From the NCBI GenBank assembly GCA_965263275.1, contig OZ253668.1, positions 1,756,857-1,820,856 of the forward strand: 64,000 nucleotides of DNA, written 5' to 3'. This DNA is from Thermodesulfobacteriota bacterium (GTDB taxonomy: Bacteria > Desulfobacterota_D > UBA1144 > Nemesobacterales > Nemesobacteraceae). The position numbers were made by a program, and so were the translations under genes. Each line of letters starts with the position of its first letter. Position 1 is the first letter of the stretch. A model generated the notes under the pieces. That model made no database searches and had not been told where the DNA came from. It saw nothing but the letters and a program-made list of their open reading frames with translations. Positions 1-64,000 of this stretch are shown here, piece after piece.

Positions 1-818
1 GAGTTCTGTTCCCTGGCTAGGTCTATCTGGGTTATGTCTCCGGTTATGACCGTTCTTGAGCCGAACCCGAGCCTGGTAAGAAACATCTTCATCTGTATCG
101 CCGTCGTGTTCTGCGCTTCATCGAGAATTATGAATGCGTCGTTCAGCGTTCTTCCTCTCATGTAGGCTATCGGAACGATTTCGATCATGTTTTTCTCAAG
201 CAGCCTGTTAGCTTTCTCGAATTCCATCATGTCGTAAAGAGCGTCGAAAAGGGGTCTTAGGTACGGATTCACCTTTTCCTGAAGATCACCGGGGAGAAAT
301 CCCAGTTTTTCTCCCGCCTCCACAGCGGGCCGCGCGAGCACTATTCTGTTTACCTTCTTGTTCGTAAACGCCGAAATGGCCATCGCCATCGCCAGGTAGG
401 TTTTTCCCGTCCCCGCGGGTCCTATGCCGAACACCATGTCGTTTCTTCTTATGGCGTCGATATAGAGTTTCTGATTTATAGATTTTGGGCTTATTATCTT
501 TTTCCGAACGGATATGCAGACCGTGTCGAGGAATATTTCTTCAAGTGAGGCGTCTTTCTGGCTGAGAAGCCTCTTCGCTATTTTTATGTCGGAAGGCTGA
601 AGAACATAACCCTTCTCTATCAGCGAATACATCTGCCCCATGAGCATGCCCGCTTCCGCGGTTCTCTCCTCGTTTCCCTTGAGAGTGATCTTGTTGCCCC
701 GGGTGTGGATGCTTATGTCGAATTCGTTTTCTATTTCCTTGAGATTTGAGTTAAGTTCCCCGTAGAGGACTTTTACCGCTTCTATGTTCTCAAGTTCAAG
801 TTCCCTGATTCCGTCCAT
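1..818 (-). CDS. phoH: PhoH-like ATPase (partial; gene continues beyond window start)
   Basis: Minus-strand translation gives the Walker A motif GPAGTGKTYLAMAMA followed by VLARPAVEAGEKLGFLPGDLQEKVNPYLRPLFDALYDM and IILDEAQNTT, a PhoH/YbeZ signature. ATG is at 816-818 (rc). Not in the ORF track because it runs off the window edge. Confidence 0.8.
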   Translation of the reverse strand, partial: MDGIRELELENIEAVKVLYGELNSNLKEIENEFDISIHTRGNKITLKGNEERTAEAGMLMGQMYSLIEKGYVLQPSDIKIAKRLLSQKDASLEEIFLDTVCISVRKKIISPKSINQKLYIDAIRRNDMVFGIGPAGTGKTYLAMAMAISAFTNKKVNRIVLARPAVEAGEKLGFLPGDLQEKVNPYLRPLFDALYDMMEFEKANRLLEKNMIEIVPIAYMRGRTLNDAFIILDEAQNTTAIQMKMFLTRLGFGSRTVITGDITQIDLAREQN

Positions 819-1006
819 AGGCACTTAGGCTGTCGCGCGCGGAAAAAATTATGCTTCGCGTTTAGAATTTACGTGGTTTCTCATTCTTACCGAAAAACAG
901 TTTCGCGACGCTTGGCGTTTATCTCTCTACTTAATTTTTACTTCTTTTTGGCTTTTTCTCAACAGCGTTGAACCCCCTTTCCGTCCACTAGAAAAAATCT
1001 TGTCTG

Positions 1007-1048
1007 TTGTCCACAGATTTTTTGGTTCTCTAATGTGGGTTTCCACAG
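1007..1048. promoter_or_regulatory. Two DnaA-box-like 9-mers (TTGTCCACA, TTTCCACAG) in an AT-rich intergenic region
   Basis: ttgtccaca at 1007-1015 and tttccacag at 1040-1048 fit the TTWTNCACA DnaA-box pattern. They lie in the 400-nt AT-rich spacer between phoH and the OMP gene. Confidence 0.3.
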
Positions 1049-1231
1049 ATTTTGAATGCATCTTCGAATAAATCATTATGACAGGCCTTTAAGCTAAGCG
1101 TTTCGTCTGGATTTCCAACAAGGAATCAAAGTTGTTTTATTTCTTCGGTCTTGTATTTTTATAAAAATTACCTTAAGGAAAAATATAATTCAGTCTGAAA
1201 ACAGAATCCGCAAAACACTCGGGAGGAAGGT

Positions 1232-2083
1232 ATGGAACGTCTGGGTTTTTCTGCTTTTGTAATTTCGGTGTTTTTTCTGTCATATGCGCTTCTATGCGGT
1301 TTCACAAGTTCGGCTTTTGCCGAGCAGCCTGCAGTGGGTGGCGATTTTTACATCGGTCTTTCAGCTTCGCTAGAGCGTTTTGATGCCTCTTACGCCAAGA
1401 CGACTGATACTACGGACATTTCTCCTCCGGCAGGTCTTCCGCAGCTTGGAGGCAATATTTACAACGACCGGGACTCTTCTGCGGAAACCGGATTCGCTTA
1501 CGGAGTTCTTGGTGGCTACAGAGTATCTTTCGGCAAAGGACTCTTCTGGATTGCGGCAGAGATAGATGCCGTTTTCGGCTCCAGTGAGGCGGATGGAAGA
1601 CTTCAAGGGATCGGAGAATCCCCGGGTCGCAATCAGTATGGTGAAAGCTGGCCTGATGTCTGGTCTATTGATAAAGACAGGGAGTACGGATTTACCCTTC
1701 TGGTTGGTTTTACTCCGAATTTCCTGAGCTCATTAATGGGTGGAGGAACCAGTATTTACGCCCTTGCGGGAGTGAGGCGCATGAAACTCGGACTCGGGTT
1801 CGACTATACCGGTTGCCAGTTAAGAGACAGGCTCTGTTCCGCTGCCGAGGAGTTTACCTCCGATATGTCCAAGAGGGAAGAGACCCTTACCGGTGTAGCC
1901 GCAGGTGCCGGTATTGAACAGTCATTCGGGTCTTTTTCGGTGCGTGGCGAACTCCGCTATGTGGGTTACGGAGAGCAGGACTGGGTTACTCTTCCTGACC
2001 CTGAGCAGCTTGGGCTTCGCGTGCCGGCCGGAATTGACGCCAGTACGTTAAAAGCTTCCCTAGTGCTGATCAAGCAATTCTGA
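1232..2083 (+). CDS. Secreted outer-membrane beta-barrel-like protein
   Basis: N-terminal signal peptide MERLGFSAFVISVFFLSYALLCGFTSSAFA, alternating Gly/aromatic-rich strands, and a C-terminal aromatic residue (…VLIKQF) typical of OMP beta-barrels. Confidence 0.5.
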   Translation: MERLGFSAFVISVFFLSYALLCGFTSSAFAEQPAVGGDFYIGLSASLERFDASYAKTTDTTDISPPAGLPQLGGNIYNDRDSSAETGFAYGVLGGYRVSFGKGLFWIAAEIDAVFGSSEADGRLQGIGESPGRNQYGESWPDVWSIDKDREYGFTLLVGFTPNFLSSLMGGGTSIYALAGVRRMKLGLGFDYTGCQLRDRLCSAAEEFTSDMSKREETLTGVAAGAGIEQSFGSFSVRGELRYVGYGEQDWVTLPDPEQLGLRVPAGIDASTLKASLVLIKQF

Positions 2084-2099
2084 GCTTGGTAGTATCACA

Positions 2100-2915
2100 T
2101 CAGTCGTTTATCCTGAGCGGATCTGGATAAATGAATTCATAAGTGAGCGTTTTTTTAAGTCTTTCATTTGAGACTATCTTGTACTCGGGGGGTTTTTCCG
2201 TTTCGAAAAGCGGCGGTTCGATTCCGTATTTTAGGGCTTCGCGCGAGTAGTACTCCCTTCTGGTGGGATGTTCGTCGCAGGTGGCGTTCAGTATGGTATT
2301 TCTTACGTCAAGATCTATGATGCTTCTGACGATTCCTATGCAGTCATCGCGGTGTATGAGGTTAAGAGGGCAGTCAGGGTTCAGTACGAGTTTTTTTCTT
2401 CTGATCGATTTTATGGGAGCCCTGTCGTAACCTATAAGTCCTGAAAAACGTATCACGGTCGTATCGATTCCCGGCTGGTCCATTAAAAGCCTCTCCACGC
2501 GAACAAGCGCCTTTCCCGACGGTTTGTCCGGGTTAAGGGAATCCTCTTCCCTTACGACCCCGTTTGTGTTCGGATAAACGGAGGTTGAGCTGGCGAAAAC
2601 AACCATTTTCCCTTTGGGGTTCGATATCGCCTTGATAAGATTTCCGATCTGTTTTTCATGATAAGTTTCGATATCGTCTCTTCGCTCGGGGGGAAAGTTA
2701 ATGAAAAGAACGTCCGAGGAGAAAAATTCTTCTGTGCCCGCGCCGATTACCTCGGGGGCGATGTCTATTAGGTAAGGTTCTATACCCTTTTCCGAAAGGG
2801 CGGGGAGTTTCTCGGGATCCCTTGCGGACCCTCTGACCGAAAAACCCGCTTCTTTTAGGGAGGTCGCAAGCGGCTCTCCGAGCCAGCCGCAGCCCAGAAT
2901 GCTCACCGTCCTCAC
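2100..2915 (-). CDS. NAD(P)-binding Rossmann-fold oxidoreductase (SDR/epimerase-like)
   Basis: N-terminus [27 protein letters not shown] is a GxGxxG dinucleotide-binding motif. Its start overlaps the DUF1289 stop, suggesting an operon with purC. Confidence 0.55.
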   Translation of the reverse strand: MRTVSILGCGWLGEPLATSLKEAGFSVRGSARDPEKLPALSEKGIEPYLIDIAPEVIGAGTEEFFSSDVLFINFPPERRDDIETYHEKQIGNLIKAISNPKGKMVVFASSTSVYPNTNGVVREEDSLNPDKPSGKALVRVERLLMDQPGIDTTVIRFSGLIGYDRAPIKSIRRKKLVLNPDCPLNLIHRDDCIGIVRSIIDLDVRNTILNATCDEHPTRREYYSREALKYGIEPPLFETEKPPEYKIVSNERLKKTLTYEFIYPDPLRIND

Positions 2916-3124
2916 TGGTTCTGCTCAGCCTCCCGGCGCGTTATTTCACGTAGAATTTCTGCCCTCCGCCCCTCTGAGTATTCCGCCCAGTTCGCTATCT
3001 CGTCGCTCGTGCGAAGACATCCGACGCAAAGTTCCGTGTCCTCGTCCATTATGCATATGCCGTTACAGGGAGAACTGATTTTTTCCAAAGCCCTATCCTC
3101 CGCAAAACAGCCTGAGCATATCAA
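2912..3124 (-). CDS. DUF1289-family small Cys-rich (putative Fe-S) protein
   Basis: [29 protein letters not shown] matches the DUF1289 pattern SPC..C..D....C.GC.RT..EI..W. The start may be internal (M at 3049). Confidence 0.55.
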
Positions 3125-3923
3125 GGTATTTTTCGCTGGTTTTCCCGACTATGTCGGGCGGGAGTTCCGGGGCCGGAGGGTTTCTGTCCCAGCCCGTCTG
3201 CTTCAGGTAGTCCCTTACGAACTGCTTGTCGAAACTTATCTGCGGTCCCCCTGGGGTATAGTGTTCCAGAGGCCAGAATCTTGATGAATCCGGCGTCAGA
3301 GCCTCGTCTATGAGGATAAGCTCTTCAGTGTCCCGGCTTATCCCGAATTCAAATTTTGTATCGGCTATTATTATGCCTTTTTCTTCGGCGATACTGGCGG
3401 CGGCGACGTAAATCTCGATGCTTATGTCCCTTATCCTGCGCGCGAGTTCCTCACCTATCATCTCGCATACCATCCCGAACGTTATGTTCTCGTCGTGGGT
3501 TCCCTGCTCGGCCTTTGTTGACGGAGTGAAAATGGGTTCTGGAAGCTTCTGGGACTCAAGGAGACCTTCTCCAAGGGGTATGGCGCACACGGAGCCGGTT
3601 TTTTTGTACTCTTCCCAGCCGGAACCGCTTATGTAGCCTCTCACGACGCACTCTACGGGAAGGGGGTCGGTTTTTTCGACGAGCATGGAACGGCCGGCGA
3701 GTGTCTCGGCATGGTCCCCGAAGGGTTCAGGGAAATCCCCGGGGTCTGTTGAGATCATGTGGTTCGGGATGATATGTTCTGTTTTTCGAAACCAGAACTC
3801 GGAGATCCGGTTCAGCACCTCGCCCTTTGCGGGTATTCCGTTTGGGAGTATCACGTCGAAAGCTGAGATACGGTCGGTGGCTATCATCAAGATGCTCTCG
3901 CCGAGGTCATAGATATCCCTCAC
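3093..3923 (-). CDS. purC: Phosphoribosylaminoimidazole-succinocarboxamide synthase (SAICAR synthetase, long form)
   Basis: [33 protein letters not shown] closely matches yeast Ade1/PurC ([27 protein letters not shown]). The open frame continues upstream to about 4005 with no ATG/GTG/TTG, so the true start is uncertain. Confidence 0.85.
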
Positions 3924-4216
3924 CTTTCCCCTTCTGGGTTCTGTGAGTCCGATGAAATCCGTGTTGAGTATGGTTTTGCGAATGGTTCCGCCACTTGATT
4001 CCCGTTTTTCCCGGGACGCTTTGACTGAAAGGTGAAACTACCCGAAACCACCGCTATTCTCAAGCGTCCTCGCTGAGTGCTCGCTCTGCCGCGGCGGGGG
4101 CGTTGGGACAAAGCGAACGAAGGAAGAGAGCGGTGGGTCAGCGGGATGAGTTGTCCTCTCGATTTTCTTAGCTAAATATGATGCAGTAATCTGTAATCTC
4201 CCCGCTGGCTGATTAC

Positions 4217-5320
4217 TTAGAAATACCTGCGGCGAATCAGTTCGTTTATTGTTCGCTGAAGATCTACCAAGAAGTTTTCATCAATGGTGTCCGTCCACCA
4301 ATGTGCAATGTCATTCCTGTATTCAGTTAGCTCCCGCAGGGTTTTCTTACCAGCCACAACTACGTTGTCCTCCTTGACATTCCCCTGATAGCTCAGACAT
4401 GTCTGTCCCGCCTCTACCAACGATTGCCACAACCGCAAGTACTGAAGTCGCTGGTAGGAGTCGTCCTTGTGCTCATCGCTGTACATAGAATTGATTAGCA
4501 GTGCCATGTGTGGAGTCTCAATGTGCAGTTCCATAGCAGCAATGGCTTTCCGAATCTCTTCTGCCCGGTTTCTGTACATCTTGGCATCCATCCTCGTCGC
4601 TGTTCCCATCCTTGCCGACACTGTAGATCGTACCATCACCACGAAGCGGCCGTCGTCCGTCACGAGGCAGCTCTGATCCACGTATTTGCGTATCGGATCC
4701 GGCGTCTGCTGGGCGACCCGGACGCCCGCGAGTATCATATTTACCAACTGTTGATTGCTGGGTAGCTTCGGCCACGCTCCGTCAACGGTAGCCCAAGCGG
4801 TTATGAACTTCTCATTCTCTCTACCGCCAATCAACGCAGGTATCTTTTCACCATCTCGCATGAGTACTTCGTCCGATATGCTGCATTCACCTTTGATCAT
4901 CTCGACGGGCGTCAAGTCGTTATTCTCCTCGATCACCAAAAACACCGGTACGTGGTCCTTTTGTTGGGATCTGACCTTCTTATCGGTCTCAGCAACTACA
5001 TGTTGCAAGCAAGGGCTGATGGCGTAATGCCTACCATGCATTGAGTTAGCGAAGTAACCGACGAGATTTGAGGTGACACACGCTTGAACCGACGGAGAGT
5101 CATAAATGGAGTGATGAGGTTCATCGCCGTTCGGACGGAAGTCGATTCGTGGGAATTCGAAAATTTGTGTTCGACAATACCCACTGATTGTGCAACAAAA
5201 CTCCTTGATTCCTGCGCCTGTGTACATTGATCGCACTCCGGCTAGCGTAAAGTGCGCCTCCAGGGCGACCGGTTGCAGGGACTTCTGCCGATCCGCCACT
5301 GCTCGGTTTTTTCTCGCCAT
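4217..5320 (-). CDS. Hypothetical 367-aa protein with a C-terminal HEPN-like RNxxxH motif
   Basis: Long ORF with no recognisable family. The C-terminus has LRELTEYRNDIAHWW (R-x4-H, the HEPN catalytic motif). Located between purC and an ISNCY element. Confidence 0.5.
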   Translation of the reverse strand: MARKNRAVADRQKSLQPVALEAHFTLAGVRSMYTGAGIKEFCCTISGYCRTQIFEFPRIDFRPNGDEPHHSIYDSPSVQACVTSNLVGYFANSMHGRHYAISPCLQHVVAETDKKVRSQQKDHVPVFLVIEENNDLTPVEMIKGECSISDEVLMRDGEKIPALIGGRENEKFITAWATVDGAWPKLPSNQQLVNMILAGVRVAQQTPDPIRKYVDQSCLVTDDGRFVVMVRSTVSARMGTATRMDAKMYRNRAEEIRKAIAAMELHIETPHMALLINSMYSDEHKDDSYQRLQYLRLWQSLVEAGQTCLSYQGNVKEDNVVVAGKKTLRELTEYRNDIAHWWTDTIDENFLVDLQRTINELIRRRYF

Positions 5321-5641
5321 TATGCATTTACTCCCACGTAATCCTCCACCCTCTCGGGCAGAAGCAGTCTCTGTGTGCGCTCAAGGGTGGGCTTGTATCT
5401 GCGCTGGTTCATTCTGTGTTCCACCTTTGTATCTCCTTTAACAACGGATGATGTAATTATACCTTGAGAAAGGAGGGAATCAATATCTAACTGCCTGAAA
5501 TGCAAAGATAATTGTGCCGCTTCAGGAATCCAGACACGGGAGGACTAAATGATCTCGTAATGCCCTGTTAAGTCCAAGTGTTTCGCCAAACAATATAAGA
5601 TTCAATAATATCTTCATAGGCTCAATTAGTTTATTAGTAAC

Positions 5642-5658
5642 AGCGTCCCCGCCGTTCT
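5642..5658. repeat. 17-bp direct repeat (left target-site duplication of the ISNCY element)
   Basis: agcgtccccgccgttct at 5642-5658 is identical to 7070-7086, immediately outside the IS inverted repeats. Confidence 0.75.
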
Positions 5659-7069
5659 GTAGAGAGTACGTTATATGACCGGTTTTTAAGCACACGAGTT
5701 GTCCGGTTTGTCGAGATAGAGGTTGACTAGATTTATCTCCTCTGGAGAAGGAGGAGATGGAGATGAATCAGCCAAGGTATCTGCAGATGGTGAGGACAAA
5801 CCGGTTTGAGTTGGTATACAAGAGGTGGAAGGAGAGGAAGCTTACTCAGGCGGGGGCTGGGGAGCGGCTTGAGATGAGCGAGAGGACCTTCCGTCGTTAC
5901 GTGGTTCGTTACGAAGAGGAAGGCAAGCAAGGGCTTGGGGACAGGCGCCTGGGCAAGCCCTCGCCTCGGCGTGCTTCACGGCAGGAGGTTTCGAGCTTGG
6001 TGGCACTGTACAGGGATTGTTATCCGAATCGCAACATAAGGCATTTCTACGAAGTTTACGAGGAGCGCCACGGGGGAACTCGCGGCTACAGCTGGGTGAA
6101 GAGGTGTTTGCAGGATGCGGGGGCGGTTCCGAGGGGCAGGCGTCGGGGGCCGCACCGGGAGCTCAGGGAGCGCAAGAGGCAGGAGGGGGAGATGATACAC
6201 CAGGACGCAAGCACGCACAGATGGATTTGCGGGAAGACGTGGGATCTGGTTGTAACGATGGATGACGCCACGGGGCGGATATACAGTGCTTTTTTCGTTG
6301 AGCAGGAGGGCACAGAGAGCAGCATGAGGGGTGTAAGGGATGTGTTGGAGAGTAAGGGTATATTCACAAGTTTTTACAGTGACAGAGGTTCTCACTACTG
6401 GAGCACTCCTCGGGCGGGGGGTCGGGTGGACAAGGAGAACCTGACGCAGTTCGGCAGGGCGATGAAGGAGTTGGGCATTGTAATGATTCCGGGTTACTCC
6501 CCAGAGGCCAGAGGGCGCAGCGAGCGGATGTTCAAGACGTTACAGGGGCGTTTGCCCGCGGAGTTGGAGGAACAGGGGATAGTGGAGATGGGGGAAGCAA
6601 ACAGATATCTGAGTGAGAGTTTTGTGGATGATTTCAACAGACGTTTCGCGGTAGCGGCGGCTGAGGAGGGCAGCGCGTTTGTGCCGCTGCTCGGTGTGGG
6701 GTTGGAAGACATACTGTGTTTGAAGCACCAGAGGGTAGTGGGCAACGACAACTGCGTTAAGTACAAGGGGATGAGTCTGCAGATTCCCCCGGTTGAGGAT
6801 CGTGCTCACTTCGTAAGGGCGAAGGTGGTTGTGCATGAGTATGGGGACGGGAGCATGGCAGTAGTTCACGAAGGGAAGCGCAGGCTGGGATTCTATGACA
6901 GGGAGGGGAATTTAGTGGAAGAGGTGGAGCAGAAAAGGAGAGTGGCGTCAGGGTAAGGAGACGATTTCAAATCAGCCTCTTCGGGCTCGCCCTTCCAGGC
7001 TGATTTGAAGAAAGCAAAACCGGACAACCAATTAACTCAAAAACCGGTCAACTTAATTGACTCCCTACA
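5659..7069 (+). mobile_element. ISNCY-family (IS1202-like) insertion sequence, apparently complete
   Basis: Imperfect terminal inverted repeats: left tgtagagagt…tgaccggtttttaag…gttgtccggttt, and the rc of the right end tgtagggagt…tgaccggtttttgag…gttgtccggttt. Single DDE transposase ORF and 17-bp flanking direct repeats. Confidence 0.75.
5757..6956 (+). CDS. ISNCY-family DDE transposase (HTH + rve-like integrase core)
   Basis: N-terminal HTH-like region, then IHQDASTH…SDRGSHY…YSPEARGRSER, a D,D(35)E integrase-type catalytic core arrangement. Confidence 0.8.
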   Translation: MEMNQPRYLQMVRTNRFELVYKRWKERKLTQAGAGERLEMSERTFRRYVVRYEEEGKQGLGDRRLGKPSPRRASRQEVSSLVALYRDCYPNRNIRHFYEVYEERHGGTRGYSWVKRCLQDAGAVPRGRRRGPHRELRERKRQEGEMIHQDASTHRWICGKTWDLVVTMDDATGRIYSAFFVEQEGTESSMRGVRDVLESKGIFTSFYSDRGSHYWSTPRAGGRVDKENLTQFGRAMKELGIVMIPGYSPEARGRSERMFKTLQGRLPAELEEQGIVEMGEANRYLSESFVDDFNRRFAVAAAEEGSAFVPLLGVGLEDILCLKHQRVVGNDNCVKYKGMSLQIPPVEDRAHFVRAKVVVHEYGDGSMAVVHEGKRRLGFYDREGNLVEEVEQKRRVASG

Positions 7070-7086
7070 AGCGTCCCCGCCGTTCT
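7070..7086. repeat. 17-bp direct repeat (right target-site duplication of the ISNCY element)
   Basis: Identical to 5642-5658. Lies in the promoter region of tRNA-Val. Confidence 0.75.
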
Positions 7087-7125
7087 TGACAATACGCTAT
7101 AATTAAAAGACAATATCGAGTTTTT

Positions 7126-7200
7126 GAGCACGTAGCTCAGGGGCAGAGCACTTGCTTGACGTGCAAGGGGTCGCAGGTTCAATTCCTGCCGTGCTCACCA
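7126..7200 (+). tRNA. tRNA-Val (anticodon GAC), CCA encoded
   Basis: Cloverleaf by hand. Acceptor gagcacg/cgtgctc. D-arm gctc…gagc. Anticodon stem cttgc/gcaag with loop ttGACgt. T-arm gcagg-ttcaatt-cctgc. Discriminator a plus cca. Confidence 0.8.
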
Positions 7201-7213
7201 TGCGTTACAGAGG

Positions 7214-9148
7214 ATGAATCGGTTGGAAATAGAGGTAATTATCGACGGGAAGAGGGGCAGGTTTTCTTCGGGAACCACCGTGGGAGATGCGCTCGCGGAG
7301 CTTGACGGGGATAAACGTACCATAGGCGCCGTGATAGACGGCCAGATGGTTGATTTCTGGCACCGTCTTGAGGGCGACTGCGACCTCTTGCCCGTAAAAA
7401 GCAATACAGAAGCAGGTCTCGGACTCCTGCGTCATACGACTGCCCACGTTCTTGCCGAAGCCGTCCAGTCTCTTTTCCCCGAAGCGCAGGTGACCATAGG
7501 TCCCGTGATAGAAAACGGGTTTTTCTACGATTTTGATTTCGAAAGGGGCTTTACCCCCGAGGATCTTGAGATTATCGAATCAAAGATGCTCGAGATAATA
7601 AAGAAGAACCGGCCTCTTGTAAGAAGATCGGTCACGAGGGAAGAGGCCATCGCCACTTTCTCCGGCATAAAGGAGAACTACAAGGTGGAAATAATAAACG
7701 ACCTTCCCGAAGGGGAGGAGATAACCATATACGATCAGACGGACTGGTATGATCTCTGCAGAGGTCCCCATCTTCCCTCAACGGGCCTCATAAAGGCTTT
7801 TACACTCACAAGTTCCGCCGGGGCTTACTGGAGAGGCAACGAGAACAACCCGATGCTCCAGAGAATTTATGGAACGGCTTTCTGGGACAAAAAAGATCTG
7901 CGCAAGCATCTGCGCGACCTTGAAGAGGCGAAAAAAAGGGATCACCGCAAGCTTGGAAGGGAACTTGACCTCTTCAGCGTAAATGAAGAGATAGGACCCG
8001 GTCTTATTCTCTGGCATCCGAGAGGGGCGAAGGTAAGAAGCGTAATAGAGGATTTCTGGAAGCGGGAACACATCTCCCGGGGCTACGAGTTGCTCTACAC
8101 GCCGCACATGGCCAAGCTTGATCTCTGGCGCACGAGCGGCCACGTAGACTTTTACTCGCAGAATATGTTCTCATGCATGGAAGTTGAAAATTCCGATTAC
8201 CAGATAAAGCCCATGAATTGTCCCTTCCACATACTGGTATACAAAACAAAGACGAGAAGCTACAGAGACCTGCCGATCAGGTGGGCCGAGATAGGAACCG
8301 TGTACAGGTACGAGCGCTCAGGAGTTCTCCACGGTCTTCTAAGGGTTAGGGGTTTTTCCCAGGATGACGCCCACATATTCTGCCGACCCGACCAGATCCG
8401 CGAGGAGGTCTCCGGCGTACTTCGCCTCACTCTGGATTTTCTTAAGACTTTTGGGTTTGATAATTACGAGATTTTTCTTTCGACGCGCCCGGACAAGTTC
8501 GTCGGAAGCGAAGAGAACTGGGAGAGGTCGATAGAGGCCATTGAGCAGGCTCTTTCAGATGTAGGGCTTCCGTACGGAGTGGACAGTGGCGGGGGGGCAT
8601 TTTACGGCCCAAAGATAGATCTCAAGATAAAGGATGTGATAGGCAGGGCTTGGCAGTGCTCAACTATTCAAGTAGATTTCAACCTGCCCGAACGGTTTGA
8701 TATGGAATTTGTGGGTGAGGATAACAGAAGACATACCCCGATAATGATACACAGGGCCATATTCGGCTCCATTGAGCGATTCTTCGGAATCCTGATAGAG
8801 CATTACGGGGGAGCGTTTCCGCTCTGGCTCAGCCCGGAACAGGTGAGGGTGGCGTCAGTGGGACAGAGTCAGGCCGAGTATTGCGAGGAAGTCTGCGCCG
8901 AGCTTCGGCGCCGGGGAATCAGGGTCAGCAGCGATTTGCGAAACGAGAAGCTAGGGTATAAGGTTAGGGAAGCGCAGGTGATGAAAATTCCCTATCTGCT
9001 GGTTGTAGGAGACAAGGAGGTTGAAACGGGAACGGTTGCTCCCAGGAAATACGGTGGAGATGCCATGGCGGCGTTGCCGGTAAAGGATTTTATCGAGATC
9101 GTCACGGGAGAGAATGATCCCTATAGTTGGATGGAGGTAACGGTATAG
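7214..9148 (+). CDS. thrS: Threonyl-tRNA synthetase
   Basis: 644 aa with an N-terminal TGS domain. Class II aaRS motifs HRDLS…, FYGPKIDL…, and C-terminal anticodon-binding domain. Followed by infC-rpmI-rplT as in most bacteria. Confidence 0.95.
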   Translation: MNRLEIEVIIDGKRGRFSSGTTVGDALAELDGDKRTIGAVIDGQMVDFWHRLEGDCDLLPVKSNTEAGLGLLRHTTAHVLAEAVQSLFPEAQVTIGPVIENGFFYDFDFERGFTPEDLEIIESKMLEIIKKNRPLVRRSVTREEAIATFSGIKENYKVEIINDLPEGEEITIYDQTDWYDLCRGPHLPSTGLIKAFTLTSSAGAYWRGNENNPMLQRIYGTAFWDKKDLRKHLRDLEEAKKRDHRKLGRELDLFSVNEEIGPGLILWHPRGAKVRSVIEDFWKREHISRGYELLYTPHMAKLDLWRTSGHVDFYSQNMFSCMEVENSDYQIKPMNCPFHILVYKTKTRSYRDLPIRWAEIGTVYRYERSGVLHGLLRVRGFSQDDAHIFCRPDQIREEVSGVLRLTLDFLKTFGFDNYEIFLSTRPDKFVGSEENWERSIEAIEQALSDVGLPYGVDSGGGAFYGPKIDLKIKDVIGRAWQCSTIQVDFNLPERFDMEFVGEDNRRHTPIMIHRAIFGSIERFFGILIEHYGGAFPLWLSPEQVRVASVGQSQAEYCEEVCAELRRRGIRVSSDLRNEKLGYKVREAQVMKIPYLLVVGDKEVETGTVAPRKYGGDAMAALPVKDFIEIVTGENDPYSWMEVTV

Positions 9149-9195
9149 CTAGAAGGAGAAGTCATAATTCCAGGGTCCGTGTTCCGGAGACCCGC

Positions 9196-9687
9196 ATTAA
9201 CAAAAGGATCGCGGCTAAGGAGGTCAGGCTCATAGATGTTGAGGGGGAGCCACTCGGAGTCGTAAGCATTGAAGACGCTTTGCGGATCTCCGAGGAAAAG
9301 GAAGTCGACTTGGTTGAGATTGCGTCAAAGGCTACCCCGCCCGTATGCAAGTTGATGGACTACGGGAAGTTCAAGTACGAACTGAAAAAGCAGCAAAGCG
9401 CTAAAAAACAGAAAGATCAGACGGTAAAGGAGACAAAATTTCGTCCCAACATAGGGGACCACGACCTTGAAGTCAAAGTGAACCGAATGAGGGGCTTTCT
9501 TGAAGCGGGTCACAAAACCAGGATAAGGATATTTTTCAGGGGCAGGGAAATAGTTCACTCAGACCTCGGTCGCAAACTCGCCCAGAATGTCTGCGAAAGA
9601 CTGGCCGATATCTCCTCCGTGGACATGCCGCCCAAAATAGAGGGTAAGAACCTGATAATGATTCTTACGCCGGTAAAAAAACAGTGA
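9196..9687 (+). CDS. infC: Translation initiation factor IF-3 (probable AUU start)
   Basis: INKRIAAKEVRLIDVEGEPLGVVS…VDLVEI…PPVCKLMDYGKFKYE… is canonical IF3. The homology starts at an in-frame ATT at 9196 with GGAG 8 nt upstream. The track ORF (9127) would add a non-homologous N-extension overlapping thrS. Confidence 0.85.
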   Translation: MNKRIAAKEVRLIDVEGEPLGVVSIEDALRISEEKEVDLVEIASKATPPVCKLMDYGKFKYELKKQQSAKKQKDQTVKETKFRPNIGDHDLEVKVNRMRGFLEAGHKTRIRIFFRGREIVHSDLGRKLAQNVCERLADISSVDMPPKIEGKNLIMILTPVKKQ

Positions 9688-9699
9688 GGGATTTGCAAG

Positions 9700-9897
9700 A
9701 TGCCTAAGATGAAAACAAACCGCAGCGCGGCCAAGAGGTTCTCCGCTACGGGAAGCGGAAAAATAAGAAGAAACAAGGGCGGTAAAAGCCATACAAACAT
9801 AAAGAAAAGCTCAAAGAGGATGCGGAGGCTCCTGGAACCGGATTTCATAGAAGGTTCCGCCGCCAAGAGGATCAAGACCTATGTTCCTTACCTGTGA
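9700..9897 (+). CDS. rpmI: 50S ribosomal protein L35
   Basis: MPKMKTNRSAAKRF… 65 aa, a textbook L35 N-terminus. Confidence 0.95.
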   Translation: MPKMKTNRSAAKRFSATGSGKIRRNKGGKSHTNIKKSSKRMRRLLEPDFIEGSAAKRIKTYVPYL

Positions 9898-9920
9898 GCT
9901 GATACAGACGGAGAATACAG

Positions 9921-10274
9921 ATGCGCATAAAAAGAGGAGTTACTTCCAGAAAACGGAAAAAAAGAGTTCTTAAGCTTGCCAAGGGATACTGGGGAAGAAG
10001 AAAGAACAATTTCAGAAGAGCAAAAGAAACCATACTCAGGGCGCTTGCCTATGCCTACAGGGACCGGCGCCGCAGAAAAAGGGATTTCAGGGCGCTTTGG
10101 ATTATGAGGATAAACGCCGGGGTGAGGCCTTTTGGACTTTCCTACAGCAGGTTTATCGACGCGCTGAAAAAATCGGACATCGAGCTTGACCGCAAAAGCC
10201 TCTCGGAACTTGCCATACGAGACCCCGAGAGTTTCAAGGCCGTGGTGGAGTTCGCGACCTCGAAAAAGGGGTAG
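9921..10274 (+). CDS. rplT: 50S ribosomal protein L20
   Basis: [29 protein letters not shown]… 117 aa, an L20 signature. Confidence 0.95.
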
Positions 10275-10312
10275 GCCTCCGACTGAATCTTAGGTTTTAT
10301 TCCTACTTTCTC

Positions 10313-10990
10313 TTAAAACGGGTTTATCTGGGGATCGTGCGGATCATTCTCAAGCGGGCAGCCGTCGCAGCGGGGGGTCTTTGCGCAGTGAAGTTTCCCC
10401 GTTTTTACTATGAGCGCGTGGTATTCTCCGAAAACTTCCGTGTCGACCGAAAGACTTTGCGTGAAAAGTTTCTGTATCTTCTCGTAACTCGCGCGTTCGG
10501 GGATCAGGCGGTGGCGGCGGAGAATTCTTCGCGAGTAGTTATCGACCACGAACACGGGTTCCCCAAGCGCGTAGAGCAGTATTGAATCGGCCGTCTCTTC
10601 GCCGATGCCGTTTACCGAAAGCAGTTTCTCCCTGAGTTTGTCCGTGTCCTCTCCGAGCATGTTTTCCATTTCACCTCCGTAATCGGCGAATAGAAAATCA
10701 ATAAAATTCTTAAGTCTCTTGGCTTTTAGGTTGTGATATCCGCAGGGGCGGATCAGGGCCGCTAGCTGCCCATATGATACCGATCTGAGTTTTTCCGCCG
10801 AGAGCATGGAATTTCCCCTGAGCGTCGCTATGGCTTTCTCCACGTTTTTCCAGGATGTGTTCTGCGTGAGTATTGCTCCTGTGGCGCACTCAAGCCTAGT
10901 CTGCGCGGGCCACCAGTTCTGCGGTCCGTATCTTTCGTAAAGGACGGAGTAAAAATTCCGTATTCTTTTAGAACCTTTAATATCACTCAA
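10313..10990 (-). CDS. Endonuclease III-like HhH-GPD DNA glycosylase with C-terminal 4Cys cluster
   Basis: YERYGPQNWWPA…, HhH motif LSVNGIGEETADSILLYALG, and C-terminal CAKTPRCDGCPL. The likely start is TTG at 10988-10990, overlapping the stop of the upstream permease. The track ORF over-extends to 11215. Confidence 0.7.
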   Translation of the reverse strand: MSDIKGSKRIRNFYSVLYERYGPQNWWPAQTRLECATGAILTQNTSWKNVEKAIATLRGNSMLSAEKLRSVSYGQLAALIRPCGYHNLKAKRLKNFIDFLFADYGGEMENMLGEDTDKLREKLLSVNGIGEETADSILLYALGEPVFVVDNYSRRILRRHRLIPERASYEKIQKLFTQSLSVDTEVFGEYHALIVKTGKLHCAKTPRCDGCPLENDPHDPQINPF

Positions 10991-12645
10991 CGTGTCTGAC
11001 CCGAACTCCTTTTGCGATTCACGTGGGAGACGATCATGAAAAAGACGGCCGTAAGCGCGTATCCAGCCGCCCATTTCGCTCCCGTCGCGAAGCCGAGGGA
11101 ATACAGGACTCCTTCGACCGAAATCTCCCCCGCGTGTATGAAGCCGAAAAACGCCATCACAGCCCCCACGCCCATCCATGCCGCCGCCTGGCCAAGACGG
11201 CGTTCCACAAGACACACGGCAGTTGCGGCCCAGACTACGGAGGAAAGCATGAATCCCTGAGAAAGCGCCACAAGCCCGGGAAGCTGAAGCCCGTACGAAA
11301 CGAACACATCCAGATTCTCAAACGCGCGGTGAGCAATTGAGCCGTCCGACATTGCCGCTCCCACCGCTCCGACAGTCTGGGAAACCACCACGGTTCCCCA
11401 CGCCGCAAGCGCGGGTATCAACCCCAGGGCCACGGCGGGGGCGTGGGAGCGGGGAGTGGTCTGAAATGCCTGGGATGTCATCACGAGACCTATCCATATA
11501 AGTATTACTCCGGCGGCCTCAACTGGCACCATGGCTACGACGAGAGAACTCAGGCCGACAAGCGACACTACGGCGTAGAAAGCTCCGTTTATCACCGAGT
11601 AGCCTCCTCTCGCCCCCATTCCCTTCCACCCCGGGTGGCCTATGTATATGGTCGTAGGGAAACACGACCCGAAAAGAGACGCAGCTATTGATCCTGCTCC
11701 GTTAACCGCGAGACACGGTCCCGTGGGATAGGGATCTCCCGCGGCCTCGGCGGACTCTATGTTCTGAAGAGACCCGAGGATGTTGTAAAGTCCCATTGGA
11801 AGTACGACGGGAATCAGTACCGAACGCATCAGGGGATCCGAAAGCCCCGCAACGAGATCGCCCACAACGGGAACGGGCAGGTAGAAGCCCACGTCGCCGA
11901 GCGCTTTGCCCACCGCGGGCCCCGACACTGATGTTTCCCCTCCGAATCCCGCTGCGAAGAGAAGCCACGCGGCAAACATTCCGAGGGCAAGCGCAAGACC
12001 CACCCCGGGAATTCCAAGCGGAAGCTTTGTCCTTGAGAGCAGGGTGAACAGCAACACTCCCAGAGGGAGCAGGGCGACCAGAGGATAGGCGAAGCATCTC
12101 GCGGCAAAGTCCATGCACAGAAACGCTACGGCTATTCCCGCAAGCGAAGTGAGAAGTGCGGCGCGCGGAGTCGCTTTTCTTATCTTTTCGGCCACAAAAG
12201 ACCCCAAGAGTTCAATGATTCCCGAGAGGAAGCACGCTGCCACCCCGACGCGCCACGCTACGAGGGCGGCTTCCTGCGGCGTGGCTCCCTGGCTCTGGGC
12301 TAGGAGCTTCGCGGGAATCATTACCAGGAAGATAAAGGCGAAAACGGAAATCGTGTTGATTCCGTAGGGAAGCGCCGTCACATCTTTTCTTCCCGTAGCT
12401 GCCGACAGGCGTTGCGCGAGCCAGGCGTAGTAGAGATTGCCGATAATAAGCGATATGGCTACGGCCGGGAGAACGGACGAAATGACAAACTCCCTTTGCA
12501 GACCCACAAGACTGGTAAGCAGTATCACGATCAAGATGTACTGGACAAGGTTGTCCACCATAAGACCGAAAAAGCCCTCAGCGTCGGAGAACGAAAAAAG
12601 AGGCTGGGCGCCCGTGGGGGAAAAGAGGTTTCTCAGGTTTTTCAT
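10987..12645 (-). CDS. Polytopic membrane permease, NCS2/AzgA-like (xanthine/uracil/purine permease superfamily)
   Basis: 552 aa with at least 12 predicted TM segments. N-terminal region LFSFSDAEGFFGLMVDNLVQYILIV…ALPYGINTISVFAFIF resembles AzgA/PbuG-type purine permeases. Confidence 0.45.
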   Translation of the reverse strand: MKNLRNLFSPTGAQPLFSFSDAEGFFGLMVDNLVQYILIVILLTSLVGLQREFVISSVLPAVAISLIIGNLYYAWLAQRLSAATGRKDVTALPYGINTISVFAFIFLVMIPAKLLAQSQGATPQEAALVAWRVGVAACFLSGIIELLGSFVAEKIRKATPRAALLTSLAGIAVAFLCMDFAARCFAYPLVALLPLGVLLFTLLSRTKLPLGIPGVGLALALGMFAAWLLFAAGFGGETSVSGPAVGKALGDVGFYLPVPVVGDLVAGLSDPLMRSVLIPVVLPMGLYNILGSLQNIESAEAAGDPYPTGPCLAVNGAGSIAASLFGSCFPTTIYIGHPGWKGMGARGGYSVINGAFYAVVSLVGLSSLVVAMVPVEAAGVILIWIGLVMTSQAFQTTPRSHAPAVALGLIPALAAWGTVVVSQTVGAVGAAMSDGSIAHRAFENLDVFVSYGLQLPGLVALSQGFMLSSVVWAATAVCLVERRLGQAAAWMGVGAVMAFFGFIHAGEISVEGVLYSLGFATGAKWAAGYALTAVFFMIVSHVNRKRSSGQTR

Positions 12646-12836
12646 GTCTTATCCCGGGGTTTCGCAGAACTGTAAAAGCCAACGGCGAAGCTGCAATTAA
12701 CCTATCGATTATAATGAAAAAGCTGCCGCAGACAAAACCCCGCGCATTGCCTGTCTCGCTTGGACAGGGTGATTTCGGGTGATTCCCGGACATTGTTTTG
12801 ACAGTCCACTCTTTTGAATGTTTAATCTTTAGGATT

Positions 12837-13922
12837 ATGGCTTACACCCCTTTGTACGAAACGCACAAGAGTTTCGGGGCGCGGATGATTGATTTTGCAG
12901 GGTGGGAACTCCCTCTTCAGTTTGATGGCATAAGGCAGGAACACATGGCTGTCAGGCAGGCCTGTGGTCTTTTTGACGTAAGTCACATGGGTGAAATAGA
13001 AATCAGGGGGCCTCAGGCTGAAACTCTCTGCCAGAAACTCAACACAAATGACATGGCGAAGCTTCGTGATGGACGGGCCCGGTATGGTCTTTTCTGTTAC
13101 CCAGACGGCGGGGCAGTTGACGATCTTATAACCTACAGGTTCTCGGCGGAACATTTCCTTGTCTGCGTAAACGCGTCTAACATTGATAAAGTCTATCGCT
13201 GGATTGGGAATAACTGCGGGGGGCTTGACGTGGAAGTGACCGACTCAAGTCCTGCTTACGCGCAGATAGCCGTTCAGGGGCCTCAAGCGGCATCCGTTGT
13301 GGGGAAAACGCTTGGTGAGGAGAACATGCGGGATTTCCCTAGGTTTTCTTTCAGAATCCTTGGAGGTGAGGCAGCCGGAGTGATAGCTGCGAGAACAGGT
13401 TACACGGGTGAAGACGGCTTTGAGTTGTTCGTGCCCGCGGGGGACGCTGTTTGGGTCTGGGAGAGGCTTCGCGAAAGCGGGAGTGACTTCGGGATTGCTC
13501 TTTGCGGTCTCGGAGCGCGCGATACGCTTAGAATAGAAGCCGGATACCCTCTTTATGGAAACGAGCTGGATGAAAAAACGACCCCGATTGAGGCCGGCCT
13601 GGAGAGGTATGTGAAGATGGACAAAGGCGATTTTATCGGAAGAGATGCGCTTTTGGAACAGGTGGAAAACGGAACAGCAAGAAAAACCATCGGTTTTAAG
13701 ATGCTTGAGAGGGGGGTTCCCAGACACGGCTACGGGGTAATGAAAAATGGAAAGAAGATAGGGGAGGTCACAAGCGGTACCATGTCTCCGGTTCTTGATA
13801 TGGGCGTTGGTATCGCTTCGGTGTCCTCGGGTGAAATTGAGTGCGGAGATGAAATAGGGATTGAGATCCGGGGACATGTGAGAGAGGCGGTTTCTTCTGA
13901 ATTTCCACTTCATAAAGATTGA
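12837..13922 (+). CDS. gcvT: Glycine cleavage system T protein (aminomethyltransferase)
   Basis: MAYTPLYETHKSFGARMIDFAGWELPLQFDGIRQEHMAVRQACGLFDVSHMGEIEIRG is canonical GcvT. RBS agga lies before ATG 12837. The track start (12798) is a TTG 13 codons upstream. Confidence 0.9.
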   Translation: MAYTPLYETHKSFGARMIDFAGWELPLQFDGIRQEHMAVRQACGLFDVSHMGEIEIRGPQAETLCQKLNTNDMAKLRDGRARYGLFCYPDGGAVDDLITYRFSAEHFLVCVNASNIDKVYRWIGNNCGGLDVEVTDSSPAYAQIAVQGPQAASVVGKTLGEENMRDFPRFSFRILGGEAAGVIAARTGYTGEDGFELFVPAGDAVWVWERLRESGSDFGIALCGLGARDTLRIEAGYPLYGNELDEKTTPIEAGLERYVKMDKGDFIGRDALLEQVENGTARKTIGFKMLERGVPRHGYGVMKNGKKIGEVTSGTMSPVLDMGVGIASVSSGEIECGDEIGIEIRGHVREAVSSEFPLHKD

Positions 13923-13952
13923 GAGCAGAAATATAAAGGAGTATTTGAGGTT

Positions 13953-14351
13953 ATGAGTGTACCGAAAGACTTGAAATATACCGAAGAGCACGAGTGGGTG
14001 AGGTTTGAGCAAGACAGGGCCGTGATAGGAATAACCGATTACGCGCAGGAAGCCCTCGGGGAGATAGTTTATGTCGAATTGCCTGTTGAAGGGGATGAGC
14101 TGTTTCAGGGGGATTCCTTTGGTGGAGCGGAGTCGACAAAGGCGGTCTCGGAACTTTTCGCCCCGGTTTCCGGGGAAATTGTCGAGGTAAACGATCTTCT
14201 CGTGGACTCCCCGGAACTTATAAACGCCGACCCTTACGGTGATGGATGGATTATAAAAATCCATATCGGAGAGCTTGACGAAAACGAGATCGAAAAACTT
14301 CTTGATTCTTCAGATTACGAAGAACTGATAGAAGAAGAGAAAGATAACTGA
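13953..14351 (+). CDS. gcvH: Glycine cleavage system H protein (lipoyl carrier)
   Basis: YTEEHEWVRFE…GITDYAQEALGEIVYVELP…ESTKAVSELFAPVSGEIVEVN, with the lipoyl-lysine in ESTKA. Confidence 0.95.
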   Translation: MSVPKDLKYTEEHEWVRFEQDRAVIGITDYAQEALGEIVYVELPVEGDELFQGDSFGGAESTKAVSELFAPVSGEIVEVNDLLVDSPELINADPYGDGWIIKIHIGELDENEIEKLLDSSDYEELIEEEKDN

Positions 14352-14418
14352 TATGTCCAGGCGGTTTAAGTGCCTGAAGGACAAGGCGGTCTGCCTGAGT
14401 TTTTCCGGAGAGTTCTGA

Positions 14419-17340
14419 TTGCAAAGAAAAAACGGCATTTATGAAGAAGAGGATTTTTTCTCAGCGAGGCATATAGGTCCCACGCCGGAGGAAACGCGCC
14501 ACATGCTTTCGCGCATCGGGGCGCGGAGCCTTGAGGAACTGGTGCGGGAAACCATCCCCGCTGACCTGCTTTCGGGAACTCAGATGGCTGTTCCCGCCGC
14601 CATGACTGAGAGTTCCTATCTTGACCACATAAGGGGTATAGCGCGTGAAAACGCGACATTTAGGTCGTACATAGGCATGGGTTATTACGACTGCGTGACC
14701 CCGACGGTCATATCAAGGAACATTCTTGAGAACCCAAGCTGGTACACTCAGTATACTCCTTACCAGGCGGAGATATCACAGGGACGCCTCGAAGCCCTTC
14801 TTAACTTCCAGACCGTGATCTCGGAACTTACCGGGATGGAGCTTTCAAACGCCTCGCTGCTTGATGAAGCGACGGCGGCTGCCGAGGCTATGGCCATGTT
14901 TCACAGGCTAAGCGGCGCAAAGCGGGAGAAGGCGGACGCCGACGGGTTTTTCGTTTCCCGAAGGTGTTTTCCACAGACCATTGATGTCTTAAAGACCCGG
15001 GCCGAGCCCCTTGGAATAAGGATCGTAGAGGGGGAAGAGGAAGAGGCTTCTCTTGACGGGAGTTTCTTCGGCGCGCTTCTGCAGTATCCAGACACCTTCG
15101 GAGAAGTCAGAGATTACTCAGGATTTGTTAAAAGCGCTCACTCCCACGGTGTCATGGTCGCGGTTGCGGCCGATCTTATGAGCCTCGTGCTGCTTACACC
15201 TCCAGGACGTTTCGGTGCCGATGCCGTTGTGGGAACTTCGCAGAGATTCGGGGTTCCGGTCGGATACGGCGGTCCCCACGCAGCCTATTTCGCTACAAGA
15301 GACGAGTTCAGAAGACAGGTTCCCGGAAGAATAATAGGGGTGTCTTTTGACAGGGATAAGACCCCTGCCTACAGAATGGCTCTTCAGACCAGGGAACAGC
15401 ACATAAGAAGAGAGAGGGCCACTTCCAATATATGCACTGCGCAGTCTCTACTCGCTGTAATGGCCTCGATGTACGCGGTTTACCATGGTCCGGCGGGACT
15501 GCGGCGCATCTCCGGCAGGATAAACACACTCACGAAAATGCTTGACCTGGGTTTTAAAGAACTGGGAGTAGCTCAGCTAAACGGGGCGTTTTTCGATACC
15601 CTGCTTATGGATCTTTTACCTTGGGGAGAAGGATCCTGCGAGACGCTTCGCGCAAACGCCCTTAAAGAAAGGATCAACTTCAGATACCTTCCGGACGAAA
15701 AAGTCTGCATATCCCTTGACGAAACCGTTACCGAGGAAGATATTGCGCAGATGCTTTCGCTTTTTTCAGACTCTCTGGGACTGGGCGAGAAGGTCTCTGT
15801 CACTGTAGGCCGGGCTTCCGTCTCTGCGTCTGTGCCCGAGAACCTTCTGAGGAAGGGGGACTTTCTCACCCAGCCGGTGTTTAGCCGCTACCACTCAGAA
15901 ACTCTGATGCTAAGGTACATAAAGAACCTAGAGGGAAGGGATCTTTCCCTGGCCCATTCCATGATCCCTCTCGGTTCCTGCACGATGAAGCTCAACGGTA
16001 CGACGGAAATGATACCGATAAGCTGGGGAGAATTCTCGAAAATCCATCCTTTCGCTCCCCCGGACCAAACAGCAGGGTACGCGCGGGTGATCGGCGAACT
16101 CGAGAAATATCTCTGCGAAATAACCGGGCTTCATGCCTGCTCACTTCAGCCCAATTCTGGAGCTCAGGGAGAGTACGCAGGACTTATGGTAATACGCAGT
16201 TACTTCAAGGAGAAAAGAGAAAACGAAAAGCAAGTGGTGCTGATTCCTTCTTCGGCGCATGGAACCAATCCGGCAAGCGCCCGGATGGCAGGGATGGATG
16301 TCGTGGTGGTAAAATGCCGGAAAAACGGGGACGTGGACATAGACGACCTTCGTAAATGCTGCCGGAAAAATGAGGGGAAAGTGGCATGCCTGATGATTAC
16401 CTATCCTTCGACTCACGGGGTTTTTGAGTCTGGAATAAGGGAGATATGCGACATAATTCACTCAAACGGCGCGCAGGTATACATGGACGGAGCGAATCTT
16501 AACGCGCAGGTGGGTCTTTGCTTCCCTTCGCTCATCGGTGTTGACGTATGCCACATAAACCTGCACAAGACTTTCAGTATTCCCCATGGAGGCGGAGGAC
16601 CGGGAATGGGTCCCATATGCGTCGCGTCTCACCTTGCCGCGCATCTTCCCGGACATCCTGTTGTGGAATGGGTAGGGGGCGAAAAGTCCTGCGGAACCAT
16701 ATCCGCGGCTCCGTGGGGAAGCGCGAGCATACTGCTGATATCCTACGGATATATAAGGCTTCTTGGAAAGGGCGGTATGAGCGAGGCCTCCCGATACGCG
16801 ATACTAAACGCCAATTACCTTAAGACCCGGCTTGAACAGCATTACGACATTTTGTACGAAGGGGAAAACGGAAGAGTCGCCCATGAATTCGTACTCGACC
16901 TTCGGGAGCTTGGAAAAAGCGCCGGAATAACCGTGGAAGATGTGGCCAAAAGACTGATGGATTACGGGTTTCACGCGCCGACGATGTCGTGGCCGGTTAC
17001 GGGAACCCTGATGGTGGAACCCACGGAGAGCGAATCCATGGAGGAAATGGACAGGTTCTGCGATGCGATGATAAAAATCCGCGGGGAAATTCAGGATATC
17101 ATCGACGGCAGCGCGGACCCTTCAGACAACGTGCTTAGAAATTCCCCCCACACGGTCCTGGATCTTGTGTCTTCCGATTGGGAACATCCATACTCCCGCC
17201 GGCAGGCGTTTTTCCCGCTTCCGCATCTTAGAACAAACAAGTTCTGGCCTTCGGTATCAAGAATAGATAACGCCTACGGCGACAGGAATCTGGTGTGCAC
17301 GTGCCTTCCCCCCGAAGCTTACGTGATGACGGATGAGTGA
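14419..17340 (+). CDS. gcvP: Glycine dehydrogenase (decarboxylating), single-chain P protein
   Basis: 973 aa. FxxRHIGP N-terminus, both N- and C-terminal PLP halves in one ORF, and PLP lysine region …[22 protein letters not shown]. Confidence 0.95.
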   Translation: [973 protein letters not shown]

Positions 17341-17351
17341 ATACGGGGAAG

Positions 17352-18287
17352 TCAGATTTTTATCTCTATGTAAGATTTTTTCTTGATGTCCTCAAGCCAG
17401 GAGGTTATGAACCGCTCGGCTTTTTCCATGTAGAGCTGGTGCTTTATTCGGTCTCCGTACCGGGAGACCGATGATTCCCCGTCTTCGATTCTTTCAAGAA
17501 CCTTTACTATGTGGTAGCCGCGGGATGTCTTAACCGGCCCTGCGATACCGTTTATTTCGGTCTGCTCCACTGCGCTTTCCATTTCGGTTACCAGGTCTCC
17601 CTTGACGAAATATCCCAGCAAACCGCCGTTTTGCGCCGATGATTCATCCATCGAATATGTTCTGGCAAGTTGCGCGAATGGGTGCCCGGATTTTGCAAGC
17701 TCCAGAACTTCTTCAGCTTTCGAAAGGGCGTTCTCCGTTTCCTGATTGATCAGTATGTGAGCTATCTTTGTCTGCTTTTCGTAACCGTCGGTGTCTTCTT
17801 CTCCATAATGTTTTTTGTGATATTCCTCTATTTCCTCGTCCGTTACCGCTATGCTTCCCTGCGTGACCGAGTCAAGAAGCCTTCTTGAGAGTATCTGGTA
17901 TTTCCACTGGCGGTGGAAAAGTTCCTCCGTCATGTTCTGTTTTTTAAGCTCCTTGGCTATGGCTTCTTCATCGAGTCCCATCGCTTCCTGCTGGCTTTTT
18001 ACTATCGCCTTTACCTCTTCGTCGCTTACCGATATCTTCCTCGCTGCCGCCTGCTGATCGAGCAGGATACGATCTATCATGGCGTCAAGCACTTCGCGGC
18101 TGGTGATTTCCGCTTCCGGATTAGTTCTTACGTCTTTTATCTCCTGATGCAGTTCGCTAAGCGTTATTATTCTGTTGTTTACCACAGCCACCACTTTTTC
18201 CGCTGTTGCCGCTTGCGCTGCGTGGGCGGGCATCAGTGTAAAAACCGCGAAAAACGCCAAGACCGTAAGCCACCATGGTTTTTTCAT
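17352..18287 (-). CDS. SurA/PrsA-like periplasmic peptidyl-prolyl isomerase (parvulin type)
   Basis: Signal peptide MKKPWWLTVLAFFAVFTLMPAHAAQA, a SurA N-terminal domain, then a PpiC domain (…NGGLLGYFVKGDLVTEMESAV…). Start chosen at the M preceding the signal peptide. Confidence 0.75.
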   Translation of the reverse strand: MKKPWWLTVLAFFAVFTLMPAHAAQAATAEKVVAVVNNRIITLSELHQEIKDVRTNPEAEITSREVLDAMIDRILLDQQAAARKISVSDEEVKAIVKSQQEAMGLDEEAIAKELKKQNMTEELFHRQWKYQILSRRLLDSVTQGSIAVTDEEIEEYHKKHYGEEDTDGYEKQTKIAHILINQETENALSKAEEVLELAKSGHPFAQLARTYSMDESSAQNGGLLGYFVKGDLVTEMESAVEQTEINGIAGPVKTSRGYHIVKVLERIEDGESSVSRYGDRIKHQLYMEKAERFITSWLEDIKKKSYIEIKI

Positions 18288-18342
18288 CTTAAATCTCCTT
18301 GCAAACCGTTTTTTCTCTCCTGCCTCAACCCCGCGGACTATA

Positions 18343-21300
18343 CTATACATGGGCTTGGGCCGGTTTTCCCACCTTTTCCACAGCGCTTATGAGCGTTTCG
18401 TACCTGCGCTTGGGCGGGAGGGGAATACTGAGTTTCTTTTCCCGGCCAAGGTTTTCCACGTCCACAAGGCTAAGGGTCGCCGTGGTTTCTCCTATTTCGG
18501 CTTTTCTTATTAGCCTTTCCCCGAGCGCGATTCTGAGCTCCGCGATGAGAATCAGTTGTTTCAGCGGATCGGGCATAGCCCCGAACCTGTCTTCGATCTC
18601 CCCGGCAATTTCTCTTAATCCCTTGCGGTTCCTTTCCGATGATATTTTTTTGTAGTAAAAAAGCCTCTCGGAGCCGCTTTGGATGTAGTGCTCGGGAATA
18701 AACGCGTCGTCCCTTGTTTTTATTTCCGGTCTGATTTCACGAACGCGGCCCTCGCCGCTTCTTTTGCTCTCGATCGTGTCTCTTAGCAGTTCGAGATAAA
18801 ACTCAAGACCGATGTCAGCTATGTGTCCTGACTGCTTTTCTCCGAAGAGAGTGCCGGCTCCCCTTATCTGAAGGTCGGCAGTGGCGAGTTTGAAACCGCT
18901 TCCAAGGTCGGTGAGGCGGGAGAGAACTTCAAGCCTTTTTCTGGCTTCTTCCGTGAGGGAGTGCACAGATGGTATGAGGAAATAGGCGTAGGCTTTTTTG
19001 TCTGATCTTCCGACCCTGCCTTTTAGCTGATAGAGGTCGGCAAGCCCCATCGCATGCGCGTTGTTTACTATCATCGTGTTGGCTTTCGGTATGTCGAGTC
19101 CGGATTCCACTATAGCCGTCGTCACTAGCAGGTCTATTTCCCCGTTGGCAAACTGTTCTATGGTCCTTGAGAGCCGAGTTTCGTTCATGCGTCCGTGCGT
19201 TATCCCTATTGACAGTTCCGGCATGAGTTCCTGCAGAAAATTCGCCTTCTCGAATATGTCTTCTATCCTGTTGTGTATGAAAAAGACCGTGCCGTTCCTT
19301 TCGATCTCTTTTTCCACGGCTTTTTTTATAACTTCGGCATTGAACTGCTGAATATACACCTCCACCGGCTGGCGACCCTCGGGAGGAGTGTTTATTACGC
19401 TTATATCTCTTACGTCGGCTAGGGAAAGCTGCAGAGTTCTCGGGATGGGAGTTGCGGAAAGCGTGAGCACGTCAAGGGCGTTTTTCATCGATCTTATGGA
19501 TTTTTTGTGGTTCACACCGAATTTTTGTTCTTCGTCTATGACAGCGAGCCCCAGGTTCTTCAGCTTTATTTTTTTCCCGAGAAGCTTGTGCGTTCCGATT
19601 ATGAGGTCGAGGGACCCGTCTCCGAGCCTCTTTAAAATCTCTTTTTCTTTCTTGGCCGCTGTGAATCGCGACAGCATCTCGATTCTTACTGGGTAGTCTG
19701 CGAACCTCGAGGTCGCGGTTCGGTAGTGCTGGCTGGCGAGAAGAGTGGTGGGGGTGATCACCATGACCTGTTTTCCATCAAGGCATGCTTTAAAAGCGGC
19801 ACGCAGGGCCACCTCGGTTTTTCCGAACCCGACGTCTCCGCAGATAAGCCTGTCCATGGCTTTTTCGGATTCCATATCGGACATTACGTCCTCTATCGCA
19901 GCCGACTGATCCGGGGTCTCGCTCCAGGGAAACCCCATCTCGAATTCATTGAACATCTGATCCCTTGGGGAGAACCGAAAACCTTTTTCAACTTTCCTTT
20001 CCGCGCAGAGCTCGACAAGCTCGGTCGCGATTTCCTCTACGGCCCTTTTAACCCTGCCGACAGTTTTTTTCCAGTTCGCGCTTCCCAGTTTTTCAATCTT
20101 CGGTTCCCGTCCGTCTCCCATGTATTTCTGAACCAGTCTGGATTTTTCCACCGGGACAAATACCTTGTCCCCGCCCTTGTATTCGCACTCGATAAAATCA
20201 CCTTGGCGGTTCTCAAAAGAAAGTCTTTTAAGCCCCTTAAAAATTCCTATTCCGAATTCCTTGTGAACTATGTATTCTCCAGATTTTAGCTGGCTGAACG
20301 AGGTAAGAAACGCAGAGGGGATATCGCTTCCTCCAAACGGGACGCCTCGGCTTTGCGTTTTCTCAACCAGGGTTTTTTCCGTGAAAAGGGCGATTTTGAA
20401 ATCGTGAAGAACGGTGCTTTCGAAAAGCTCTCCGATTACATGTACCATCCCCTTGTCCGGGCGGTTCTGCGTTAACTTGAGGAATTTCTCCCTCTCGGCC
20501 TGCGAAGTGAAAAATACGAATACCCCGTAACTGTCTTCGATGAGTTCCTCCGCTTTGTCGATAAAGACCTTGAGCGAAGGTTTTGAAAACGATATTTCTT
20601 CGGTGCTGAATTTAAGGCTGTTTTCTTCTTCGGTGCCTATCCCAATCGCGTCCAGGTATACGAGCCTTGATTGCCTGAGTCTTTCAGTAAGTTCTTTTCC
20701 CCTGAGATAAAGTCTTTTAAACGAGGGCAGTGATTTTTCGAGTTTCCCCAAGGATTTTCTTCTGGCTTTGAATTTTCCCTCAAGTTTTAACAGCAGCGTA
20801 TTCTCGTCGAACCCGCGGGGAAGGCTTACGATGAGATCTTCCTGCGGGTAATCGAGCACGCATTGCCGCGAGTCCCAGAAAAAGGGTGTGAACCATTCGA
20901 TTCCCCTGAAATACGAGCCGTTTTCAAACGCTTCGACCAGAGGTTCCACCTCGCTTGACGTAAGTCCCTTCTTGTCAGCTCCGGTGAGTATCTGTTCGAC
21001 CAGAGCGTTTTTGTCTCTTTGGTGGTAAATGGTGAAGGAAGCCGGATTGACCACGGCTTTTTGCGTTTTTCCGATGGATTTCTGGGTTGAAGGAAAAAAC
21101 TCCCTAAGTGAATTCACCCGGTCTGCGAAAAACTCCACTCTCAGAGGATTCCGAGAGCCTGGCGAGAACAGATCCACTATCGAGCCCCGGATGCTCATTT
21201 CTCCTCTTTTTTCAGTGAAATCCGCTTCGCTGTAACCGATTCCTAATAATCTTTCCGTAAGCTCATCCCGCTCGAGCCGCATTCCTTTCTCTAAGGTGAA

Positions 21301-21720
21301 GCTTTCGGCTTCGAAGGCGCGGGGCGGAGCCAGTATCTCGACGAGGGATGCCGCGTCTGCACAGAGCACTCCCGTTTGCTTCCATCTGAAAAGAGAGTGG
21401 AGCCTCTCGGGTTCGGTGATTTCCTTTTTTTCGAAAAGGGAGCGGTTTTTTTCCATCCCTCTTGAGAGAAGAACAGGGGTTTCCATTCCCTTCAAAGAAG
21501 AGATGCTCCGCGCCGCAGCGGCGCACTGCTCTCTTTGCTCGCAGACGTGCAGCACCCTTTTGCCGGGCACTTCGGAGAGAAGCGCCAGAAGAAAATAGGG
21601 TGAATTTCCGTAAAGACCGGCAAGGTCCGTCGGTTTTTCAGGCGGGTACGCAAAGAACTTCTCCACCAGGGGGTTTTTCAGGTGGGATGAAAGTTCAATT
21701 GTTGGGTTTTTATCGTTCAC
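18343..21720 (-). CDS. mfd: Transcription-repair coupling factor
   Basis: 1125 aa. UvrB-homology N-terminus, CarD/TRCF domain, DEAD-box helicase motifs (LICGDVGFGKTEVA, DEEQKFGV, SATPIPRT), and a C-terminal TRCF domain. Confidence 0.95.
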   Translation of the reverse strand: MNDKNPTIELSSHLKNPLVEKFFAYPPEKPTDLAGLYGNSPYFLLALLSEVPGKRVLHVCEQREQCAAAARSISSLKGMETPVLLSRGMEKNRSLFEKKEITEPERLHSLFRWKQTGVLCADAASLVEILAPPRAFEAESFTLEKGMRLERDELTERLLGIGYSEADFTEKRGEMSIRGSIVDLFSPGSRNPLRVEFFADRVNSLREFFPSTQKSIGKTQKAVVNPASFTIYHQRDKNALVEQILTGADKKGLTSSEVEPLVEAFENGSYFRGIEWFTPFFWDSRQCVLDYPQEDLIVSLPRGFDENTLLLKLEGKFKARRKSLGKLEKSLPSFKRLYLRGKELTERLRQSRLVYLDAIGIGTEEENSLKFSTEEISFSKPSLKVFIDKAEELIEDSYGVFVFFTSQAEREKFLKLTQNRPDKGMVHVIGELFESTVLHDFKIALFTEKTLVEKTQSRGVPFGGSDIPSAFLTSFSQLKSGEYIVHKEFGIGIFKGLKRLSFENRQGDFIECEYKGGDKVFVPVEKSRLVQKYMGDGREPKIEKLGSANWKKTVGRVKRAVEEIATELVELCAERKVEKGFRFSPRDQMFNEFEMGFPWSETPDQSAAIEDVMSDMESEKAMDRLICGDVGFGKTEVALRAAFKACLDGKQVMVITPTTLLASQHYRTATSRFADYPVRIEMLSRFTAAKKEKEILKRLGDGSLDLIIGTHKLLGKKIKLKNLGLAVIDEEQKFGVNHKKSIRSMKNALDVLTLSATPIPRTLQLSLADVRDISVINTPPEGRQPVEVYIQQFNAEVIKKAVEKEIERNGTVFFIHNRIEDIFEKANFLQELMPELSIGITHGRMNETRLSRTIEQFANGEIDLLVTTAIVESGLDIPKANTMIVNNAHAMGLADLYQLKGRVGRSDKKAYAYFLIPSVHSLTEEARKRLEVLSRLTDLGSGFKLATADLQIRGAGTLFGEKQSGHIADIGLEFYLELLRDTIESKRSGEGRVREIRPEIKTRDDAFIPEHYIQSGSERLFYYKKISSERNRKGLREIAGEIEDRFGAMPDPLKQLILIAELRIALGERLIRKAEIGETTATLSLVDVENLGREKKLSIPLPPKRRYETLISAVEKVGKPAQAHV

Positions 21721-21745
21721 TCTCTGGGACTGGAATCATTTCTTC

Positions 21746-22816
21746 TCACAGTTCGCCGAGTATGAGAGATCCCATCTCCTCTGTGCCTACCCTTGTTTTT
21801 CCTTCCTCGTATATGTCGGATGTGCGGTAGCCGTTGTCAAGAACCTTTCTTACCGCTTGTTCAACCTGCGCGGCGGCTCCGTCCATATCAAAGGAATAAC
21901 GCAGCATCATGGCCATCGAGAGAACTGAGGCTATGGGATTCGCCACGCCTTTCCCGGCGATGTCCGGGGCGCTTCCGTGAACCGGCTCGTATATAGCTCC
22001 TTCGTTACCGACGCTTGCCGAGGGCAGCATGCCGAGGGAGCCTGTGAGCTGAGCGGCCTCGTCGCTTATTATGTCGCCGAACATGTTTCCTGCCAGCATC
22101 ACGTCGAAGTCGGCGGGCCTTCTTATAAGCTGCATCGCGGCGTTGTCCACATACAGATGCTCAAGCGTCACGTCGGGGAACTCGCGGTCGTGAAGCTCCG
22201 TGACCGTGTTTCTCCAAAGCACCATTGATTCAAGTACGTTTGATTTGTCTATCGAGGTGACCTTGTTTTTTCTTTTTCTGGCGATTTCAAACGCCATTTT
22301 CGCTACCCTTTCTATCTCGGAAGTGGTGTAATGGAGGGTGTTAAACGCCTTATACTCTTGTTCACCGAGCTGTTCGGTTCCTCTCGGATGTCCGAAATAT
22401 ATTCCGCTTGTAAGCTCCCTCACGACCATTATATCGACCCCTTCCACTACTTCCCTTTTAAGCGTGGATGCGTTGGCAAGGGCAGCATAGACGATCGCGG
22501 GCCTCAGATTCGCGAAGGTGTCTAGCTGCTTTCTGAGTTCGAGAAGCCCTCTTTCGGGTTTCAGGTGATGCTCGATATTTTCCCATTTCGGGCCGCCAAC
22601 GGCTCCGAGGAGCACCGCGTCGCTTTGTTTTGCCTTTTCTATTGTTTCTTCGGTTACGGGAACCCCGTGCGCGTCTATTGCGCATCCTCCGAGAAGATCA
22701 CTCTCAAGCGTGAACTCGACCCCGTTTCTCTCGCCCACGACCTTTAGTATGGACACGCTGACTTCGGTTACTTCAACTCCTATCCCGTCTCCCGGGATTA
22801 CTAGTACTTTAGGCAA
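21746..22816 (-). CDS. leuB: 3-isopropylmalate dehydrogenase
   Basis: MPKVLVIPGDGIGVEVT…NLRP…, a canonical decarboxylating isocitrate/isopropylmalate DH fold with LeuB-type length and motifs. Confidence 0.85.
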   Translation of the reverse strand: MPKVLVIPGDGIGVEVTEVSVSILKVVGERNGVEFTLESDLLGGCAIDAHGVPVTEETIEKAKQSDAVLLGAVGGPKWENIEHHLKPERGLLELRKQLDTFANLRPAIVYAALANASTLKREVVEGVDIMVVRELTSGIYFGHPRGTEQLGEQEYKAFNTLHYTTSEIERVAKMAFEIARKRKNKVTSIDKSNVLESMVLWRNTVTELHDREFPDVTLEHLYVDNAAMQLIRRPADFDVMLAGNMFGDIISDEAAQLTGSLGMLPSASVGNEGAIYEPVHGSAPDIAGKGVANPIASVLSMAMMLRYSFDMDGAAAQVEQAVRKVLDNGYRTSDIYEEGKTRVGTEEMGSLILGEL

Positions 22817-22927
22817 TTTCAGTTTTCCTCTGTATTTCTGATTTTTTCAGGGCATTAACCTACCTGAATGATTGTTAATTCCGAAGCCCCGTTGCTGCGC
22901 AGCAAGCGCATGGGAACCTGTACCCCT

Positions 22928-23689
22928 CTACCGGGCCACGCGGTTTACGAGCTTTCCAATCCCTTCGATCTCCACTTCCACTAAGTCCCCCGGGCTCATG
23001 GGGCTTATCCCGGAAGGAGTTCCGGTCGCTATTATGTCTCCGGGGAGAAGCGTCATAACCTTTGATATGAAGCTTACAAGCTCCGGAACGCTGAAAATCA
23101 GGTTTTTCGTGCTTGAGTTCTGTTTTACTTCGCCGTTTAGAAAAGTTTTTAAGCGAAGGTCCGCGGGGTCGCCCTCCGTTTCTATGAAAGGTCCGATCGG
23201 GGCGAACGTGTCAAACCCCTTGCCCCTTGTGAACTGTATGTCCTTTGCCTGAAGGTCTCTTGCGGTCACGTCGTTTATGCAGGTATATCCGAAAACATAT
23301 TCAAGGGCCTGCTCCCTCTCCACCATGTGGGCCTTCTTTCCTATTACGACCCCGAGCTCTCCTTCGTAATCGACTCTGCTCGACATGTGTGCAGGGTATT
23401 TTATTTCTTCTTGGTGTGCGATGACCGCTGTTGAGGGTTTCATAAACAGCATGGGGTCTTTGGGGGGAGTTCTTTTCATTTCCCTGGCGTGGTCCTCGTA
23501 ATTGAGTCCGACGGCTATGATTTTTGTCGGGAGGCATGGAGCAAGCGGTGCTATGTTCGCGTAATCGTATCTTGTGTCCGTTACCGAGTATCCGCCGAAG
23601 ATATCCCCTTTTATCTCAAAAACTGATCCGTCGAGATATTTCCCGAATACCGGTTTTTCTTCTGCGTTTTTGAACCTGAGAAATTTCAT
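22928..23689 (-). CDS. Fumarylacetoacetate hydrolase (FAH) family protein
   Basis: …KIIAVGLNYEDHAREM…PMLFMKP…GELGVVIGKKA… is the FAH/HpcE-type hydratase-isomerase signature. Confidence 0.8.
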   Translation of the reverse strand: MKFLRFKNAEEKPVFGKYLDGSVFEIKGDIFGGYSVTDTRYDYANIAPLAPCLPTKIIAVGLNYEDHAREMKRTPPKDPMLFMKPSTAVIAHQEEIKYPAHMSSRVDYEGELGVVIGKKAHMVEREQALEYVFGYTCINDVTARDLQAKDIQFTRGKGFDTFAPIGPFIETEGDPADLRLKTFLNGEVKQNSSTKNLIFSVPELVSFISKVMTLLPGDIIATGTPSGISPMSPGDLVEVEIEGIGKLVNRVAR

Positions 23690-23874
23690 CGTGTTTTGCT
23701 TAAATCCAGACTTATGTAAAAAACTTGACGAGACTTCATTTCATATTGGAATAAATACTAATTGCCAAGCAGGATACATAAATGGTGTGGAAACCAAAAT
23801 CAACTGAAGAAAAAGTTACAAGACTGCAACCCATATCTTGAATTACCATGCGTGGAATAAATACGAAATAATAT

Positions 23875-24832
23875 CTATTTCAGGTGCTTTTGCAGAAGGT
23901 CAAGTGCATCCGAGATCTCACTCATATCCGGCAAATCGCCATGGACCAGATTAGAGAACACGCCTGTATACACCACGTTCAAAGAGTTGCTCCAAGTTTC
24001 AAAATTAGAAAATAGAGGTGTATTTACTAGTGGTTCTTCAAAGCAATCGGAATGTTCAAATCCCCCTGCTTTTTCATCTTCAATACACCTGTCACACAAC
24101 GACTTAAACTCATTGCTTGCGATAAAATTCTGATATTCGTCAAGCCGTAAGACCAGGCAGATATCATAAAGATGGCGAATACGGTTCGATAGTCTGGCAA
24201 TGGGATCATCGCTGTAACTATCCTTGATAATTCCAAGCATTTTCTCAACCAGCGTACGTTTTTGGGACAGTACCTTAATCGAAAAATTTTCTAGCCCGAA
24301 CCGAGCGATTAAATCAACCCTCTTTTTTCTAATCAGGTGCTCCGCAATAAGAGTTCTTATTTTTCGTATTTCAAATGGTTCGGGGTTGGCAAATGCATTG
24401 ATTTCAATTAGCAGTTCCCGGGGGACCTGCTCAAAACCATCGTTATCAATTCTGCAAGGATATTTGTAGACCGTCCTACGGAATTTTGAACCCTTGGATT
24501 CTCGTTCGTCACCCTTAAGAGAAATGAGGTTCTGGGTAACGATGTTTTCCACATTCTTTAGCAACTTTTTTCTTTGACTGTCTCCTTTTTTACTGCTGCA
24601 AGACACAGCCAAGTCAATATCTTCGGAAAAGCGACCTATTAATCTATTATGCTTTGGACAGAGATGTTCCTCCTTTAAAGACCACACTTTCTCTGTACGG
24701 AGATTCAGATAGAAATTTAAGGGACATTGTTATCCAATAACCTTTTTCGATATAGGCATCCGGTATCCCAGCGGATTCCCCTGTGGTCTTTATCAGTTCA
24801 TTGAAGATTTCTTCGTCTTTGTGCAGATTCAT
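23875..24832 (-). pseudogene. abiEii: AbiEii/AbiGii-family nucleotidyltransferase toxin, disrupted by a 1-nt frameshift
   Basis: N-fragment (24647-24832) ends …VVFKGGTSLSKA*. C-fragment (23875-24687) continues in the -1 frame as …NRLIGRFSEDIDLAV… Together these give the AbiEii hallmark GGT.L.......R.SEDIDL. Inserting one base near 24647-24650 restores SKAYNRLIGRFSEDIDL. Confidence 0.75.
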
Positions 24833-25557
24833 TACCTAATGTTCCACTCTCTGGACTCCAGCCACCGAGACTGATCCAGTTTCAGCTTATAAGTTGTTAA
24901 GGGATTTAGGGAGAGTGCCAGGCTGTCTGGCACTGATAGTTGCAAACTTGAAAAAAGCAGACAAATCAGAGCCCTGACTCTAGGAGGGTAGTAATCTTTT
25001 GCTAAAGACGCGAGCCGCAACCGCTCGAGACTGGATAATTCTGATATGCGGCGACGTATGATCTCCAGAGAGATATCTATGTCCGAGTCCTGTATCTTCC
25101 TTATGTCTTTCAGAGCGTCCAGATATTGCAGAAGCGGCACATCCTTTTCCTTTACAGGGATACGGCTCACCACGGTATCAATTCGGATTGTGCCGAATTC
25201 CTTTTTCTGGTGACTGCCTTTGCAGGCAACGGTGACTACGCGGGACATCTGGGTAGTAAGCCCTAACCAGTTATAGAGATACGGGCCGGTGACATAGCCG
25301 CACAGACGGCCGTCCTTATATAACATTGAACGAATAATCTCTCCGTCTGAAGGTCTCATGGGGCCCAGAAGTCCCTTTTTAGATACATAGAAATGTCCCT
25401 TGGAAAAACGTTCAATTTCTCCGTCTGAAACCATTCTGTTTACTGCCTTGATAACTGCGCCCGGAGATTTTAAATAATCCGGCAGTTCTCGATAGCTGAA
25501 TATCCGCCCGGCGGGCATTTCTTCAATGCTTTTCCGTACCGCCCTCGCAATGCTCAT
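24832..25557 (-). CDS. abiEi: AbiEi-like antitoxin / transcriptional regulator (type IV TA, abortive infection)
   Basis: 241 aa. Its stop overlaps the abiEii start (operon order antitoxin then toxin). N-terminal winged-helix-like region MSIARAVRKSIEEMPAGRIFSYRELPDYL typical of AbiEi/DUF6088 proteins. Confidence 0.6.
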   Translation of the reverse strand: MSIARAVRKSIEEMPAGRIFSYRELPDYLKSPGAVIKAVNRMVSDGEIERFSKGHFYVSKKGLLGPMRPSDGEIIRSMLYKDGRLCGYVTGPYLYNWLGLTTQMSRVVTVACKGSHQKKEFGTIRIDTVVSRIPVKEKDVPLLQYLDALKDIRKIQDSDIDISLEIIRRRISELSSLERLRLASLAKDYYPPRVRALICLLFSSLQLSVPDSLALSLNPLTTYKLKLDQSRWLESREWNIR

Positions 25558-25688
25558 GTGTGTCTCCTTGGTATTAAAACTACAGAACTCTTTAAAATAT
25601 GCAAGTTTTTACTTCTAAAAACATGACATATTCCGAAACCAAAAACTCCCTGTCCCTCTCTACCGGTAAGATTTACTCGGCCACGAAC

Positions 25689-26426
25689 TCAGTAGACGAC
25701 TTTTTTAAGAAAAAGTCCCTGGGGAGGAGCGGTGAAAACGTTTTTCGTCTTCCGTCCTTCGGCGAGTATCTGCCCGAATCCCTCCGGGGTGAGTTTTCCC
25801 TTTCCCGTTTCCACCAGGGTTCCGGTTATCATTCTCGCCATTCTTTTCAAAAACCCTTCCGCCTCTATTTCAACCAGGATTATTCCTTCGCGGGTTTTTT
25901 TAATGTGAACCCGTTTTACGGTGCGCACTGTGCTTTTCACCGTTATATCGGCCGTGGCGAAAACGGAAAAATCATGTGTTCCCTCAAGATAGGCGGCGGC
26001 TTCTTTCATTTTCCCCGTATCAAGCTTCCCCGGGATATGCCATACCCTGTTTCTCTGCAGGGCGGGGGGGTGTAGCCTGTTGAAAATCCTGTATTCGTAT
26101 GCCTTGCTCCGGGAGCTGAACTGTGCATGAAAACCCTCGGGGACCTCTCGGGCTTTTATGATGGATATGTCCCGGGGAAGGGTGGAATTTAACGCTTTTC
26201 TCAGGGTCTCGGTATCCATTTGGGTTTCGGTAAAAAAACTGGCCACCTGGCCCAGGGCGTGCACGCCCGCGTCCGTTCTGCCCGAACCTGCTATTTTCAC
26301 ATTCTCTTTGGTGATTTGGCGGATGGCGTCTTCTATAGTCTTCTGTACGGTGGGAAGATTCCCCTGGCATTGCCAGCCGTGGTAATCCGTGCCGTCATAC
26401 TCGACAATTATCTTTACGTTTTTCAT
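25689..26426 (-). CDS. truA: tRNA pseudouridine(38-40) synthase
   Basis: MKNVKIIVEYDGTDYHGWQCQ…GSGRTDAGVHALGQVASF is canonical TruA with the catalytic Asp in RTDAGVHA. Confidence 0.92.
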   Translation of the reverse strand: MKNVKIIVEYDGTDYHGWQCQGNLPTVQKTIEDAIRQITKENVKIAGSGRTDAGVHALGQVASFFTETQMDTETLRKALNSTLPRDISIIKAREVPEGFHAQFSSRSKAYEYRIFNRLHPPALQRNRVWHIPGKLDTGKMKEAAAYLEGTHDFSVFATADITVKSTVRTVKRVHIKKTREGIILVEIEAEGFLKRMARMITGTLVETGKGKLTPEGFGQILAEGRKTKNVFTAPPQGLFLKKVVY

Positions 26427-26443
26427 TTTTTGTCTGCGTTTGA

Positions 26444-27379
26444 TCAGGCGACCGGTTCCTGTTTCTTAAGCTCTATCCTTGGATCAAGAATGGCGTAGAG
26501 AAGGTCGACAATGAGATTCGCTATTACGAGCAGAAGCGCGTAGATGATGGTTATTCCGAGCACAACGGAGTAATCCCTGTTCGCCACGGCGAAGACGAAA
26601 AACCTTCCCATTCCCGGTATCGCGAATATATGCTCGACGACAAACGATCCTGTTACCAGATAGGCAGTCAGGGGGCCGAGAACAGTTACGACCGGTACCA
26701 TGGCGTTTCTCAGTATGTGCTTTGTGAATATCTTTGTTCTTCCAAGCCCCTTTGCTCTGGCGGTTCTTACGAAAAGCTGTCCCGACACGTCAAGCATATT
26801 GGAGCGGACAAGCCTTGATATATAAGCGAACGGAGCTAAGCTCAGGGTCAACGCGGGAAGAACTATGTGTTTGGGTTCTCCCCAGAGGGCCGCTGGCAGA
26901 ACTCCCCATTTAACAGAGAAAAAATATATGAGCGCCGCTCCCACGACGAAGCTTGGAACCGATACCAGGGAAGTGGAGATCAGCACAGAAGCGATGTCGT
27001 GGATGCTTCTTGGGAACAGCGAGGAGATCATACCGACCACAGTTCCCATGAAAAACGCGAACAGCAGGGAAACGAAACCGAGCCCCATTGAAACCGGCAG
27101 GGTTTTTTTGATTATGTCAGTAACTGCTCTGTCGTTGTATTTGTAGGAAGGTCCGAAGTCCCCGCGAGCCAGATTTCCCATGTAGATGAAGTATTGTTTG
27201 TGCAGCGGCTTGTCCATGTGATATTTCTTCTCGATATTCTCGAGTATGTGCGGGGGGATGCTTTTCTCCGTGTCGAAAGGACCTCCGGGAAGCACCCTGA
27301 GGAGAAAGAAGGTTATGCTCGCGACCGCGAGGATCACAACTGCTCCGGTCAGTATTCTAAAGAAAAGGAATTTAAGCAT
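26444..27379 (-). CDS. ABC transporter permease, OppB/DppB type (orphan: no cognate OppACDF nearby)
   Basis: LPGGPFDTEK…YHMDKPLHKQYF…GDFGPSYKY (OppB N-terminus) and six TM segments with the EAA-like loop …RTARAKGLGRTKIFTKHILRNA. Confidence 0.8.
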   Translation of the reverse strand: MLKFLFFRILTGAVVILAVASITFFLLRVLPGGPFDTEKSIPPHILENIEKKYHMDKPLHKQYFIYMGNLARGDFGPSYKYNDRAVTDIIKKTLPVSMGLGFVSLLFAFFMGTVVGMISSLFPRSIHDIASVLISTSLVSVPSFVVGAALIYFFSVKWGVLPAALWGEPKHIVLPALTLSLAPFAYISRLVRSNMLDVSGQLFVRTARAKGLGRTKIFTKHILRNAMVPVVTVLGPLTAYLVTGSFVVEHIFAIPGMGRFFVFAVANRDYSVVLGITIIYALLLVIANLIVDLLYAILDPRIELKKQEPVA

Positions 27380-27439
27380 TACTTCGTTACCGGGACTTCA
27401 TCCGCTGTTCTCAGTGCTTGCTCGCTATATGTCCGAAGC

Positions 27440-30376
27440 TCAGGAAAGGTCTTTTCTTATGGCCAGGGTTTTTTTCGACGTCATTCCTTTTTCGTCTTTG
27501 GCCACTATGGTGAAAAGATTCATTCCTTCCTCAAGAGCTAAGGGGAAAAGCAGGGGAACATTGTCTCTCCCCGGTGTAAAAAGCTTTATCTTGTCGTTTT
27601 TTTTCCACACCGACACGCTCTCTATGCGGTCGGTGTCCTTAACCGATCCCTCTACTGTTATCTTGGAAGCTTCTGTGGACATCGGAAAATCCGAAATCAG
27701 GATCAAAGGAGGTTTTTCGAATGTTTCTTCAAGAAGTGAGATCTCCTGTGCGGTGCTGTCTGTTCCGTTTTTTTCCGACGCTCCGGACGAATTGTCGTAG
27801 TCGGCACGATTAACCCTGACGGTTTCCCCCTCAATCCAGCCCGCCACTGAGTTTTTTCCCTCAACACGGATCCATTGCCCAGATGTGCCGAGAACTTTTA
27901 CCATGGAATTTTTCTTTGCAAGAGCCGTTACGGAGGCTCCGGGGAAAGTTCCACCAAGTATGGAGCTTGTGTCTTTGAACACAGCGGTTTTCTTTGCCGA
28001 AGCCGGAGAAAACGGTCTTTCCTGCGCAAAGACCGGCAGGGTTATTTTCTGTGCTTTTACTTCCCGGAAGTCTTCATCCATTACAAAAAGCTCAAATTTC
28101 GTTTCACCGCCTTCGCCATTTTGCCTGAAACGAAACGGTGCGTAGCGGATTTCCCCCGGACGAAAATTTTCAATCTCAACTCTTCCTTTTTCAAGAAACA
28201 CGTTGTCGCCCGAAAGATTCTTTAGAGTCGCGACCGTCTTTTCCGATACTCCATCCCCGATGTTTTTCAGTTTTACGTTGAGTACTACCGTTTCTTCGAG
28301 CTCCGCGCGACCGTTTCCGTTACCTCTGCTCTCAAATTTTCCGTTGTCCACTATTTCGTGGTTATGGGAGTAGACGGGGTGCTTGTCCGCCACGGTTTTT
28401 ACGAGCAGATTTTTCTCCGTAAAGGTTTTGTTCCCCGAACTTGTGAAAGCAAGTTTGAGATTATCCTCTCTGGTAGTCATCCACCTGGGTACGGAAAATT
28501 TGACTTTCGAGGTCTTGCTCTGACCGGGGAGTAGTTTTCCGAACAGAAGTTCTCCATCACTGTAAACGCGGTTTTCACAGTCAGTAACGGCACTGAGCCT
28601 GTATATCGGGTCGGGGCCGGAGTTTGTCACCTTTATCTCGAGAGAACTTTCTTCACCGGCCCGGAAAACGGTCTTCGATGGAACCGTTTCAACCGATACG
28701 GCGGGTTTTTTCGTTTCACCGGCTGACCAGTCGATTCCAGTATCTTCGATCTGGGTTCTGATTTCTTCAAGCTGGGCGTTGGAGAAATCGGCGGCTGTGG
28801 CATGTATCTGTTCCGGGGTCTTTGCTAGAAGAAGTCTGCTTGAGAGTTTCACGTAAAAATCATTTCCCAGCTTTTCAAGTTTCTGCGCTTTTGTAAGCGA
28901 TTCATCCGGCTGGGTTTCATCATCGTCTTCTTCCTGCGGCGCCAAGCTTTTGTCAATATACTTGATCGTGAGTTCAGGGGTTGCCAGTTGTCCTTCCTCT
29001 GAGTTCTCTCTTTTCTCGGGCAGAGGGTTATAGACGACTTTCTCTCCGGTTATCACGGATCCCTGAAGAAGAATGTCAGGAGTTATGCCGCTGTCCTGTA
29101 TGGATATATCGCCCGGGGTCAGATATTTCGCTATGGTGAGTTTCAATGCCGCGCCGTCTTCAAACTCAAAGACCTTCTGGACCGATCCCTTGCCGAAGGA
29201 TCTTTTTCCTATCACAAGTGCTCTTTTGTTGTTTTTCAGCGCTCCTGCCACTATTTCTGACGCACTCGCGCTTCCCTGATTCGCAAGCACTATTACTTTT
29301 CCTCTGTACTCAGGCTGTTTTGCCGTCGCCCTGTAGGTTTTCGAATAGTCTCTTGCTTTTGTCGTCATTATCGTTCCCGAGGAAAGGAAGAGATCGGCTA
29401 CTTTCTCCGCTTCTGAGAGAAGACCCCCAGGGTTTCCTCTGAGATCAAGGATTATTCCTTTGGTTGCATAAGAGCGGCTTCTTATCTCTTTTTTTAGGTC
29501 GGAGGATGTGTTTTTCTGGAAATTTCTTATTCTCAGGTAAAGAATGTTGTTTGCAAGATCAAACCCTTCAACACTTTCTATCTTTATGGTATCCCTCACT
29601 ATTGAAAATTTCCGCGGTCTGGCAAAGTTTTTCCTGGATATAAGAAGATTCACTTCAGTTCCTTTCTTCCCCCTGAGTTTCCCAACGGCTTCGAGAAGCG
29701 GCATGCTTATGGTCGACTCGTTTTCTATCTGCACGATCCGGTCTTTGGTTTTTATCCCTGATCTGTAAGCGGGAGTACCCTCTATGGGGGAGATTACAGT
29801 CAACTGACCGTCTCTTATGCCGACCACTATCCCAAGCCCGCCGAAACTTCCCTCGGTGTCTATGAGAAACTCCTTGTAGACATCCGGTGGAATCATCGCG
29901 GAGTGGGGGTCGAGGACCTTCAGCATGCTGTCCGATATGGAATATTCTATGTTCTTGACAGCACGCTCTTCGGCCCCTGTGTTAGAAAGGACAAAAGACA
30001 CAACCTGGCCCAGAGTGCTTGCAACGTCGTTTGAGGACGGCAACTCTTTTTCTTTGAATCTCTTTGTTTTTTCCTTTACCTGAACGGTGAAGCTTCCGCC
30101 CCGGTCTTGTGGAAATTCCACCAGCACGTCGTCAAGAAAGGTTTCAAGGCTGGAGACCCCTTTTTCAAGCATTTCCGCATAATCGATCTTGCTTTTGTCC
30201 AGATAAAATTTGTTTACGTGCTTAAGGGCCTCTTCGGCAATTTTCATGCTCTGATTGTTGTATTTGCGATCAAGACTGACCGGCTCGGCGACAAGAAAAA
30301 AAGAAAGGGCAATAACAACTCCCAAGGCAAGGGCTAAGTATCTGTTTCTGAGAAAACTTGGAATTTTTTCAGACAA
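27440..30376 (-). CDS. Large S41-family C-terminal processing peptidase (PDZ + S41 core) with long C-terminal extension containing an SH3b-like segment
   Basis: PDZ region GGLGIVVGIRDGQLTVISPIEGTPAYRSGIKTKDRIV. S41 catalytic region GIILDLRGNPGGLLSEA…RALVIGKRSFGKGSVQ (Ser/Lys dyad). Near the C-terminus, …VLGTSGQWIRVEGKNSVAGWIEGETVRV is SH3b-like. Confidence 0.8.
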   Translation of the reverse strand: MSEKIPSFLRNRYLALALGVVIALSFFLVAEPVSLDRKYNNQSMKIAEEALKHVNKFYLDKSKIDYAEMLEKGVSSLETFLDDVLVEFPQDRGGSFTVQVKEKTKRFKEKELPSSNDVASTLGQVVSFVLSNTGAEERAVKNIEYSISDSMLKVLDPHSAMIPPDVYKEFLIDTEGSFGGLGIVVGIRDGQLTVISPIEGTPAYRSGIKTKDRIVQIENESTISMPLLEAVGKLRGKKGTEVNLLISRKNFARPRKFSIVRDTIKIESVEGFDLANNILYLRIRNFQKNTSSDLKKEIRSRSYATKGIILDLRGNPGGLLSEAEKVADLFLSSGTIMTTKARDYSKTYRATAKQPEYRGKVIVLANQGSASASEIVAGALKNNKRALVIGKRSFGKGSVQKVFEFEDGAALKLTIAKYLTPGDISIQDSGITPDILLQGSVITGEKVVYNPLPEKRENSEEGQLATPELTIKYIDKSLAPQEEDDDETQPDESLTKAQKLEKLGNDFYVKLSSRLLLAKTPEQIHATAADFSNAQLEEIRTQIEDTGIDWSAGETKKPAVSVETVPSKTVFRAGEESSLEIKVTNSGPDPIYRLSAVTDCENRVYSDGELLFGKLLPGQSKTSKVKFSVPRWMTTREDNLKLAFTSSGNKTFTEKNLLVKTVADKHPVYSHNHEIVDNGKFESRGNGNGRAELEETVVLNVKLKNIGDGVSEKTVATLKNLSGDNVFLEKGRVEIENFRPGEIRYAPFRFRQNGEGGETKFELFVMDEDFREVKAQKITLPVFAQERPFSPASAKKTAVFKDTSSILGGTFPGASVTALAKKNSMVKVLGTSGQWIRVEGKNSVAGWIEGETVRVNRADYDNSSGASEKNGTDSTAQEISLLEETFEKPPLILISDFPMSTEASKITVEGSVKDTDRIESVSVWKKNDKIKLFTPGRDNVPLLFPLALEEGMNLFTIVAKDEKGMTSKKTLAIRKDLS

Positions 30377-30561
30377 ATAAGATCACCGTCCCGGAAACTG
30401 TATTATCAACCATATCGAATATTATATCAAACTGCTTTTTCGCGGGACGGCCGATACAAAGTAAAGAGGGAAACAGGGGCGGTTATCTTGCCTTAGATGC
30501 CGCGAGAATACGCATTAGCTTTGCGTTTAGACGCAAAAAAAGAACTAGAGTTATTTGGAAG

Positions 30562-30617
30562 AAAAACAAAAAACAACGGACAGGGAGAATTCATTATGAT
30601 TCTTCCCTGTCCGTTGT
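30562..30617 (-). terminator. Rho-independent terminator downstream of the amiS/ureI-like gene
   Basis: Perfect 14-bp stem acaacggacaggga / tccctgtccgttgt (30573-30586 / 30604-30617), followed on the minus strand by UUUUUGUUUUU (rc of 30562-30572). Confidence 0.7.
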
Positions 30618-30640
30618 AAGTCAGCTAAGCAACAAAAATC

Positions 30641-31165
30641 TTAGCCTGGTACTCCACCGAGAGGATTCCACTTTTCTGTAAGCAGAAGCATTCCCGGGAT
30701 CAACAGAGTTACTATCGACTCTATTACGAACAGATAGGCTATCGGCTTACTCAGATCCTTGCCCTGCGAGAACGCAAAGAAGCAAAGAAGCACCAGCAAA
30801 GCCCATGCCCAGCAGAAATACGCAAAGTACGCCAGCCCAAGTGCCTGGAAATGAGCTCCGTACCATACAAACACTACCGTTGCGAAAAGACAGAATACTC
30901 CAAGCCCCTTCGCGTCATGTCCGTGTACGAATACCGCATAGACTAGCAGGTATATCAAAGCAAATACCGACACAAGCGCGGTCGCTGCCGTAAGACCAAG
31001 AGTGTGCAGTTTCCAGGCGGCAATCGCTATAAGCACGCCGACACCCAGATTAAGAACACCCACTTCCTTAGCACCGGTTTTACCCAGAAGAGTCATACCG
31101 TTTGCAAAGAACACAAATCCTACAAGTAGCAACACGTAACCTAATAAAGCTTCTATTGGAACCAT
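30641..31165 (-). CDS. AmiS/UreI-family (urea/amide channel) membrane protein
   Basis: 174 aa, 6 TM. N-terminus LLGYVLLLVGFVFFANGMTLLGK…VGVLNLGVG parallels H. pylori UreI MLGLVLLYVGIVLISNGICGLTK…NFFVGG. Confidence 0.6.
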   Translation of the reverse strand: MVPIEALLGYVLLLVGFVFFANGMTLLGKTGAKEVGVLNLGVGVLIAIAAWKLHTLGLTAATALVSVFALIYLLVYAVFVHGHDAKGLGVFCLFATVVFVWYGAHFQALGLAYFAYFCWAWALLVLLCFFAFSQGKDLSKPIAYLFVIESIVTLLIPGMLLLTEKWNPLGGVPG

Positions 31166-31654
31166 AATTAACCATACCTCCTTATGAAATCATAAACGTT
31201 TCTAGCCCACATATCGGGGCTCATTAAGCTTGTATCACAGATGGATCTTCAATGTCAAGCATAATTTTTATTGAGTAGGATCTCGGCATGTGGCATTCAA
31301 CTTATGAAGTAACTAACTTCTTATCATCGTAAGTTAACCCAATTCCTGCCCTTTTCGCCATAGTCTGTGTCCATTGACGTTTGCTGAACTGCCTTTTTGC
31401 CTTAAAACCTAGTTGGTTATCTTATGTCTCTGTGACTTGATTGATCCCTAGGGACAGGCTTTTCCAAGAAACCCATGCCAGCCTTAATCCGGCTTTATAA
31501 GGTTGGTAAAAAGTGGCGATCAGCTAGATCTGAAGAGTGATTCTTTCCTGTTAAATTCTCGGTAAAATTAAATAACGAAGTTCTTAACTTACAGTTTTTT
31601 ATGGTATAATCATCCTGTAAAATTGCTTTTGCATATTTGCATAGGAGAAGCGCT

Positions 31655-32035
31655 ATGGCGAATGAGAAAACGAGTGGTGGGGTAAACCCGAATATCTGGA
31701 TAAGGCCGCCTGAGGAAAGAACCGACAAGGGCGGTATTGTGGGTACGACTCTGAGTTCGCAACCTAAGACGCAACCAAAATACAAGACATTTGAAGTACT
31801 TACGTTACGAATAAGCAATGAAGACTTTGAATTTCTTCACAACCTTGAAAGAGAGATAATGAAGAACCGTTCCAAGGAAAACAAAAAAGAGAGAATAACA
31901 AAGAACAGCATTATGCGAGCGATGCTCAGCTGTCTCAAGAACGTAAATTTCGACAGAAAAAATATTCCAGACGAAAACGAGCTTCGGATCAGGGTAATGA
32001 AAGGACTGAAAGAGCATCCTTCCTGGTTCTTTTAA
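31655..32035 (+). CDS. Small basic hypothetical protein, possible ribbon-helix-helix DNA-binding protein
   Basis: RBS aggagaag lies 5 nt before ATG 31655. The segment …KTFEVLTLRISNEDFEFLHNLEREI…RITKNSIMRAMLSCL has a beta-strand/helix/helix pattern like RHH/ParG proteins. Sits upstream of the ADC-like pair. Confidence 0.4.
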   Translation: MANEKTSGGVNPNIWIRPPEERTDKGGIVGTTLSSQPKTQPKYKTFEVLTLRISNEDFEFLHNLEREIMKNRSKENKKERITKNSIMRAMLSCLKNVNFDRKNIPDENELRIRVMKGLKEHPSWFF

Positions 32036-32142
32036 ACCATTTTTCCAACTGATTCCAGTCGAAAACACCTTGAAAAATCCATGAATTTACGGGTTGTTAC
32101 CGCTAAGAACCCAAAACAATGGTTTAGGTAGCAAGAAAGTAC

Positions 32143-32171
32143 TTGACAAAGGGGGTTGTGTTTGGTTTAAT
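32143..32171 (+). promoter_or_regulatory. Sigma70-like promoter for the ADC-like tandem genes
   Basis: TTGACA (32143-32148), a 17-nt spacer, then TTTAAT (32166-32171). AAGGAGG RBS before ATG 32309. Confidence 0.45.
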
Positions 32172-32308
32172 GAGAATCGGGTGAGGTTGCGTCTATTCGC
32201 ATCCAGCAAGGCTGTAAACACTTTATCAACAAGGGGCTATGGGGAGTGTGAGGTATGGAGAGTGTTTAGGAGTTTTGGCCCTAAATCTATAGTAAGGAGG
32301 CTTTAAAT

Positions 32309-33289
32309 ATGAGCCATAGTCATTTAAACGTCCCAACGAAGTACTGGGAGTTGACGAAAGAGGTACCGCCCCCTCCGATAGAGCGGGATATCAAGTCATG
32401 GATCATAGCGAATCCGTCGGATCCGCTTTGGGACATAGACGTGCTGCCGCTGACTTATACGGACAGCAGGTGGTCAGCGTTCATAGTAAGATGTGATGAG
32501 GCGACGAGGACACGTCTGTGCCCGACTCCCCCGTTACAGGTGTGGGACGGAGAGAATGCAGATCTGGTAGAGTTTTGGTATGTTGAGCATGTGAACACGA
32601 TGTTAGGTCCATATCTTGAGTTTGGCGTAACGATCTCGGCGACGTACAGTGACCCAGAGGGCAATGTATGGAAAGCGGGATACTATCCGTATATGTATTT
32701 GACGGGAGACGCGCCGGTGGACGCGGGTCGTGTGCTTGGATTTCCAAAGAAGATGTCGTACATCAGATGTACGGTACACGGTGGAGAGAAAGGCACTGAC
32801 TTTTTTGGGTATGCGATGAGTCGTAACGGTTATCTGATGCATAGCGCAACAGGGCAGTTTGACGACAAGCAGGTAACACCTCCGTATTTCTATGGTAAGA
32901 CAGACTGGGGCAAGTTCAACATGAAGGTAATAACGCGGCCGGACGTATCGAGTTCGGAGTGGCAGTTAACATATCTGCCATCAGCGTTGCCGCCTCCGTT
33001 TGACGCAATGATCCAGGGGCACAGGTTCAAGATCAAGCCTGAGCACACCAGGACAGCAAGTGGAGACGCCATAAACTGGTTTATGCAGGCGACACCGTTT
33101 GACAACATGGGAGCGGAGCTGAAGATCCAGGAGGTAACGGGAATGATATCGTTTGTATTCGATCTCGTAATACCGCCGGCGGTGGTACTCTGGACGGAGA
33201 CGTATGAGAGGCCAGCGAGTTACAGGGGTTATGCCACACCATACAAGTATGGATTGAGGCAGCAGTTCCCGATCAGTCAGGGTTCATAA
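32309..33289 (+). CDS. Acetoacetate decarboxylase (ADC) family protein, paralog 1
   Basis: …YYPYMYLTGDAPVDAGRVLGFPKKMSY… aligns with C. acetobutylicum ADC …YLHMMYLDNEPAIAVGRELSAYPKKLGY…, where K115 is the Schiff-base lysine. Upstream, VEFWYV…GPYLEFGV matches the ADC beta-cone. Confidence 0.75.
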   Translation: MSHSHLNVPTKYWELTKEVPPPPIERDIKSWIIANPSDPLWDIDVLPLTYTDSRWSAFIVRCDEATRTRLCPTPPLQVWDGENADLVEFWYVEHVNTMLGPYLEFGVTISATYSDPEGNVWKAGYYPYMYLTGDAPVDAGRVLGFPKKMSYIRCTVHGGEKGTDFFGYAMSRNGYLMHSATGQFDDKQVTPPYFYGKTDWGKFNMKVITRPDVSSSEWQLTYLPSALPPPFDAMIQGHRFKIKPEHTRTASGDAINWFMQATPFDNMGAELKIQEVTGMISFVFDLVIPPAVVLWTETYERPASYRGYATPYKYGLRQQFPISQGS

Positions 33290-33319
33290 GAAAAGTAAAG
33301 TTAAGGAGGTAAAACCATA

Positions 33320-34291
33320 ATGGGATTACAAGCAAATGAGTACAGTTATCCTTGGTTGGATGAAGGAGAAGTTCCACCATTACCATTGGACAGGGACAGG
33401 ATCCATATCATCAGTCAGGGCGTAGCGGACCCGGTGTTCGACTACGATATCATACCGCTGACGTATACAGACAGCAGGTGGATGGCCTATGTAATAAAGG
33501 CAGACATCAATGCTATGAAAGCGGTGGTACCGGAGCCGATCGAGGTTCAGGATGATGTAATAGAGTTTTGGTACGTAATACACAAGAACACGATGTTAGG
33601 TCCATACATGGAGATGGGCGTAACGTTCTCGGCAACAGTGGATGACGGGAGTGGTCATATATACAGGGCGGGATACTATCCGTACATGTATCTGTCAAAC
33701 GACTCTCCGATATTTGCGGGTAAAGAGCCCTTTGGATTTCCGAAGAAGGCTGCTTACATTGCCGGGTATGAGCATGGTACCAACAACAACTACTTCAATC
33801 ATCTGATGGAGCGCAGAGGTTATATACTGCACACAGCGAACGGGCGTTATTCTGACAGGCCGCTGTCGGCGAGGCCAACATTTTATGGCAAGACCGATTG
33901 GGGACGTATGAACTACAGGATAACAACGAGGCCGGATGTAACGACCAGTATCCACGAAGTAACGTATCTTCCTTCGGATCTTCCTCCGGGATTTGGGACT
34001 GGGCACAGGTTCCAGCTGAATCCTGAGAGTGTAAGGACCGCGGTAACAGAGGATGTACGTTCGTGGTTCCTGTCAGGCACACCGTTTGACTATATGGGCG
34101 GACAGATACCAGCAATGGAGGTAGTAGGGTTGATAAGCTTCACGTTCAACCTGATCATACCGCCGGCGGCGACGATCTGGACAAGGACGGTAGAGAGGAC
34201 GACTGAAGACTTTGGTCATGTGGTCTACTCCACGCCGTTTGTGTACACGATGCGTCACAGGTTCCTGCTGCCACAGTATAGCCAGGGCTAA
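33320..34291 (+). CDS. Acetoacetate decarboxylase (ADC) family protein, paralog 2
   Basis: AMKAVVPEPIEV vs ADC ALRKVVPEPLEI. YYPYMYLSNDSPIFAGKEPFGFPKKAAY vs ADC YLHMMYLDNEPAIAVGRELSAYPKKLGY. About 45% identical to paralog 1 across the full length. Confidence 0.8.
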   Translation: MGLQANEYSYPWLDEGEVPPLPLDRDRIHIISQGVADPVFDYDIIPLTYTDSRWMAYVIKADINAMKAVVPEPIEVQDDVIEFWYVIHKNTMLGPYMEMGVTFSATVDDGSGHIYRAGYYPYMYLSNDSPIFAGKEPFGFPKKAAYIAGYEHGTNNNYFNHLMERRGYILHTANGRYSDRPLSARPTFYGKTDWGRMNYRITTRPDVTTSIHEVTYLPSDLPPGFGTGHRFQLNPESVRTAVTEDVRSWFLSGTPFDYMGGQIPAMEVVGLISFTFNLIIPPAATIWTRTVERTTEDFGHVVYSTPFVYTMRHRFLLPQYSQG

Positions 34292-34328
34292 TGACAAAAA
34301 GATGAGCTTATCTCAGTAGGAGTAAGCT

Positions 34329-34376
34329 TGTGATAGTTGAAGGGGGGAGGGAAGCCGGAAACGGTTATCCTTCCCC
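34329..34376 (+). terminator. Rho-independent terminator after the ADC-like pair
   Basis: Stem aagggggga (34330-34338) / tccccccctt (34362-34370), followed by TTTTTTT (34369-34375). Confidence 0.65.
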
Positions 34377-34423
34377 CCTTTTTTTGTGCCTGGATTGATT
34401 TTTCCGTAAACTAATACGAAGCG

Positions 34424-35173
34424 ATGCCTTCCAGTACTCTCATAGTGTACGAACCTTTGGATTCTTTCAGAGAGAAATCTGAATACTGGAGCAAATATCT
34501 TAAGTTTTATGAGCTTTACTGGGGTGGTCCCACTTCTCCTTTCGGAATATGGTTCGGCAATGATTACAGTGCGTTTCGCCAGGCGTTATCCGACCATCTT
34601 AACCTGCCCCATGAAGACCTGCCCGACTGTCTTTTCATGAGGGATGAAAGTGGCAACTATTTCGTTGCGCCGACTTCGGATTCCCTCAACTGCTTTTCAT
34701 CCGAAAACGTTATTCCGCTTGAGTGGTTCCTCCTTTTTTCCGAGGAGGGAAGGAAGAATTTCTATACGCACTGGGGCTTTAACTCGATCCATTACAATTC
34801 GACACTTGAGCAATCGAAAAAAAGACTGACTTCCTCGCGGGAAAGAATCGGGGAGACGATGTCTGGAGAATCCGTAAACCCTCTTAAAATTTTTCTCCGC
34901 AATCTTGACCGGAGTCTCGAAGACCTTAAAAAATGGCTTGTGCAGTTTGACACACAAAGCCATCTGGTGCTTAACTACGGCGACATCTGCAATTACATAC
35001 ATCCCTACACCCTGAAAAATGAAAACAGCGTAACGGAAGTCGTAAGAATTCTGGAATTTATCTCCTTGTCGGACTTTGCTGAAGCGGAGCTTGCGCTTAA
35101 GGTGTTTTTTCAGAAATGGGAGGATATAGCAACAAAGTGCGCCGGTGGCACCGAAGATTCCCAAATCCAGTAA
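34424..35173 (+). CDS. Hypothetical 249-aa protein
   Basis: Long ORF with coding-like composition and no recognisable motifs. Its stop overlaps the nth start region. Confidence 0.4.
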   Translation: MPSSTLIVYEPLDSFREKSEYWSKYLKFYELYWGGPTSPFGIWFGNDYSAFRQALSDHLNLPHEDLPDCLFMRDESGNYFVAPTSDSLNCFSSENVIPLEWFLLFSEEGRKNFYTHWGFNSIHYNSTLEQSKKRLTSSRERIGETMSGESVNPLKIFLRNLDRSLEDLKKWLVQFDTQSHLVLNYGDICNYIHPYTLKNENSVTEVVRILEFISLSDFAEAELALKVFFQKWEDIATKCAGGTEDSQIQ

Positions 35174-35192
35174 GGGTCCGCCCCCGAGTGAT

Positions 35193-35861
35193 ATGACCGC
35201 CAAACTTGAGAGAAAAAACATCGGAAGGATTCTGGGAATACTGAGAAGAGAAGCCGCCGGATGGAACGTTCCGGTGGTTACGCTTACAGCAGTTTCCTCA
35301 AAAAGTCCTTTCAGGGTTCTTATTTCCACGGTGCTCAGCCTGAGAACCAAGGATGAGACCACAGCCGGGGCTTCAGCGAGACTTTTCAGCGAGGCTTCCA
35401 CCCCGCGCGCCGTGCTGGAACTGGGAGAAAAAAAGGTAAGGGAACTTATATATCCCGTCGGTTTTTACAGGGTAAAGGCGCAGAACATCATTGGGATATG
35501 TGAGAAACTGATAGACGAACATGACGGCCGGGTTCCGGACAGTATCGACGAGCTTTTAAAATTCCGCGGTGTCGGGAGAAAAACGGCTAACCTGGTTCTT
35601 TCTCTTGGATACGGAAAACCCGCCATCTGCGTTGATATTCACGTGCACAGGATCTCGAACAGGTGGGGCTACGTGGATACCAGAAACCCTTATGAAACCG
35701 AGATGGCTCTTCGGGAAAAACTGCCGCGCAGATACTGGATAGAGTATAACTCTCTTCTGGTGGCTCTGGGGCAGCAGATATGCAGACCACTCTCTCCTAT
35801 TTGCAGCCGTTGTCCCGTAAGTGGTTATTGCCCGAGGACGGGAGTTTCGAGAAGCAGATAG
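35193..35861 (+). CDS. nth: Endonuclease III (DNA-(apurinic or apyrimidinic site) lyase)
   Basis: …FRVLISTVLSLRTKDETT… HhH motif LKFRGVGRKTANLVL, catalytic Lys/Asp region, and C-terminal 4Fe-4S ligands CRPLSPICSRCPVSGYC. Confidence 0.88.
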   Translation: MTAKLERKNIGRILGILRREAAGWNVPVVTLTAVSSKSPFRVLISTVLSLRTKDETTAGASARLFSEASTPRAVLELGEKKVRELIYPVGFYRVKAQNIIGICEKLIDEHDGRVPDSIDELLKFRGVGRKTANLVLSLGYGKPAICVDIHVHRISNRWGYVDTRNPYETEMALREKLPRRYWIEYNSLLVALGQQICRPLSPICSRCPVSGYCPRTGVSRSR

Positions 35862-35935
35862 AGCCCCTCGCCGGGTTTGACTCTGCCCGCATTGTAACTA
35901 TAATTCATTGCCAAACCTTTTTCCGGAAAACCCCA

Positions 35936-36445
35936 TTGTCTCATACTGTCCTTTTTTATATTTTTTCTACGCTTGCCGTCCTAGGGGCCATTATGGTCGT
36001 CAGCCATAAAAACCCTGTCTCAAGCGCTATTTCGCTTGTTCTTACCCTTTTTTCAACCGCTGTGCTTTTCGTTCTTCTCCACGCCCATTTCATTGCGGCG
36101 ATACAGATACTGATTTACGCTGGAGCGATAATGGTGCTGTTTCTCTTTACCGTCATGTTTCTCAATATAAGGGATAGCGATCTGCGGTTTGACAGTATGA
36201 ACATACCGAAGAGGATGACGTTTCTTTTCCTTTTTCTTGTCGTTGTCGGATTTTTTGCCTCGAAGCTTTTTTCATCTTCTCCGGTAGTTTTTTCGGAACT
36301 CAGAGACCCTGAGAATTTTGGTACAGTGGCCGAGGTGGGGAGGTCTCTCTTCAGTGACTACCTGCTCGCGTTTGAACTTACCTCGGTTCTTGTCGTTATA
36401 GCAATGGTGGGTGTTCTGGTCATAGCGAAGGGGAAGGAGTCATAA
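35936..36445 (+). CDS. nuoJ: NADH-quinone oxidoreductase subunit J
   Basis: …FYIFSTLAVLGAIMVVSHKNPVSSAISLVLTLFSTAVLFVLLHAHFIAAIQILIYAGAIMVLFLF is canonical NuoJ/ND6. Start taken as TTG 35936; the track start (35780) overlaps nth. Confidence 0.85.
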   Translation: MSHTVLFYIFSTLAVLGAIMVVSHKNPVSSAISLVLTLFSTAVLFVLLHAHFIAAIQILIYAGAIMVLFLFTVMFLNIRDSDLRFDSMNIPKRMTFLFLFLVVVGFFASKLFSSSPVVFSELRDPENFGTVAEVGRSLFSDYLLAFELTSVLVVIAMVGVLVIAKGKES

Positions 36446-36446
36446 G

Positions 36447-36752
36447 ATGGAAATCACGGTCACTCACTACGTAGTCCTGGCTTCCGTTCTCTTCGCTACA
36501 GGGGTTTACGGGGTAATTACCAGAAAAAACATACTTGTAGTTCTTATGTGCCTTGAGCTGATGCTTAACTCCTGCAATCTGCTTTTCGTCGTTTTCTCAA
36601 GGCTGCATGAAGGCGCCACGGGACACGTGTTCGTTTTGATGTCGGTGACGGTGGCGGCGGCTGAGGTCGCGGTCGGCCTCGCGTTTGTCGTCTCGATATA
36701 CAGGCAGAAAGAGAGTCTTGATATTGATCTGCTGAAACTGCTTAGGGGTTAA
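36447..36752 (+). CDS. nuoK: NADH-quinone oxidoreductase subunit K
   Basis: 101 aa, 3 TM, …GVYGVITRKNILVVLMCLELMLNSCNLLFVVFS (NuoK/ND4L). Confidence 0.9.
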   Translation: MEITVTHYVVLASVLFATGVYGVITRKNILVVLMCLELMLNSCNLLFVVFSRLHEGATGHVFVLMSVTVAAAEVAVGLAFVVSIYRQKESLDIDLLKLLRG

Positions 36753-36776
36753 TTTATTTTTCGGAGGTTTTCCTGA

Positions 36777-38762
36777 GTGCTGGCTTTAATAGTTCTTGCG
36801 CCGCTTGCGGGAGCGATTTTCAACGGGCTTTTCTTTGCCACCGGTCTTTGCGGAAAGCTTACCGGAGCCGGAAGACATACAAGTGACAGGATTGTTGGGA
36901 CGGTGGCGTGCGCGGCAGTTTTGGTTTCAGCCCTTCTGTCCACGCGTCTTTTCCTTGACCTTCTTTCTCAGAGCCCAGCCGGAACCGAGCCGATTACGGC
37001 TGGGCTTTTCACCTGGATTCTCTCGGGCACTCTTAACGTAAGTTTCGAGTTTTTGTTTGATTCTCTATCCGCCGTAATGGCCCTTGTCGTGACGTGGATA
37101 GGATTTTTAATCCATGTTTACTCGATCGGCTACATGCACCACGATCGCTGTTACGCGCGTTATTTCACTTACCTCAACATTTTCGTCTTCTTCATGCTCG
37201 TTCTGATCCTGGGCAACAACTTCCCAATGATGTTTATTGGATGGGAGGGAGTGGGTCTTGCCTCCTATCTGCTTATAGGGTTCTGGTATGAAGACTCGTT
37301 TAGGGTGTACGCGGGAAGAAAGGCTTTTGTGGTCAACAGGATAGGGGACTTCGGATTTATTCTCGGTATCTTCCTTATTTTTACAGTGTTTGGTTCGCTT
37401 AACTACCAGGATGTTTTCTCCCAGCTTGGTGACCCGGCTTTCGTTTCCGGGATTTCACAGTCGCTTATAACAGCGATGGCGCTTCTTCTGTTTGTGGGCG
37501 CCGTCGGGAAATCGGCGCAGTTTCCCCTTCACGTCTGGCTTCCGGACGCTATGGCGGGTCCGACTGCGGTGAGCGCCCTTATTCACGCTGCGACCATGGT
37601 TACCGCCGGGGTTTACATGGTAAGCCGCTGCTCGGCGCTTTTTGACCTGAGTCCCGTGGCTTCAAACGTCGTTTTGATCGTTGCAGCGTTCACCGCGTTT
37701 TTCGCCGCCACGATAGCCATAACTCAGAACGACATAAAAAAGGTGCTTGCTTACTCGACCGTGAGTCAGCTGGGTTACATGCTGATGGCTGCGGGAGCGG
37801 GGGCATATGTGTTTTCGATATTTCATCTGGTTACCCATGCTTTTTTCAAGGCGCTTCTTTTCCTCGGGGCGGGAAGCGTTATACACGCCATGGCCGGAGA
37901 GCAAGATATAAGAAAGATGGGTGGGCTTCGCGGAATGATTCCCGTAACGGCAGTTACGTTTCTTGTGGCGACGCTTGCGATTTCCGGGGTTCCTCTGCTC
38001 TCGGGATTTTTCAGCAAGGATGAGATACTGGCCTCGCTTTATAACGGCGGCCATACGTTTTTCTGGGTTGTGGGGCTTATGACTGCGGTACTGACCGCTT
38101 TTTACATGACAAGGCTCTACGTGCTTACCTTTGAGGGGGCGGCGAGGATGGATTATAAGACCAAAAGCCGCGTGCACGAATCCCCGGCCGTAATGACGGT
38201 ACCTCTTGTGGCTCTTGCCGTTCTGTCGGTTCTGGGAGGTCTTCTGGGTGTGCCGGAGTTTATCGGCGAAAGTGTGGGTTTTCATTACACGGGACTTATT
38301 GAGAAATTCCTTTCCTCTTCCGTAGTGGTCCACCACGGTGCGGAACATGCCTCTTCTCACCATTTTGGTCACTGGACTCTTGTAGGATTTTCGGTGCTTG
38401 CCGCCTTTGCGGGAATAGCCGCCGGTGTTGCGGTTTATTACCGCGGGCTGAGGGAAACCGCCGTAATCCCAGGAGAAGCGGCCGCCACGGTCCAAAGAGG
38501 GTCTTACAATAAGTGGTACGTGGACGAAATCTATGATGCGGTTTTTGTATCTCCGTTTAATTATGTCTCGGGACTGTTTTCCGATTTTGATCTCTCGGTA
38601 ATCGATGGTGCGCTTAACGGACTGAGTGATTTCCTAAGGGACCTCTCAAGACGGCTTAGCGCCCTTCAGTCCGGTCTGCTCAGATATTACGCGGCGGCGA
38701 TGGTCGGCGGGGTTGTCGTAATAATCGTCCTTCTTTTCATCTACAGTTCCATGGGTTCCTGA
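36777..38762 (+). CDS. nuoL: NADH-quinone oxidoreductase subunit L (no nuoM/nuoN follows)
   Basis: 661 aa. …WEGVGLASYLLIGFWYEDSF…, HAFFKALLFLGAGSVIHAM…, and an antiporter-like subunit with a long C-terminal horizontal helix. Confidence 0.9.
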   Translation: MLALIVLAPLAGAIFNGLFFATGLCGKLTGAGRHTSDRIVGTVACAAVLVSALLSTRLFLDLLSQSPAGTEPITAGLFTWILSGTLNVSFEFLFDSLSAVMALVVTWIGFLIHVYSIGYMHHDRCYARYFTYLNIFVFFMLVLILGNNFPMMFIGWEGVGLASYLLIGFWYEDSFRVYAGRKAFVVNRIGDFGFILGIFLIFTVFGSLNYQDVFSQLGDPAFVSGISQSLITAMALLLFVGAVGKSAQFPLHVWLPDAMAGPTAVSALIHAATMVTAGVYMVSRCSALFDLSPVASNVVLIVAAFTAFFAATIAITQNDIKKVLAYSTVSQLGYMLMAAGAGAYVFSIFHLVTHAFFKALLFLGAGSVIHAMAGEQDIRKMGGLRGMIPVTAVTFLVATLAISGVPLLSGFFSKDEILASLYNGGHTFFWVVGLMTAVLTAFYMTRLYVLTFEGAARMDYKTKSRVHESPAVMTVPLVALAVLSVLGGLLGVPEFIGESVGFHYTGLIEKFLSSSVVVHHGAEHASSHHFGHWTLVGFSVLAAFAGIAAGVAVYYRGLRETAVIPGEAAATVQRGSYNKWYVDEIYDAVFVSPFNYVSGLFSDFDLSVIDGALNGLSDFLRDLSRRLSALQSGLLRYYAAAMVGGVVVIIVLLFIYSSMGS

Positions 38763-38834
38763 TTAGGACCTTTTTTCCCGAATGATAAGTACACCGCAAT
38801 CTTATGTCTGGATGAATTTACTGATGGAGGTATT

Positions 38835-39374
38835 TTGGCTGAACTGATTGAAAAACTGTTGAGAAGGAAAAGACTGCTGGTAGCGGTTTTAATTGCTGTA
38901 TTCATGCTCTATTTTCTACTTGGGCGTTATGATGTCTCGGCGACGAAGCCGCATCCAGCGATTGTAAACAAGATTCTTCACGGTATTGCCGAGAGGTCGA
39001 TACAAAGAAACTCCGCGAGTCTCACAGTTCCCTACGATATCAATGACAAGAACATGTACGTGAAGGGTTTTAAGGAATACGAAGAGATGTGCGTTCAGTG
39101 TCATGGGGCTCCCGGTGTCGAGCCGTCTTCAACCGGGAAGGGTCTTTTTCCAAAACCTCCCAGATTTCCTGAAGAAAAGCTGTCTGAATATTCTCTGAAA
39201 GATATTTTTTGGGTCACAAAAAACGGGGTCAAAATGACGGGAATGCCCGCTTATGGACCCACGCACGAAGACGAGATAATCTGGGCGATCGCCATATTTC
39301 TTGATAAATCGAGGGATTTATCCGAAGCGGAATATAAGGAGCTTAAGGATAAATATTCGGATACGCATCATTGA
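38835..39374 (+). CDS. Membrane-anchored monoheme c-type cytochrome
   Basis: N-terminal TM anchor (LLVAVLIAVFMLYFLLG), single CVQCH heme-binding motif, downstream Met ligand region (…GMPAYGP…). Confidence 0.75.
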   Translation: MAELIEKLLRRKRLLVAVLIAVFMLYFLLGRYDVSATKPHPAIVNKILHGIAERSIQRNSASLTVPYDINDKNMYVKGFKEYEEMCVQCHGAPGVEPSSTGKGLFPKPPRFPEEKLSEYSLKDIFWVTKNGVKMTGMPAYGPTHEDEIIWAIAIFLDKSRDLSEAEYKELKDKYSDTHH

Positions 39375-39511
39375 TGGTTTTAGTCTAAGGAAATGTTTAA
39401 GTCATTTAAAAAGTGTTTTTTTCCTCGAGTTGACTTTGTCCGAATAATGGTAAAGGTTACCAATTAGTATAGTTGTTTTATGGATGTACAAAGTTTACAA
39501 TACTTAAAGTT

Positions 39512-39931
39512 ATGCAGGTAAGTAGAACTCTTGATTACGCCGTCAGATGCCTTATCCACATGGGAGGTCAGCCGGGGTTTAAGTTCGGCATGAAGCAGAT
39601 ATCCGAAACCCAGCACATTCCGCAGAACTACTTGGCCAAGGTAATGAGAAGGCTTGTTAATCGCGGCATCCTCAGGTCGAAAGTGGGGCCCGAGGGTGGA
39701 TACATGCTTCGCAAATCCCCACATGAACTCAGCCTAAGAGAGGTATACGAAGCCATAGAGGGAGAGATAAGGATAGTGGACTGCATGGACGACGATGGAC
39801 CCTGCGCTCTCTATGAGAACTGCGGGCAGCTTCCTCTCTGGGATAAGCTCAAAGTGTCCATGATAAGGATTCTTGAAGATACCACTATCGGGGATATGGT
39901 GGAAGAGACTCGGAGCGGCAAAAGACATTAG
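39512..39931 (+). CDS. Rrf2-family transcriptional regulator (IscR/SufR-like, 3 Cys)
   Basis: MQVSRTLDYAVRCLIHMG… wHTH. The cluster Cys triad CMDDDGPCALYENC is IscR-like spacing. Immediately upstream of sufBCD. Confidence 0.8.
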   Translation: MQVSRTLDYAVRCLIHMGGQPGFKFGMKQISETQHIPQNYLAKVMRRLVNRGILRSKVGPEGGYMLRKSPHELSLREVYEAIEGEIRIVDCMDDDGPCALYENCGQLPLWDKLKVSMIRILEDTTIGDMVEETRSGKRH

Positions 39932-39949
39932 CAGGAGGATATTTTCTTA

Positions 39950-41386
39950 ATGAGCGTTGATCTGGAAAAACTCGCGCAAGAGGAGTACAAATACGGGTTC
40001 GTAACCGACGTTGAGCAGGAGATTGCCCCCAAGGGCCTCAACGAAGATGTCATCAGGATGATCTCCTCGAAGAAAAATGAACCTGAGTGGCTTCTAGAAT
40101 GGCGCCTAGGGGCGTATGAGCGCTGGAAGAAGATGAAGGAGCCCCGGTGGGCCTTTCTAAGGTATCCGGACATAGATTTTGACGACATGAGTTATTATGC
40201 GGCGCCGAAAAGCAACCCAAGACCAAAAAGCCTTGATGAAATTGACCCGGAGATAAAGGAGACTTACGATAAGCTCGGGATTCCCCTTGAAGAGCAGAAG
40301 ATGCTGGCGGGCGTTGCGGTCGACGCTGTTTTCGACAGCGTCTCGGTTTTTACGACTTTTAAGGAAAAGCTTGCCGAGGAAGGAGTTATATTCTGCTCAA
40401 TATCCGAGGCCGTGGAGGAACATCCCGATCTCGTGCGCAAGTATCTGGGTTCGGTCGTTCCCCGAGGGGATAATTTCTATGCGGCTTTGAATTCCGCGGT
40501 CTTTACAGACGGTTCTTTCGTCTACGTTCCCAAGGGGTTAAGATGCCCCATGGAACTTTCTACCTATTTCCGCATAAACGCGGAGAACACGGGACAGTTC
40601 GAAAGAACGCTTATAATTGCCGATGAGGGCAGTTACGTCAGTTACCTTGAAGGCTGCACGGCTCCGAAAAGGGATAACAGCCAACTCCACGCCGCGGTGG
40701 TTGAACTCATAGCCCACGATGACGCCACCATAAAGTATTCGACAATACAGAACTGGTACCCGGGAGACAAGCAGGGCAAGGGCGGAATATACAATTTCGT
40801 CACCAAGCGGGGAAGATGCGCGGGCAGGAGTTCCAGAATTTCCTGGACGCAGGTTGAGACCGGTTCCGCGATCACGTGGAAGTATCCGAGCTGTATTCTT
40901 GAAGGAGATAATTCGGTCGGTGAGTTTTACTCCGTCGCCCTTACAAACAGGCTTCAGCAGGCCGACACCGGAACCAAGATGATTCACGTGGGGAAAAACA
41001 CGAGCAGCACGATTATCTCCAAGGGTATTTCCGCGGGCGAGGGACAGAATGTGTACAGAGGACTTGTTGAGATTGGTAAAAACGCCGAGAAGGCGAGAAA
41101 TTACACGCAGTGCGACTCGATGCTTATAGGGGATCGCTGCGGAGCACATACTTTTCCATACATAGAGGTCAGAAATTCCACGGCTCATATGGAGCACGAA
41201 GCTTCTACCTCTAAAATAGGCGAGGACCAGCTGTTTTACTGTCGCCAGAGAGGGCTTTCCGCCGAAGACGCGGTTTCGCTCATAGTGAACGGTTTCTGCA
41301 AGGAGGTTTTCAAGGAACTTCCGTTTGAATTTGCGGTTGAAGCTGAGAAACTGCTGAGCGTAAGTCTTGAGGGAAGCGTGGGTTAA
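39950..41386 (+). CDS. sufB: Fe-S cluster assembly scaffold protein SufB
   Basis: 478 aa. …KYGF…, [17 protein letters not shown], and C-terminal conserved region …[20 protein letters not shown]… typical of SufB. Confidence 0.92.
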
Positions 41387-41439
41387 TAAGGGTTCTGCCG
41401 AATTCTGAAAAAAAAAAAGATTTTTAGGAGGAGCAAAAC

Positions 41440-42174
41440 ATGCTCGAGGTGAGAAACCTGCATGTGCAGGTGGGTGATAAAGAAATACTGAAAGGGGTGA
41501 ATATCACGGTAGCATCTGGGGAAGTTCACTCGATAATGGGTCCCAACGGTTCCGGGAAAAGCACTCTTTCCCAGGTTCTTGCGGGCAAGGAAACATACGA
41601 GGTTACCGAAGGAGAAATAACTTTTCAGGGTAAGGATCTTCTTGATCTCGAGCCCGAGGAGAGGGCATGCGAGGGGATATTCCTCGCTTTTCAGTACCCC
41701 GTTGAGATCCCAGGAGTTGCGAACACCTATCTTCTTCGCGAAGCCCTTAACGCGAAAAGGGAATATCGGGACGAAAAACCCCTTAAACACATTGAGTTTG
41801 CGAAGCTTGCCAGGGAGAAAATGAAATCGCTCGGTATTGGCGAAGATCTTCTTAGAAGGTCCGTAAACGCCGGGTTCTCGGGTGGGGAGAAGAAAAGAAA
41901 CGAGATATTCCAGATGCAGATACTTGAACCCTCGTTGGCGGTGCTTGACGAGACGGATTCAGGTCTTGACATAGACGCGCTCAAGATAGTGGCAAACGGG
42001 GTGAATTCGATGAGAAACTCCGAGCGCTCTTTTATAATTATAACCCATTACCAGAGACTTCTTAACTATATAGTTCCCGATTTTGTCCACGTGATGGTCG
42101 ATGGAAGAATCGTAAAATCGGGAGGAAAGGAGCTTGCCCAGGAGCTTGAGGAAAAAGGTTACACGGATTTTTAA
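41440..42174 (+). CDS. sufC: Fe-S cluster assembly ATPase SufC
   Basis: MLEVRNLHVQVGDKEILKGVNI…GPNGSGKSTL…LSGGEKKRNEIFQM…LDETDSGLD. ABC ATPase without a TM partner. Confidence 0.95.
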   Translation: MLEVRNLHVQVGDKEILKGVNITVASGEVHSIMGPNGSGKSTLSQVLAGKETYEVTEGEITFQGKDLLDLEPEERACEGIFLAFQYPVEIPGVANTYLLREALNAKREYRDEKPLKHIEFAKLAREKMKSLGIGEDLLRRSVNAGFSGGEKKRNEIFQMQILEPSLAVLDETDSGLDIDALKIVANGVNSMRNSERSFIIITHYQRLLNYIVPDFVHVMVDGRIVKSGGKELAQELEEKGYTDF

Positions 42175-42206
42175 GGCACCGGGTAACCGGCAAGGAGCAT
42201 AATAAG

Positions 42207-43553
42207 ATGGCTATTGTTTTTGACGGTACGCGCGAAAGTTACGTCGAGAGACTCTCTGAGTTTCTCGATAGCGGGAGGAGAGATGCCCCCGGTTGGGTAA
42301 CCGACCTTCGCCGGGATGCGATTTCGGGATTTGGGAAGCTCGGATTTCCGACGCTTCGCGATGAAGAGTGGAGATTTACCAACCTTGAAGCGCTTCGCAG
42401 AGGTTCCTTTTCAATTGCCGAGAATGGAATATCCGAGGTTTCTAAGAAAACCGTGGATTCTTACGGGTTCTCGGGACTTGATTGCCTGCGGCTTGTTTTT
42501 GTAAACGGTCGTTTCGCCTCTTCGCTTTCAGACGCTGGGGATGCCGGGGATGGGATCCTGGTGAAAAGTCTATCGGAGGCGATCCGGGAGGACGGCGATC
42601 TTGTAAGGGATCACTTGGCGAAATACGCCGATTATGAAAAAGACGCTTTTATCTCCCTTAATACATCCTATTTTGAGGACGGAGTATTTGTTTATGTTCC
42701 CGACGGTACCATCTCTGAGAAACCCGTGCATGTTCTTCACGTAGCAACGGATGAAGGCCGTCCTTTATTTATAAACCCGAGAAATCTCATCATAGTCGGG
42801 CAAAGCTCCGCCGCCAAGGTTATCGAGCATTACGTATCGCTTTCCCAAAGTGTTTATTTTTCAAACGTGGTGACGGAAGTTGTCTGCGGGGAAAACGCGA
42901 ACCTTGAGCATTACAGGCTTGAGTTTGAAAGCCAGAAGGCGTTTAATTTCTCTACTCTGAGGGTAAATCAGCAGAAAAACAGTAACATCACTTCTCACTC
43001 CATTCTCTGCGGAGGGGCCATAGTAAGGAATAACGTTCATCCCGTTTTAGCGGGAGAAGGATGTAACTCCGATATTTACGGCCTTTTCATATCCGAGGGA
43101 CGCCAGCACATGGATAACTTCATGCGCGTTGAGCACGCGAGCCCTCATTGCGACAGCCGCCAGTTCTATAATGGCGTGCTTGACGGTCGCTCAAAGGGAG
43201 TTTTTCACGGAAGAATACTGGTTCACGAAGGCGCCGGGAAAACGGACGCAAAGCAGACCAACAGAAATCTTCTTCTCTCTGATACAGCCCAGATAGACAC
43301 GAAGCCTCAACTTGAGATATACAACGATGACGTAAAGTGCACTCATGGCGCCACGATCGGACAGATGGATGAAGAAGCCCTTTTTTACCTATGCTCAAGG
43401 GGGATTCCCATGAGAAAGGCAAAGATCATAATGCTCCGCGCCTTTACTAACGAAACCTTTGAGCATATGTCGATCGATTCCGTGAGGGAGGCTCTTGAGA
43501 GCAAGGTTATGGACTGGTTTGAGCGAAGGCTTGAAACCGGCAACGGTAGGTAA
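42207..43553 (+). CDS. sufD: Fe-S cluster assembly protein SufD
   Basis: 448 aa paralog of SufB lacking the Cys-rich N-terminal region. C-terminal …CTHGATIGQMDEEALFYLCSRGI… is SufD-like. Confidence 0.85.
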   Translation: MAIVFDGTRESYVERLSEFLDSGRRDAPGWVTDLRRDAISGFGKLGFPTLRDEEWRFTNLEALRRGSFSIAENGISEVSKKTVDSYGFSGLDCLRLVFVNGRFASSLSDAGDAGDGILVKSLSEAIREDGDLVRDHLAKYADYEKDAFISLNTSYFEDGVFVYVPDGTISEKPVHVLHVATDEGRPLFINPRNLIIVGQSSAAKVIEHYVSLSQSVYFSNVVTEVVCGENANLEHYRLEFESQKAFNFSTLRVNQQKNSNITSHSILCGGAIVRNNVHPVLAGEGCNSDIYGLFISEGRQHMDNFMRVEHASPHCDSRQFYNGVLDGRSKGVFHGRILVHEGAGKTDAKQTNRNLLLSDTAQIDTKPQLEIYNDDVKCTHGATIGQMDEEALFYLCSRGIPMRKAKIIMLRAFTNETFEHMSIDSVREALESKVMDWFERRLETGNGR

Positions 43554-43557
43554 GCTT

Positions 43558-43872
43558 GTGTCTGATTTCGAGAAAGTGGCGAAGGTTTCAGACGTGGCGG
43601 AAGGAGAAGTGGAATCTTTTTTCGTCGGCACTGAAACGGTTGCCATATGCAGGGTTGACGGAGATTTCTACGCTTTTCGGGATGAGTGCACTCACCAGTG
43701 TTTTCCTCTCTCAGACGGAGATCTTGACGGGGAACGTATCACCTGCTGTTACCACGGGGCCGAGTTCAACGTCAGAACGGGCGAGGTGCTCTGTCTTCCG
43801 GCGGTTGAACCTCTCGAGACCTACCCGGTAAAAATTGACGGGGACGACATACTCATAAAACTCGATGACTGA
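43558..43872 (+). CDS. Rieske [2Fe-2S] domain ferredoxin (suf-operon associated)
   Basis: CTHQCFPLSDG…CCYHGAEF is the Rieske CXH…CXXH motif pair. GTG start 43558, right after the sufD stop. Confidence 0.8.
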   Translation: MSDFEKVAKVSDVAEGEVESFFVGTETVAICRVDGDFYAFRDECTHQCFPLSDGDLDGERITCCYHGAEFNVRTGEVLCLPAVEPLETYPVKIDGDDILIKLDD

Positions 43873-43889
43873 CTATCCCTGCCTTTCTA

Positions 43890-44315
43890 TTAACCCGCGG
43901 GTTTGAATTTGGGGAGTGTGACCTCATCTGTGACGTCATCGAACACGACCTGAACATCCATACCGATGGACACTTCATGGGGATCGACGTCAACGACGTT
44001 AGACATCATCTTAACCCCTTCTTCCATCTCAATTAACGCAACCACGTAAGGGGGTTCCCCCTTGTAGGCCTTGGATGGTCCCATGTGATGTATGGAGAAG
44101 GTCCATACCTTCCCCCGTCCCTCACTCTCAACCCACTCTATGTCATCACTCATGTCCCCTCCGGGGGAAAGAGCTCTTGGGTAAAAGAAAAACTCTCCGG
44201 TCGTCCTTGATCTGGGGATAACCAGCCTGTGCTCCTTAGCCGCATCCCAGAAAGGCTTTGTCTCCGGGCGGAACTCAGGCAAGGGCTTGTTGTACGCTTT
44301 TTTCTCTTCAGACAT
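43890..44315 (-). CDS. DUF35 Zn-ribbon/OB-fold protein (thiolase partner)
   Basis: 141 aa with an OB-fold C-terminal half. Typical size and position of DUF35 proteins encoded next to SCP-x-type thiolases. Confidence 0.55.
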   Translation of the reverse strand: MSEEKKAYNKPLPEFRPETKPFWDAAKEHRLVIPRSRTTGEFFFYPRALSPGGDMSDDIEWVESEGRGKVWTFSIHHMGPSKAYKGEPPYVVALIEMEEGVKMMSNVVDVDPHEVSIGMDVQVVFDDVTDEVTLPKFKPAG

Positions 44316-44337
44316 CTTCTTATTCTCCTTGTTTGTG

Positions 44338-45548
44338 TTAATTAAGCGGCTGGTTGCCCAAAACCACAGTACTGTGAGCAGACACTATGCCGCCGTTTCC
44401 ATGCACTACCGCCACCTCGGGGTTCTCTACCTGCCTCTTACCAGCATCTCCACGAAGTTGTAAAGTAGCTTCAATCACGTGATGCATAGCCCCCAGGTGA
44501 GCCTGCGAGAGCAGTCCCCCGTGGGTGTTAACGGGAAGATCCTTCCCTATCTCCATTCTTCCCTCAAGAGCAAACGGTCCCCCCTCTCCCTTGGGAACAA
44601 ACCCTAGTCCCTCAAGTTCAAGCAGCACGGTTATGGTGAAGCAGTCATAAAGAAACGCTATGTCAACGTCCCTTGGCTCTATCCCCGCAGTGCCGAAAGC
44701 CTTCTGCCCCGAGCGCTCAACAGCGTTGTATATCTGGTCAAGGTTATTAAGCGACGTAAGGTACTGATGGGAGTATCCCTGTCCCATTCCCCAGAGGTAC
44801 GCAAGATCGTTTGTTATTCCAAGCTCCTTCGCCTTGTCCTCTGTAGTGACTATAAAAGCCGCTCCTCCGTCTGAGATAACGGAGCAGTCATACTTGGTAA
44901 GAGGCTCCGCTATAATTCTTGACTCAAGTACGTCCTCTATTGAGAGAGGATCCTTGTTCATGGCGTTTTCTTTATCGGCGGCGTGCTTTCTCATTGTTAC
45001 CGCTACCGCTGCGAGATGCTCTCTGCGGCTACCCCAGTCATGGAGGTATCTCTGCGCCGCAAGCGCGTATCCCCCGGGAGTAGTGAGTCCGTAGGGGAAC
45101 TCAAACTCCGCGTGGCACATCTCCCTTATAAGGGCAAGCATCCCTGAAGAGGATATCCCCGAAAGTGTGTTGTCCCCTCTTACGCAAAGAACAACTTCAG
45201 CCTGTCCCGAAGTTATGGCCATGGCGGCCTCGCCACCATCCACACAGCTGTCGCTCCCCCTACCGCCACCGAGGAGAAGAACCTTGGGTTCATCCCGAAG
45301 TAGTCGGCAAAGGTGGTGCAGTGCATAAAAGTGTGCTCCACCAGGGAGAACGCCGTCACAAGACCGTCGACGTCGTCTTTTTTTAGTCCAGCGTCCTCAA
45401 TAGCGAGCTTTGAAGCTTCGCTCAGGAAATGAAAGGAGCTTTTATTAGGGATTTTACCCTGTTCCGTTTCGCCCACTCCGGCGATAACCACTTTTTTCTT
45501 CTTAAGAAGTTCTCGGGTCTCTTGTATGCCCGGAAGATTCTCTGACAT
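44338..45548 (-). pseudogene. SCP-x/archaeal-type thiolase (acetyl-CoA C-acyltransferase) split by a frameshift at a C5/G5 homopolymer
   Basis: N-fragment 45213-45548 …FADYFGMNPRFFSSVAVGGATAV…*. C-fragment 44338-45243 DGGEAAMAITSGQAEVVLCVRGDN…HGNGGIVSAHSTVVLG. One extra G in the ggggg run (rc of 45256-45260) yields the contiguous …SSVAVGGSDSCVDGGEAAMAITSG… active-site region. Confidence 0.7.
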
Positions 45549-45700
45549 TGTACTGCCTCCTCCTTAACTTAAACGCTCTAAATTCAAAAATTCCGTATCA
45601 TATTACTATATACATCCATTATTTGCCAAATCGTACGTGCAGGACCCGCTCCGCGTGAATTATTCTCCTTTTATGTTCAAAGAAGTATAATGTTTCAGAA

Positions 45701-46798
45701 ATGGAACTTGGATACTTCACTATGCCCCTTCATCCGGCCGGCTCCTCACTTTCCGAGACGCTCGAAGCGGATATGGAGCAGGTGGTTTTTCTTGACGAAA
45801 TCGGTTTCAGGGAAGCTTGGATAGGGGAACACTTCACAGCGGGCTGGGAGAACATACCGGCTCCCGATCTTTTTATAGCCAAAGCCGCCGCACTTACGGA
45901 ACGGATAATCTTCGGTACGGGAGTTTCATGCCTGCCTCAGCATGACCCTTTCATGCTTGCGCACAGAATTGCGGTTCTCGATCACCTGCTTAAGGGAAGA
46001 TTCTACTGGGGAGTAGGAGCCGGGAGTTTCATCGGAGACTTTGAGGCGTTCGGCATAAACCCCAAAACGGGGGAACAGAGACAGCTTATGAACGAGTCTC
46101 TTGAGATGATACTGAATCTATGGAACAATCCCCGCCCGGGCGCTTACGGCAACTCTCGGTGGAGCTTCACCGTTCCCGATCCCGTGGAGAAAATCGGTCT
46201 TGGAGTGCACACGAAACCGTACCAGAAACCCCATCCTCCTATAGCGGTCGCTGGAATCTCGGAGAATTCCGCGAGCCTGAGAACCGCCGGGGAGCGGGAC
46301 TGGATACCCATGAGCATAAATTTCGTTACCCGCGACGTGCTGAAATCTCACTGGGCGGGATACGAGCAGGGGGCAGATGCCGTCGGCAGAATGGCGGAGA
46401 GGGGGAAATGGAGAATCGCAAGGGACGTCTACGTTGCGGAGACCACGGAGGAAGCGAGAAAAGAGGTGATAGAGGGCACGCTCGCAAGAGATTTCCGGGA
46501 TTACTTTTTCAAGATAATTCCCCTGATAAGAAACAACCTGAATCTGTTCAAGGTTGACAAGTCAATGTCTGACCAAGAGGTGACTATGGATTACATGATC
46601 GAAAACATGTGGCTTGTCGGAAGTCCCCAGGAGGTTGCCCGGAAAATAATCGAGCTTCATGAATTTGTCGGAGGATTCGGAGTGCTTCTGGTCATGGGAC
46701 ACGAGTGGAAGCCGAAGGAGAAGTGGCAAAAATCAATGAGTCTGCTCAGAGAAGAAGTTATTCCGATTGTGAAAGAGAATCTGCTGCAGGGGACCTGA
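45701..46798 (+). CDS. LLM-class (luciferase-like) flavin-dependent oxidoreductase
   Basis: MELGYFTMPLHP…REAWIGEHF…, a TIM-barrel luciferase-like monooxygenase family signature. Confidence 0.75.
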   Translation: MELGYFTMPLHPAGSSLSETLEADMEQVVFLDEIGFREAWIGEHFTAGWENIPAPDLFIAKAAALTERIIFGTGVSCLPQHDPFMLAHRIAVLDHLLKGRFYWGVGAGSFIGDFEAFGINPKTGEQRQLMNESLEMILNLWNNPRPGAYGNSRWSFTVPDPVEKIGLGVHTKPYQKPHPPIAVAGISENSASLRTAGERDWIPMSINFVTRDVLKSHWAGYEQGADAVGRMAERGKWRIARDVYVAETTEEARKEVIEGTLARDFRDYFFKIIPLIRNNLNLFKVDKSMSDQEVTMDYMIENMWLVGSPQEVARKIIELHEFVGGFGVLLVMGHEWKPKEKWQKSMSLLREEVIPIVKENLLQGT

Positions 46799-46815
46799 AA
46801 TCCACTCCCTGCTTT

Positions 46816-47544
46816 CTAGGATTGCGGTTCGTGACTGAAGTGGATTCCGCATTCTTTGTCCGAGTCCTGCTCCCACCACCACCTTCCTGCCCTTGGATCT
46901 TCCCCCTCCTCGATCGCTCTCGTGCAGGGAGCGCATCCTATGCTTGTATATCCCATGTCGTGAAGCTTGTTATAAGGGACGTCGTTTTTCCTTACGTAAT
47001 CCCATACCTCATCAGTAGTCCAGTCGAGAATCGGGTTTATCTTGAGCATTCTTCCGTGCAGATAGTCAATTTCAAACTTGCTTGAGTCAGCCCGCTGCTG
47101 CGTCTGGTCTGCCCGTATAGATGTAATCCAAGCGTCAAGGGTTTTTAAAAATCCGTTTAGCGGGTTGGTTTTTCTCACCTGGCAGCAGAGCCTTCTGTTC
47201 TCAACGCTTTTGTAAAAAAGATTCACCCCGTGGCTGGTTACCATTTCCTCTACTTCGGCCGCGCCGGGGAAAAGCACCTCGATATTGATGTTGTACTTCT
47301 CTCTTGTTTTTTCCATGGCATCGTATGTATGCGAATGAAGCCTTCCGGTATCAAGAGTGAAGACTCTCGCTTTGGGGTCTGTTTTTGCGAACATGTCAAC
47401 AAGCACCATCCCCTGAACCTGAAAACTGGTCGCAAGCGCCACCGAGGAATCGAGGTTCTCCGAAGCCCAGGCGAGGATATCCTGGGGAGAACTTCGCTCA
47501 AACTCGCGATTAAGGCTTTTTACATCTTCTTCTGAGAATTTCAT
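46816..47544 (-). CDS. cysH: Adenylylsulfate/phosphoadenylylsulfate reductase (Fe-S type CysH)
   Basis: PAPS-reductase fold (…SFQVQGMVLVDM…). Cys pairs RRLCCQVRK and GCAPCT (4Fe-4S of APS reductases). C-terminal KECGIH catalytic motif. Confidence 0.85.
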   Translation of the reverse strand: MKFSEEDVKSLNREFERSSPQDILAWASENLDSSVALATSFQVQGMVLVDMFAKTDPKARVFTLDTGRLHSHTYDAMEKTREKYNINIEVLFPGAAEVEEMVTSHGVNLFYKSVENRRLCCQVRKTNPLNGFLKTLDAWITSIRADQTQQRADSSKFEIDYLHGRMLKINPILDWTTDEVWDYVRKNDVPYNKLHDMGYTSIGCAPCTRAIEEGEDPRAGRWWWEQDSDKECGIHFSHEPQS

Positions 47545-48552
47545 CTAACCGAGAAAACTTAGATACGACGACAAACCGTACTTTACGTATATGAGGGATA
47601 CGTAATAACTTACCCCAACCGTTACCACAGGAACAACAAACCAGAAGAAACCGATTTTGACAACATGACTGTTCTTGGAAGTCTCGGCGAATCCATGCTG
47701 CGCGCACGAGAACCCAACCACTCCGGCCGTGACTATTTCGACGATCGAAACGGGAACTCCGTGCAACGAGGCAAGCAGTATTATCACGGCGGCCGTAAGC
47801 TCAACCGAGATAGCCCTTATGATGCATATCTCCGTTATCTTTTTTCCAAGCGTCTCAAGAACCCTGCCTCCGAGGAGAATCGCGCCCACTCCCATCGCAA
47901 CGCCGGCAAGAATCGCGCCCGGATAAGAATCTATAAGCCCCAGACTCACTATGGGACCGATGGCGTTTGCGGAATTGTTCGCACCTCCCGAAAATGCAAT
48001 AAACGTTCCGGATATGGTGATGAGAATGGTCAGGATAAAGTTAACTTTTTTTTCCGAGAAGTTATTTGCGAGATAGAGGACTATCTTGAAGTAAAAAAAC
48101 TTTGCCACGGCGAAATTTATTACCCATGCTACTATGGGCGCCACGATCCACCATTTGAGCACCCGGAGGAAACTGCCGGAATCAAGCGTCTGGGTATAAA
48201 GACCGATCCCGACTATGGCGCATACTATGGCGTGTGTAGTGGAGATGGGTGTGCGCACCACGTTCGCCCAGGTGATGAAACCTATTCCCAGAAGCAGGAT
48301 TATAAATATGAAGCCTATGTCGGAGGAGAGAGTTTCGGCGGGCACTATTCCCTTGCCCACGGTTTCGACCACTGGAGCTCCGGCCGTAAGTGCCCCGAGA
48401 AGGGCGAAGATCGCTATGAGCCATACGGCCTGTCTCTTCGATCTTACCCCGGCGCCGTATGAAGTCGCCATGGACGCCGCGGAATTGTTGGCTCCTATGT
48501 TAAGGGCCAAAAATCCCGAAAGTACGAGTATTACAACCAGCAAAGTGCTCAA
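47545..48552 (-). CDS. PiT-family (PHO4) permease, probable sulfate permease CysP-like
   Basis: 335 aa, around 10 TM. Duplicated GANNSA(N/A)A motifs (GANNSAASMATSYGAG and GGANNSANAIGPIV) typical of the PiT family. Start abuts the cysH stop, as in B. subtilis cysH-cysP. Confidence 0.7.
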   Translation of the reverse strand: MSTLLVVILVLSGFLALNIGANNSAASMATSYGAGVRSKRQAVWLIAIFALLGALTAGAPVVETVGKGIVPAETLSSDIGFIFIILLLGIGFITWANVVRTPISTTHAIVCAIVGIGLYTQTLDSGSFLRVLKWWIVAPIVAWVINFAVAKFFYFKIVLYLANNFSEKKVNFILTILITISGTFIAFSGGANNSANAIGPIVSLGLIDSYPGAILAGVAMGVGAILLGGRVLETLGKKITEICIIRAISVELTAAVIILLASLHGVPVSIVEIVTAGVVGFSCAQHGFAETSKNSHVVKIGFFWFVVPVVTVGVSYYVSLIYVKYGLSSYLSFLG

Positions 48553-48653
48553 TGAGCTGTCTCCACGCCTAAAATGTCAGCGGCAATAATTACGTAAAAA
48601 CTGAATAACATTCCGGTTTGTGCGAAAAACAAAAGGGTTTTGCGAGGTGTTCT

Positions 48654-49196
48654 CTAGAGAAGTTCCGAAACCCTGAATATGGAAAAAAAGCTACAGCCCC
48701 GCTCAAGGAAAGTTTTTTCCGTTTCCTCTCCCCTGTCAACGACGCAAAGAACCCTGCAGACGCTGGCTCCCGTGGACTCGGCAAGATCAATAGCTCTTAG
48801 CACGGAACCGCCGGTCGTAATCACGTCCTCTACTATGGCTACCCTGTCTCCCTGAGAGAGTCCGCCCTCTATCATGTTTCCGGTACCGTGTTCCTTCTCC
48901 TTCTTTCTTACTATGAACCCGCGAAGCGGCATGTCCTCCGCAAAACTTCTGGAGATAATCGCGCCCACCATGGGATCGGCACCCGAGGATGGTCCTCCTA
49001 CGGCCGTTACGCCGCCCTGTGCGGCGATATCACCCAGAAATATTTCTGATATCAAATTCGCGCCTTCGGGATTCAGAGTCGTGAGCCTGGCGTCAATGTA
49101 ATAGGAACTCTGCTTTCCTGATGCCAAAGTGAAATTTCCGAGCAGGATTGATTTGCTCCTTAGAATTAGTTTTAATTTTTCCCTGCTCTTGTTCAT
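48654..49196 (-). CDS. pyrE: Orotate phosphoribosyltransferase
   Basis: …LLGNFTLASGKQSSYYIDAR…, PRPP-binding motif VAIVEDVITTGGSVL. Start at internal M (MNKSREKLK) gives about 181 aa. The track ORF over-extends to 49412. Confidence 0.88.
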   Translation of the reverse strand: MNKSREKLKLILRSKSILLGNFTLASGKQSSYYIDARLTTLNPEGANLISEIFLGDIAAQGGVTAVGGPSSGADPMVGAIISRSFAEDMPLRGFIVRKKEKEHGTGNMIEGGLSQGDRVAIVEDVITTGGSVLRAIDLAESTGASVCRVLCVVDRGEETEKTFLERGCSFFSIFRVSELL

Positions 49197-49236
49197 CTTC
49201 CGGAGTTCCGAGCCGAATGAAACTTTATTCTTGTAA

Positions 49237-50667
49237 TTGTACCCATTGATGCAAAAAATCAATAAACCGAACCGACTCCTTCTCCTGTGCGGAACCGCCG
49301 TTTTTCTCCTGCTTGGGGCTATTGCGAAAATCTCCCCGCAACTCTCCTCAGAGGCTTTTGAAAAAGATCTGATACCAGTTTTCATATCGCTTCTGGTTGT
49401 CGCCTCGGTCATTTACTTCGTGGCGGTGGGAAGTTTCAGAAAAAACCGCGCATGCTCGCTTCTTCTCATAGTTCTTTTCGGTCTCGGGTTCCGGGTTCTG
49501 TTTCTGTTTTCGACCCCGATACTTGAAAACGATTTTCACCGCTACTTCTGGGACGGCGCCGTTCTTGCAAACGGGATGAATCCCTACGAGCACTCGCCAA
49601 AGGAAGCGGTGGAGGATGGAGGGAGCGAAAAACTCAAAGAACTAAAGCGCCTCTACGGCGATACGCTTGAAAAAATAAACCACCCGCACGTGAAAACCAT
49701 TTATCCGCCGGTTGCGGAATTCTTCTTCGCCGTATCCTACAAAATATCCTCCATGAGTCTTACCGGGTGGAGAATTATGCTTATAGTGTTTGATCTGGCC
49801 ACGCTCGCGCTTTTGTTTGCGAGCCTGAAAAAACTTAACATTCCCCTTCAAAGTTCCCTTATCTACTGGTGGAACCCGCTTCTGGCAAAGGAAATATTCA
49901 ACTCCGTGCACATGGACGTCCTGGCGCTTCCGTTCGTACTGGGAGCGATACTTCTTTTTCTTTGCGGAAGGAAAAGGCTCTGGATGCTTGCACTCTCGCT
50001 TGCGGTGGGAGTTAAGCTCTGGCCTGCGCTTCTTTTCGGAATGTTTTTAAAACCCATTCGGGAGAAGCGTGAAACGCTTTTGCAGACCCTTGTTTTCGCC
50101 GCCGCGCTTTTAATCATACTTCTTCCCACGTTTGCGTTTAAACTGGATCCGGCTTCCGGGATCGTGGCGTATGGAAAGAGCTGGCAGAACAACAGTCCGT
50201 TCTTCACGACGATTCTTTCGGGATGGGAATTCGTTCTGGAGGCGCTTGGCATTCACCCCGGACACGCGCAGATGCACTCAAGAGCCAGCATAATCATGCT
50301 TCTTTTTGGCTGGAAGTTCTACGTGGCTTTTGCAAGCGGGTCTTTTGGCATCCACAGAAAAGCCCTTCTCATAATCGGAGGCGCGTTTCTGCTGAGCCCG
50401 GCGCAGTTCCCCTGGTACTACACGTGGCTTCTTCCGTTTCTCTGCATAGCTCCGAGCCCGGGTTTCCTTGCCCTCACTGCGTTGCTTCCGCTTTATTATC
50501 TCCAGTATTATTTTCCTTCTCCTGCCGGGGAAGCTGGAATATTCGGAAACGCGGTGGTATGGATAGAGTTTGCGCCCGTATGGGCGTTGCTTGCCTGGGA
50601 ATGGTGGAGGTTCCGGTCTTCGAAAAAAGTCTCGGCTGCCTATGCGGGTACCGCTGAGGGAGGCTGA
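49237..50667 (+). CDS. Polytopic membrane protein, DUF2029/GT87-like (putative glycosyl/mannosyltransferase)
   Basis: 476 aa, more than 10 TM. Conserved loop DFHRYFWDGAVLANGMNPYEHSP and a periplasmic-loop architecture reminiscent of the GT87/PMT-like family. Confidence 0.4.
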   Translation: MYPLMQKINKPNRLLLLCGTAVFLLLGAIAKISPQLSSEAFEKDLIPVFISLLVVASVIYFVAVGSFRKNRACSLLLIVLFGLGFRVLFLFSTPILENDFHRYFWDGAVLANGMNPYEHSPKEAVEDGGSEKLKELKRLYGDTLEKINHPHVKTIYPPVAEFFFAVSYKISSMSLTGWRIMLIVFDLATLALLFASLKKLNIPLQSSLIYWWNPLLAKEIFNSVHMDVLALPFVLGAILLFLCGRKRLWMLALSLAVGVKLWPALLFGMFLKPIREKRETLLQTLVFAAALLIILLPTFAFKLDPASGIVAYGKSWQNNSPFFTTILSGWEFVLEALGIHPGHAQMHSRASIIMLLFGWKFYVAFASGSFGIHRKALLIIGGAFLLSPAQFPWYYTWLLPFLCIAPSPGFLALTALLPLYYLQYYFPSPAGEAGIFGNAVVWIEFAPVWALLAWEWWRFRSSKKVSAAYAGTAEGG

Positions 50668-50706
50668 GAGCGCGAACCGTCCGGGTTGCGGGGGAACAGG
50701 GGTTTG

Positions 50707-52062
50707 TTACTGGACCGAAATTCTGCTTTGTATGGCGTCTCTTACGGTCTTGTAATCGTTTGGAAGTTCCACCGGAGCGTTTCTCAGCTCAGACGATATC
50801 CCCTCAAGGACTGACTTATGGTAGCCGGCTTTGAACTCCACGAACTTCAGTCCGTGAGCGGTGGAAACGACCACTATTTTTTCCTTCGGGGAAAGAACCT
50901 TTTTCTTAAGAAGTTTCAAAAACACCGCGAGCGCGACTCCGGTATGGGGACAGTTAAAGGTGCCCGTTCTGTCCGCCATTGCCGAGGCGTGGGAGAGTTC
51001 GTCTTCCGATGCCTGTTCAACGACTCCGTCGAATCGCCTGAGAATCGAAATCGCTTTGTTGATGCTTACGGGGTTTCCGATCTGTATGGCGTTTGCGAGG
51101 GTTTTTTTCGCTCTTACCGGGACAAATTCGCTGAAGCCCTTAAGGAAGCTCAGGTAAAGAGGGTTTGCGTTCTGCGCCTGCGCGCAAACTATTCTCGGAA
51201 GTTTTTTTATGAGACCGAGGTCATACATCATCAAAAATCCCTTTCCGAGCGCGGACACGTTGCCGAGGTTGCCGCCCGGAATTATCACCCAGTCCGGAAC
51301 TTCCCAGTTAAACTGCTGGCAAAGTTCTATGCTTATCGTTTTCTGCCCCTCTATGCGCAGGGAGTTAATGGAATTTGCGAGATAGATATTATGCTCGCTC
51401 GTGATTCTCTGGACCATCTCCATGCAGCCGTCAAAATCGGTGTCCAGGGAAAGAACCAGGGACCCGTTCGAGATGGGCTGAATCAGCTGAGCAATGGATA
51501 CCTTGTCTTTGGGAAGAAAAACTATTGAGGGAATGCCTGCTGACGCGCAGTAGGCGGCCAAGGCAGCCGAGGTGTCCCCTGTTGAGGCGCAGGCGACCGC
51601 CGGGATGCTCATATTGTCGCTTATCATCTGGTTTACGGCCGAAACAAGCACGGTCATCCCCAGATCCTTAAAGGATCCCGTGTGGCTGTTGCCGCACATC
51701 TTTATCCAGAGATCCTCAACGCCGACGTGTTTTCCCAGCCTCTCGGCCCAGAAAAGATTCGTGCATCCCTCGTACATTGAAACTATGTTTTCGTTTTCAA
51801 TAGAGGGCAGTACCCACTCCTTTTTCCCCCAGACTCCGCTTCCAAAAGGCCAGGACTGCTTTCTGTATCTGCTGTCGAAAAGCTCTCTCCACTGCTCGGG
51901 CGTTTTTTGCCCGAGAGTTTCCATGTCGTGCTGAACGTCGAGAAGGTTGTTGCACTTCCTGCATCTGTAGATGATCTCATCAAGGGGATAGGTCTCAGAG
52001 CAATTCTCGTCGATGCATCTGAAATGGGCTCGGTATTCACTCATCAAGCTAACAAGGTACAT
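50707..52062 (-). CDS. thrC: Threonine synthase (long form with N-terminal Zn-ribbon)
   Basis: [26 protein letters not shown] (Zn ribbon). PLP lysine region FKDLGMT. 451 aa. Confidence 0.9.
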   Translation of the reverse strand: MYLVSLMSEYRAHFRCIDENCSETYPLDEIIYRCRKCNNLLDVQHDMETLGQKTPEQWRELFDSRYRKQSWPFGSGVWGKKEWVLPSIENENIVSMYEGCTNLFWAERLGKHVGVEDLWIKMCGNSHTGSFKDLGMTVLVSAVNQMISDNMSIPAVACASTGDTSAALAAYCASAGIPSIVFLPKDKVSIAQLIQPISNGSLVLSLDTDFDGCMEMVQRITSEHNIYLANSINSLRIEGQKTISIELCQQFNWEVPDWVIIPGGNLGNVSALGKGFLMMYDLGLIKKLPRIVCAQAQNANPLYLSFLKGFSEFVPVRAKKTLANAIQIGNPVSINKAISILRRFDGVVEQASEDELSHASAMADRTGTFNCPHTGVALAVFLKLLKKKVLSPKEKIVVVSTAHGLKFVEFKAGYHKSVLEGISSELRNAPVELPNDYKTVRDAIQSRISVQ

Positions 52063-52326
52063 TTTGCCTTTTTTTCTGTCAACGCCTTGTAGACCCTACG
52101 CCAAATTTTCCATCGCTTTGAGGTTTAAGGGTTTGTGTTTTTAATTAGCTGTAGCGCTGAGCAAGAAAGAACCTAAATTTTTGGCACTCCCGAGAAAAAA
52201 GGGTGGAGTGAAGCGAAAGCATTTGGTGGATATGTCCACGTGCTGTTGCCGATGGAAACAGATTTCGGGACGCTGTCGCGGCCGTATTCTCGGCACATCG
52301 TCAATCATAAGATTCCCTAAAAAACC

Positions 52327-52356
52327 TTGACTCTGAGCCGATTTTGAGTTTAGAAT
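52327..52356 (+). promoter_or_regulatory. Sigma70-like promoter for A1 (SRCR protein gene)
   Basis: TTGACT (52327-52332), 18-nt spacer, TAGAAT (52351-52356). AAGGAGG RBS before ATG 52446. Confidence 0.45.
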
Positions 52357-52445
52357 AGGAACAAACGGTTGGTTGTTACTTACTGATCATTGCAAGAGCG
52401 GGAAGATCAATCGGCGGGGGTTTGTAACTATTGAAGGAGGTCTTA

Positions 52446-53324
52446 ATGATGAAAGGAGTAAAATGTATTGGAAAGGCAGTTCTGATTATGGCCGTGTTTT
52501 TTCTTTTTGGTTCCGGGAATGTCTCGGCGGCAGAGGAGAATACCGTTCAGACTCTGTGGTCGGCAACTATGACGGTAGGCAAACACTATTCCACTAAGGA
52601 GGGTAGGGATCTCTACGGATATTACGGTGGTAACACCCCAGCCGCTGGCGCTCTCACCAGCGACACTTTCAGTTACAACGGTGATGAATACAAGGTTTAC
52701 GAGATCGATAAGATCGGTAATATCGTAGTGTTGGGTTTTCGGTCTGGTGGTGGTGCTGGTTATGAAATTTTAAAGACGGAATCGATTGAAAAGAACAAAA
52801 CTTTTTATCTGAATATCGGGAATTCCGTGGAACTTGATTTCAGGGACCGGGTCATCCCTACCGAGGAAGACGATGAAGACTATTTTTTGCACGAGAGTGA
52901 GATACGGCGCAACTGGTTAAACCAGAGATATAACTGGAGCGAAGGTCAGCAAGTCAGTGTAAGCATAACCACCAAAGCTCTTGACGGAGGTCTCAGGCTG
53001 CCTCCCGATGGCAATGGAACAAGCGGGGAATTAGGCATATTTGATGACCCCAATAACGATGGTACTGGGCAGTGGGAGAGAATATGCGATGACAATTGGG
53101 GTGATACGGACGCGGAGGTTGCGTGCAGCCAGTTAGGCCTCTCTGGGGGCACTGCGACAATCGGAATACGGAATGCATCCATGACCACCGCAGAAACCTT
53201 CTTGCTGGACGAGGTAATATGCGATGGCACGGAAGACAGGGTAATTGACTGTCCTCATGACGGCCGTGGCGTGCACGATTGCGCTGCGTGGGAAATTGCC
53301 GGGGTTACTTGTACTTCCCCTTAA
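52446..53324 (+). CDS. Secreted protein with C-terminal SRCR (scavenger receptor cysteine-rich) domain, copy A1
   Basis: Signal peptide MMKGVKCIGKAVLIMAVFFLFGSGNVSA. C-terminal …GQWERICDDNWGDTDAEVACSQLGLSGG…ETFLLDEVICDGTEDRVIDCPHDGRGVHDCAAWEIAGVTCT reproduces the SRCR consensus …GxWGTVCDDxW…A.VVCRQLG…CxGxE…L..C.H…H.C.H.EDAGV.C. Confidence 0.75.
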   Translation: MMKGVKCIGKAVLIMAVFFLFGSGNVSAAEENTVQTLWSATMTVGKHYSTKEGRDLYGYYGGNTPAAGALTSDTFSYNGDEYKVYEIDKIGNIVVLGFRSGGGAGYEILKTESIEKNKTFYLNIGNSVELDFRDRVIPTEEDDEDYFLHESEIRRNWLNQRYNWSEGQQVSVSITTKALDGGLRLPPDGNGTSGELGIFDDPNNDGTGQWERICDDNWGDTDAEVACSQLGLSGGTATIGIRNASMTTAETFLLDEVICDGTEDRVIDCPHDGRGVHDCAAWEIAGVTCTSP

Positions 53325-53352
53325 ACCATTTCAATAAAACTTGGGAGTTAAG

Positions 53353-54579
53353 ATGAATATGAACAGATTATTAAGACTGGCGGTATTTCTATGTGTTCTT
53401 GCGGTTGTATTCTCTGATGGACGCATTGCTGTGGCCAGTGACGTTCCCGGGCGTATAACGGCCGGGGAAGTTACGGATGATGAGAGCCTGATGAAAAACT
53501 TCGTTGAATACGCGGCGGGACGTCTTCAGGACTCTGCCAGCTTTGCGGATGCGTTAAATCTGCTATACGATTTCAGGAAGGTCGGGGGAGACTGGAATGA
53601 AGATTCCACGTACCTGATTCTTCTCTCAAGAAATGGGGGAGTGTACCTTCACGGGAGGAACAGGGAGCTTGAAGATCAGGACTGGTCTGATCTTCAGGAC
53701 GCAACGGGGGAAGATGTCGGGCAGAAGTTCCTGCAGGGCGGTTCTGTTGAGTATTACGGAGAAGGAGATCAGAGTTCCAGAGTGAGTTACGCATTTCCGT
53801 TTTCTGCTCCCCATATTCCTTTTGCGAACCCGGATGAACCTAAGTTCGTGCTGGTCGGGGGTTTTGATTACGAGCCTGAGCCCGAAGATTTTGGAGGAGC
53901 GGAAGTTTCTTGCGGGGAGTTTTTTGCTTCTTATGGTTTGCAGCAGGGGCTGTGTCCAACTGTGGGTGCCAGAGATGTGAGCACCCTTGATGACCTGAAG
54001 GTGTTTGTGGATGAGGCAAGGCATTTTTTTACAGCGGCCTTGGTAGCCCCGCAAATTGATCCCGTGCTATTGCGCAGGATATTCAGGCTTGATGGGCCGT
54101 GGAAACATGTCTCCACTTACATTTATATTATGGATGATACGGGCAGGGTGATATTTAACGGTGCGAATAGAGACATTGAGCAGATGGATTTATGGAACAA
54201 CGAGGACAACAACGGGGATAAATTCATTCAGGAACTTATTGCCACTGCGGGGACGGGTGAGACTGTGGAATATAATTGGGAGAATCCGGCTGTGGAAGGA
54301 GACGGTGAAGGCGCTGGTCCTGGAGGCGATTCACCCAAGCTGGGCTACACGATAAGGATCCCTGTTCCGGTTGAGGAAGAGGGCGAGACGAAGAGAAATT
54401 CAAGCCGTGTCTACATTTTTGGTTCGGGAATTTATTTTGGAGAACAGGATGGGCAGTCCAGTGGTGAAGGTTGTGTGATCGCCGGTGCTGAGGATACCAT
54501 TCAAAACGGTTTGTTGAGTTTGTTCTTAATCCTATCTGCGTTGCTTTTGGCAGTTTCATTAAAAAGACGTTCAGTTTGA
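53353..54579 (+). CDS. Secreted protein with two tandem sCache_2-like domains and a C-terminal hydrophobic anchor plus basic tail, copy A2
   Basis: Signal peptide MNMNRLLRLAVFLCVLAVVFS. Two internal repeats (…STYLILLSRNGGVYLHGRNRELE…GGSVEYY… and …STYIYIMDDTGRVIFNGANRDIE…GETVEYNWENP…) fit the single-Cache pattern. Ends …DTIQNGLLSLFLILSALLLAVSLKRRSV. Confidence 0.55.
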   Translation: MNMNRLLRLAVFLCVLAVVFSDGRIAVASDVPGRITAGEVTDDESLMKNFVEYAAGRLQDSASFADALNLLYDFRKVGGDWNEDSTYLILLSRNGGVYLHGRNRELEDQDWSDLQDATGEDVGQKFLQGGSVEYYGEGDQSSRVSYAFPFSAPHIPFANPDEPKFVLVGGFDYEPEPEDFGGAEVSCGEFFASYGLQQGLCPTVGARDVSTLDDLKVFVDEARHFFTAALVAPQIDPVLLRRIFRLDGPWKHVSTYIYIMDDTGRVIFNGANRDIEQMDLWNNEDNNGDKFIQELIATAGTGETVEYNWENPAVEGDGEGAGPGGDSPKLGYTIRIPVPVEEEGETKRNSSRVYIFGSGIYFGEQDGQSSGEGCVIAGAEDTIQNGLLSLFLILSALLLAVSLKRRSV

Positions 54580-54812
54580 AAATAGCTGGTAGTGCTTGAA
54601 TTTGCGAAAGATTTAAAACGGTGCGTCAAGCTAGCTGACATAATATCAGGGTAGCCTGTGAGAGTAACTGCCCTGATATTATGTTGTGCGTCTCTTCATC
54701 CGCGGTCTAGACGGAGTGGCAGTGCTTGCTGTCCAAGCGAGCAGCAAGAAAACTTCGTATCCGTAGCACTGAGTCACTTCTCTCTTTCTTTGGGGCTGTC
54801 TGGACCCCCCCC
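54580..54812 (+). ncRNA. Conserved structured non-coding element (copy 1) downstream of A2, candidate sRNA or structured 3' UTR
   Basis: Collinear with 60137-60362. Contains a long hairpin (cataatatcaggg…ccctgatattatg) and a second hairpin (cttgctg-tccaagcgag-cagcaag). The small ORFs the track calls here change frame between the two copies while the nucleotides stay conserved, which argues for RNA rather than protein. Confidence 0.4.
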
Positions 54813-55151
54813 GATACCCTTTATCAAGCTTGATTTAGCGGAAATTTTAAAACCAAGTTAAGTTGAAATTCACGGGCCACTCGATCGAGAGCTACCTGCC
54901 CCCCCTGCGCCTCTGAGCGCCTACTGGGGACTTGTGCCTCGGTCGAGTGCCGTGATGAATGATGTCCAGTAGGACTTTCTACCATTAATCAAATCAAAAA
55001 ACAATAAAAATTAAAGAATCGGGTGTGGCTGCAATCCCGCTTGATCTACAGACTTACATGGGATATTCGCGGCATTTGCCTTTAACCTCTCCTTCGTCTC
55101 GTTGGCAAGTCCAGGCAGTTATCAGTCGATCTATGTTTCTATAAGTCCTCC

Positions 55152-56381
55152 TTATGACGTTGCAAAGTTCTTCTCAAACAGCACTCCCTTTTCAAGCAGT
55201 GTGCACGCCACGTAAAGAAGACGGTCTCCCACCGAGCGCAAGGCCCTGTAATGACCGTGTCCCCTCCCGCGAAGCGCGTTGTATTTAGCCCTGCTTGCAG
55301 GGTCGCCCTGAATTGCCGTTCGAGCCCAGTGATAAATTGCGTTGACAAGTCTTTTATGCGAGGCTCTTCTTTGCGTAACGCGCTTGCTCTTTCCCGACTG
55401 CCTGGTTACCGGAGCCACGCCGCTTAGGCTGCGAAGCGATTTGTAATCGCGACGCCGAAACAGTTCACAGGCTTCACCGAGCATTGCGGCGAGCACAATC
55501 TTTCCCACCCCGGGAATTGACAGTAGAATCTCGACATCGTCGAATTCCGCTTCCCCTCGGCCGCTGCCGCCGACAGATATGATCCGAGAGTCAATCAGCT
55601 TCTCGGCATCCTTAAGCTGCCTCAGTACTGCTATCATGCGCTCCACAATGCTTTGAACGCGCATAACGCAGCCGCTTGCGGTTGCCGGGAAGATGTTCAT
55701 CTCCTTTGATCTCAGGATCTCCAAAACTCCTTTGGCGTCAATGCGGCGGATACCATGGCGCTTTAACAGTTTTTCAATCGTCCGAGGTCTTGCGCGCCTT
55801 GCGGCCTGCGGGGTGGGCACGCGTTGCCATAACTCGAGGAGCCATGGATGAAAGCGCTCGCCAATCAGTTCATTGAACTGGGGATAATACTTCCACAATT
55901 GCGCGCGCATGCGAGCCGCCAGGCGAGTGCGCTCCCCTACAAGCTCTTCTCTCATGCGGGAGAGTTCCCGAAGTTCTATGATGATCGGTTCCGGCGCCGT
56001 GAGTCTGCGGAAGTGACGTATATCCGTGCCAAGCGCCGAAGCAAGCACATGCGCGTCGCGGCGGTCGTCCTTCGCTCCCGAGGGAGAGAACCGGTCCCTG
56101 AACCGATCCAGCTGCTTGGGATTGATGGAATGGACACAGAAGCCGCGAGCCATAAGGCTTTCCACAACGGGACCGTGAGGCACCTCGATAGCCGCGGCGA
56201 CTTGCTGCGGTCCGGACTCGCAGACATCCACTATCCATTGAACCATCTCGCCGAGGCCTTTTCCCCCGTGGGGGAAAGAACGCTCTCCCAGGATGGAACC
56301 GCTCTGGTCAATAACGCAGACTTGGTGGGATTGGGAACCCCAGTCAATGCCCGCGAGGAATTTATAATTAACGGATTGCAT
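55152..56381 (-). CDS. IS110-family transposase/recombinase (DEDD RuvC-like N-terminus + C-terminal Tnp domain), element 1
   Basis: …FLAGIDWGSQSHQVCVIDQSG… (DEDD_Tnp_IS110 N-terminal domain) and …LLSIPGVGKIVLAAMLGE…APVTRQSGKSK… (Transposase_20 domain). Confidence 0.85.
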   Translation of the reverse strand: MQSVNYKFLAGIDWGSQSHQVCVIDQSGSILGERSFPHGGKGLGEMVQWIVDVCESGPQQVAAAIEVPHGPVVESLMARGFCVHSINPKQLDRFRDRFSPSGAKDDRRDAHVLASALGTDIRHFRRLTAPEPIIIELRELSRMREELVGERTRLAARMRAQLWKYYPQFNELIGERFHPWLLELWQRVPTPQAARRARPRTIEKLLKRHGIRRIDAKGVLEILRSKEMNIFPATASGCVMRVQSIVERMIAVLRQLKDAEKLIDSRIISVGGSGRGEAEFDDVEILLSIPGVGKIVLAAMLGEACELFRRRDYKSLRSLSGVAPVTRQSGKSKRVTQRRASHKRLVNAIYHWARTAIQGDPASRAKYNALRGRGHGHYRALRSVGDRLLYVACTLLEKGVLFEKNFATS

Positions 56382-56684
56382 GATAAGTTAATACCTCCTA
56401 GTCATTAAATCGGGTCGGCCGTGATTACTTCCTATTCCAGTACGGGTGCTCCAGGGCACAGACTTTCTACCGGGAATAAAATCACGGTATTCGGTCGAGG
56501 CGCATGTCCTACCGAGGCACTCTTGGTGCGGGAAGTTACAAGGCAGCTCTCGACCGAATGACCCGTGTTTCTATTTAAACCTTAATTTCGCTGAGAAAAA
56601 AACCGAAGGAATGGTACTGGAAGTTCGTGCCTCTGAGCACCTCCGTATCGGAGCAGACACACACATCACGGCAAACCCGATTTA

Positions 56685-57968
56685 ATGACTAGGAGGTATT
56701 ACTATATCATGAACAATGATAAATCATTATTTTTTGCAGGCGTCGACTGGGGATCCCAATCCCACTACGTCTGCCTCATTGACCAAAACGGTTCCATTCT
56801 CAAGGAAAACTCCTTCAGGCACAGCGGCGAAGGCCTTTGGAATATGGGTGACTGGTTAATTGAAGAGACAGGCTCAATCCCGGAGAATGTCGCCGTAGGA
56901 ATTGAAGTCACTCGCGGTCCCGTCGTGGAAAGCCTCATGGCTCGCGGCTTTGATCTTCACTCCATCAACCCAAAACAACTGGACCGATTCCGCGACAGAT
57001 TCTCCGCCGCCGGAGCGAAGGACGACCGCAGAGATGCCATGGTGCTCGCCTCGGCTCTTCGTACCGACAGACGTCACTTCCGCTCTCTGGAACCCCAGTA
57101 CGAGGATATCACGATCCTGCGCAGCCTCTCGCGCAGAAGAGAGGAACTTGTGTTTGAACGCAATCGCTGGACTAATCGACTGAGCGACCAGTGGTGGACT
57201 TACTATCCCCAGTTCAAAGAAGTGGTGGGCGACGACACTGTCCGCCCCTGGATTATTGAATTATGGAGACTTGCTCAAACACCTGATGCCGCAAGGCGAA
57301 TCAGAGTGTCCTCTGTGCAGAAGATACTCAAGCGCCACAGAATACGACGTATCGACGCGCAGCAAGTGCTTGGGATTATTCGCTCAAAAGAAATAAACCT
57401 CATGCAGGCAACAGTTTCAAGCTGCGTTTGGCGTGTGAAGAGCATTATTGAGTTCCTCGATATCGTCAACAGACAGCTCAAGGAAATCGAGACCCGTATC
57501 AAGGAGATGCTCCATTCAATCATCTCTCGGGAGAAAACTGAAAACGCGGGGACAGGAAAACCAAGCGATGTCGAAATCCTCCTGTCCATGCCGGGAATCG
57601 GCTTTGTCACTGCCGCCACGCTGGTCTCCGAGGCTTATGATCTGATACGACGACGCGACTACAAGGCGCTTCGGTGCGTTGTCGGCACAGCTCCGGTGAC
57701 AAAACAGTCGGGCAAGAGCAAGTATGTCATGCGGCGCCGAACATCGTCTCGCAGACTTCAGACAGCGATCTACCACTGGGCAGGGGTAGCGGTTCTGCAC
57801 GATCCCGTAAGCAAAGCCCGCTACGCCTCGCTACGGGCACGGGGACTGCGCCATTCCAGGTCTCTTCGCACCGTCGGCGACCGTCTTCTCTATGTTGCCT
57901 GCACCCTGCTCAAAAAAGGAGAAATGTTCCGCAAAGACTTCAAGGAACTGCAAAAGGAAGCCGCCTGA
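56685..57968 (+). CDS. IS110-family transposase/recombinase, element 2 (about 55% identical to element 1)
   Basis: …FFAGVDWGSQSHYVCLIDQNG… and …LLSMPGIGFVTAATLVSE…APVTKQSGKSK… Same domain order as element 1 but clearly diverged. Confidence 0.85.
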   Translation: MTRRYYYIMNNDKSLFFAGVDWGSQSHYVCLIDQNGSILKENSFRHSGEGLWNMGDWLIEETGSIPENVAVGIEVTRGPVVESLMARGFDLHSINPKQLDRFRDRFSAAGAKDDRRDAMVLASALRTDRRHFRSLEPQYEDITILRSLSRRREELVFERNRWTNRLSDQWWTYYPQFKEVVGDDTVRPWIIELWRLAQTPDAARRIRVSSVQKILKRHRIRRIDAQQVLGIIRSKEINLMQATVSSCVWRVKSIIEFLDIVNRQLKEIETRIKEMLHSIISREKTENAGTGKPSDVEILLSMPGIGFVTAATLVSEAYDLIRRRDYKALRCVVGTAPVTKQSGKSKYVMRRRTSSRRLQTAIYHWAGVAVLHDPVSKARYASLRARGLRHSRSLRTVGDRLLYVACTLLKKGEMFRKDFKELQKEAA

Positions 57969-58076
57969 TAGCGATTGCCAACAGGCTTCCCAATAGAAAA
58001 AACGAGGAGGCGCCTCAAAAAAACTGAATCCGCTATATATATAAATTTAACACTTGATGAAAGGTAGGAAGTCCCC

Positions 58077-58609
<533 letters not shown>

Positions 58610-58981
58610 TTAAGTAGCCGTAGCGCCCAAGAAAAAACATGTTTGCCACTGCACCCGCTGGGAAAGTTCTGAACGAAGAGACTATAATGGCGCTTACCCG
58701 CAAACTGTTACCGAAGGACCCGGATTTGGGACGCCGTCGCGATCGTATTCTCGCTACATTTTAATCATAGGATCATCCAAGCCAACTGGGCTGAGAAAGT
58801 ATTCGGAGAAGGTAGTTTCTTCGGGGATGAGCTGGGCGAAGATATGTCTCAAGGAAGCTGGATTGGAGGACATCTTGGCCTGTTTCAGGCCGTCTTTGGC
58901 CACGGGGGGATAGCCATTTTGAGATGCTAAGCCGCCTTGCCAGATAATAATTCACGGTATGAGATGGCGTACCATTCAAAT

Positions 58982-59011
58982 TTGACTTTGAGTTGACCTC
59001 CCTTATATAAT
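58982..59011 (+). promoter_or_regulatory. Sigma70-like promoter for B1
   Basis: TTGACT (58982-58987), 18-nt spacer, TATAAT (59006-59011). AGGAGG RBS 8 nt before GTG 59108. Confidence 0.45.
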
Positions 59012-59107
59012 AGAACTAACTAGTCGTTTGCTATTTATCGGTTGTTACGAGGTTTCGGCGGAAAGGGTCAGGCGGCGGGGATTTGTAACTGTTCAGGAGG
59101 TGCTGAT

Positions 59108-59941
59108 GTGAAAGCGGTAAGATGTATTGGAAAGGCAGTTCTGATTATGGTCGTGTTTTTTCTTTCTGGTTCCGGGAATGTCTTAGCGCAAGCTAATTCT
59201 GTACAAACTCTGTGGACGACAACCTTTACTGTAGGAAGTTTTACTGACAATAACGGTATATTTGGCGATGAAGGTACGTTTTACTCTGGATATGACGGTG
59301 CCACGCGTATAGGCAGTATCAGCGATTACAATTTCTCTTATGAAGGTGTTACTTATAAAGTTAAGGCCATTGTGAGAGTCGGCGATAGGGTGAGACTTGA
59401 ATTTTATAATCCAGCTTTTAGAACGGCAGGGAGCCACAAGAACAGAACTTTTTATCTGAATATCGGGGATTCCACATCGCTTGATTTCAGAGATGAGGAT
59501 TCGGATACAGCAACCACATGGCGAGGGGTGCGACGCGACTGGACAGGCCAGACATATGACTGGACTGACGGTCAGGAAATCAGTGTCAGCATAACCACCA
59601 AATATCTTGACGGAAGTCTCAGCTTACCTTCTGATGGAACGAGTGGAAAATTAGGCATATTTGATGACCCCGATAACGACGGTACTGGGCAGTGGGAGAG
59701 AATATGCGATGACGAATGGGATAATACGAACGCGGAGGTTGCGTGCAGCCAGTTAGGCTTCTCTGGGGGCACTGCGACAAGCGAACAGGGTGCATCCCTT
59801 AGCATCGCAGAAACCTTCTTGCTGGACGATGTAGACTGCGATGGTACGGAAGACAGGGTGATTGACTGTGAGCATGCCGGTCGTAACATGCACGATTGCG
59901 CTGCACAGGAAACTGCCGGGGTTATTTGTACTTCCCCTTAA
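59108..59941 (+). CDS. Secreted protein with C-terminal SRCR domain, copy B1 (diverged paralog of A1)
   Basis: GTG start with RBS. Signal peptide VKAVRCIGKAVLIMVVFFLSGSGNVLA. SRCR region …GQWERICDDEWDNTNAEVACSQLGFSGG…ETFLLDDVDCDGTEDRVIDCEHAGRNMHDCAAQETAGVICT. The N-terminal domain is only about 45% identical to A1, whereas the SRCR half is about 85-90% identical at the nucleotide level. Confidence 0.75.
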   Translation: MKAVRCIGKAVLIMVVFFLSGSGNVLAQANSVQTLWTTTFTVGSFTDNNGIFGDEGTFYSGYDGATRIGSISDYNFSYEGVTYKVKAIVRVGDRVRLEFYNPAFRTAGSHKNRTFYLNIGDSTSLDFRDEDSDTATTWRGVRRDWTGQTYDWTDGQEISVSITTKYLDGSLSLPSDGTSGKLGIFDDPDNDGTGQWERICDDEWDNTNAEVACSQLGFSGGTATSEQGASLSIAETFLLDDVDCDGTEDRVIDCEHAGRNMHDCAAQETAGVICTSP

Positions 59942-59969
59942 ACCATTTCAATAAAACTTGGGAGTTAAG

Positions 59970-60136
59970 ATGAATATGAACAGATCATTAAGACTGGTGG
60001 TATTTCTATGTGTTCTTGCGGTTGTATTTTCTGATGGACGCGTTGCTGTGGATACCATTCAAAACGGTTTGTTGAGTTTCTTTTTAACCCTGTCAGTATT
60101 GCTTTTGTCCATATCATTAAAAAGACGTTCAGTTTG
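59970..60136 (+). pseudogene. Internally deleted remnant of the sCache gene (signal peptide fused directly to C-terminal anchor, 55 codons)
   Basis: MNMNRSLRLVVFLCVLAVVFSDGRVAVDTIQNGLLSFFLTLSVLLLSISLKRRSV. The junction gctgtgg|ataccattc corresponds to A2 gctgtgg(53437)… and …gctgagg|ataccattc (about 54492), i.e. a microhomology-mediated deletion. Confidence 0.7.
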
Positions 60137-60362
60137 AAAATAGCTGGTAGTGCTTGAATTTATGCGCAGTGCGCCGAGCTAACTAACATAATATCAGGGT
60201 AGCCTGTGAGAGTAGCTACCCTGATATTATGTTGTACGTCTCTTCATCCGCGGTCTAGACGGAGTGGCAGTGCTTGCTGTCCAGGAGAGCAGCAAGAAAG
60301 CTTCGTTATCCGTAGCACTGAGTCACTTCTCTCTTTCTTTGGGGCTGTCCGGAAGCCCCCCC
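60137..60362 (+). ncRNA. Conserved structured non-coding element (copy 2)
   Basis: Perfect 18-bp hairpin acataatatcagggtagc / gctaccctgatattatgt (60186-60232) and a second hairpin cttgctg…cagcaag. Compensatory differences relative to copy 1 improve the pairing. Confidence 0.4.
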
Positions 60363-60416
60363 AATCCCCACATTCATTGACACCAAGATAGGCTTTCGGT
60401 AATCTGGGAGAGTCGG

Positions 60417-60710
60417 ATGGAACAAAGAGCGCTTATCCTCGTGAAGGGAAGGGTACAGGGAGTTTATTTCAGAGTCTCAGCGGCGCAGACGGCGGCTAAG
60501 CTTTGCATCAGGGGACACGTGGAAAACCTTGCGGACGGTAACGTGAGAATAGTCGCCGAAGGAACGACCGAGAACCTCAAGAAACTGATCGAGTGGTGCG
60601 GAGAGGGCCCGCCCCGCGCGAAAGTGGAATCGGTTGAATTCAATTTGCTGCCCCCGGAGGGAGGATTCATCGGTTTTCGCATAAACAAGACTCAGAGGAG
60701 ATCAGATTGA
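60417..60710 (+). CDS. acyP: Acylphosphatase
   Basis: [19 protein letters not shown]…RGHVENLADGNVRIVAEG…L…GPP.A.V. 97 aa, with the acylphosphatase signatures VxGxVQGVxFR and GxVxNxxDGxV. Confidence 0.9.
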   Translation: MEQRALILVKGRVQGVYFRVSAAQTAAKLCIRGHVENLADGNVRIVAEGTTENLKKLIEWCGEGPPRAKVESVEFNLLPPEGGFIGFRINKTQRRSD

Positions 60711-61348
60711 TAATAAAATGCGTCCCGGGCGGGATATTCATTGAGAATTGCTATATCATAGGGGATGAAGAGACCAACGAGGCGATGCTCGTTGACCCAG
60801 GAGAGCAGATAGAGGAGATATCCGCGGAAATTGAAAGATCGGGACTCGAGGTAAAAAAAATAGTCAACACCCACGCGCATCTGGATCATGTGGCCGGTGT
60901 TGAGGCTTTTAAAGAGAAGCTCGGCATACCCTTTTACATACACCAAAAAGAACAGCCCGTGCTTGACGTGCTTCCCGAGGCGAAGATGAGGTTTCCCGGA
61001 TTTGACTTTGTCGAGGTCCCCGAGGTAGACGGCTACGTGAAAGAAGGAGATACGCTTTCAGTCGGGAATCTCAGGGGAGAGATTCTGCTTGTCCCGGGAC
61101 ACACCTGGGGGCACATATGTTTTGTTTTCGAAGAATCCATAATAGCGGGTGACACGGTTTTCGCGGGGAGCGTCGGCAGAGTGGATCTTACTGGGGGAAC
61201 AACAATGGCGGAACTTGTCGGGTCAATCCGCTCCGAGATTCTTAAATATCCCGACCACTATGAAATCCATCCAGGCCACGGTCCCCGAACGACCGTGGGG
61301 ATTGAAAAAAGCACCAACCCTTTTCTTATTGGAACTTTTGCGCTGTAA
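60707..61348 (+). CDS. MBL-fold metallo-hydrolase (glyoxalase II-like)
   Basis: THAHLDHVAGV (HxHxDH), …LLVPGHTWGHICF…, …HPGHG. 213 aa. Confidence 0.8.
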   Translation: MIIKCVPGGIFIENCYIIGDEETNEAMLVDPGEQIEEISAEIERSGLEVKKIVNTHAHLDHVAGVEAFKEKLGIPFYIHQKEQPVLDVLPEAKMRFPGFDFVEVPEVDGYVKEGDTLSVGNLRGEILLVPGHTWGHICFVFEESIIAGDTVFAGSVGRVDLTGGTTMAELVGSIRSEILKYPDHYEIHPGHGPRTTVGIEKSTNPFLIGTFAL

Positions 61349-61354
61349 AGACAT

Positions 61355-61630
61355 ATGAAACCGGGGAAATTCATCAGGCTGGCTCTGTATTCGGTAATCG
61401 CCGTGGTGGTGGCCTTGGTGTTTTTCAACGAGATTTCCAAGGTCTATTTTCTCAAAAACGAAAACAAGAGGATAGAGAAGAGAATAGAGGACTTAAAGGC
61501 GCAGAACAGCGCTTACAGAAAGGAAATAGACGCCATAAAGCAAGACCAAAGATACCTTGAGAAAATACTGAGAGAAGAGCTGGGGATGATAAAAGATAAA
61601 GAAAAGATATTCAGGTTCAAGGAAGAATAA
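61355..61630 (+). CDS. Septum formation initiator family protein (FtsB/DivIC-like)
   Basis: 91 aa. N-terminal TM helix then a coiled coil (…NKRIEKRIEDLKAQNSAYRKEIDAIKQDQRYLEKILREELGM), matching the FtsB signature …REELG(M/L)…. Confidence 0.7.
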   Translation: MKPGKFIRLALYSVIAVVVALVFFNEISKVYFLKNENKRIEKRIEDLKAQNSAYRKEIDAIKQDQRYLEKILREELGMIKDKEKIFRFKEE

Positions 61631-61797
61631 CTTTGCGGGCTTCATTATTTTGTTTTCGTACTCAAGAGTTGCTCTAAAGTAGTATCCGTTTGCTTCACTG
61701 GCGGGTGATCCCGCGTAATCTCCGAAAATATAGAATCAGAGTATAGTTTTACGGTTGTATTTTCCCGCGGGGTCGGGATCGATACCGGTTTTCGCGA

Positions 61798-62616
61798 GTG
61801 GATAATATGGAGCAGGAAGAAACATTTCGCCATACTAAAAGGCTCGGACAGAATTTTCTGAACGACCCAAACATACTGCGTAAAATCAGCGCTGCCGCAG
61901 AACTCCGGGAAGAAGACCATGTGATTGAAATCGGTCCCGGCAAAGGCAGCCTCACCGAACATCTCACGCTTGGTGCCGGCAGAGTCACGGCGATTGAAAA
62001 AGACAGTAGACTCAAAATCTTTCTTGATGAAAAATTCGGAGAATCCGAAACCGTCAGGTTTGTTTACGAAGACGCCCTTAAAGTCAGTTTCAGTCGTTTT
62101 TCCGCTGGAGGAGAAATGAAGCTCGTATCCAATCTTCCCTATAATATATCCACCCGGATTCTGCTGAAGCTTCTTGATGAAAGAGAGCTTTTCTCGAAAA
62201 TAGTCGTCATGCTGCAAAAAGAAGTGGCGCAGAGAATATCCTCTCCAAGGGGACGAAAAAGTTACGGTTCCCTGTCTGTGCTTCTTCAGAGTTGTTTCAG
62301 TATAAAGCTTGCCTTCAAAGTTTCGCGCCGCGCGTTTTATCCGGTTCCCGATGTGGATTCGGCGGTGGTGATCCTTGATCCGCTGAAAGAACCCGTGTTT
62401 TCGGTATCAAGAGAGAAGATATTCAGGGCCGTTACAAGGCATGCGTTTTCCTCGCGGAGAAAAACCATAAGGAATTCGCTCGGTAATTTCTTTGAGAGGG
62501 AGACAGTTGAGCGGGCACTTTCCGATTCGCGTATCGATCAGGGAAGAAGGGCTGAATCGCTTTCAGTTGAGGAATTCGCGAGATTGGCGGACAGTTTCCA
62601 CGAAATAAATCAGTAG
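61798..62616 (+). CDS. rsmA: 16S rRNA (adenine1518/1519-N6)-dimethyltransferase
   Basis: …RLGQNFLNDPNILRKI…VIEIGPGKGSLTEHL…LVSNLPYNIST… is canonical KsgA/RsmA. Confidence 0.92.
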   Translation: MDNMEQEETFRHTKRLGQNFLNDPNILRKISAAAELREEDHVIEIGPGKGSLTEHLTLGAGRVTAIEKDSRLKIFLDEKFGESETVRFVYEDALKVSFSRFSAGGEMKLVSNLPYNISTRILLKLLDERELFSKIVVMLQKEVAQRISSPRGRKSYGSLSVLLQSCFSIKLAFKVSRRAFYPVPDVDSAVVILDPLKEPVFSVSREKIFRAVTRHAFSSRRKTIRNSLGNFFERETVERALSDSRIDQGRRAESLSVEEFARLADSFHEINQ

Positions 62617-63989
62617 ACAAGTTCGCGCAGAAGCAGGTTCTGAAGTTTTTTTACCCTCGCCCCCATGCCGTTTGATATGATGGAAAAAACGTAAACCCGC
62701 CCGTTTTTCCCGAAGGCGTAACCGGATAGGGATCTGGCTCCTTCAAGATATCCGGTCTTCGCGTAGACCTTGCCCTTGAGATTGCGAAACCTCTTCTTAA
62801 GAGTTCCGTCAACCCCGGCGATCGGAAGGGATGCGATAAACTCATCGGAAATATCCGGATCTTCGTATACCTTGGCGAGTGCCTGGGTTATATCTTCCGG
62901 GGAGACCCTGTTCAGCCTTGAAAGACCGGAGCCGTCGGCCATGGAGAAGTTTCCGTTAAGACCGATTTTCCTCAGATGATTTTCAATTACGTACGTACCG
63001 GATTTCCATGAACCTGGGGCACTGAAATACTTGGCTCCGATCACCTTGACTATGCTTTCTCCGATTATATTGACGCTTTCTTTGTTGTACTCACGGATAA
63101 TGGCGCCCAGAGGTTCTGAGTAATGGGTGAATATTTTTCCGGTCCACCGGGGTACTCTCCTGCGGTCTATATTTCCGTTTACCTCGATTCCATTTTCTTC
63201 AAGAACTTGCTTGAGTACCGACCCGAAGTAAAAAAACGGGTCGGGTACCGAAAGCTCCAGGGTTTCAGCTTTTTTCCGGGAGGAGACGTATCCGGAGATC
63301 CTGAGCTCATTTCGTTCGTTGTATTGCGCTCTCACGCCCGATTTTTTTAGCGACGTGGAAACCCTGTTTCTAATCGGAAAGGGAAACTCTGCGGGCTCCG
63401 TTCTCACTGTCGCGGGTGCCCCCTGCACCCCGGAAGCGGAAATCCTTATCTTGGCCGAGTTGTAATTAAACGAAATCGCCGTCACGGGAGGGCAGAAGCT
63501 TTTGCCGAACCACTCAGGGTCCCAGCCCTCTCCGTAATGGATATCGTCAAAATACGAACCGTCGAGGTAAATCCCACCCTCGATTCCCGTTATCCCGAGG
63601 GCTTTAATTCGCCCCGCGATCTCCCGAATCTTCTCGATGTCTATAGAGGGATCTCCGAATCCTTTTACGTAAAGACCGCCGTAGCCGACTCCCGAGTGTA
63701 TTCCTCCGCCCAGATAGAAATCCGTTTTGAAGCGAAAATCCTTCCCGAGAAGCGAAAGCGCCGCGACTGAGGAAAGTATCTTGTTGTTGGAGGCGGGAAT
63801 GAATTCCTTTTTGCTGTTGTAGCGGAAAACCGTTTTGCCGGTATCGGCGGAGCGGACCATGATCCCGATTTTCCCCCGCGACGAGGCGTTTTTTGAAATA
63901 AAGGAGAGGATCTTCTTCTGGTTTACTTCAGCGTAGGAAGATGCTGCAGGCAGAAAAGCGAAAAATAAAACCAGTGCGCGCAGAATCAA
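62610..63989 (-). CDS. dacB: D-alanyl-D-alanine carboxypeptidase/endopeptidase, PBP4 (S13) family
   Basis: Signal peptide MILRALVLFFAFLPAASSYA. …FIPASNNKILSSVAAL… (SxxK active site), …SGSGL…, and the KTG motif AKTGYLEG. Confidence 0.8.
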   Translation of the reverse strand: MILRALVLFFAFLPAASSYAEVNQKKILSFISKNASSRGKIGIMVRSADTGKTVFRYNSKKEFIPASNNKILSSVAALSLLGKDFRFKTDFYLGGGIHSGVGYGGLYVKGFGDPSIDIEKIREIAGRIKALGITGIEGGIYLDGSYFDDIHYGEGWDPEWFGKSFCPPVTAISFNYNSAKIRISASGVQGAPATVRTEPAEFPFPIRNRVSTSLKKSGVRAQYNERNELRISGYVSSRKKAETLELSVPDPFFYFGSVLKQVLEENGIEVNGNIDRRRVPRWTGKIFTHYSEPLGAIIREYNKESVNIIGESIVKVIGAKYFSAPGSWKSGTYVIENHLRKIGLNGNFSMADGSGLSRLNRVSPEDITQALAKVYEDPDISDEFIASLPIAGVDGTLKKRFRNLKGKVYAKTGYLEGARSLSGYAFGKNGRVYVFSIISNGMGARVKKLQNLLLRELVY

Positions 63990-64000
63990 GGTTTTTCTTC

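Follow-up and report, generated by a model that had tools for sequence, protein, structure and literature searches.

A gene-converted twin cassette for long-form acetoacetate decarboxylase-like proteins in Candidatus Dadabacteria, with a proposed role after aldolytic acyl-CoA cleavage

Within a 64,000-nucleotide stretch of a Candidatus Dadabacteria genome (hereafter the window), we identified a self-contained operon cassette of 2288 bp (2.29 kb), comprising promoter, leader, adcA, adcB and terminator, that is one of two copies in the genome evolving in concert by recurrent gene conversion. The best explanation overall, to which we assign a probability of roughly 60%, is that this gene-converted twin adcAB cassette encodes a lysine Schiff-base enzyme, putatively a decarboxylase or lyase, that follows aldolytic cleavage of acyl-CoA.

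The bounds of the cassette are set by its near-identity to the second copy, which lies on the same contig in direct orientation, about 120–130 kb away (L011 8787–11074). Over 2288 bp the two share 99.96% identity, which breaks off sharply on either side, and the limits of the homogenised tract match the promoter and terminator, with only 7 nt beyond the latter. Two independently assembled contigs each carry two genes for one and the same AdcB protein, and all 20 genome pairs tested contain a 2.25–2.4-kb tract of 98.1–100% identity with nearly the same ends. Mean cassette identity is 99.45% within genomes versus 89.8% between them, whatever the locus type, and cassette copies pair by genome in a neighbour-joining tree in 14 of the 14 species with both loci. 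Both chromosomal positions are conserved across many species, with flanks that are syntenic at ~83–88% DNA identity: locus 1, in the window, has the order S41 peptidase, AmiS, 126-aa gene, adcAB, DUF8083-nth and nuoJKL, and locus 2 the order Aldedh, AmiS, MaoC, DUF35, aldolase and ACAD, divergent from adcAB.

Very high within-genome identity (98–100%) in metagenome-assembled genomes could also mean that each genome duplicated the cassette very recently, or stem from an assembly artefact, but we give this almost no credence. Unique syntenic flanks at both loci have diverged by ~12–17% between species, so the two-locus state predates speciation; that at least 14 species recently and independently duplicated the cassette into two shared sites with shared boundaries is implausible, and the arrangement recurs in many independent assemblies. 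AmiS copies have diverged to an intermediate degree, with clustering by locus in one species pair, as expected under episodic conversion.

The co-duplicated cassettes are exactly AmiS, adcAB, and DUF35 with the aldolase, and the AmiS gene and the DUF35/aldolase pair are homogenised likewise, less often than adcAB. The AmiS cassette is 97.0% identical to its twin (L011 4123–4763), relative to which it is inverted; its coding copies average 98.2% identity within genomes versus ~93% between, and the two copies of one genome pair with each other in 11 of 13 genomes. The DUF35 and aldolase cassette is 98.97% identical to L011 5556–7305, and its aldolase, split in the window assembly by a 1-bp deletion near 45231, is intact (403 aa) in a 1.69-Mb assembly (L015).

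Table 1. Coordinates of the features discussed, as positions within the window.
Feature	Position	Strand	Details
AmiS/UreI-family channel cassette	30630–31267	-	CDS 30641–31165, own promoter; PF02293, 92.5 bits
126-aa gene promoter region	31571–31610	+	Footprint over 20 loci
126-aa basic protein, possibly a regulator	31655–32035	+	Outside the cassette; specific to locus 1
Gene-conversion cassette	32106–34393	+	Copy 1 of 2 in the genome; promoter, 137-nt leader, adcA, adcB, terminator
Sigma70-type adcAB promoter	32143–32171	+	-35 TTGACA (32143–32148), 17-nt spacer, -10 TTTAAT (32166–32171)
5' leader	32172–32308	+	Phylogenetic footprint; RBS AAGGAGG at 32294–32300
adcA, A-type subunit, long-form ADC-like enzyme	32309–33289	+	326 aa; PF06314; A clade
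adcB, B-type subunit, long-form ADC-like enzyme	33320–34291	+	323 aa; PF06314; B clade
Intrinsic terminator	34340–34386	+	GC-rich hairpin (stem ~34340–34379), then T7 run ending at 34386; z = -4.9
DUF8083 protein	34424–35173	+	249 aa; precomputed PF26312; not part of the ADC unit
DUF35 and Sal/Ltp2-type aldolase cassette	43882–45630	-	DUF35 43890–44315; aldolase 44338–45548

A sigma70-like promoter of the pair's own, proposed in the first-pass annotation, is present in the sequence and is borne out by 67 distinct upstream sequences, with conservation of 95% or more for the -35 hexamer. Also conserved are the -10 hexamer, the RBS, an AAGAAAG directly upstream of the -35 (32134–32140) and the TG of an extended -10 (32163–32164), one base upstream of the -10 hexamer. 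A generic promoter scan did not call this promoter because position 2 of its -10 is not A. Outside its first ~10 nt and the RBS, the leader is unconserved in the phylogenetic footprint and has no Rfam match at E ≤ 1, so it offers no evidence of a riboswitch. The strong terminator that had been placed at 34329–34376 does exist, but lies ~10 nt further right.

The region 31655–35173 had been described as a single AT-flanked islet. All four of its open reading frames are present (31655–32035, 32309–33289, 33320–34291 and 34424–35173), and the long AT-rich spacers stand: those at 31166–31654 (489 nt, 38.0% GC) and 32036–32308 (273 nt, 41.8% GC) are the most AT-rich long spacers of the window, whose median spacer is 172 nt and whose GC content is 50.6% in coding sequence and 45.5% on average between genes. 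Horizontal acquisition of such an islet, carrying MppR/Sbi00515-like secondary-metabolism enzymes with an RHH regulator and an orphan gene, would suit the 38–42% GC of these spacers, an operon with its own promoter and terminator, and the patchy distribution of the family across phyla, but is very unlikely. Genomic-context comparison recovered this gene set, in matching context, from 19 or more related species, with flanks ~85% identical, and the cassette itself has a genome-typical GC content of 49.7%; the islet reading fails because of this shared context and ordinary composition. Neither the ORF list nor inspection of the tract ends revealed integrase, tRNA or repeat boundaries around the cassette, and the homogenised tract leaves out both the 126-aa and the 249-aa genes. 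The affinity of the family to true ADCs also speaks against a foreign islet encoding MppR-like enzymes.

Lying outside the near-identity tract, the two flanking genes are not members of the unit to which they had been assigned. The 126-aa protein, for which an RHH type had been suggested, is 125–126 aa long in 19 species (58–96% identity). Its C-terminal ~85 aa are highly conserved, and it shows a conserved beta-alpha-alpha-like pattern but has no significant Pfam, PDB-profile or PHROG match; weaker homologues occur near ADC loci elsewhere, e.g. between the ACAD gene and adcA in L069. The promoter proposed for its gene stands in part: the extended -10 TGGTATAAT (31602–31610) is conserved over 20 loci, but the twofold TTTGCATA repeat (31628–31643) is not conserved across species. 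A palindrome over the -35 region, AAGTT-CTT-AACTT (31578–31590), is conserved over the same 20 loci and unique in the window; a related inverted repeat, TAACTT-N11-AAGTTA, occurs at 31314–31336. The 249-aa protein is not featureless as first thought, carrying a precomputed Pfam assignment to DUF8083; its gene overlaps the start of nth (35145), is syntenic with it and stays beside it where parted from the ADC pair (L058, L034).

Both large proteins belong to the acetoacetate decarboxylase (ADC) family, as first annotated from the motifs VVPEPIEV, YYPYMYL and GFPKK, all of which are present: PF06314 scores 62.7 bits for AdcA and 76.9 bits for AdcB, against a cutoff of 29.8. The estimate of ~45% mutual identity was likewise close (47% over 320 aa), and the proteins are indeed ~80 aa longer than solved ADCs (244–255 aa). 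They reach only 26–56 bits on the NCBIfam acetoacetate decarboxylase model (cutoff 150) and belong to a rare long-form family, with 18 representatives at E ≤ 1e-30 among 1.84 billion; literature searches found no biochemical data on any member of this subfamily. AF2 models of AdcA (m25d2badacd3c, pLDDT 81.7) and AdcB (ma97c8460d097, pLDDT 83.1) predict a full ADC fold. The best Foldseek matches of predicted AdcB are the true ADCs 3bgt, 3c8w and 3bh2 (TM 0.79 on 3bgt), and Sbi00515, MppR and Swit_4259 also match the predicted fold (E ~1e-12, TM ~0.65–0.72). In searches of the PDB with a family profile, true ADCs were again favoured (3bh2, E = 5e-16; also 3bgt and 3c8w) over Sbi00515 (4zbo, E = 0.019). 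By both profile search and predicted-fold superposition the family is thus nearer to true ADCs than to MppR/Sbi00515, contrary to the first-pass suggestion of secondary-metabolism enzymes, and length is no pointer to the latter since MppR and Sbi00515 have only about 260–265 aa.

The FPKK lysines of AdcA are invariant, as is its Glu equivalent to E76 of CaADC, and AdcB has invariant R53, E82, E98, K142 and K143. K142/K143 and E98, in register with CaADC K115/K116 and E76, are invariant in both clades, a KK/E core that AdcAB has in common with aldolase-dehydratases. CaADC R29 and E61, which we take to be important for true ADC activity, align instead with invariant Ser52 and Trp84, an invariant Arg53 lying one position after the former and an invariant Glu82 two positions before the latter; with R29 and E61 out of register, AdcAB is only a putative decarboxylase.

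The pair is old, as had been proposed: phylogenetic analysis resolved A-type and B-type genes into two ancient clades that co-occur in almost every lineage. One gene per clade, in the order A then B, was found in the window and in five other treed loci (L001, L004, L006, L012 and L013), and A lies directly upstream of B in 71 of the 75 Dadabacteria-type loci with enough flank, mostly with a gap of 24–34 nt. Because the clades co-occur so widely, AdcA and AdcB are likely to form a heteromer, although in four related loci the B-type gene lacks an A-type partner within 10 kb and the association may therefore not be obligatory.

Across lineages, the neighbourhood of the ADC pair is one of catabolic acyl-CoA chemistry. 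The pair adjoins a thiolase-like gene and DUF35 in Dadabacteria, L006, L103, L004/L012 and L101/L102, and recurrent partners are a Cys-less Sal/Ltp2-type retro-aldolase, DUF35, MaoC hydratase, acyl-CoA dehydrogenase and aldehyde dehydrogenase, the NCBIfam matches of both dehydrogenases all falling below curated cutoffs and so not being diagnostic of subtype. AmiS is collinear with the pair in several genomes, and in seven loci (L065, L067, L068, L073, L076, L077 and L084) aldolase, DUF35, MaoC, AmiS, adcA and adcB are collinear on one strand. Linkage to AmiS is confined to the Dadabacteria-like clade, with TRAP or MFS transporters in other lineages. The Pfam assignments in the DUF35/aldolase cassette are OB_ChsH2_C and Thiolase_C_1. 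Strong PDB matches of the thiolase-like protein include Ltp2 (6ok1, E = 1e-62) and 9myr, and in the alignment its invariant Gly98 takes the place of the nucleophilic Cys of thiolases (AACASG in 7yvy and 6esq). The bile-acid aldolase Sal similarly carries Gly at the nucleophile position, and its catalytic residues are Tyr302 and Cys304 of a YDCY motif (PMC12329534), represented in the window aldolase by YDCF; its motifs thus mark the protein as a putative Sal/Ltp2-type retro-aldolase. In Firmicutes/Desulfobacteria-type clusters the partner is not a Sal-type aldolase but a Cys-bearing thiolase with an HMG-CoA-synthase-like protein, so the chemistry shared by the family may exceed 'retro-aldolase then decarboxylase'.

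Two other readings of AdcAB function merit consideration. It is possible, though we think it rather unlikely, that AdcAB has Sbi00515/MppR-type chemistry and is a Schiff-base aldolase or hydratase-aldolase, not a decarboxylase. It would then join an aldehyde to a small keto donor (pyruvate, acetone or acetoacetate), or split the two apart, exchanging aldehydes with the Sal-type aldolase and aldehyde dehydrogenase of the same catabolic route. All of the ADC superfamily, Sbi00515 included (4zbo alignment), shares the KK/E core, the R29 and E61 of true ADCs are unmatched in register, and the fold matches extend to Sbi00515, MppR and Swit_4259. Sal-type aldolases are aldehyde-releasing enzymes (PMC12329534), and the ADC pair has an aldehyde dehydrogenase in its cluster. 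True ADCs are nevertheless closer in both profile and fold, the invariant Arg and Glu one or two residues from the R29 and E61 positions could substitute for them, and no secondary-metabolism genes were seen in the ADC-pair neighbourhoods examined.

Less probable still is an assimilatory direction, in which a small ketone such as acetone would enter via AmiS and undergo carboxylation or condensation through an AdcAB enamine, with the thiolase-like/DUF35 proteins and CoA enzymes passing the product to central metabolism. Small neutral molecules resembling urea or acetamide pass through AmiS/UreI channels, and acetone is isosteric with these; ATP-independent acetone carboxylation is, however, strongly endergonic, and an ATP-dependent carboxylase or energy-coupling component is absent from ADC-pair clusters. 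In favour of the assimilatory reading, aquifer communities reportedly turn over acetone of unknown origin (PMC5264521), and a sigma54 activator in the L101 and L102 clusters has the precomputed Pfam domain MimR_N, mimR being the gene that regulates the mim propane monooxygenase cluster, whose enzyme is needed for propane and acetone metabolism (PMC8394569). That hint is at domain level only, the best NCBIfam match of the activator being DhaR.

Our preferred reading is that AdcA and AdcB, as ancient paralogues of a rare long-form branch, probably constitute a hetero-oligomeric lysine Schiff-base enzyme that cooperates with an 'aldolytic beta-oxidation' module. An acyl-CoA dehydrogenase would form enoyl-CoA, the MaoC hydratase would convert it to 3-hydroxyacyl-CoA, and the DUF35-held Sal/Ltp2-type retro-aldolase would cleave this to acetyl-CoA and a carbonyl compound, which we take to be a beta-keto acid, e.g. 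acetoacetate from HMG-CoA or malonate semialdehyde from 3-hydroxyglutaryl-CoA. Decarboxylation by AdcAB would then yield a small neutral ketone (acetone) or aldehyde (acetaldehyde), for which the AmiS/UreI-type channel would offer a way across the membrane, unless the aldehyde dehydrogenase oxidised it.

The AdcB protein of the window was encoded twice on the same contig, in identical form and ~130 kb apart, and a second assembly (circular, 1.69 Mb) likewise carried two AdcB copies ~121 kb apart. The window itself was 99.99% identical to ENA ERZ25068833 ctg58010, and database records of long metagenome-assembled contigs contained the exact AdcB protein. When the second locus (locus 2) was aligned by BLASTN to the window, which holds locus 1, three separate near-identical segments emerged, carrying the adcAB cassette, an AmiS gene, and a DUF35 gene with a thiolase-like gene, respectively (see table). 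Identity between the two cassette copies stopped only a few bases from the promoter and terminator signals, and the 126-aa and 249-aa genes lay outside the near-identical tracts. Both locus types were syntenic across species, with flanks only ~83-88% identical to the window genome. Each of the 20 genome pairs tested had, in its two ADC cassettes, a shared tract of 2.25-2.4 kb (98.1-100% identity) whose ends lay at nearly identical points. Among 14 genomes with clearly assignable loci, cassette identity averaged 99.45% within a genome (range 98.3-100) and 89.8% between genomes (range 81.6-97.0), whichever locus types were compared, and the copies paired by genome in 14 of 14 cases in a neighbour-joining tree. 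AmiS coding copies followed this behaviour less tightly: they were 98.2% identical within genomes versus ~93% between them, and pairing by genome held for 11 of 13, with the copies of two sister species grouping by locus, a pattern that would be expected if conversion were episodic.

The first-pass annotation had read this region as an AT-flanked islet. The open reading frames it listed were all present, and the two spacers on which it drew (38.0% and 41.8% GC) were indeed the most AT-rich long spacers in the window, where intergenic sequence averaged 45.5% GC and coding sequence 50.6%. The ADC cassette, at 49.7% GC, was compositionally ordinary, and in relatives these genes kept their context and an ordinary base composition, the outcome that the first reading itself had named as refuting an islet. 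Neither a recent duplication, nor horizontal acquisition, nor an assembly error fits the pairing of near-identical copies by genome together with diverged, syntenic flanks. Transposition was rejected as the duplication mechanism because the inspected cassette boundaries held no transposon ends, integrase or tRNA. With very high confidence, the cassette is an old duplication homogenised by recurrent gene conversion, not an islet.

The tufA/tufB genes and rRNA operons are examples of concerted evolution by gene conversion, and the adcAB cassette resembles such duplicated bacterial genes in that dispersed copies are near-identical within a genome, diverged between species and clustered by genome. 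Unlike tufA/tufB and rRNA operons, the converted units here are three separate accessory-metabolism cassettes, the tract ends fall at promoter and terminator, and the arrangement is kept across a whole clade of small genomes; the closest relatives in a species-representative genome scan were metagenome-assembled genomes (MAGs) of 1.4-2.4 Mb labelled Candidatus Dadabacteria or Thermodesulfobacteriota.

Several further features of these loci were observed. The AmiS copies are mutually inverted, and the ADC and aldolase/DUF35 cassettes are direct repeats ~130 kb apart; such repeats could give rise to inversions or deletions of the region between them, where nuo, suf and other housekeeping genes lie. 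In a more distant Dadabacteria genome (OY729416.1; L060/L061), the duplicated near-identical block was larger and differently arranged, with a 2424-bp ADC cassette (100% identical) followed by a 2924-bp segment of aldolase, DUF35, MaoC and AmiS (99.5%), so that the whole six-gene set was present twice. The locus-1 aldolase position of a third strain was taken up by IS21-type (IstA/IstB-like) and rve-integrase elements, which also interrupted the nuo-suf region, and locus 2 of that strain was intact (L018). In some strains, then, the duplicates at locus 1 may be dispensable or in flux. An IS30-family transposase fragment at locus 2 of the window contig was absent or different in the 1.69-Mb assembly, where Aldedh appears split. 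Elsewhere in the window, an AbiEii nucleotidyltransferase toxin gene paired with DUF6088 is likely a type IV toxin-antitoxin or abortive-infection module, and a related pair lay near the IS elements of the third strain.

Features of the adcAB loci, with positions in the window unless a compared locus is named (L011, locus 2 of the window contig; L010, window interval around the AbiEii pair; L019, locus 1 of the third strain, ERZ25072854 ctg60372; L009, 1.69-Mb assembly; L004, Desulfofundulus; L099, B-only locus)
Feature	Position	Size or identity	Remarks
Near-identical segment 1	32106-34393	2288 bp, 99.96%	Promoter, leader, adcA, adcB, terminator; matches L011 8787-11074
Near-identical segment 2	30630-31267	641 bp, 97.0%, inverted	AmiS gene and promoter; matches L011 4123-4763
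Near-identical segment 3	43882-45630	1750 bp, 98.97%	DUF35 gene and thiolase-like gene; matches second locus
AmiS/UreI-family gene	30641-31165	~174 aa	Divergent upstream gene
Conserved block TAACTT-N11-AAGTTA	31314-31336		AmiS/126-aa divergent spacer
Perfect palindrome AAGTT-CTT-AACTT	31578-31590		Over -35 region of 126-aa gene
Extended -10 TGGTATAAT	31602-31610		AmiS/126-aa spacer
126-aa gene	31655-32035	126 aa	AGGAG ribosome-binding site 7 nt 5'
adcAB promoter	TTGACA at 32143; TTTAAT ending 32171	17-nt spacer	
adcA	32309-33289	326 aa	A-type
adcB	33320-34291	323 aa	B-type
adcAB terminator	Stem ~34340-34379		T-run ends 34386
249-aa gene	34424-35173	249 aa	DUF8083
DUF35 gene	43890-44315 (-)		L011 5564-5989 at locus 2
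Thiolase-like gene	44338-45548 (-)		
AbiEii/DUF6088 pair	~23900-25500 (-)		L010 556-2238; upstream of S41 peptidase region
AbiEii/DUF6088-type pair, third strain	L019 3947-5555		
IS21-type and rve-integrase elements	L019 ~5900-9700 and 15100-16100		
IS30-family transposase fragment	L011 2972-3472	166 aa	NCBIfam 66.9 bits, below cutoff; between Aldedh and SelR
Aldedh, 1.69-Mb assembly	L009 2088-3481		
Aminotransferase beside ADC pair	L004 10086-11288		
B-only locus	L099 8980-13543		
Locus 1 gene order			S41 peptidase, AmiS, 126-aa gene, adcAB, DUF8083-nth, nuoJKL
Locus 2 gene order			Aldedh, AmiS, MaoC, DUF35, thiolase-like gene, ACAD; divergent from adcAB, then DUF1015

AdcA and AdcB matched the acetoacetate decarboxylase family PF06314 at 62.7 and 76.9 bits, respectively, against a cutoff of 29.8, confirming the family assignment made earlier from motifs; the matches covered profile positions 17-181 of 238, and the C-terminal strand aligned weakly with residues 215-240 of 3bh2, the Clostridium acetobutylicum enzyme (CaADC). 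The two proteins were 47% identical to each other, close to the earlier estimate of about 45%. Homologues of 320-340 aa had a patchy distribution, comprising MAGs labelled Thermodesulfobacteriota/Dadabacteria, Actinomycetota, Nitrososphaeria, Desulfobacteria and Thermoanaerobacteraceae, with one cultivated species, Desulfofundulus luciae, carrying the adcAB pair. An exhaustive HMMER search of 1.84 billion 50%-identity representatives returned only 18 at E <= 1e-30, several of them fragments, with canonical ADCs of ~245 aa appearing only at E ~1e-8 to 1e-4, which marks the long form as a small branch of its own. AF2 models were confident over the core (pLDDT 83.1 for AdcB and 81.7 for AdcA) and predicted the ADC double-barrel (beta-cone) fold for both proteins. 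All 24 Foldseek matches in the PDB at E <= 0.001 were ADC-superfamily structures, ranked with true ADCs at the head (3bgt from Chromobacterium violaceum, TM 0.79; 3c8w; 3bh2), followed by 3cmb and then by Sbi00515, MppR and Swit_4259.

At the active site, the Schiff-base lysines K142/K143 (FPKK; AdcB numbering) and E98 were in register with K115/K116 and E76 of CaADC in the alignment to 3bh2, and were invariant in 61 sequences from both clades. Three independent HMMER alignments placed R29 of CaADC against an invariant Ser52, with an invariant Arg53 at +1, and E61 against an invariant Trp84, with an invariant Glu82 at -2. Arg29 and Glu61 of CaADC are, reportedly from work by Ho et al. in 2009, important in true ADCs. 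Scores against the NCBIfam acetoacetate decarboxylase model NF002614 (26.4 and 55.6 bits) fell far under its cutoff of 150. Membership of the superfamily is established, and membership among true decarboxylases (EC 4.1.1.4) is not. True ADCs are nonetheless the nearest solved relatives by sequence profile (3bh2, E = 5e-16), sharing family and fold; relative to them, AdcA and AdcB are ~80 aa longer, through an N-terminal extension, internal loops and a C-terminal tail, are only ~17-19% identical, and form a conserved pair of paralogues in place of one gene. The true ADC gene is clustered with the solventogenesis genes ctfAB, whereas adcAB is clustered with a retro-aldolase, DUF35 and CoA enzymes.

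The first-pass annotation had favoured a likeness to MppR and Sbi_00515, aldolase-dehydratases of secondary metabolism that make up 'family V' of the ADC superfamily. Sbi00515 (4zbo/6eej), MppR (4jm3) and Swit_4259 (5upb) do share the superfamily fold (Foldseek E ~1e-12) and the FPKK/Glu core, but they are single genes of ~255-265 aa, in contrast to the longer, paired AdcAB, and the family profile matched 4zbo at E = 0.019 only, over ~50 residues only, far behind 3bh2; with MppR and Sbi00515 also ranking lower in Foldseek, this likeness was not supported. Nor did a context of secondary metabolism: neighbours in all sampled lineages were ACAD, ETF, thiolase-like and DUF35 genes, MaoC, Aldedh and transporters, and, unlike in MppR-type contexts, no enduracididine genes (MppP/MppQ) or polyketide genes surrounded adcAB. 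Separately, an aminotransferase adjoining the ADC pair in Desulfofundulus had as its best NCBIfam match GntC, a PLP-dependent enduracididine-forming cyclodehydratase (299 bits, cutoff 415), with generic aspartate-aminotransferase models scoring only slightly lower; this is probably coincidental, though notable since MppR, of the ADC superfamily, acts in enduracididine biosynthesis.

In the tree, the upstream genes formed one clade (A) and the downstream genes another (B), and the window and all five other loci in the tree contributed one gene to each. A lay directly upstream of B in 71 of the 75 Dadabacteria-type loci with enough flank, usually 24-34 nt apart. Because of the two clades and their fixed order, we argue with moderate confidence that AdcA and AdcB would form a hetero-oligomer. 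Four loci (L095, L096, L099 and L100) were B-only within +/-10 kb and comprised a TetR regulator, the B-type gene and a B12-dependent acyl-CoA mutase that is split into a large subunit of 557 aa and a B12-binding subunit of 136 aa, so the A/B pairing may not be absolute. The mutase may be of the methylmalonyl-, isobutyryl- or 2-hydroxyisobutyryl-CoA subtype; a reading as 2-hydroxyisobutyryl-CoA mutase was set aside and not used as evidence, the nearest NCBIfam model being methylmalonyl-CoA mutase.

The adcAB promoter was present as proposed earlier. A generic promoter/terminator scan called neither it nor the terminator, and both were established by sequence reading, folding and footprinting. 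The terminator was real and strong (fold z = -4.9 versus shuffled sequence), although the coordinates first assigned to it lay ~10 nt too far left. A phylogenetic footprint of 67 distinct sequences upstream of adcA showed the -35 TTGACA to be >= 95% conserved, along with an extended -10 (TG one base 5' of TTTAAT), an AAGAAAG block shortly before the -35, the start of the leader and the ribosome-binding site AAGGAGG; the rest of the 137-nt leader varied freely. An Rfam search of 30300-35500 at E <= 1 returned as its sole match a sub-threshold VrrA outside the region. Because of the unconserved leader and the lack of an Rfam match, a riboswitch there is unlikely.

A corresponding footprint of the AmiS/126-aa spacer conserved the extended -10 of the 126-aa gene and two palindromic motifs, both essentially unique in the window; these motifs are candidate operators, to which the 126-aa protein itself may bind. 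The TTTGCATA repeat to which the first reading had drawn attention showed no conservation in this spacer. The 126-aa protein is a real gene product, 125-126 aa long in 19 species at 58-96% identity, with a variable N-terminus and ~85 strongly conserved C-terminal residues (…LTLRIS-EDFEFL-LEREIMKNRS…KERITKNSI-RAML…). Weaker homologues occurred near ADC loci in more distant genomes, in one case (L069) between the ACAD gene and adcA. It had no significant match in Pfam (noise only at E <= 0.1), NCBIfam or PHROGs, and when a profile of 12 sequences was run against the PDB, the top matches were unrelated proteins (best E 0.27). The earlier guess of a ribbon-helix-helix protein is thus compatible with a conserved beta-alpha-alpha-like pattern, but found no family or structure match. 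The 249-aa protein, previously described as featureless, belongs to PF26312 (DUF8083) by precomputed annotation, our own Pfam search giving no match. Its gene overlaps the start of nth and stays with nth when apart from the ADC pair (L058, L034), and is not part of the ADC unit.

A thiolase-like gene and DUF35 accompanied the ADC pair in Dadabacteria, at the compared loci L006 and L103, and at Firmicutes/Desulfobacteria-type loci (L004, L012, L101 and L102). Thiolase-like gene, DUF35, adcA and adcB were collinear in L103, and in seven Dadabacteria-type genomes the thiolase-like gene, DUF35, MaoC, AmiS, adcA and adcB followed in that order on one strand. The cassettes duplicated in the window genome were exactly AmiS, adcAB, and DUF35 with the thiolase-like gene. 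We hold with high confidence that adcAB is functionally linked to the aldolase and DUF35, and to AmiS in the Dadabacteria clade.

Gly98 of the thiolase-like protein aligned with the nucleophile Cys of AACASG (7yvy, 6esq) and was conserved in 55 of 57 orthologues, and the Dadabacteria protein also had no C-terminal catalytic Cys; judged by these residues, it is not a thiolase. Its second-best PDB match was Ltp2 (6ok1, E = 1e-62), and the proteins of Dadabacteria, L006 and L103 carried an LYDCFT motif. The bile-acid side-chain aldolase Sal binds a DUF35 domain and has Gly in place of the nucleophile; its catalytic residues are Tyr302 and Cys304, which lie in a YDCY motif, and TbSLP has YDCF (PMC12329534). 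With the Gly and Y-D-C-[YF] features of that study, the thiolase-like protein is predicted to be a Sal/Ltp2-type retro-aldolase. OB_ChsH2_C (DUF35) adjoined the aldolase in both loci, as did MaoC_dehydratas in locus 2. The Dadabacteria DUF35 protein had lost all four zinc-ribbon cysteines (…PRSRTTGEFFFYPRALSPGG…), and its homologue in L103 retained CxxC…CxxC. In Firmicutes-type clusters, the partner was a Cys-bearing archaeal-type thiolase with an HMG-CoA-synthase-like protein, together with ETF and an Fe-S oxidoreductase. The window copy of the aldolase gene had a 1-bp deletion (GCGGCCTC-GCCACC) near 45231, giving 301-aa and 111-aa ORFs, and the same locus in the 1.69-Mb assembly (537x coverage, versus 13x for the window contig) encoded an intact 403 aa; the deletion may be a strain-level pseudogene or an assembly error.

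Locus 2 held ACAD, MaoC hydratase, DUF35, the Cys-less aldolase and aldehyde dehydrogenase, and thus reproduces the parts list of thiolase-independent 'aldolytic' beta-oxidation. This is the list of the steroid side-chain modules of Comamonas/Pseudomonas (Scd, an ACAD; Shy, a MaoC + DUF35 hydratase; Sal, the aldolase; Sad, an aldehyde dehydrogenase) and of actinobacteria (ChsE/ChsH1-H2/Ltp2). The Dadabacteria loci differ in lacking steroid-ring degradation genes, in having DUF35 and MaoC as separate small proteins, and in being joined to an ADC-like pair and a small-solute channel, neither of which is known from a steroid cluster. The substrate here is probably small. The channel gene, which the first-pass annotation had not identified, matched PF02293 over its full length (92.5 bits, profile positions 2-165 of 166), as do Helicobacter UreI and Pseudomonas aeruginosa AmiS; unlike those systems, no urease or amidase lay nearby, and in several genomes the gene was embedded between MaoC and adcA.

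In the pathway that we propose, ACAD and MaoC hydratase would produce a 3-hydroxyacyl-CoA, which the DUF35-bound aldolase would cleave to acetyl-CoA and a carbonyl compound. Given a substrate with a distal carboxylate (e.g. HMG-CoA or 3-hydroxyglutaryl-CoA), that compound would be a beta-keto acid such as acetoacetate or malonate semialdehyde; acids of this class are the substrates of Schiff-base ADC enzymes. Its decarboxylation would yield acetone or acetaldehyde, small neutral molecules that could pass through the AmiS/UreI-type channel or be oxidised by aldehyde dehydrogenase. Such a scheme would explain why aldolase, ADC pair, channel and aldehyde dehydrogenase are linked. That AdcAB may decarboxylate beta-keto acids to a small neutral product is held with low to moderate confidence. 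The complete reading is more speculative, at roughly one chance in five: AdcAB would be the terminal enzyme of an undescribed thiolase-independent route in which a DUF35-scaffolded Sal-type aldolase cleaves a 3-hydroxy-dicarboxylyl-CoA and hands the beta-keto acid directly to a heteromeric ADC-type decarboxylase, with acetone or another small carbonyl leaving through a channel repurposed from urea and amides. The sigma54 activator of L101 and L102 carried a MimR_N domain by precomputed annotation, with DhaR as its best NCBIfam match; taking the role of mimR from PMC8394569, this domain and reports of unexplained acetone turnover in aquifers (PMC5264521) are a weak hint towards small ketones.

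No description of the long-form ADC subfamily or its gene combination was found in the literature searched, and AdcAB represents an uncharacterised, putatively heteromeric branch of a known superfamily, with a new pathway context and unusually clear concerted evolution. This rare branch offers enzymologists a concrete target and may provide a new biocatalyst, either a decarboxylase or an aldolase, and an AmiS/UreI channel in a context free of urease and amidase suggests a new cargo for that channel family. The region also illustrates that an AT-flanked 'islet' need not have been acquired horizontally but can be a resident duplicate subject to gene conversion, and it offers an unusually clean natural case of concerted evolution acting on three accessory-metabolism cassettes, clade-wide and in small genomes. 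Conversion on this scale implies strong selection on the dosage, or dual regulation, of the pathway in Dadabacteria. If the proposed route is true, it would explain selection for two gene-converted copies of exactly AmiS, adcAB, and DUF35 with the aldolase; were its product acetone, it would go some way towards explaining the acetone turnover of unknown origin in aquifer communities, and Dadabacteria would be biological producers of acetone in marine and subsurface settings.

Follow-up and report, generated by a model that had tools for sequence, protein, structure and literature searches.

Evidence for an inherited head-to-tail duplication of an SRCR-Cache gene island between thrC and acyP in an uncultured Candidatus Dadabacteria

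Results

Genes and features of the thrC-acyP locus

We analysed a window of 64,000 nucleotides, meaning the whole stretch of DNA, from an uncultured Candidatus Dadabacteria whose genome carries a duplicated island of SRCR and Cache-domain genes. Positions are counted from the first letter of the window. Pfam searches agreed with the gene calls of a preliminary description of this DNA (thrC, two SRCR genes, sCache, two IS110 transposases and acyP). The features of the locus are:

50707-52062, minus strand: thrC, threonine synthase, 451 aa, intact (Pfam PALP)
51722-52062, minus strand: repeat arm A, the first ~114 codons of thrC
51722-58181: duplication unit 1, 3,204 bp not counting the IS insert, made up of the thrC 5' end, an island with intact SRCR1 and sCache1, a spacer remnant and an acyP 5' fragment
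52089-54775, plus strand: island copy 1, lineage-specific in alignments to L001-L014
52424-52482, plus strand: gene-conversion tract, where copy 1 of the window is unlike copy 1 of L081/L082 and equals copy 2 at most sites
52431-53324, plus strand: SRCR1 (Pfam SRCR, 2.8e-17)
53341-54579, plus strand: sCache1, intact (Pfam sCache_2 and dCache_2)
54580-54812, plus strand: non-coding element 1
54813-54974, plus strand: ISb left end, part 1, 100% identical to solo ISb in L092 and L094
54975-56621, minus strand: ISa, IS110 family, ~1,645 bp, transposase at 55152-56381 (Pfam DEDD_Tnp_IS110 and Transposase_20)
56622-58068, plus strand: remainder of ISb, with the donor-binding loop region, the transposase (56685/56709-57968, plus strand) and the right end
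58069-58181, plus strand: acyP promoter and RBS fragment with codons 1-22; repeat arm B (= 60378-60482)
58166-58184: duplication junction, an imperfect homology patch of 13-15 nt ending in CG, acyP CAGAGCCTCGGCG against thrC CAGAGATCCTCAACG
58182-60482: duplication unit 2, 2,301 bp
58182-58522, minus strand: truncated thrC copy, ~114 codons, 98.2% identical to 51722-52062, inside a listed ORF at 58163-58555
59042-59941, plus strand: SRCR2 (Pfam SRCR, 2.2e-19)
59958-60137, plus strand: sCache remnant, a 59-aa ORF in which the signal peptide is fused to the C-terminal tail
60138-60416, plus strand: non-coding element 2, native spacer and acyP promoter region (C7-AAT-C4, TTGACA)
60417-60710, plus strand: acyP, acylphosphatase, 97 aa, intact (Pfam, 2.8e-24)

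The thrC product matches its relatives over residues 1-451 at 99% identity. SRCR1, predicted to be secreted, has a signal peptide; its N-terminal half is variable and uncharacterised, and the SRCR domain lies at the C terminus. Protein alignment places its start codon most likely near 52446-52449. SRCR2 is a divergent allele with 56% amino-acid identity to SRCR1, likely starts at 59108 and has a promoter-like site at 58982-59011. sCache1, a Cache-domain protein, carries a signal peptide and, at the C terminus, a hydrophobic tail; its family is large in Dadabacteria. Neither the junction ORFs nor the variable N-terminal half of either SRCR protein had a meaningful Pfam match. Exact-sequence look-ups of the thrC and SRCR2 products of the window gave no match, and homologues were found by similarity search instead.

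Island copy 1 begins after GTCAACGC and ends before CTTCTCTCTTTCTTTGGGG, the latter being ancestral spacer sequence. Non-coding element 1 consists of a hairpin-rich sCache 3' region up to 54775, followed by a remnant of the thrC-acyP spacer and, last, a poly-C run. An Rfam scan of 49-64 kb matched no family at E<=0.1, indicating that the non-coding element is not a known RNA, and in a third allele (L084) only its first ~90 nt are conserved. A search of 58000-60500 gave no terminator-like site.

Two direct units meet at a single novel junction

Self-BLAST of 49-64 kb recovered each of the repeats that had been listed before, and a separate repeat search agrees with all four matches: 51710-52313 with 58170-58773 (E = 0), 52905-53434 with 59531-60051 (86%, 2e-179), 54483-54819 with 60041-60369 (87%, 4e-117) and 58077-58184 with 60378-60485 (93.5%, 1e-41). 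Self-BLAST and alignment thus give two direct units, in the same orientation and adjacent, which is the arrangement of a tandem duplication. The repeats and the join between the 5' ends of acyP and thrC both agree with the head-to-tail geometry of the preliminary description.

Against the ancestral sequences of acyP and thrC, this join falls at 58181/58182, where acyP codon 22 meets thrC codon ~114. The fusion of the two 5' ends is therefore as first reported, but its site lies ~9 nt to the right of the original 58172/58173. On the acyP side, the join takes in 22 codons (58116-58181) and the 47 nt before them; on the thrC side, it takes in 58182-58522 and then sequence from upstream of thrC. 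The repeated portion of thrC, first given as ~118 codons, is thus present but ~114 codons long. A thrC fragment of ~125 codons, counted from the listed ORF start at 58555, was considered and rejected because the homologous start codon is 58522. In the ORF called at 58116-58394, acyP codons 1-22 run into antisense thrC, and it was rightly taken to be an artefact of the junction.

In unit 2 the sCache gene lacks the equivalent of copy-1 positions 53435-54493. This in-frame deletion of 1,059 bp has its junction at 60051/60052, within the microhomology TGCTG-GG (8/9 nt), and matches the microhomology deletion of about 1.07 kb proposed from the window alone.

Both junctions recur in other assemblies

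Two assemblies, ENA ERZ28763718 (L081) and ERZ25074053 (L082), are 98-99% identical to the window. A 76-nt sequence across the duplication junction is identical in all three, and the sCache deletion junction is identical in L081, L082 and a third sequence, L083. L081 and L082 are 99.8-99.9% identical to each other, nearly the same strain, and together count as about one further lineage independent of the window. The L082 contig has 6x coverage, and a patch of its thrC fragment is scrambled. Neither carries the IS110 pair, and their empty site reads GGAC9TGACACC.

The source organism is uncultured and its relatives are metagenome assemblies, a setting in which an assembler might join two strain haplotypes or a collapsed repeat head to tail. 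However, the novel junction and the deletion junction recur in two assemblies from different samples with different IS content, and the joined genes are non-homologous, sharing ~2-8 nt, which is too short for an assembly-graph error. An artefact of this kind is extremely improbable, and the misassembled repeat named as a refutation in the preliminary description finds no support in L081 or L082. Judged from the sequences, the head-to-tail duplication on this Candidatus Dadabacteria chromosome is very likely genuine and inherited.

The SRCR-sCache cassette is an insertion in the thrC-acyP spacer

In 80 related genomes (L001-L080), thrC and acyP are divergent direct neighbours ~83 nt apart, and tblastn found no match to the island in any of the 80. 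The single-copy order thrC-SRCR-sCache-acyP, previously suggested as ancestral, thus occurs in no sampled relative; thrC lies next to acyP instead, which means that the SRCR-sCache cassette is itself an insertion. By these comparisons it is a lineage-specific island in the thrC-acyP spacer. At this position we found the island only in duplicated strains (the window, L081 and L082) and never as a single copy, and two JGI metagenome scans, one with the left boundary of the island and one with a conserved SRCR stretch, gave no match. We therefore infer both the order, island first and duplication second, and the source of the divergent allele. The SRCR and sCache gene pair is also found at other loci, in L084/L085 and in L098. 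Compared with L001-L003, the two thrC 5' copies have derived bases in common, besides changes private to each, and on this evidence both belong to the lineage of the window.

The thrC-acyP spacer is an insertion hotspot in which other relatives carry different cargo, and one of them (L011) has an additional partial acyP 5' copy. Both observations would fit a model in which related cassettes were inserted site-specifically on two separate occasions, as with integrons or integrative elements. However, unit 2 opens with 341 nt of thrC coding sequence and unit 1 closes with 22 codons of acyP, neither of which an insertion into the spacer would copy, and the boundaries between island and spacer are the same in both units. 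The island contains no integrase, recombinase or att/attC site, its only ORFs with Pfam matches being SRCR and sCache, and the repeat search found no flanking direct repeats apart from the duplication arms. We consider independent insertions very improbable, and tandem duplication of one island remains the preferred reading.

Nested IS110 elements interrupt unit 1

The IS insert in copy 1 (54813-58068) is 3,256 bp long and absent from L081 and L082, in line with the earlier proposal that an IS110 insertion came later. Two IS110 elements are present, as reported, but they are nested and not side by side: solo ISb is continuous across the point at which ISa lies, so ISa is inserted within ISb. 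The same solo copies led us to reject a side-by-side, head-to-head pair, possibly forming one mobile composite. ISa entered the ISb left end at CAGTAGG|AAGTTCG and has a relative at 86% identity in L097. Pfam finds DEDD_Tnp_IS110 and Transposase_20 in the ISb transposase, and both IS ORFs qualify as IS110 recombinases.

Solo ISb has a left end of ~250 nt, a right end of ~100 nt that terminates in ...GGTAGGAAGT, and no terminal inverted repeats. All of its insertions (12/12) lie in C runs, as C5-12|IS|CCCC. We read the ISb left end by published guide rules (PMC11208160). In its first part, a target-binding loop of the bridge RNA is predicted, whose guide is C7, together with a covarying stem; across 4 homologues, 9 pairs of the scaffold stem are compensatory. 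Of the predicted guides, CCCCCCC and GUAGGAAGU are the same as the left target and the right-end terminus, respectively, while GGGG is reverse-complementary to the right target and GUAUC to GATAC, with which the left end starts.

An identical 3,256-bp structure of ISb and ISa is found at a second locus, in L086. Guide-like sequences of ISa match its exact insertion site in the ISb left end, which makes independent retargeting at least as likely as composite movement, and we do not claim that ISb and ISa move as a unit. A sister strain has an IS30-like insertion upstream of SRCR1 instead of the IS110 pair.

Similarity between the units is mosaic

Identity between the two copies ranges by segment from 98% to below 60%, as the preliminary description had noted: 98.2% in the thrC 5' end, 90% in the SRCR signal peptide, 56-73% in the SRCR N-terminal half, 85.5% in the SRCR domain, 96.5% from the SRCR stop to sCache codon 31, 87-94% in the non-coding element and 97% in acyP codons 1-22. 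Synonymous divergence along SRCR takes the values 0.11, 0.87 and 0.20, against 1.8% in the neutral thrC fragment. For SRCR1 and SRCR2, dN/dS is 0.6-1.15, and below 1 in the variable half. The conversion tract at 52424-52482 is strain-specific, with clustered differences and a direction from copy 2 to copy 1. In L082 the SRCR1 N-terminus resembles other alleles, and the SRCR allele P0122 is chimeric.

There are at least two ways to account for this mosaic. In the first, an old tandem duplication arose in situ and SRCR diverged in place under relaxed or diversifying selection, and the near-identical segments (the thrC 5' end, the SRCR stop to the sCache start, and the acyP 5' end) were homogenised later by conversion. 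Conversion between the copies is demonstrated by the tract at 52424-52482, and the dN/dS values indicate weak constraint. Against this, dS reaches 0.87 and the intergenic sequence is barely alignable, far beyond the 2-4% that separates the lineage of the window from L001-L003, and these three have a clean ancestral spacer without the island. Because they are close yet island-free, an old duplication needs the island to have been lost precisely from all relatives sampled, and we regard it as unlikely. The second explanation, recombination with diverged allelic sequence, fits the mosaic best on the sequences compared. The heterogeneous dS, the conversion tract and the chimeric P0122 likewise argue for the earlier view of an older event with conversion or allele replacement, as opposed to one recent event.

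A further reading concerns selection. The thrC-acyP spacer might be a diversity locus in which divergent tandem SRCR alleles are kept as a reservoir and reshuffled by inter-copy conversion and by deletion between repeat arms; recombination between the arms, either in thrC (341 nt) or in acyP (105 nt), would yield symbiont variants that differ in their secreted SRCR proteins. The structure is kept across strains, SRCR1 and SRCR2 are both intact whereas sCache2 is not, the alleles are mosaic and one is chimeric, and the repeat arms would allow clean deletion of either unit. On the other hand, we found no deletion variants, the variable half has a dN/dS below 1, and the IS insertions and the deletion resemble decay more than maintenance. 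A selected variation locus is thus doubtful. If it were real, it would vary a secreted, eukaryote-like SRCR protein that meets the animal host, and the Cache-domain partner would be needed in one copy only.

Discussion

The comparisons above suggest a history in six steps. At the outset, thrC and acyP were divergent neighbours with a spacer of ~83 nt, and a two-gene island encoding a Cache-domain protein and a secreted protein with an SRCR domain then entered that spacer. The geometry of the third step is preserved at the junction, and its mechanism was probably one illegitimate recombination between acyP codon 22 and thrC codon ~114; the product was two tandem units, each with a thrC 5' end, the island and an acyP 5' end, between intact outer copies of thrC and acyP. 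In a fourth step, recombination most likely brought in diverged allelic sequence and made the units mosaic, either at the duplication itself (by inter-strain unequal or homology-facilitated illegitimate recombination) or later (by allele replacement), and inter-copy gene conversion has continued afterwards. Before the sampled strains split, an in-frame stretch of 1,059 bp was deleted from sCache in copy 2, and the loss of ~13 nt from the former acyP promoter in copy 1 made a poly-C run longer. In this strain only, the poly-C-targeting ISb, with ISa nested in its left end, finally occupied the lengthened C run.

The locus offers a cross-validated example of a putative host-interaction island built and then eroded in an uncultured, probably sponge-associated bacterium, through hotspot insertion, microhomology tandem duplication, recombinational mosaicism, and deletion with IS invasion. 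A by-product is an IS110 element with readable predicted bridge-RNA guides and a homopolymer C-run target. The value of the analysis lies in annotation quality and in a starting point for a population-level study of SRCR allele diversity.

Eukaryote-like proteins are described in sponge symbionts (PMC4850255, PMC5845141), and SRCR expansions in sponges (PMC10855680). Among the close relatives of the bacterium in the window are MAGs with isolate names that point to sponge metagenomes, and it is probably sponge-associated. Like the symbiont proteins, SRCR1 is a predicted secreted bacterial protein with a domain typical of animals; unlike those proteins in general, the SRCR gene here is consistently paired with a Cache-domain gene.

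For ISb, the comparison system is IS621, a member of the IS110 group with a bridge RNA (PMC11208160). ISb resembles this group in its DEDD and Transposase_20 domains, long left and short right ends, lack of terminal inverted repeats and strict target, and its left end would form a stem with two internal loops whose sides match both targets and both ends by the published rules. It differs in that its target is a homopolymer C run and its bridge RNA is predicted from sequence. A second difference is that ISa sits in the donor-binding loop, and the ISb copy in the window consequently has a split bridge-RNA gene.

The duplication itself resembles microhomology-mediated (RecA-independent) tandem duplication: direct units abut without a spacer at a single join of few homologous bases, the outer genes are intact and the truncated copies lie at the join. 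In contrast to that system, the copies are far from identical (98% to below 60%), the structure is inherited stably across strains and not transient, and what was duplicated is an island of recent acquisition.

Homology-facilitated illegitimate, or unequal inter-strain, recombination is known from Acinetobacter and Streptococcus pneumoniae. By analogy, one end would be anchored in a homologous flank and the other at a GC-rich microhomology. Such an event would set a donor allele beside the resident one and would explain conserved flanks around a divergent interior. Unlike in that system, no donor strain or single-copy allele was found here. The mechanisms invoked are all known, and the locus is a new instance of a mechanistically ordinary rearrangement.

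Gene content, repeats and junctions

Self-comparison of positions 49-64 kb together with a repeat finder recovered all of the repeats listed in the preliminary description, in four pairs with E-values from 1e-41 down to 0: 51710-52313 with 58170-58773, 52905-53434 with 59531-60051, 54483-54819 with 60041-60369 and 58077-58184 with 60378-60485. The gene identities were likewise borne out by Pfam:

50707-52062, minus strand, thrC (PALP enzyme)
52431-53324, SRCR-domain gene, copy 1 (SRCR1)
53341-54579, sCache_2 gene
55152-56381, minus strand, IS110-family transposase
56685-57968, plus strand, IS110-family transposase
59042-59941, SRCR-domain gene, copy 2 (SRCR2)
60417-60710, acylphosphatase (acyP)

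The two transposase genes point in opposite, outward directions.

The join of the tandem duplication was located by three-way alignment of the junction with full acyP and full thrC, and with ancestral-type sequences of relatives. The proposed fusion of acyP and thrC 5' ends stands, but its position moves from 58172/58173 to 58181/58182: the acyP-derived part ends at 58181 (codon 22) and the thrC-derived part begins at 58182 (codon ~114), and in the truncated copy the counterpart of the thrC start codon lies at 58520-58522. Both parents share an imperfect homology patch at the join (CAGAGCCTCGGCG in acyP, CAGAGATCCTCAACG in thrC), the last CG of which is the crossover point. In copy 2, the sCache gene lacks the equivalent of copy-1 positions 53435-54493, an in-frame deletion of 1,059 bp with endpoints between TGCTGTGG and TGCTGAGG. 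This leaves a 59-aa ORF in which the signal peptide is fused to the C-terminal tail.

Both junctions recur in independent assemblies

Homologue searches with sCache and SRCR2 led to L081 (42 kb) and L082 (30 kb), two contigs that belong to separate ENA assemblies. Throughout this region both match the window at 98-99% identity, and both have its gene order (thrC, SRCR, sCache, truncated thrC, SRCR, sCache remnant, acyP). An assembler could in principle have created the duplication. Such an artefact is very unlikely, since the duplication and deletion junctions match the window at every base in both contigs and the deletion junction is also present in a short contig, L083. Both contigs lack the IS110 pair, and the unoccupied site in L081 reads GGAC9TGACACC. 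From these comparisons, the duplication and the sCache deletion are older than the divergence of the strains; the IS insertions are recent and confined to single strains.

The contigs also differ from the window elsewhere. L081 carries a 1.3-kb IS30-like element (HTH_38 + rve; 7772-9093, between window 52422 and 52449) just upstream of SRCR1, which alters the called start and gives a gene of 345 aa. Within the truncated thrC of L082, a 125-nt patchwork of re-used pieces of 71, 21 and 42 nt (7980-8125, ~window 58503-58522) stems either from local scrambling by slippage or from an error in the contig, which has 6x coverage. At ~62605-62610, both contigs have ~510 bases that the window lacks; these contain an ORF of 112 aa that has no match in Pfam.

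The SRCR-sCache pair is an island in an insertion hotspot

A thrC-anchored scan of relatives (one genome per species) gave 80 loci, all from Candidatus Dadabacteria / Thermodesulfobacteriota MAGs; several isolate names suggest sponge metagenomes. No SRCR, sCache or related IS110 gene was found within 10 kb of thrC at any of the 80. Immediate divergent adjacency of thrC and acyP, ~83 nt apart, is found in the nearest relatives (L001-L009 among them), whose flanking genes have 96-98% nucleotide identity to the window. The single-copy order thrC-SRCR-sCache-acyP, previously expected to be ancestral, must therefore give way to thrC directly beside acyP, with the cassette as an island. Alignments to relatives place the island boundaries after GTCAACGC on the thrC side (about 52088) and before CTTCTCTCTTTCTTTGGGG on the acyP side (about 54776 in copy 1, 60325 in copy 2). 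Because these boundaries are identical in both units, a single island insertion probably came before the duplication.

The spacer in other relatives holds cargo unrelated to this island, which marks it as an insertion hotspot. The identities below are presumed, by eye, from ORF translations:

L010, 7273-10000, presumably P450-like and sterol-reductase-like
L011, 8128-10000, and L015, 8047-10000, presumably epimerase/3-beta-HSD-like and fatty-acid-hydroxylase-like
L020, 7464-10000, presumably TnpB-like
L025, 8277-9700, presumably a possible toxin-antitoxin-like pair

L011 also retains an additional partial acyP 5' copy (9866-9915). The window acyP (60378-60710) is just 86-87% identical to L001-L003, and the next downstream gene is 97% identical, which suggests that recombination carried acyP in along with the island, or that the gene has evolved unusually fast.

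The gene pair also occurs elsewhere. A third allele lies in a different context (L084/L085), and at a different locus of a complete relative genome (L098, on the same contig as L002), a 396-aa SRCR gene and an sCache gene are flanked by aroQ and murJ (3866-6224). Such repeated pairing suggests that SRCR and sCache function jointly as a recurrent module. By homologue search, sCache belongs to a family of >100 members, chiefly in Dadabacteria.

The two units form a mosaic of probably recombinational origin

Identity between units 1 and 2 is uneven: 98.2% in the thrC fragment, 90% in the SRCR signal peptide, 56-73% in the SRCR N-terminal half, 85.5% in the SRCR domain, 96.5% from the SRCR stop to sCache codon 31, 87% at the sCache 3' end, 87-94% in the non-coding element and 97% in acyP codons 1-22. 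Synonymous divergence along SRCR is also uneven (0.11, 0.87, 0.20; dN/dS 0.6-1.15), so protein-level selection alone cannot account for the mosaic. The truncated thrC, a neutral pseudogene piece, differs from functional thrC at 6/341 sites, and some of these differences arose after the strain split. Divergence of the units in place to a dS of 0.2-0.9 is unparsimonious, since relatives just 2-4% different have a clean spacer without the island. The pattern is better explained if recombination brought in allelic sequence that had diverged beforehand, which could have occurred at the duplication step or later. At a cluster of sites in 52424-52482, window copy 1 equals copy 2, unlike copy 1 of L081 and L082, and L082 resembles other SRCR alleles there; in another allele, P0122, SRCR1-like and SRCR2-like blocks alternate. 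Both patterns are direct signs of recombination.

One IS110 element is nested in the other

The IS110 pair itself was confirmed, but the elements, ISa and ISb, do not lie side by side. An identical ISb transposase occurs at ≥10 other loci as a solo element (an IS110-group element on several contigs; L087-L096), where window 54813-54974 runs directly into 56619/56622-58068. This continuity places ISa within the ISb left end, at CAGTAGG/AAGTTCG:

54813-54974 + 56622-58068, ISb
54975-56621, minus strand, ISa, ~1,645 bp

All ISb copies lie in C runs (C5-12/GATACCC...GGTAGGAAGT/CCCC); the run in copy 1 had earlier been extended when ~13 nt of the former acyP promoter were deleted. The nested structure (3,256 bp) recurs with 99.9% identity at a second locus, L086; the composite may have moved, or ISa may have inserted site-specifically more than once. 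In L086 (3851-7212) the structure adjoins a Hachiman-type defence pair (HamA domain and DEAD/ResIII helicase). L088 offers what amounts to self-targeting: within the left end of one ISb, the C7 guide region is interrupted by a second ISb copy. In L097 (2760-4600), a third related IS110 element likewise has an ISa relative (86% identical) at the equivalent position of its left end. The first loop of this third element is AAUUUUACC, not C7, and its transposase is absent; a group II intron RT gene then follows.

Comparison with known systems

The ISb left end is predicted to form a long stem around variable loops, and four homologues together show nine compensatory pairs in this stem. When published guide-matching rules (PMC11208160) are applied, loop 1 has CCCCCCC on its 5' side, equal to the left target, and GGGG on its 3' side, complementary to the right target; loop 2 has GUAGGAAGU on its 5' side, equal to the right-end terminus, and GUAUC on its 3' side, complementary to the left-end start. 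The ISa loop sequences AACUUCC and GUAGG agree with its own insertion site in ISb. The observation of the preliminary description and most of its interpretation are upheld. Microhomology tandem duplication, recombinational mosaicism, microhomology deletion and IS110 targeting are all known mechanisms, and the duplication in the window is a well-supported fresh instance of these known kinds.

What the first reader, a model, noticed from the sequence alone, without database searches (positions are those of the whole stretch)
52446..53324. Bacterial secreted proteins with a bona fide SRCR (scavenger receptor cysteine-rich) domain, present as two diverged paralogs (A1 52446-53324, B1 59108-59941)
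The C-terminal ~105 residues of both proteins reproduce the SRCR consensus almost position for position, including the terminal E.AGV.CT, the 6-Cys framework and ETFLLD.V.C.G.E. SRCR domains are overwhelmingly metazoan (innate-immune receptors) and are rare in bacteria.

Each protein has a signal peptide and an unassignable ~180-aa N-terminal domain. Between the paralogs that N-terminal domain is far more diverged (about 45% aa identity) than the SRCR half (about 85-90% nt identity). This is consistent with diversifying selection or modular recombination on a ligand-binding N-domain.
Basis: partly seen in the sequence, partly recalled or inferred. Interest (0 to 1): 0.75.

Follow-up and report, generated by a model that had tools for sequence, protein, structure and literature searches.

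The report
Bacterial SRCR proteins paired with Cache
An uncultivated, probably sponge-associated bacterium (Dadabacteria-like) encodes secreted proteins with a genuine animal-type SRCR "scavenger receptor" domain, and in every related genome tested this gene sits next to a dedicated Cache-domain partner, a gene pair not found described in the searchable literature that may act in host-microbe contact.

Summary
A1 (52446-53324) and B1 (59108-59941) are intact secreted proteins. Their C-terminal ~110 aa match Pfam SRCR far above threshold (E 3e-17 and 2e-19), with the six group-A cysteines and the acidic dual cation site of animal SRCRs.

- The N-terminal ~150 aa is not an orphan. It is an unnamed beta-sandwich module with 227 remote relatives, mostly repeated in giant surface proteins. 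It has no Pfam model and no solved structural relative.
- A1 and B1 are a tandem duplication of an SRCR+Cache two-gene unit. SRCR genes lie beside every member of this Cache subfamily that I tested, across about ten independent loci. These include a sponge metagenome and NCBI "Candidatus Dadabacteria" MAGs, where the SRCR protein is annotated "hypothetical protein".
- Synonymous divergence is about four times higher in the N-module than in SRCR, and dN/dS is about 0.6-0.75 in both. That indicates mosaic recombination or gene conversion rather than demonstrated diversifying selection.

Most likely function (inferred): a Ca2+-dependent extracellular binding pair used in host or particle interaction. 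No report of a prokaryotic SRCR turned up in the searchable literature. I rate it a new variant of a known kind, interest about 0.68.

The parts
51710..52062 (-). 5' part of the intact threonine synthase gene thrC (50707-52062). It is the left edge of duplicated unit A.
   Evidence: PALP hit E 2.4e-56; 51710-52009 is 97% identical to 58170-58469.
52327..52356 (+). Promoter-like site upstream of A1 (TTGACT-18-TAGAAT).
   Evidence: 10 of 12 matches. This is a consensus match only.
52446..53324 (+). A1, a secreted two-domain protein: signal peptide (52446-52532), N-terminal beta-sandwich module (52533-52985) and group-A SRCR domain (52983-53321).
53341..54579 (+). Cache partner, 412 aa. It has a signal peptide, a dCache_2/sCache_2 domain, an invariant Cys in 'GxC(V/A)(I/V)AGA', a C-terminal TM helix and a KRR tail. 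It has no cytoplasmic output domain.
   Evidence: Pfam E 2e-17; alignment with homologs from other loci; 16-nt gap after the A1 stop, same strand.
54580..54812 (+). Conserved non-coding tail of unit A. It ends in the poly-C tract where the IS pair inserted.
   Evidence: 87-93% identical to 60138-60369; junction sequences.
54813..58072 (.). Insertion of two head-to-head IS110-family elements (transposases 55152-56381 on the minus strand and 56685-57968 on the plus strand, 58% aa identical). It is absent from the sister strain L001.
   Evidence: DEDD_Tnp_IS110 and Transposase_20 hits; L001 7554/7557 joins window 54812/58073.
58077..58184 (+). Duplicate of the acylphosphatase promoter and 5' end. 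It marks the tandem-duplication junction.
   Evidence: 94% identical to 60378-60485.
58163..58555 (-). Truncated thrC 5' fragment (130-aa ORF). It is the left edge of duplicated unit B.
59108..59941 (+). B1, the paralog of A1: signal peptide (59108-59188), N-module (59189-59605) and SRCR domain (59603-59938).
59958..60137 (+). Remnant of the second Cache gene. An in-frame deletion leaves a 59-aa ORF that joins the signal peptide to the C-terminal TM anchor.
60138..60369 (+). Tail copy of unit B, followed by the intact acylphosphatase gene (60417-60710).

Best explanation
A1 and B1 are functional, Sec-exported proteins of an uncultivated Thermodesulfobacteriota bacterium that is Dadabacteria-like and probably associated with a sponge or other marine invertebrate. 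Each joins a variable N-terminal beta-sandwich module to a group-A SRCR domain that keeps the acidic dual cation site through which animal SRCRs bind ligands.

The ancestral unit is a two-gene operon: the SRCR protein followed by a dedicated extracytoplasmic Cache protein. That partner has a Cys-containing C-terminal anchor and no signalling output.

Proposed mechanism:
1. Both proteins are exported (shown only by sequence features).
2. The Cache protein is held at the cell envelope by its C-terminal anchor or sorting signal (inferred).
3. The SRCR protein, which has no anchor, associates with it (inferred from strict gene linkage).
4. SRCR binds anionic or protein ligands through Ca2+, such as host matrix, host or microbial surfaces, or particles (inferred from conserved site residues).
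5. The N-module adds a second, variable specificity (inferred).

In this genome the unit was duplicated at least three times (A1, B1, C1). The extra Cache copies decayed, and the SRCR paralogs diverged as mosaics through recombination or gene conversion. The SRCR domain most likely entered this bacterial lineage once from a eukaryote and then diversified.
For: Domain identity:
- Pfam SRCR well above cutoff and PDB sequence matches with all six Cys aligned.
- The cation-site residues defined in DMBT1 SRCR8 (D1019, D1020, E1086; D1020, D1058, D1059, N1081; PMC7043408) map with exact spacing to D215, D216, E283, D255, E256 and D278. D215, D216, D255, D278 and E283 are invariant in the family; position 256 varies only D/E/Q.

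Intact and constrained:
- SD and promoter-like sites are present.
- SRCR dN/dS is 0.29 between strains.

Linkage to Cache:
- The SRCR gene is adjacent to a homologous Cache gene in the window, L001, L084, L091/L092, L082, L096, L085, L086, L093/L094, L095, L097 and L100.
- The link is absent only in the ~30%-identity outgroup.
- Decayed Cache remnants lie next to B1 and C1.
- Cache topology and the invariant Cys tail.

Host and habitat:
- Nearest genome is a Thermodesulfobacteriota MAG.
- Named Cache homologs come from Ca. Dadabacteria, a class of that phylum.
- Synteny with a Dadabacteria MAG on a contig that carries C1.
- L085-L087 come from the Sarcotragus foetidus sponge metagenome.

Evolution:
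- Mosaic ancestry: dS 0.77 against 0.20 and a sliding-window mosaic.
- Grouping of the Cache-linked bacterial SRCRs.
- N-module family and fold.
Against: - No experiment or expression data exists. Secretion, anchoring, complex formation, Ca2+ dependence and the ligand are all inferred.
- The structure model of the SRCR half was low-confidence (pLDDT below 35), so the fold rests on sequence homology.
- The habitat of the window's own sample (ERZ25068833) could not be identified. Only some related loci are demonstrably from a sponge, and one is from a TARA sample.
- The NJ tree has no bootstrap and sparse eukaryote sampling with no sponge sequences, so neither donor nor single origin is established.
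- No curated sorting-signal model matches the Cache tail, and no sortase-like gene is in the window.
- A few second-domain SRCRs in L082 lack the CDD motif.
Confidence: 0.55

Rival explanations
1. The protein pair is the same, but its role is not host-directed. It would be an extracellular or periplasmic capture or sensing device for bacterial physiology. SRCR would bind polyanions, minerals or particles via Ca2+, which is abundant in seawater, and Cache would bind a small molecule, serving nutrient scavenging or attachment to marine particles.
For: - Cache domains are small-molecule binding modules (Pfam hits).
- SRCR domains bind hydroxyapatite, heparin and other anionic ligands (PMC7043408).
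- One locus comes from a TARA sample.
- The cassette sits in unrelated housekeeping contexts with no host-interaction genes nearby.
Against: - No transporter or signalling gene is consistently linked, and the Cache protein has no output domain.
- Several loci are from sponge metagenomes and sponge-type Dadabacteria MAGs.
- The SRCR domain type is otherwise an animal recognition module.
Confidence: 0.25
2. The pair is a polymorphic bacterial cell-cell or kin-recognition system, analogous to surface receptors with variable domains. The variable N-module would specify partner identity, and the Cys-tagged Cache protein would be the surface anchor.
For: - Strong, mosaic variation of the N-module between paralogs, and 18 non-synonymous against 3 synonymous changes between strains (dN/dS 1.6, small counts).
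- The partner has a C-terminal Cys + TM + basic tail.
- Multiple paralogs per genome.
Against: - Many family members (type 2: SRCR-linker-SRCR) lack the N-module altogether yet keep the Cache link.
- B1 is nearly identical between strains (99% nt), which is not what a polymorphic recognition locus predicts.
- No sorting-signal model matches.
Confidence: 0.1
3. One reading: the N-domain differs between A1 and B1 mainly because of diversifying (positive) selection on a ligand-binding surface after a single duplication.
For: N-module 46% aa identity against 76% in SRCR. Between strains, the A1 N-module has dN/dS 1.6 against 0.29 in SRCR.
Against: - Between the paralogs dN/dS is 0.63 in the N-module and 0.75 in SRCR, so there is no excess of replacement changes.
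- dS itself is about 4-fold higher in the N-module (0.77, and ~1.0 in its first half) than in SRCR (0.20). Selection on protein sequence cannot produce that.
- The flanking thrC fragment is 97% identical while the rest of the unit is ~85%.
- C1 is a mosaic of A1-like and B1-like segments.
- The strain-level dN/dS rests on only 3 synonymous changes.
Confidence: 0.15
4. Artefact: eukaryotic (host) DNA mis-assembled into a bacterial contig, or decaying pseudogenes with no function.
For: SRCR is an animal domain, and the samples are metagenomes that may contain host DNA.
Against: - The same genes lie in the same bacterial synteny in independent assemblies and samples, including closed circular contigs.
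- They have bacterial signal peptides, SD sites and intronless ORFs.
- G+C content matches the surroundings.
- Cys and site residues are conserved and dN/dS is below 1.
Confidence: 0.02

Closest known systems
Animal group-A SRCR domains (MARCO, SR-AI, SCARA5, Mac-2 binding protein, LOXL2-4, neurotrypsin)
   Same: ~105-aa domain with the same six cysteines; the CDD...LDxV...(N/D)C...ExAGV acidic cation-site residues; significant sequence similarity.
   Different: - It is encoded in a bacterium, behind a bacterial signal peptide.
- There is a single domain fused to a bacterial beta-sandwich module, with no collagenous, transmembrane, protease or LOX partner domains.
- It carries a clade-specific 'IFDD-x-(D/N)-x-DG-x-G' insert before the W..ICDD strand. 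The insert resembles a DxDxDG calcium loop (my reading from memory of that motif) and takes the place of the DMBT1 'VEVLxxxxW' bacteria-binding motif.
Eukaryotic-like proteins of sponge symbionts (ankyrin, LRR, TPR, HEAT, WD40, fibronectin-III and cadherin-type proteins)
   Same: A domain typical of animals encoded by bacteria from sponge microbiomes, presumed to be exported and to mediate host association (PMC8163846; loci from the S. foetidus metagenome).
   Different: SRCR is not among the eukaryote-like classes surveyed there ('scavenger' has 0 occurrences). It is a disulfide-rich recognition domain, not a solenoid repeat. It comes with an obligatory Cache partner gene.
Cache-domain extracytoplasmic sensors (dCache_2/sCache_2 of chemoreceptors and histidine kinases)
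   Same: The partner protein matches both Pfam Cache models above cutoff.
   Different: There is no cytoplasmic HAMP, MCP, kinase or GGDEF output. Instead it has a signal peptide and a C-terminal Cys motif + TM + K/R tail, so it cannot signal in the classical way.
C-terminal protein-sorting signals with an invariant Cys (MYXO-CTERM type) and PEP-CTERM/GlyGly-CTERM signals
   Same: Tripartite layout at the extreme C-terminus of the Cache partner: short Gly/Cys motif, hydrophobic helix, basic cluster.
   Different: No NCBIfam sorting-signal model matches, and no candidate sorting enzyme was found in the window. The resemblance is by layout only.

Membership tests
SRCR superfamily (Pfam PF00530), group A | Significant match to the family HMM above the curated threshold. 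| tested here: met
   A1 63.1 bits and B1 70.1 bits against a cutoff of 26.1. Relatives in other loci score 46-115 bits.
SRCR superfamily (Pfam PF00530), group A | Six conserved cysteines in group-A spacing, lacking the extra C1/C4 pair of group B. | tested here: met
   C214, C227, C259, C269, C279 and C289 are invariant and aligned to the animal cysteines. Group definitions from PMC10855680.
SRCR superfamily (Pfam PF00530), group A | Complete ~100-110-aa domain including the N-terminal strand. | tested here: met
   The Pfam alignment covers HMM 16-100. phmmer alignments to Mac-2BP (query 180-291), CD6 and CD163 domain 7 (181-290) cover the N-terminal strand, with a clade-specific insert.
SRCR superfamily (Pfam PF00530), group A | SRCR alpha/beta fold in three dimensions. 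| tested here: inconclusive
   The only model that included this half had pLDDT below 35 (6-sequence alignment).
SRCR superfamily (Pfam PF00530), group A | Acidic dual cation-binding site used for ligand binding. | tested here: met
   D215/D216/E283 and D216/D255/E256/D278 correspond by exact spacing to the DMBT1 SRCR8 site residues. This is sequence only; metal and ligand binding were not tested.
SRCR superfamily (Pfam PF00530), group A | Three intradomain disulfides and Ca2+-dependent ligand binding. | not testable with these tools
   Needs protein chemistry.
Cache-domain sensor proteins (partner gene 53341-54579) | Match to the dCache_2/sCache_2 HMMs above threshold. | tested here: met
   63.8 and 62 bits against cutoffs of 25 and 26.5.
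Cache-domain sensor proteins (partner gene 53341-54579) | Cytoplasmic signalling output domain after a transmembrane helix. | tested here: not met
   The protein ends 4-10 residues after its C-terminal TM helix, in all aligned homologs except L084, whose tail is lengthened by an overlapping IS110-like fragment. No other Pfam or NCBIfam domain was found.
Eukaryotic-like proteins of sponge symbionts | Domain predominantly eukaryotic, encoded in genomes of sponge-associated bacteria. | tested here: met
   Named SRCR hits are all metazoan. L085-L087 are from the S. foetidus metagenome. Dadabacteria MAG loci. The habitat of the window's own sample is unresolved.
Eukaryotic-like proteins of sponge symbionts | Acts on the host, for example by modulating phagocytosis or adhesion. 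| not testable with these tools
   Requires experiments.
MYXO-CTERM / PEP-CTERM-type C-terminal sorting signals (Cache partner tail) | Match to a curated sorting-signal HMM. | tested here: not met
   No relevant NCBIfam hit for four homologous tails at E up to 10.
MYXO-CTERM / PEP-CTERM-type C-terminal sorting signals (Cache partner tail) | Signature motif + TM helix + basic cluster at the extreme C-terminus. | tested here: met
   G-x-C-(V/A)-(I/V)-(A/S)-G, then ~10 residues, then a TM helix and K/R. The Cys is invariant.
MYXO-CTERM / PEP-CTERM-type C-terminal sorting signals (Cache partner tail) | Cognate sorting enzyme encoded in the genome. | not tested
   None is in the 64-kb window. The rest of the genome was not available.

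The most novel reading that the evidence does not exclude
Dadabacteria-type symbionts captured an animal (possibly sponge) SRCR pattern-recognition domain. They built a lineage-specific two-protein surface system around it: a secreted SRCR protein plus a Cys-anchored, output-less Cache protein. Multiple recombining paralog cassettes sit in a ~1.7-1.9-Mb genome. The bacterium would use the host's own recognition module to bind host matrix or to act as a decoy against host SRCR receptors. That would be a new class of symbiosis factor, and it includes a new beta-sandwich domain family.
Probability: 0.3. Interest if true: 0.85.

Novelty: new variant of a known kind. Interest (0 to 1): 0.68.

Why it matters
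SRCR domains are a hallmark of animal innate immunity. They are hugely expanded in sponges, where they are thought to help tell symbionts from food bacteria. If sponge-associated bacteria export proteins with the same domain, with its ligand-binding site intact, then mimicry or competition at the host recognition interface becomes directly testable.

The strict pairing with an output-less Cache protein defines a new two-gene module. It also suggests an unexpected, non-signalling role for a Cache domain.

The N-terminal module is a sizeable domain family (227 hits) with no Pfam model and no structural relative. Such families are useful targets for annotation and structure work.

Public annotation calls these proteins "hypothetical", so the family is currently invisible to comparative studies of symbiont "eukaryote-like" proteins.

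Tried and rejected
- AlphaFold2 on full-length A1 with the 6-sequence family alignment gave pLDDT 41, with the SRCR half below 35.
- The afdb50 fold library was unavailable.
- Peptide-pattern scans for the SRCR protein found nothing in 185,579 reference genomes or in the JGI metagenomes. This reflects the narrow patterns used: Cache-baited searches later found many SRCR loci, including NCBI MAGs.
- NCBIfam gave no hit for A1 or B1 or for the Cache C-terminal tails. The PDB has no sequence relative of the Cache partner.
- Rfam found only tRNA-Val, so there is no known riboswitch or sRNA near the genes.
- Literature look-ups of sample accessions found nothing.
- Lipoprotein reading rejected: there is no lipobox Cys at the signal-peptide cleavage region.
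- Eukaryotic contamination rejected on synteny across assemblies, including closed circles.
- The ORF at 5757-6956, suspected to be a third IS110 copy, is an HTH protein.
- Composition shows no foreign-DNA signature at the locus.
Full report

Yes. ORFs at 52446-53324 (A1, 292 aa) and 59108-59941 (B1, 277 aa) are present on the + strand. A1 has a GGAGG Shine-Dalgarno 5 nt before ATG 52446 and a TTGACT-18-TAGAAT promoter-like site at 52327-52356. B1 has the same GGAGG, but a 1-nt deletion turns A1's ATGATG into ATG-TG, so translation must start at GTG 59108. The same start is used in a sister strain.

Pfam's SRCR model (PF00530) hits both proteins far above its curated cutoff of 26.1 bits. A1 scores 63.1 bits (E 3.2e-17) and B1 scores 70.1 bits (E 2.2e-19). 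A sequence search of all PDB chains returns only SRCR proteins: CD163, PIT54, CD5L, LOXL2, DMBT1, Mac-2BP, SCARA5, CD6, neurotrypsin, MARCO and SR-A. Single-domain E-values go down to 4e-11, and the alignments run from residue ~180 to 291.

The domain has exactly six cysteines (C214, C227, C259, C269, C279, C289). All are invariant in the family and aligned with the animal cysteines. That is the group-A pattern as defined in PMC10855680.

The N-domain is 46% aa identical, and the SRCR half is 85% nt and 76% aa identical.

**2. What else is there?**

*(a) The locus is a tandem segmental duplication.* Unit A runs from 51710 to 54819. It holds the thrC 5' end, A1, a Cache-domain gene at 53341-54579 and a 240-bp tail. 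Unit B runs from 58170 to 60369. The junction is a fragment of the acylphosphatase 5' end (58077-58184) abutting a truncated thrC (58163-58555).

In unit B the Cache gene survives only as a 59-codon in-frame deletion. It joins the signal peptide to the C-terminal membrane anchor (59958-60137).

Two head-to-head IS110-family elements (54813-58072) interrupt the junction. They are absent from a 97-98% identical sister-strain contig, L001, which is otherwise collinear. They inserted into a poly-C tract.

*(b) The N-terminal domain is not an orphan.* An exhaustive HMMER search of 1.84 billion representatives with the N-domain alignment found 227 proteins at E<=1e-3. Most are 1,500-7,600 aa long with 2-13 copies of the module. 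Pfam has no model for those stretches; the partner domains are fn3, SWM_repeat and Big_5.

The module is ~130-150 aa. It opens with 'LWSATLTVG..GY..GSL.D..F.Y.G..Y.V' and closes with 'W....WS.G(D/Q).(I/V).V.(L/I)T'. With a 51-sequence alignment AlphaFold2 gives a confident all-beta model (pLDDT 84, pTM 0.81).

*(c) SRCR genes are strictly linked to one Cache subfamily.* The Cache protein next to A1 has a signal peptide, a dCache_2/sCache_2 domain, an invariant Cys in 'G.C(V/A)(I/V)AG', a C-terminal TM helix and a short basic tail. It has no cytoplasmic output.

Homologs at 39-73% identity lie directly beside SRCR genes in every locus I could inspect:
- L084, a TARA scaffold;
- L091/L092;
- L082 and its intact counterpart L096;
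- L085 and L086 from the Sarcotragus foetidus sponge metagenome;
- L093/L094, from NCBI MAG GCA_026709745.1, named Candidatus Dadabacteria;
- two closed circular contigs of 1.76 and 1.90 Mb;
- L100.

A Cache outgroup at ~30% identity has no SRCR neighbour.

The subfamily has ~95 clusters at E<1e-80. So bacterial SRCR proteins are far more numerous than the four full-length clusters of the first search.

Architectures fall into three types:
- signal + N-module + SRCR (the window's type);
- signal + SRCR + linker + SRCR;
- signal + N-module + SRCR + linker + SRCR.

*(d) The window's species carries more copies.* A third paralog, C1, lies near mraZ-ftsI-murEF/murJ on the window's own 386-kb source contig. 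Decayed Cache fragments follow it.

A 1.66-Mb contig with the identical C1 also carries a GHMP-kinase/SRCR(439)/Cache/UvrD/SRCR(395) locus. That locus is syntenic with the Dadabacteria MAG.

So there are at least five SRCR genes in a small genome. Every type-1 copy descends from an SRCR+Cache unit in which the redundant Cache copies were lost.

**3. Who is the host?**

The window is ordinary bacterial chromosome, with thrS, gcvP, mfd, nuoL, sufBD and a delta-proteobacterial long Prc peptidase. SufB is 96% identical to a 'Thermodesulfobacteriota bacterium' MAG. NCBI places Candidatus Dadabacteria as a class in that phylum.

Together with the synteny above, the host is most likely a Dadabacterium or a close relative (inference).

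Dadabacteria are recurrent sponge symbionts: Robbins et al. recovered 22 MAGs (PMC8163846). The sample tag ROBB21-1_SAMN13943198 on L093 suggests that study; this is my inference from the tag. The habitat of the window's own sample could not be established.

**4. How did the paralogs diverge?**

Nei-Gojobori estimates for A1 against B1:

| Region | dS | dN | dN/dS |
|---|---|---|---|
| N-module | 0.77 (~1.0 in its first half) | 0.48 | 0.63 |
| SRCR | 0.20 | 0.15 | 0.75 |
| Signal peptide | 0.17 | 0.125 | 0.75 |

The N-module's excess divergence is thus as much synonymous as non-synonymous. Positive selection cannot produce that pattern.

Flank identities are also uneven. The thrC fragment is 97% identical, while the rest of the unit is ~85%. 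C1 resembles B1 through most of the N-module. It matches A1 in the acidic insert, and it is 100% identical to A1 over the last 30 SRCR columns.

The best reading is mosaic evolution by recombination or gene conversion among cassettes.

Between strains the A1 N-module shows 18 non-synonymous against 3 synonymous changes (dN/dS 1.6), against 0.29 for SRCR. That hints at relaxed or diversifying pressure, but the counts are too small to conclude.

**5. How does it probably work?**

Shown by sequence:
- export signals on both proteins;
- an SRCR domain whose ligand-binding residues are intact.

In DMBT1 SRCR8, site 2 is D1019/D1020/E1086 and site 3 is D1020/D1058/D1059/N1081. D1019A or D1020A abolishes all ligand binding, and the sites are conserved in ligand-binding SRCRs but lost in non-binding ones (PMC7043408). 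With identical spacing these residues map to D215/D216/E283 and D216/D255/E256/D278 in A1. D215, D216, D255, D278 and E283 are invariant across the family, and position 256 varies only D/E/Q.

Inferred:
- The SRCR protein binds anionic or protein ligands through Ca2+.
- The Cache protein is tethered to the envelope by its Cys-containing C-terminal signal and holds or cooperates with the anchor-less SRCR protein.
- The N-module contributes a second, variable specificity.

Sponges deploy expanded SRCR receptor families that respond to microbes (papers listed). The attractive hypothesis is therefore that the bacterial proteins bind host matrix or compete with host SRCR receptors.

A non-host role remains a serious rival, for example capture of polyanionic substrates or particles in Ca2+-rich seawater. 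A kin-recognition role is less likely, because many family members lack the variable N-module.

**6. Comparison with what is known**

The domain passes every sequence-level membership test for group-A SRCR. Only the 3-D fold test was inconclusive.

The Cache partner is a member of the Cache fold families but fails the defining 'sensor with output' criterion.

The C-terminal tail has the layout of Cys-type sorting signals but matches no curated model.

Cache-linked bacterial SRCRs group together in a neighbour-joining tree, apart from animal sequences. They share an insert, 'IFDD-x-(D/N)-x-DG-x-G', that no animal sequence in the set has. The tree has no bootstrap and sparse sampling. One SRCR without a Cache neighbour (L083) falls elsewhere. 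This is compatible with one acquisition followed by diversification, but it does not identify a donor.

**7. Novelty**

Five full-text searches found no report of a prokaryotic SRCR domain. The main sponge-MAG survey of eukaryote-like proteins does not mention it. NCBI names the proteins 'hypothetical protein'.

From my own knowledge, domain databases do list scattered bacterial SRCR entries. The bare presence of SRCR in bacteria is therefore not categorically new.

What appears new:
- the family and its strict SRCR+Cache cassette;
- the three architectures;
- the lineage and habitat;
- the unnamed N-module family.

**8. Verdict**

- It is a new variant of a known kind, with interest 0.68.

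Noticed in passing
window 59958-60137 (+): The second Cache gene is reduced to a clean in-frame deletion ORF of 59 aa. The signal peptide is fused to the last 28 aa (TM anchor + KRRSV), and ~353 codons are lost, including the invariant Cys. The sister strain L001 is in the same state, so the deletion is older than the strain split.
   Followed up: yes
window 54813-58072; also L084 2195-2377 and L088 14334-15593: Two diverged IS110-family elements (58% aa identity) sit head-to-head in a poly-C tract at the duplication junction and are absent from L001. IS110-type genes or fragments also lie next to SRCR-Cache cassettes in two other loci, which may reflect a preferred target or a role in cassette mobility.
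   Followed up: partly
window 58077-58555: A chimeric junction: the acylphosphatase 5' end is fused to a truncated thrC 5' fragment, giving ORFs 58116-58394 (+) and 58163-58555 (-). The thrC fragment is 97% identical to the functional gene, while the rest of the duplicated unit is ~85%. That suggests recent gene conversion of this segment.
   Followed up: partly
L088 8001-8891 (window's source contig, outside the window) and L100: A third type-1 paralog (C1) with decayed Cache fragments lies beside the mraZ-ftsI-mur/murJ cluster. A further SRCR(439)-Cache-UvrD-SRCR(395) locus is on a 1.66-Mb contig of the same or a very close species. That makes at least 5 SRCR genes in a genome of roughly 1.7-1.9 Mb.
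   Followed up: yes
   Followed up: partly
A1 aa 199-208 (window ~53040-53069); B1 aa ~185-194: There is a clade-specific insert, 'FDDP(N/D)NDGTG', of DxDxDG type and possibly an extra calcium loop. It sits between the second strand and 'QWERICDD'. It is present in Cache-linked bacterial SRCRs and absent from all animal SRCRs in the alignment.
   Followed up: partly
Cache partner C-terminus, window ~54460-54576: An invariant 'G.C(V/A)(I/V)AG' motif + TM helix + K/R tail is conserved at 39-73% overall identity across loci. It is laid out like a Cys-type C-terminal sorting signal but matches no curated model. It may be an undescribed sorting tag.
   Followed up: partly
window 32309-34291 (+): Two tandem paralogous acetoacetate-decarboxylase-like (ADC family) genes, ~73% nt identical over a 190-bp stretch.
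   Followed up: no
window 23875-24687 (-): An AbiEii-type nucleotidyltransferase toxin (type IV toxin-antitoxin or abortive infection) lies among housekeeping genes.
   Followed up: no
window 5334-5447 and 6745-7043: Short stretches are 72-88% identical to DNA in the unrelated loci L082 (near an IS110-like fragment) and L087. The overlapping ORF 5757-6956 is an HTH_28/29 protein, possibly a different transposase, next to tRNA-Val (7126-7200).
   Followed up: partly
L083 1730-7492: Another metagenome contig carries SRCR-domain genes together with Big_9, SWM_repeat and Calx-beta proteins but no Cache gene. Its SRCR falls outside the Cache-linked group in the NJ tree, so it may be an independent bacterial SRCR lineage.
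   Followed up: partly
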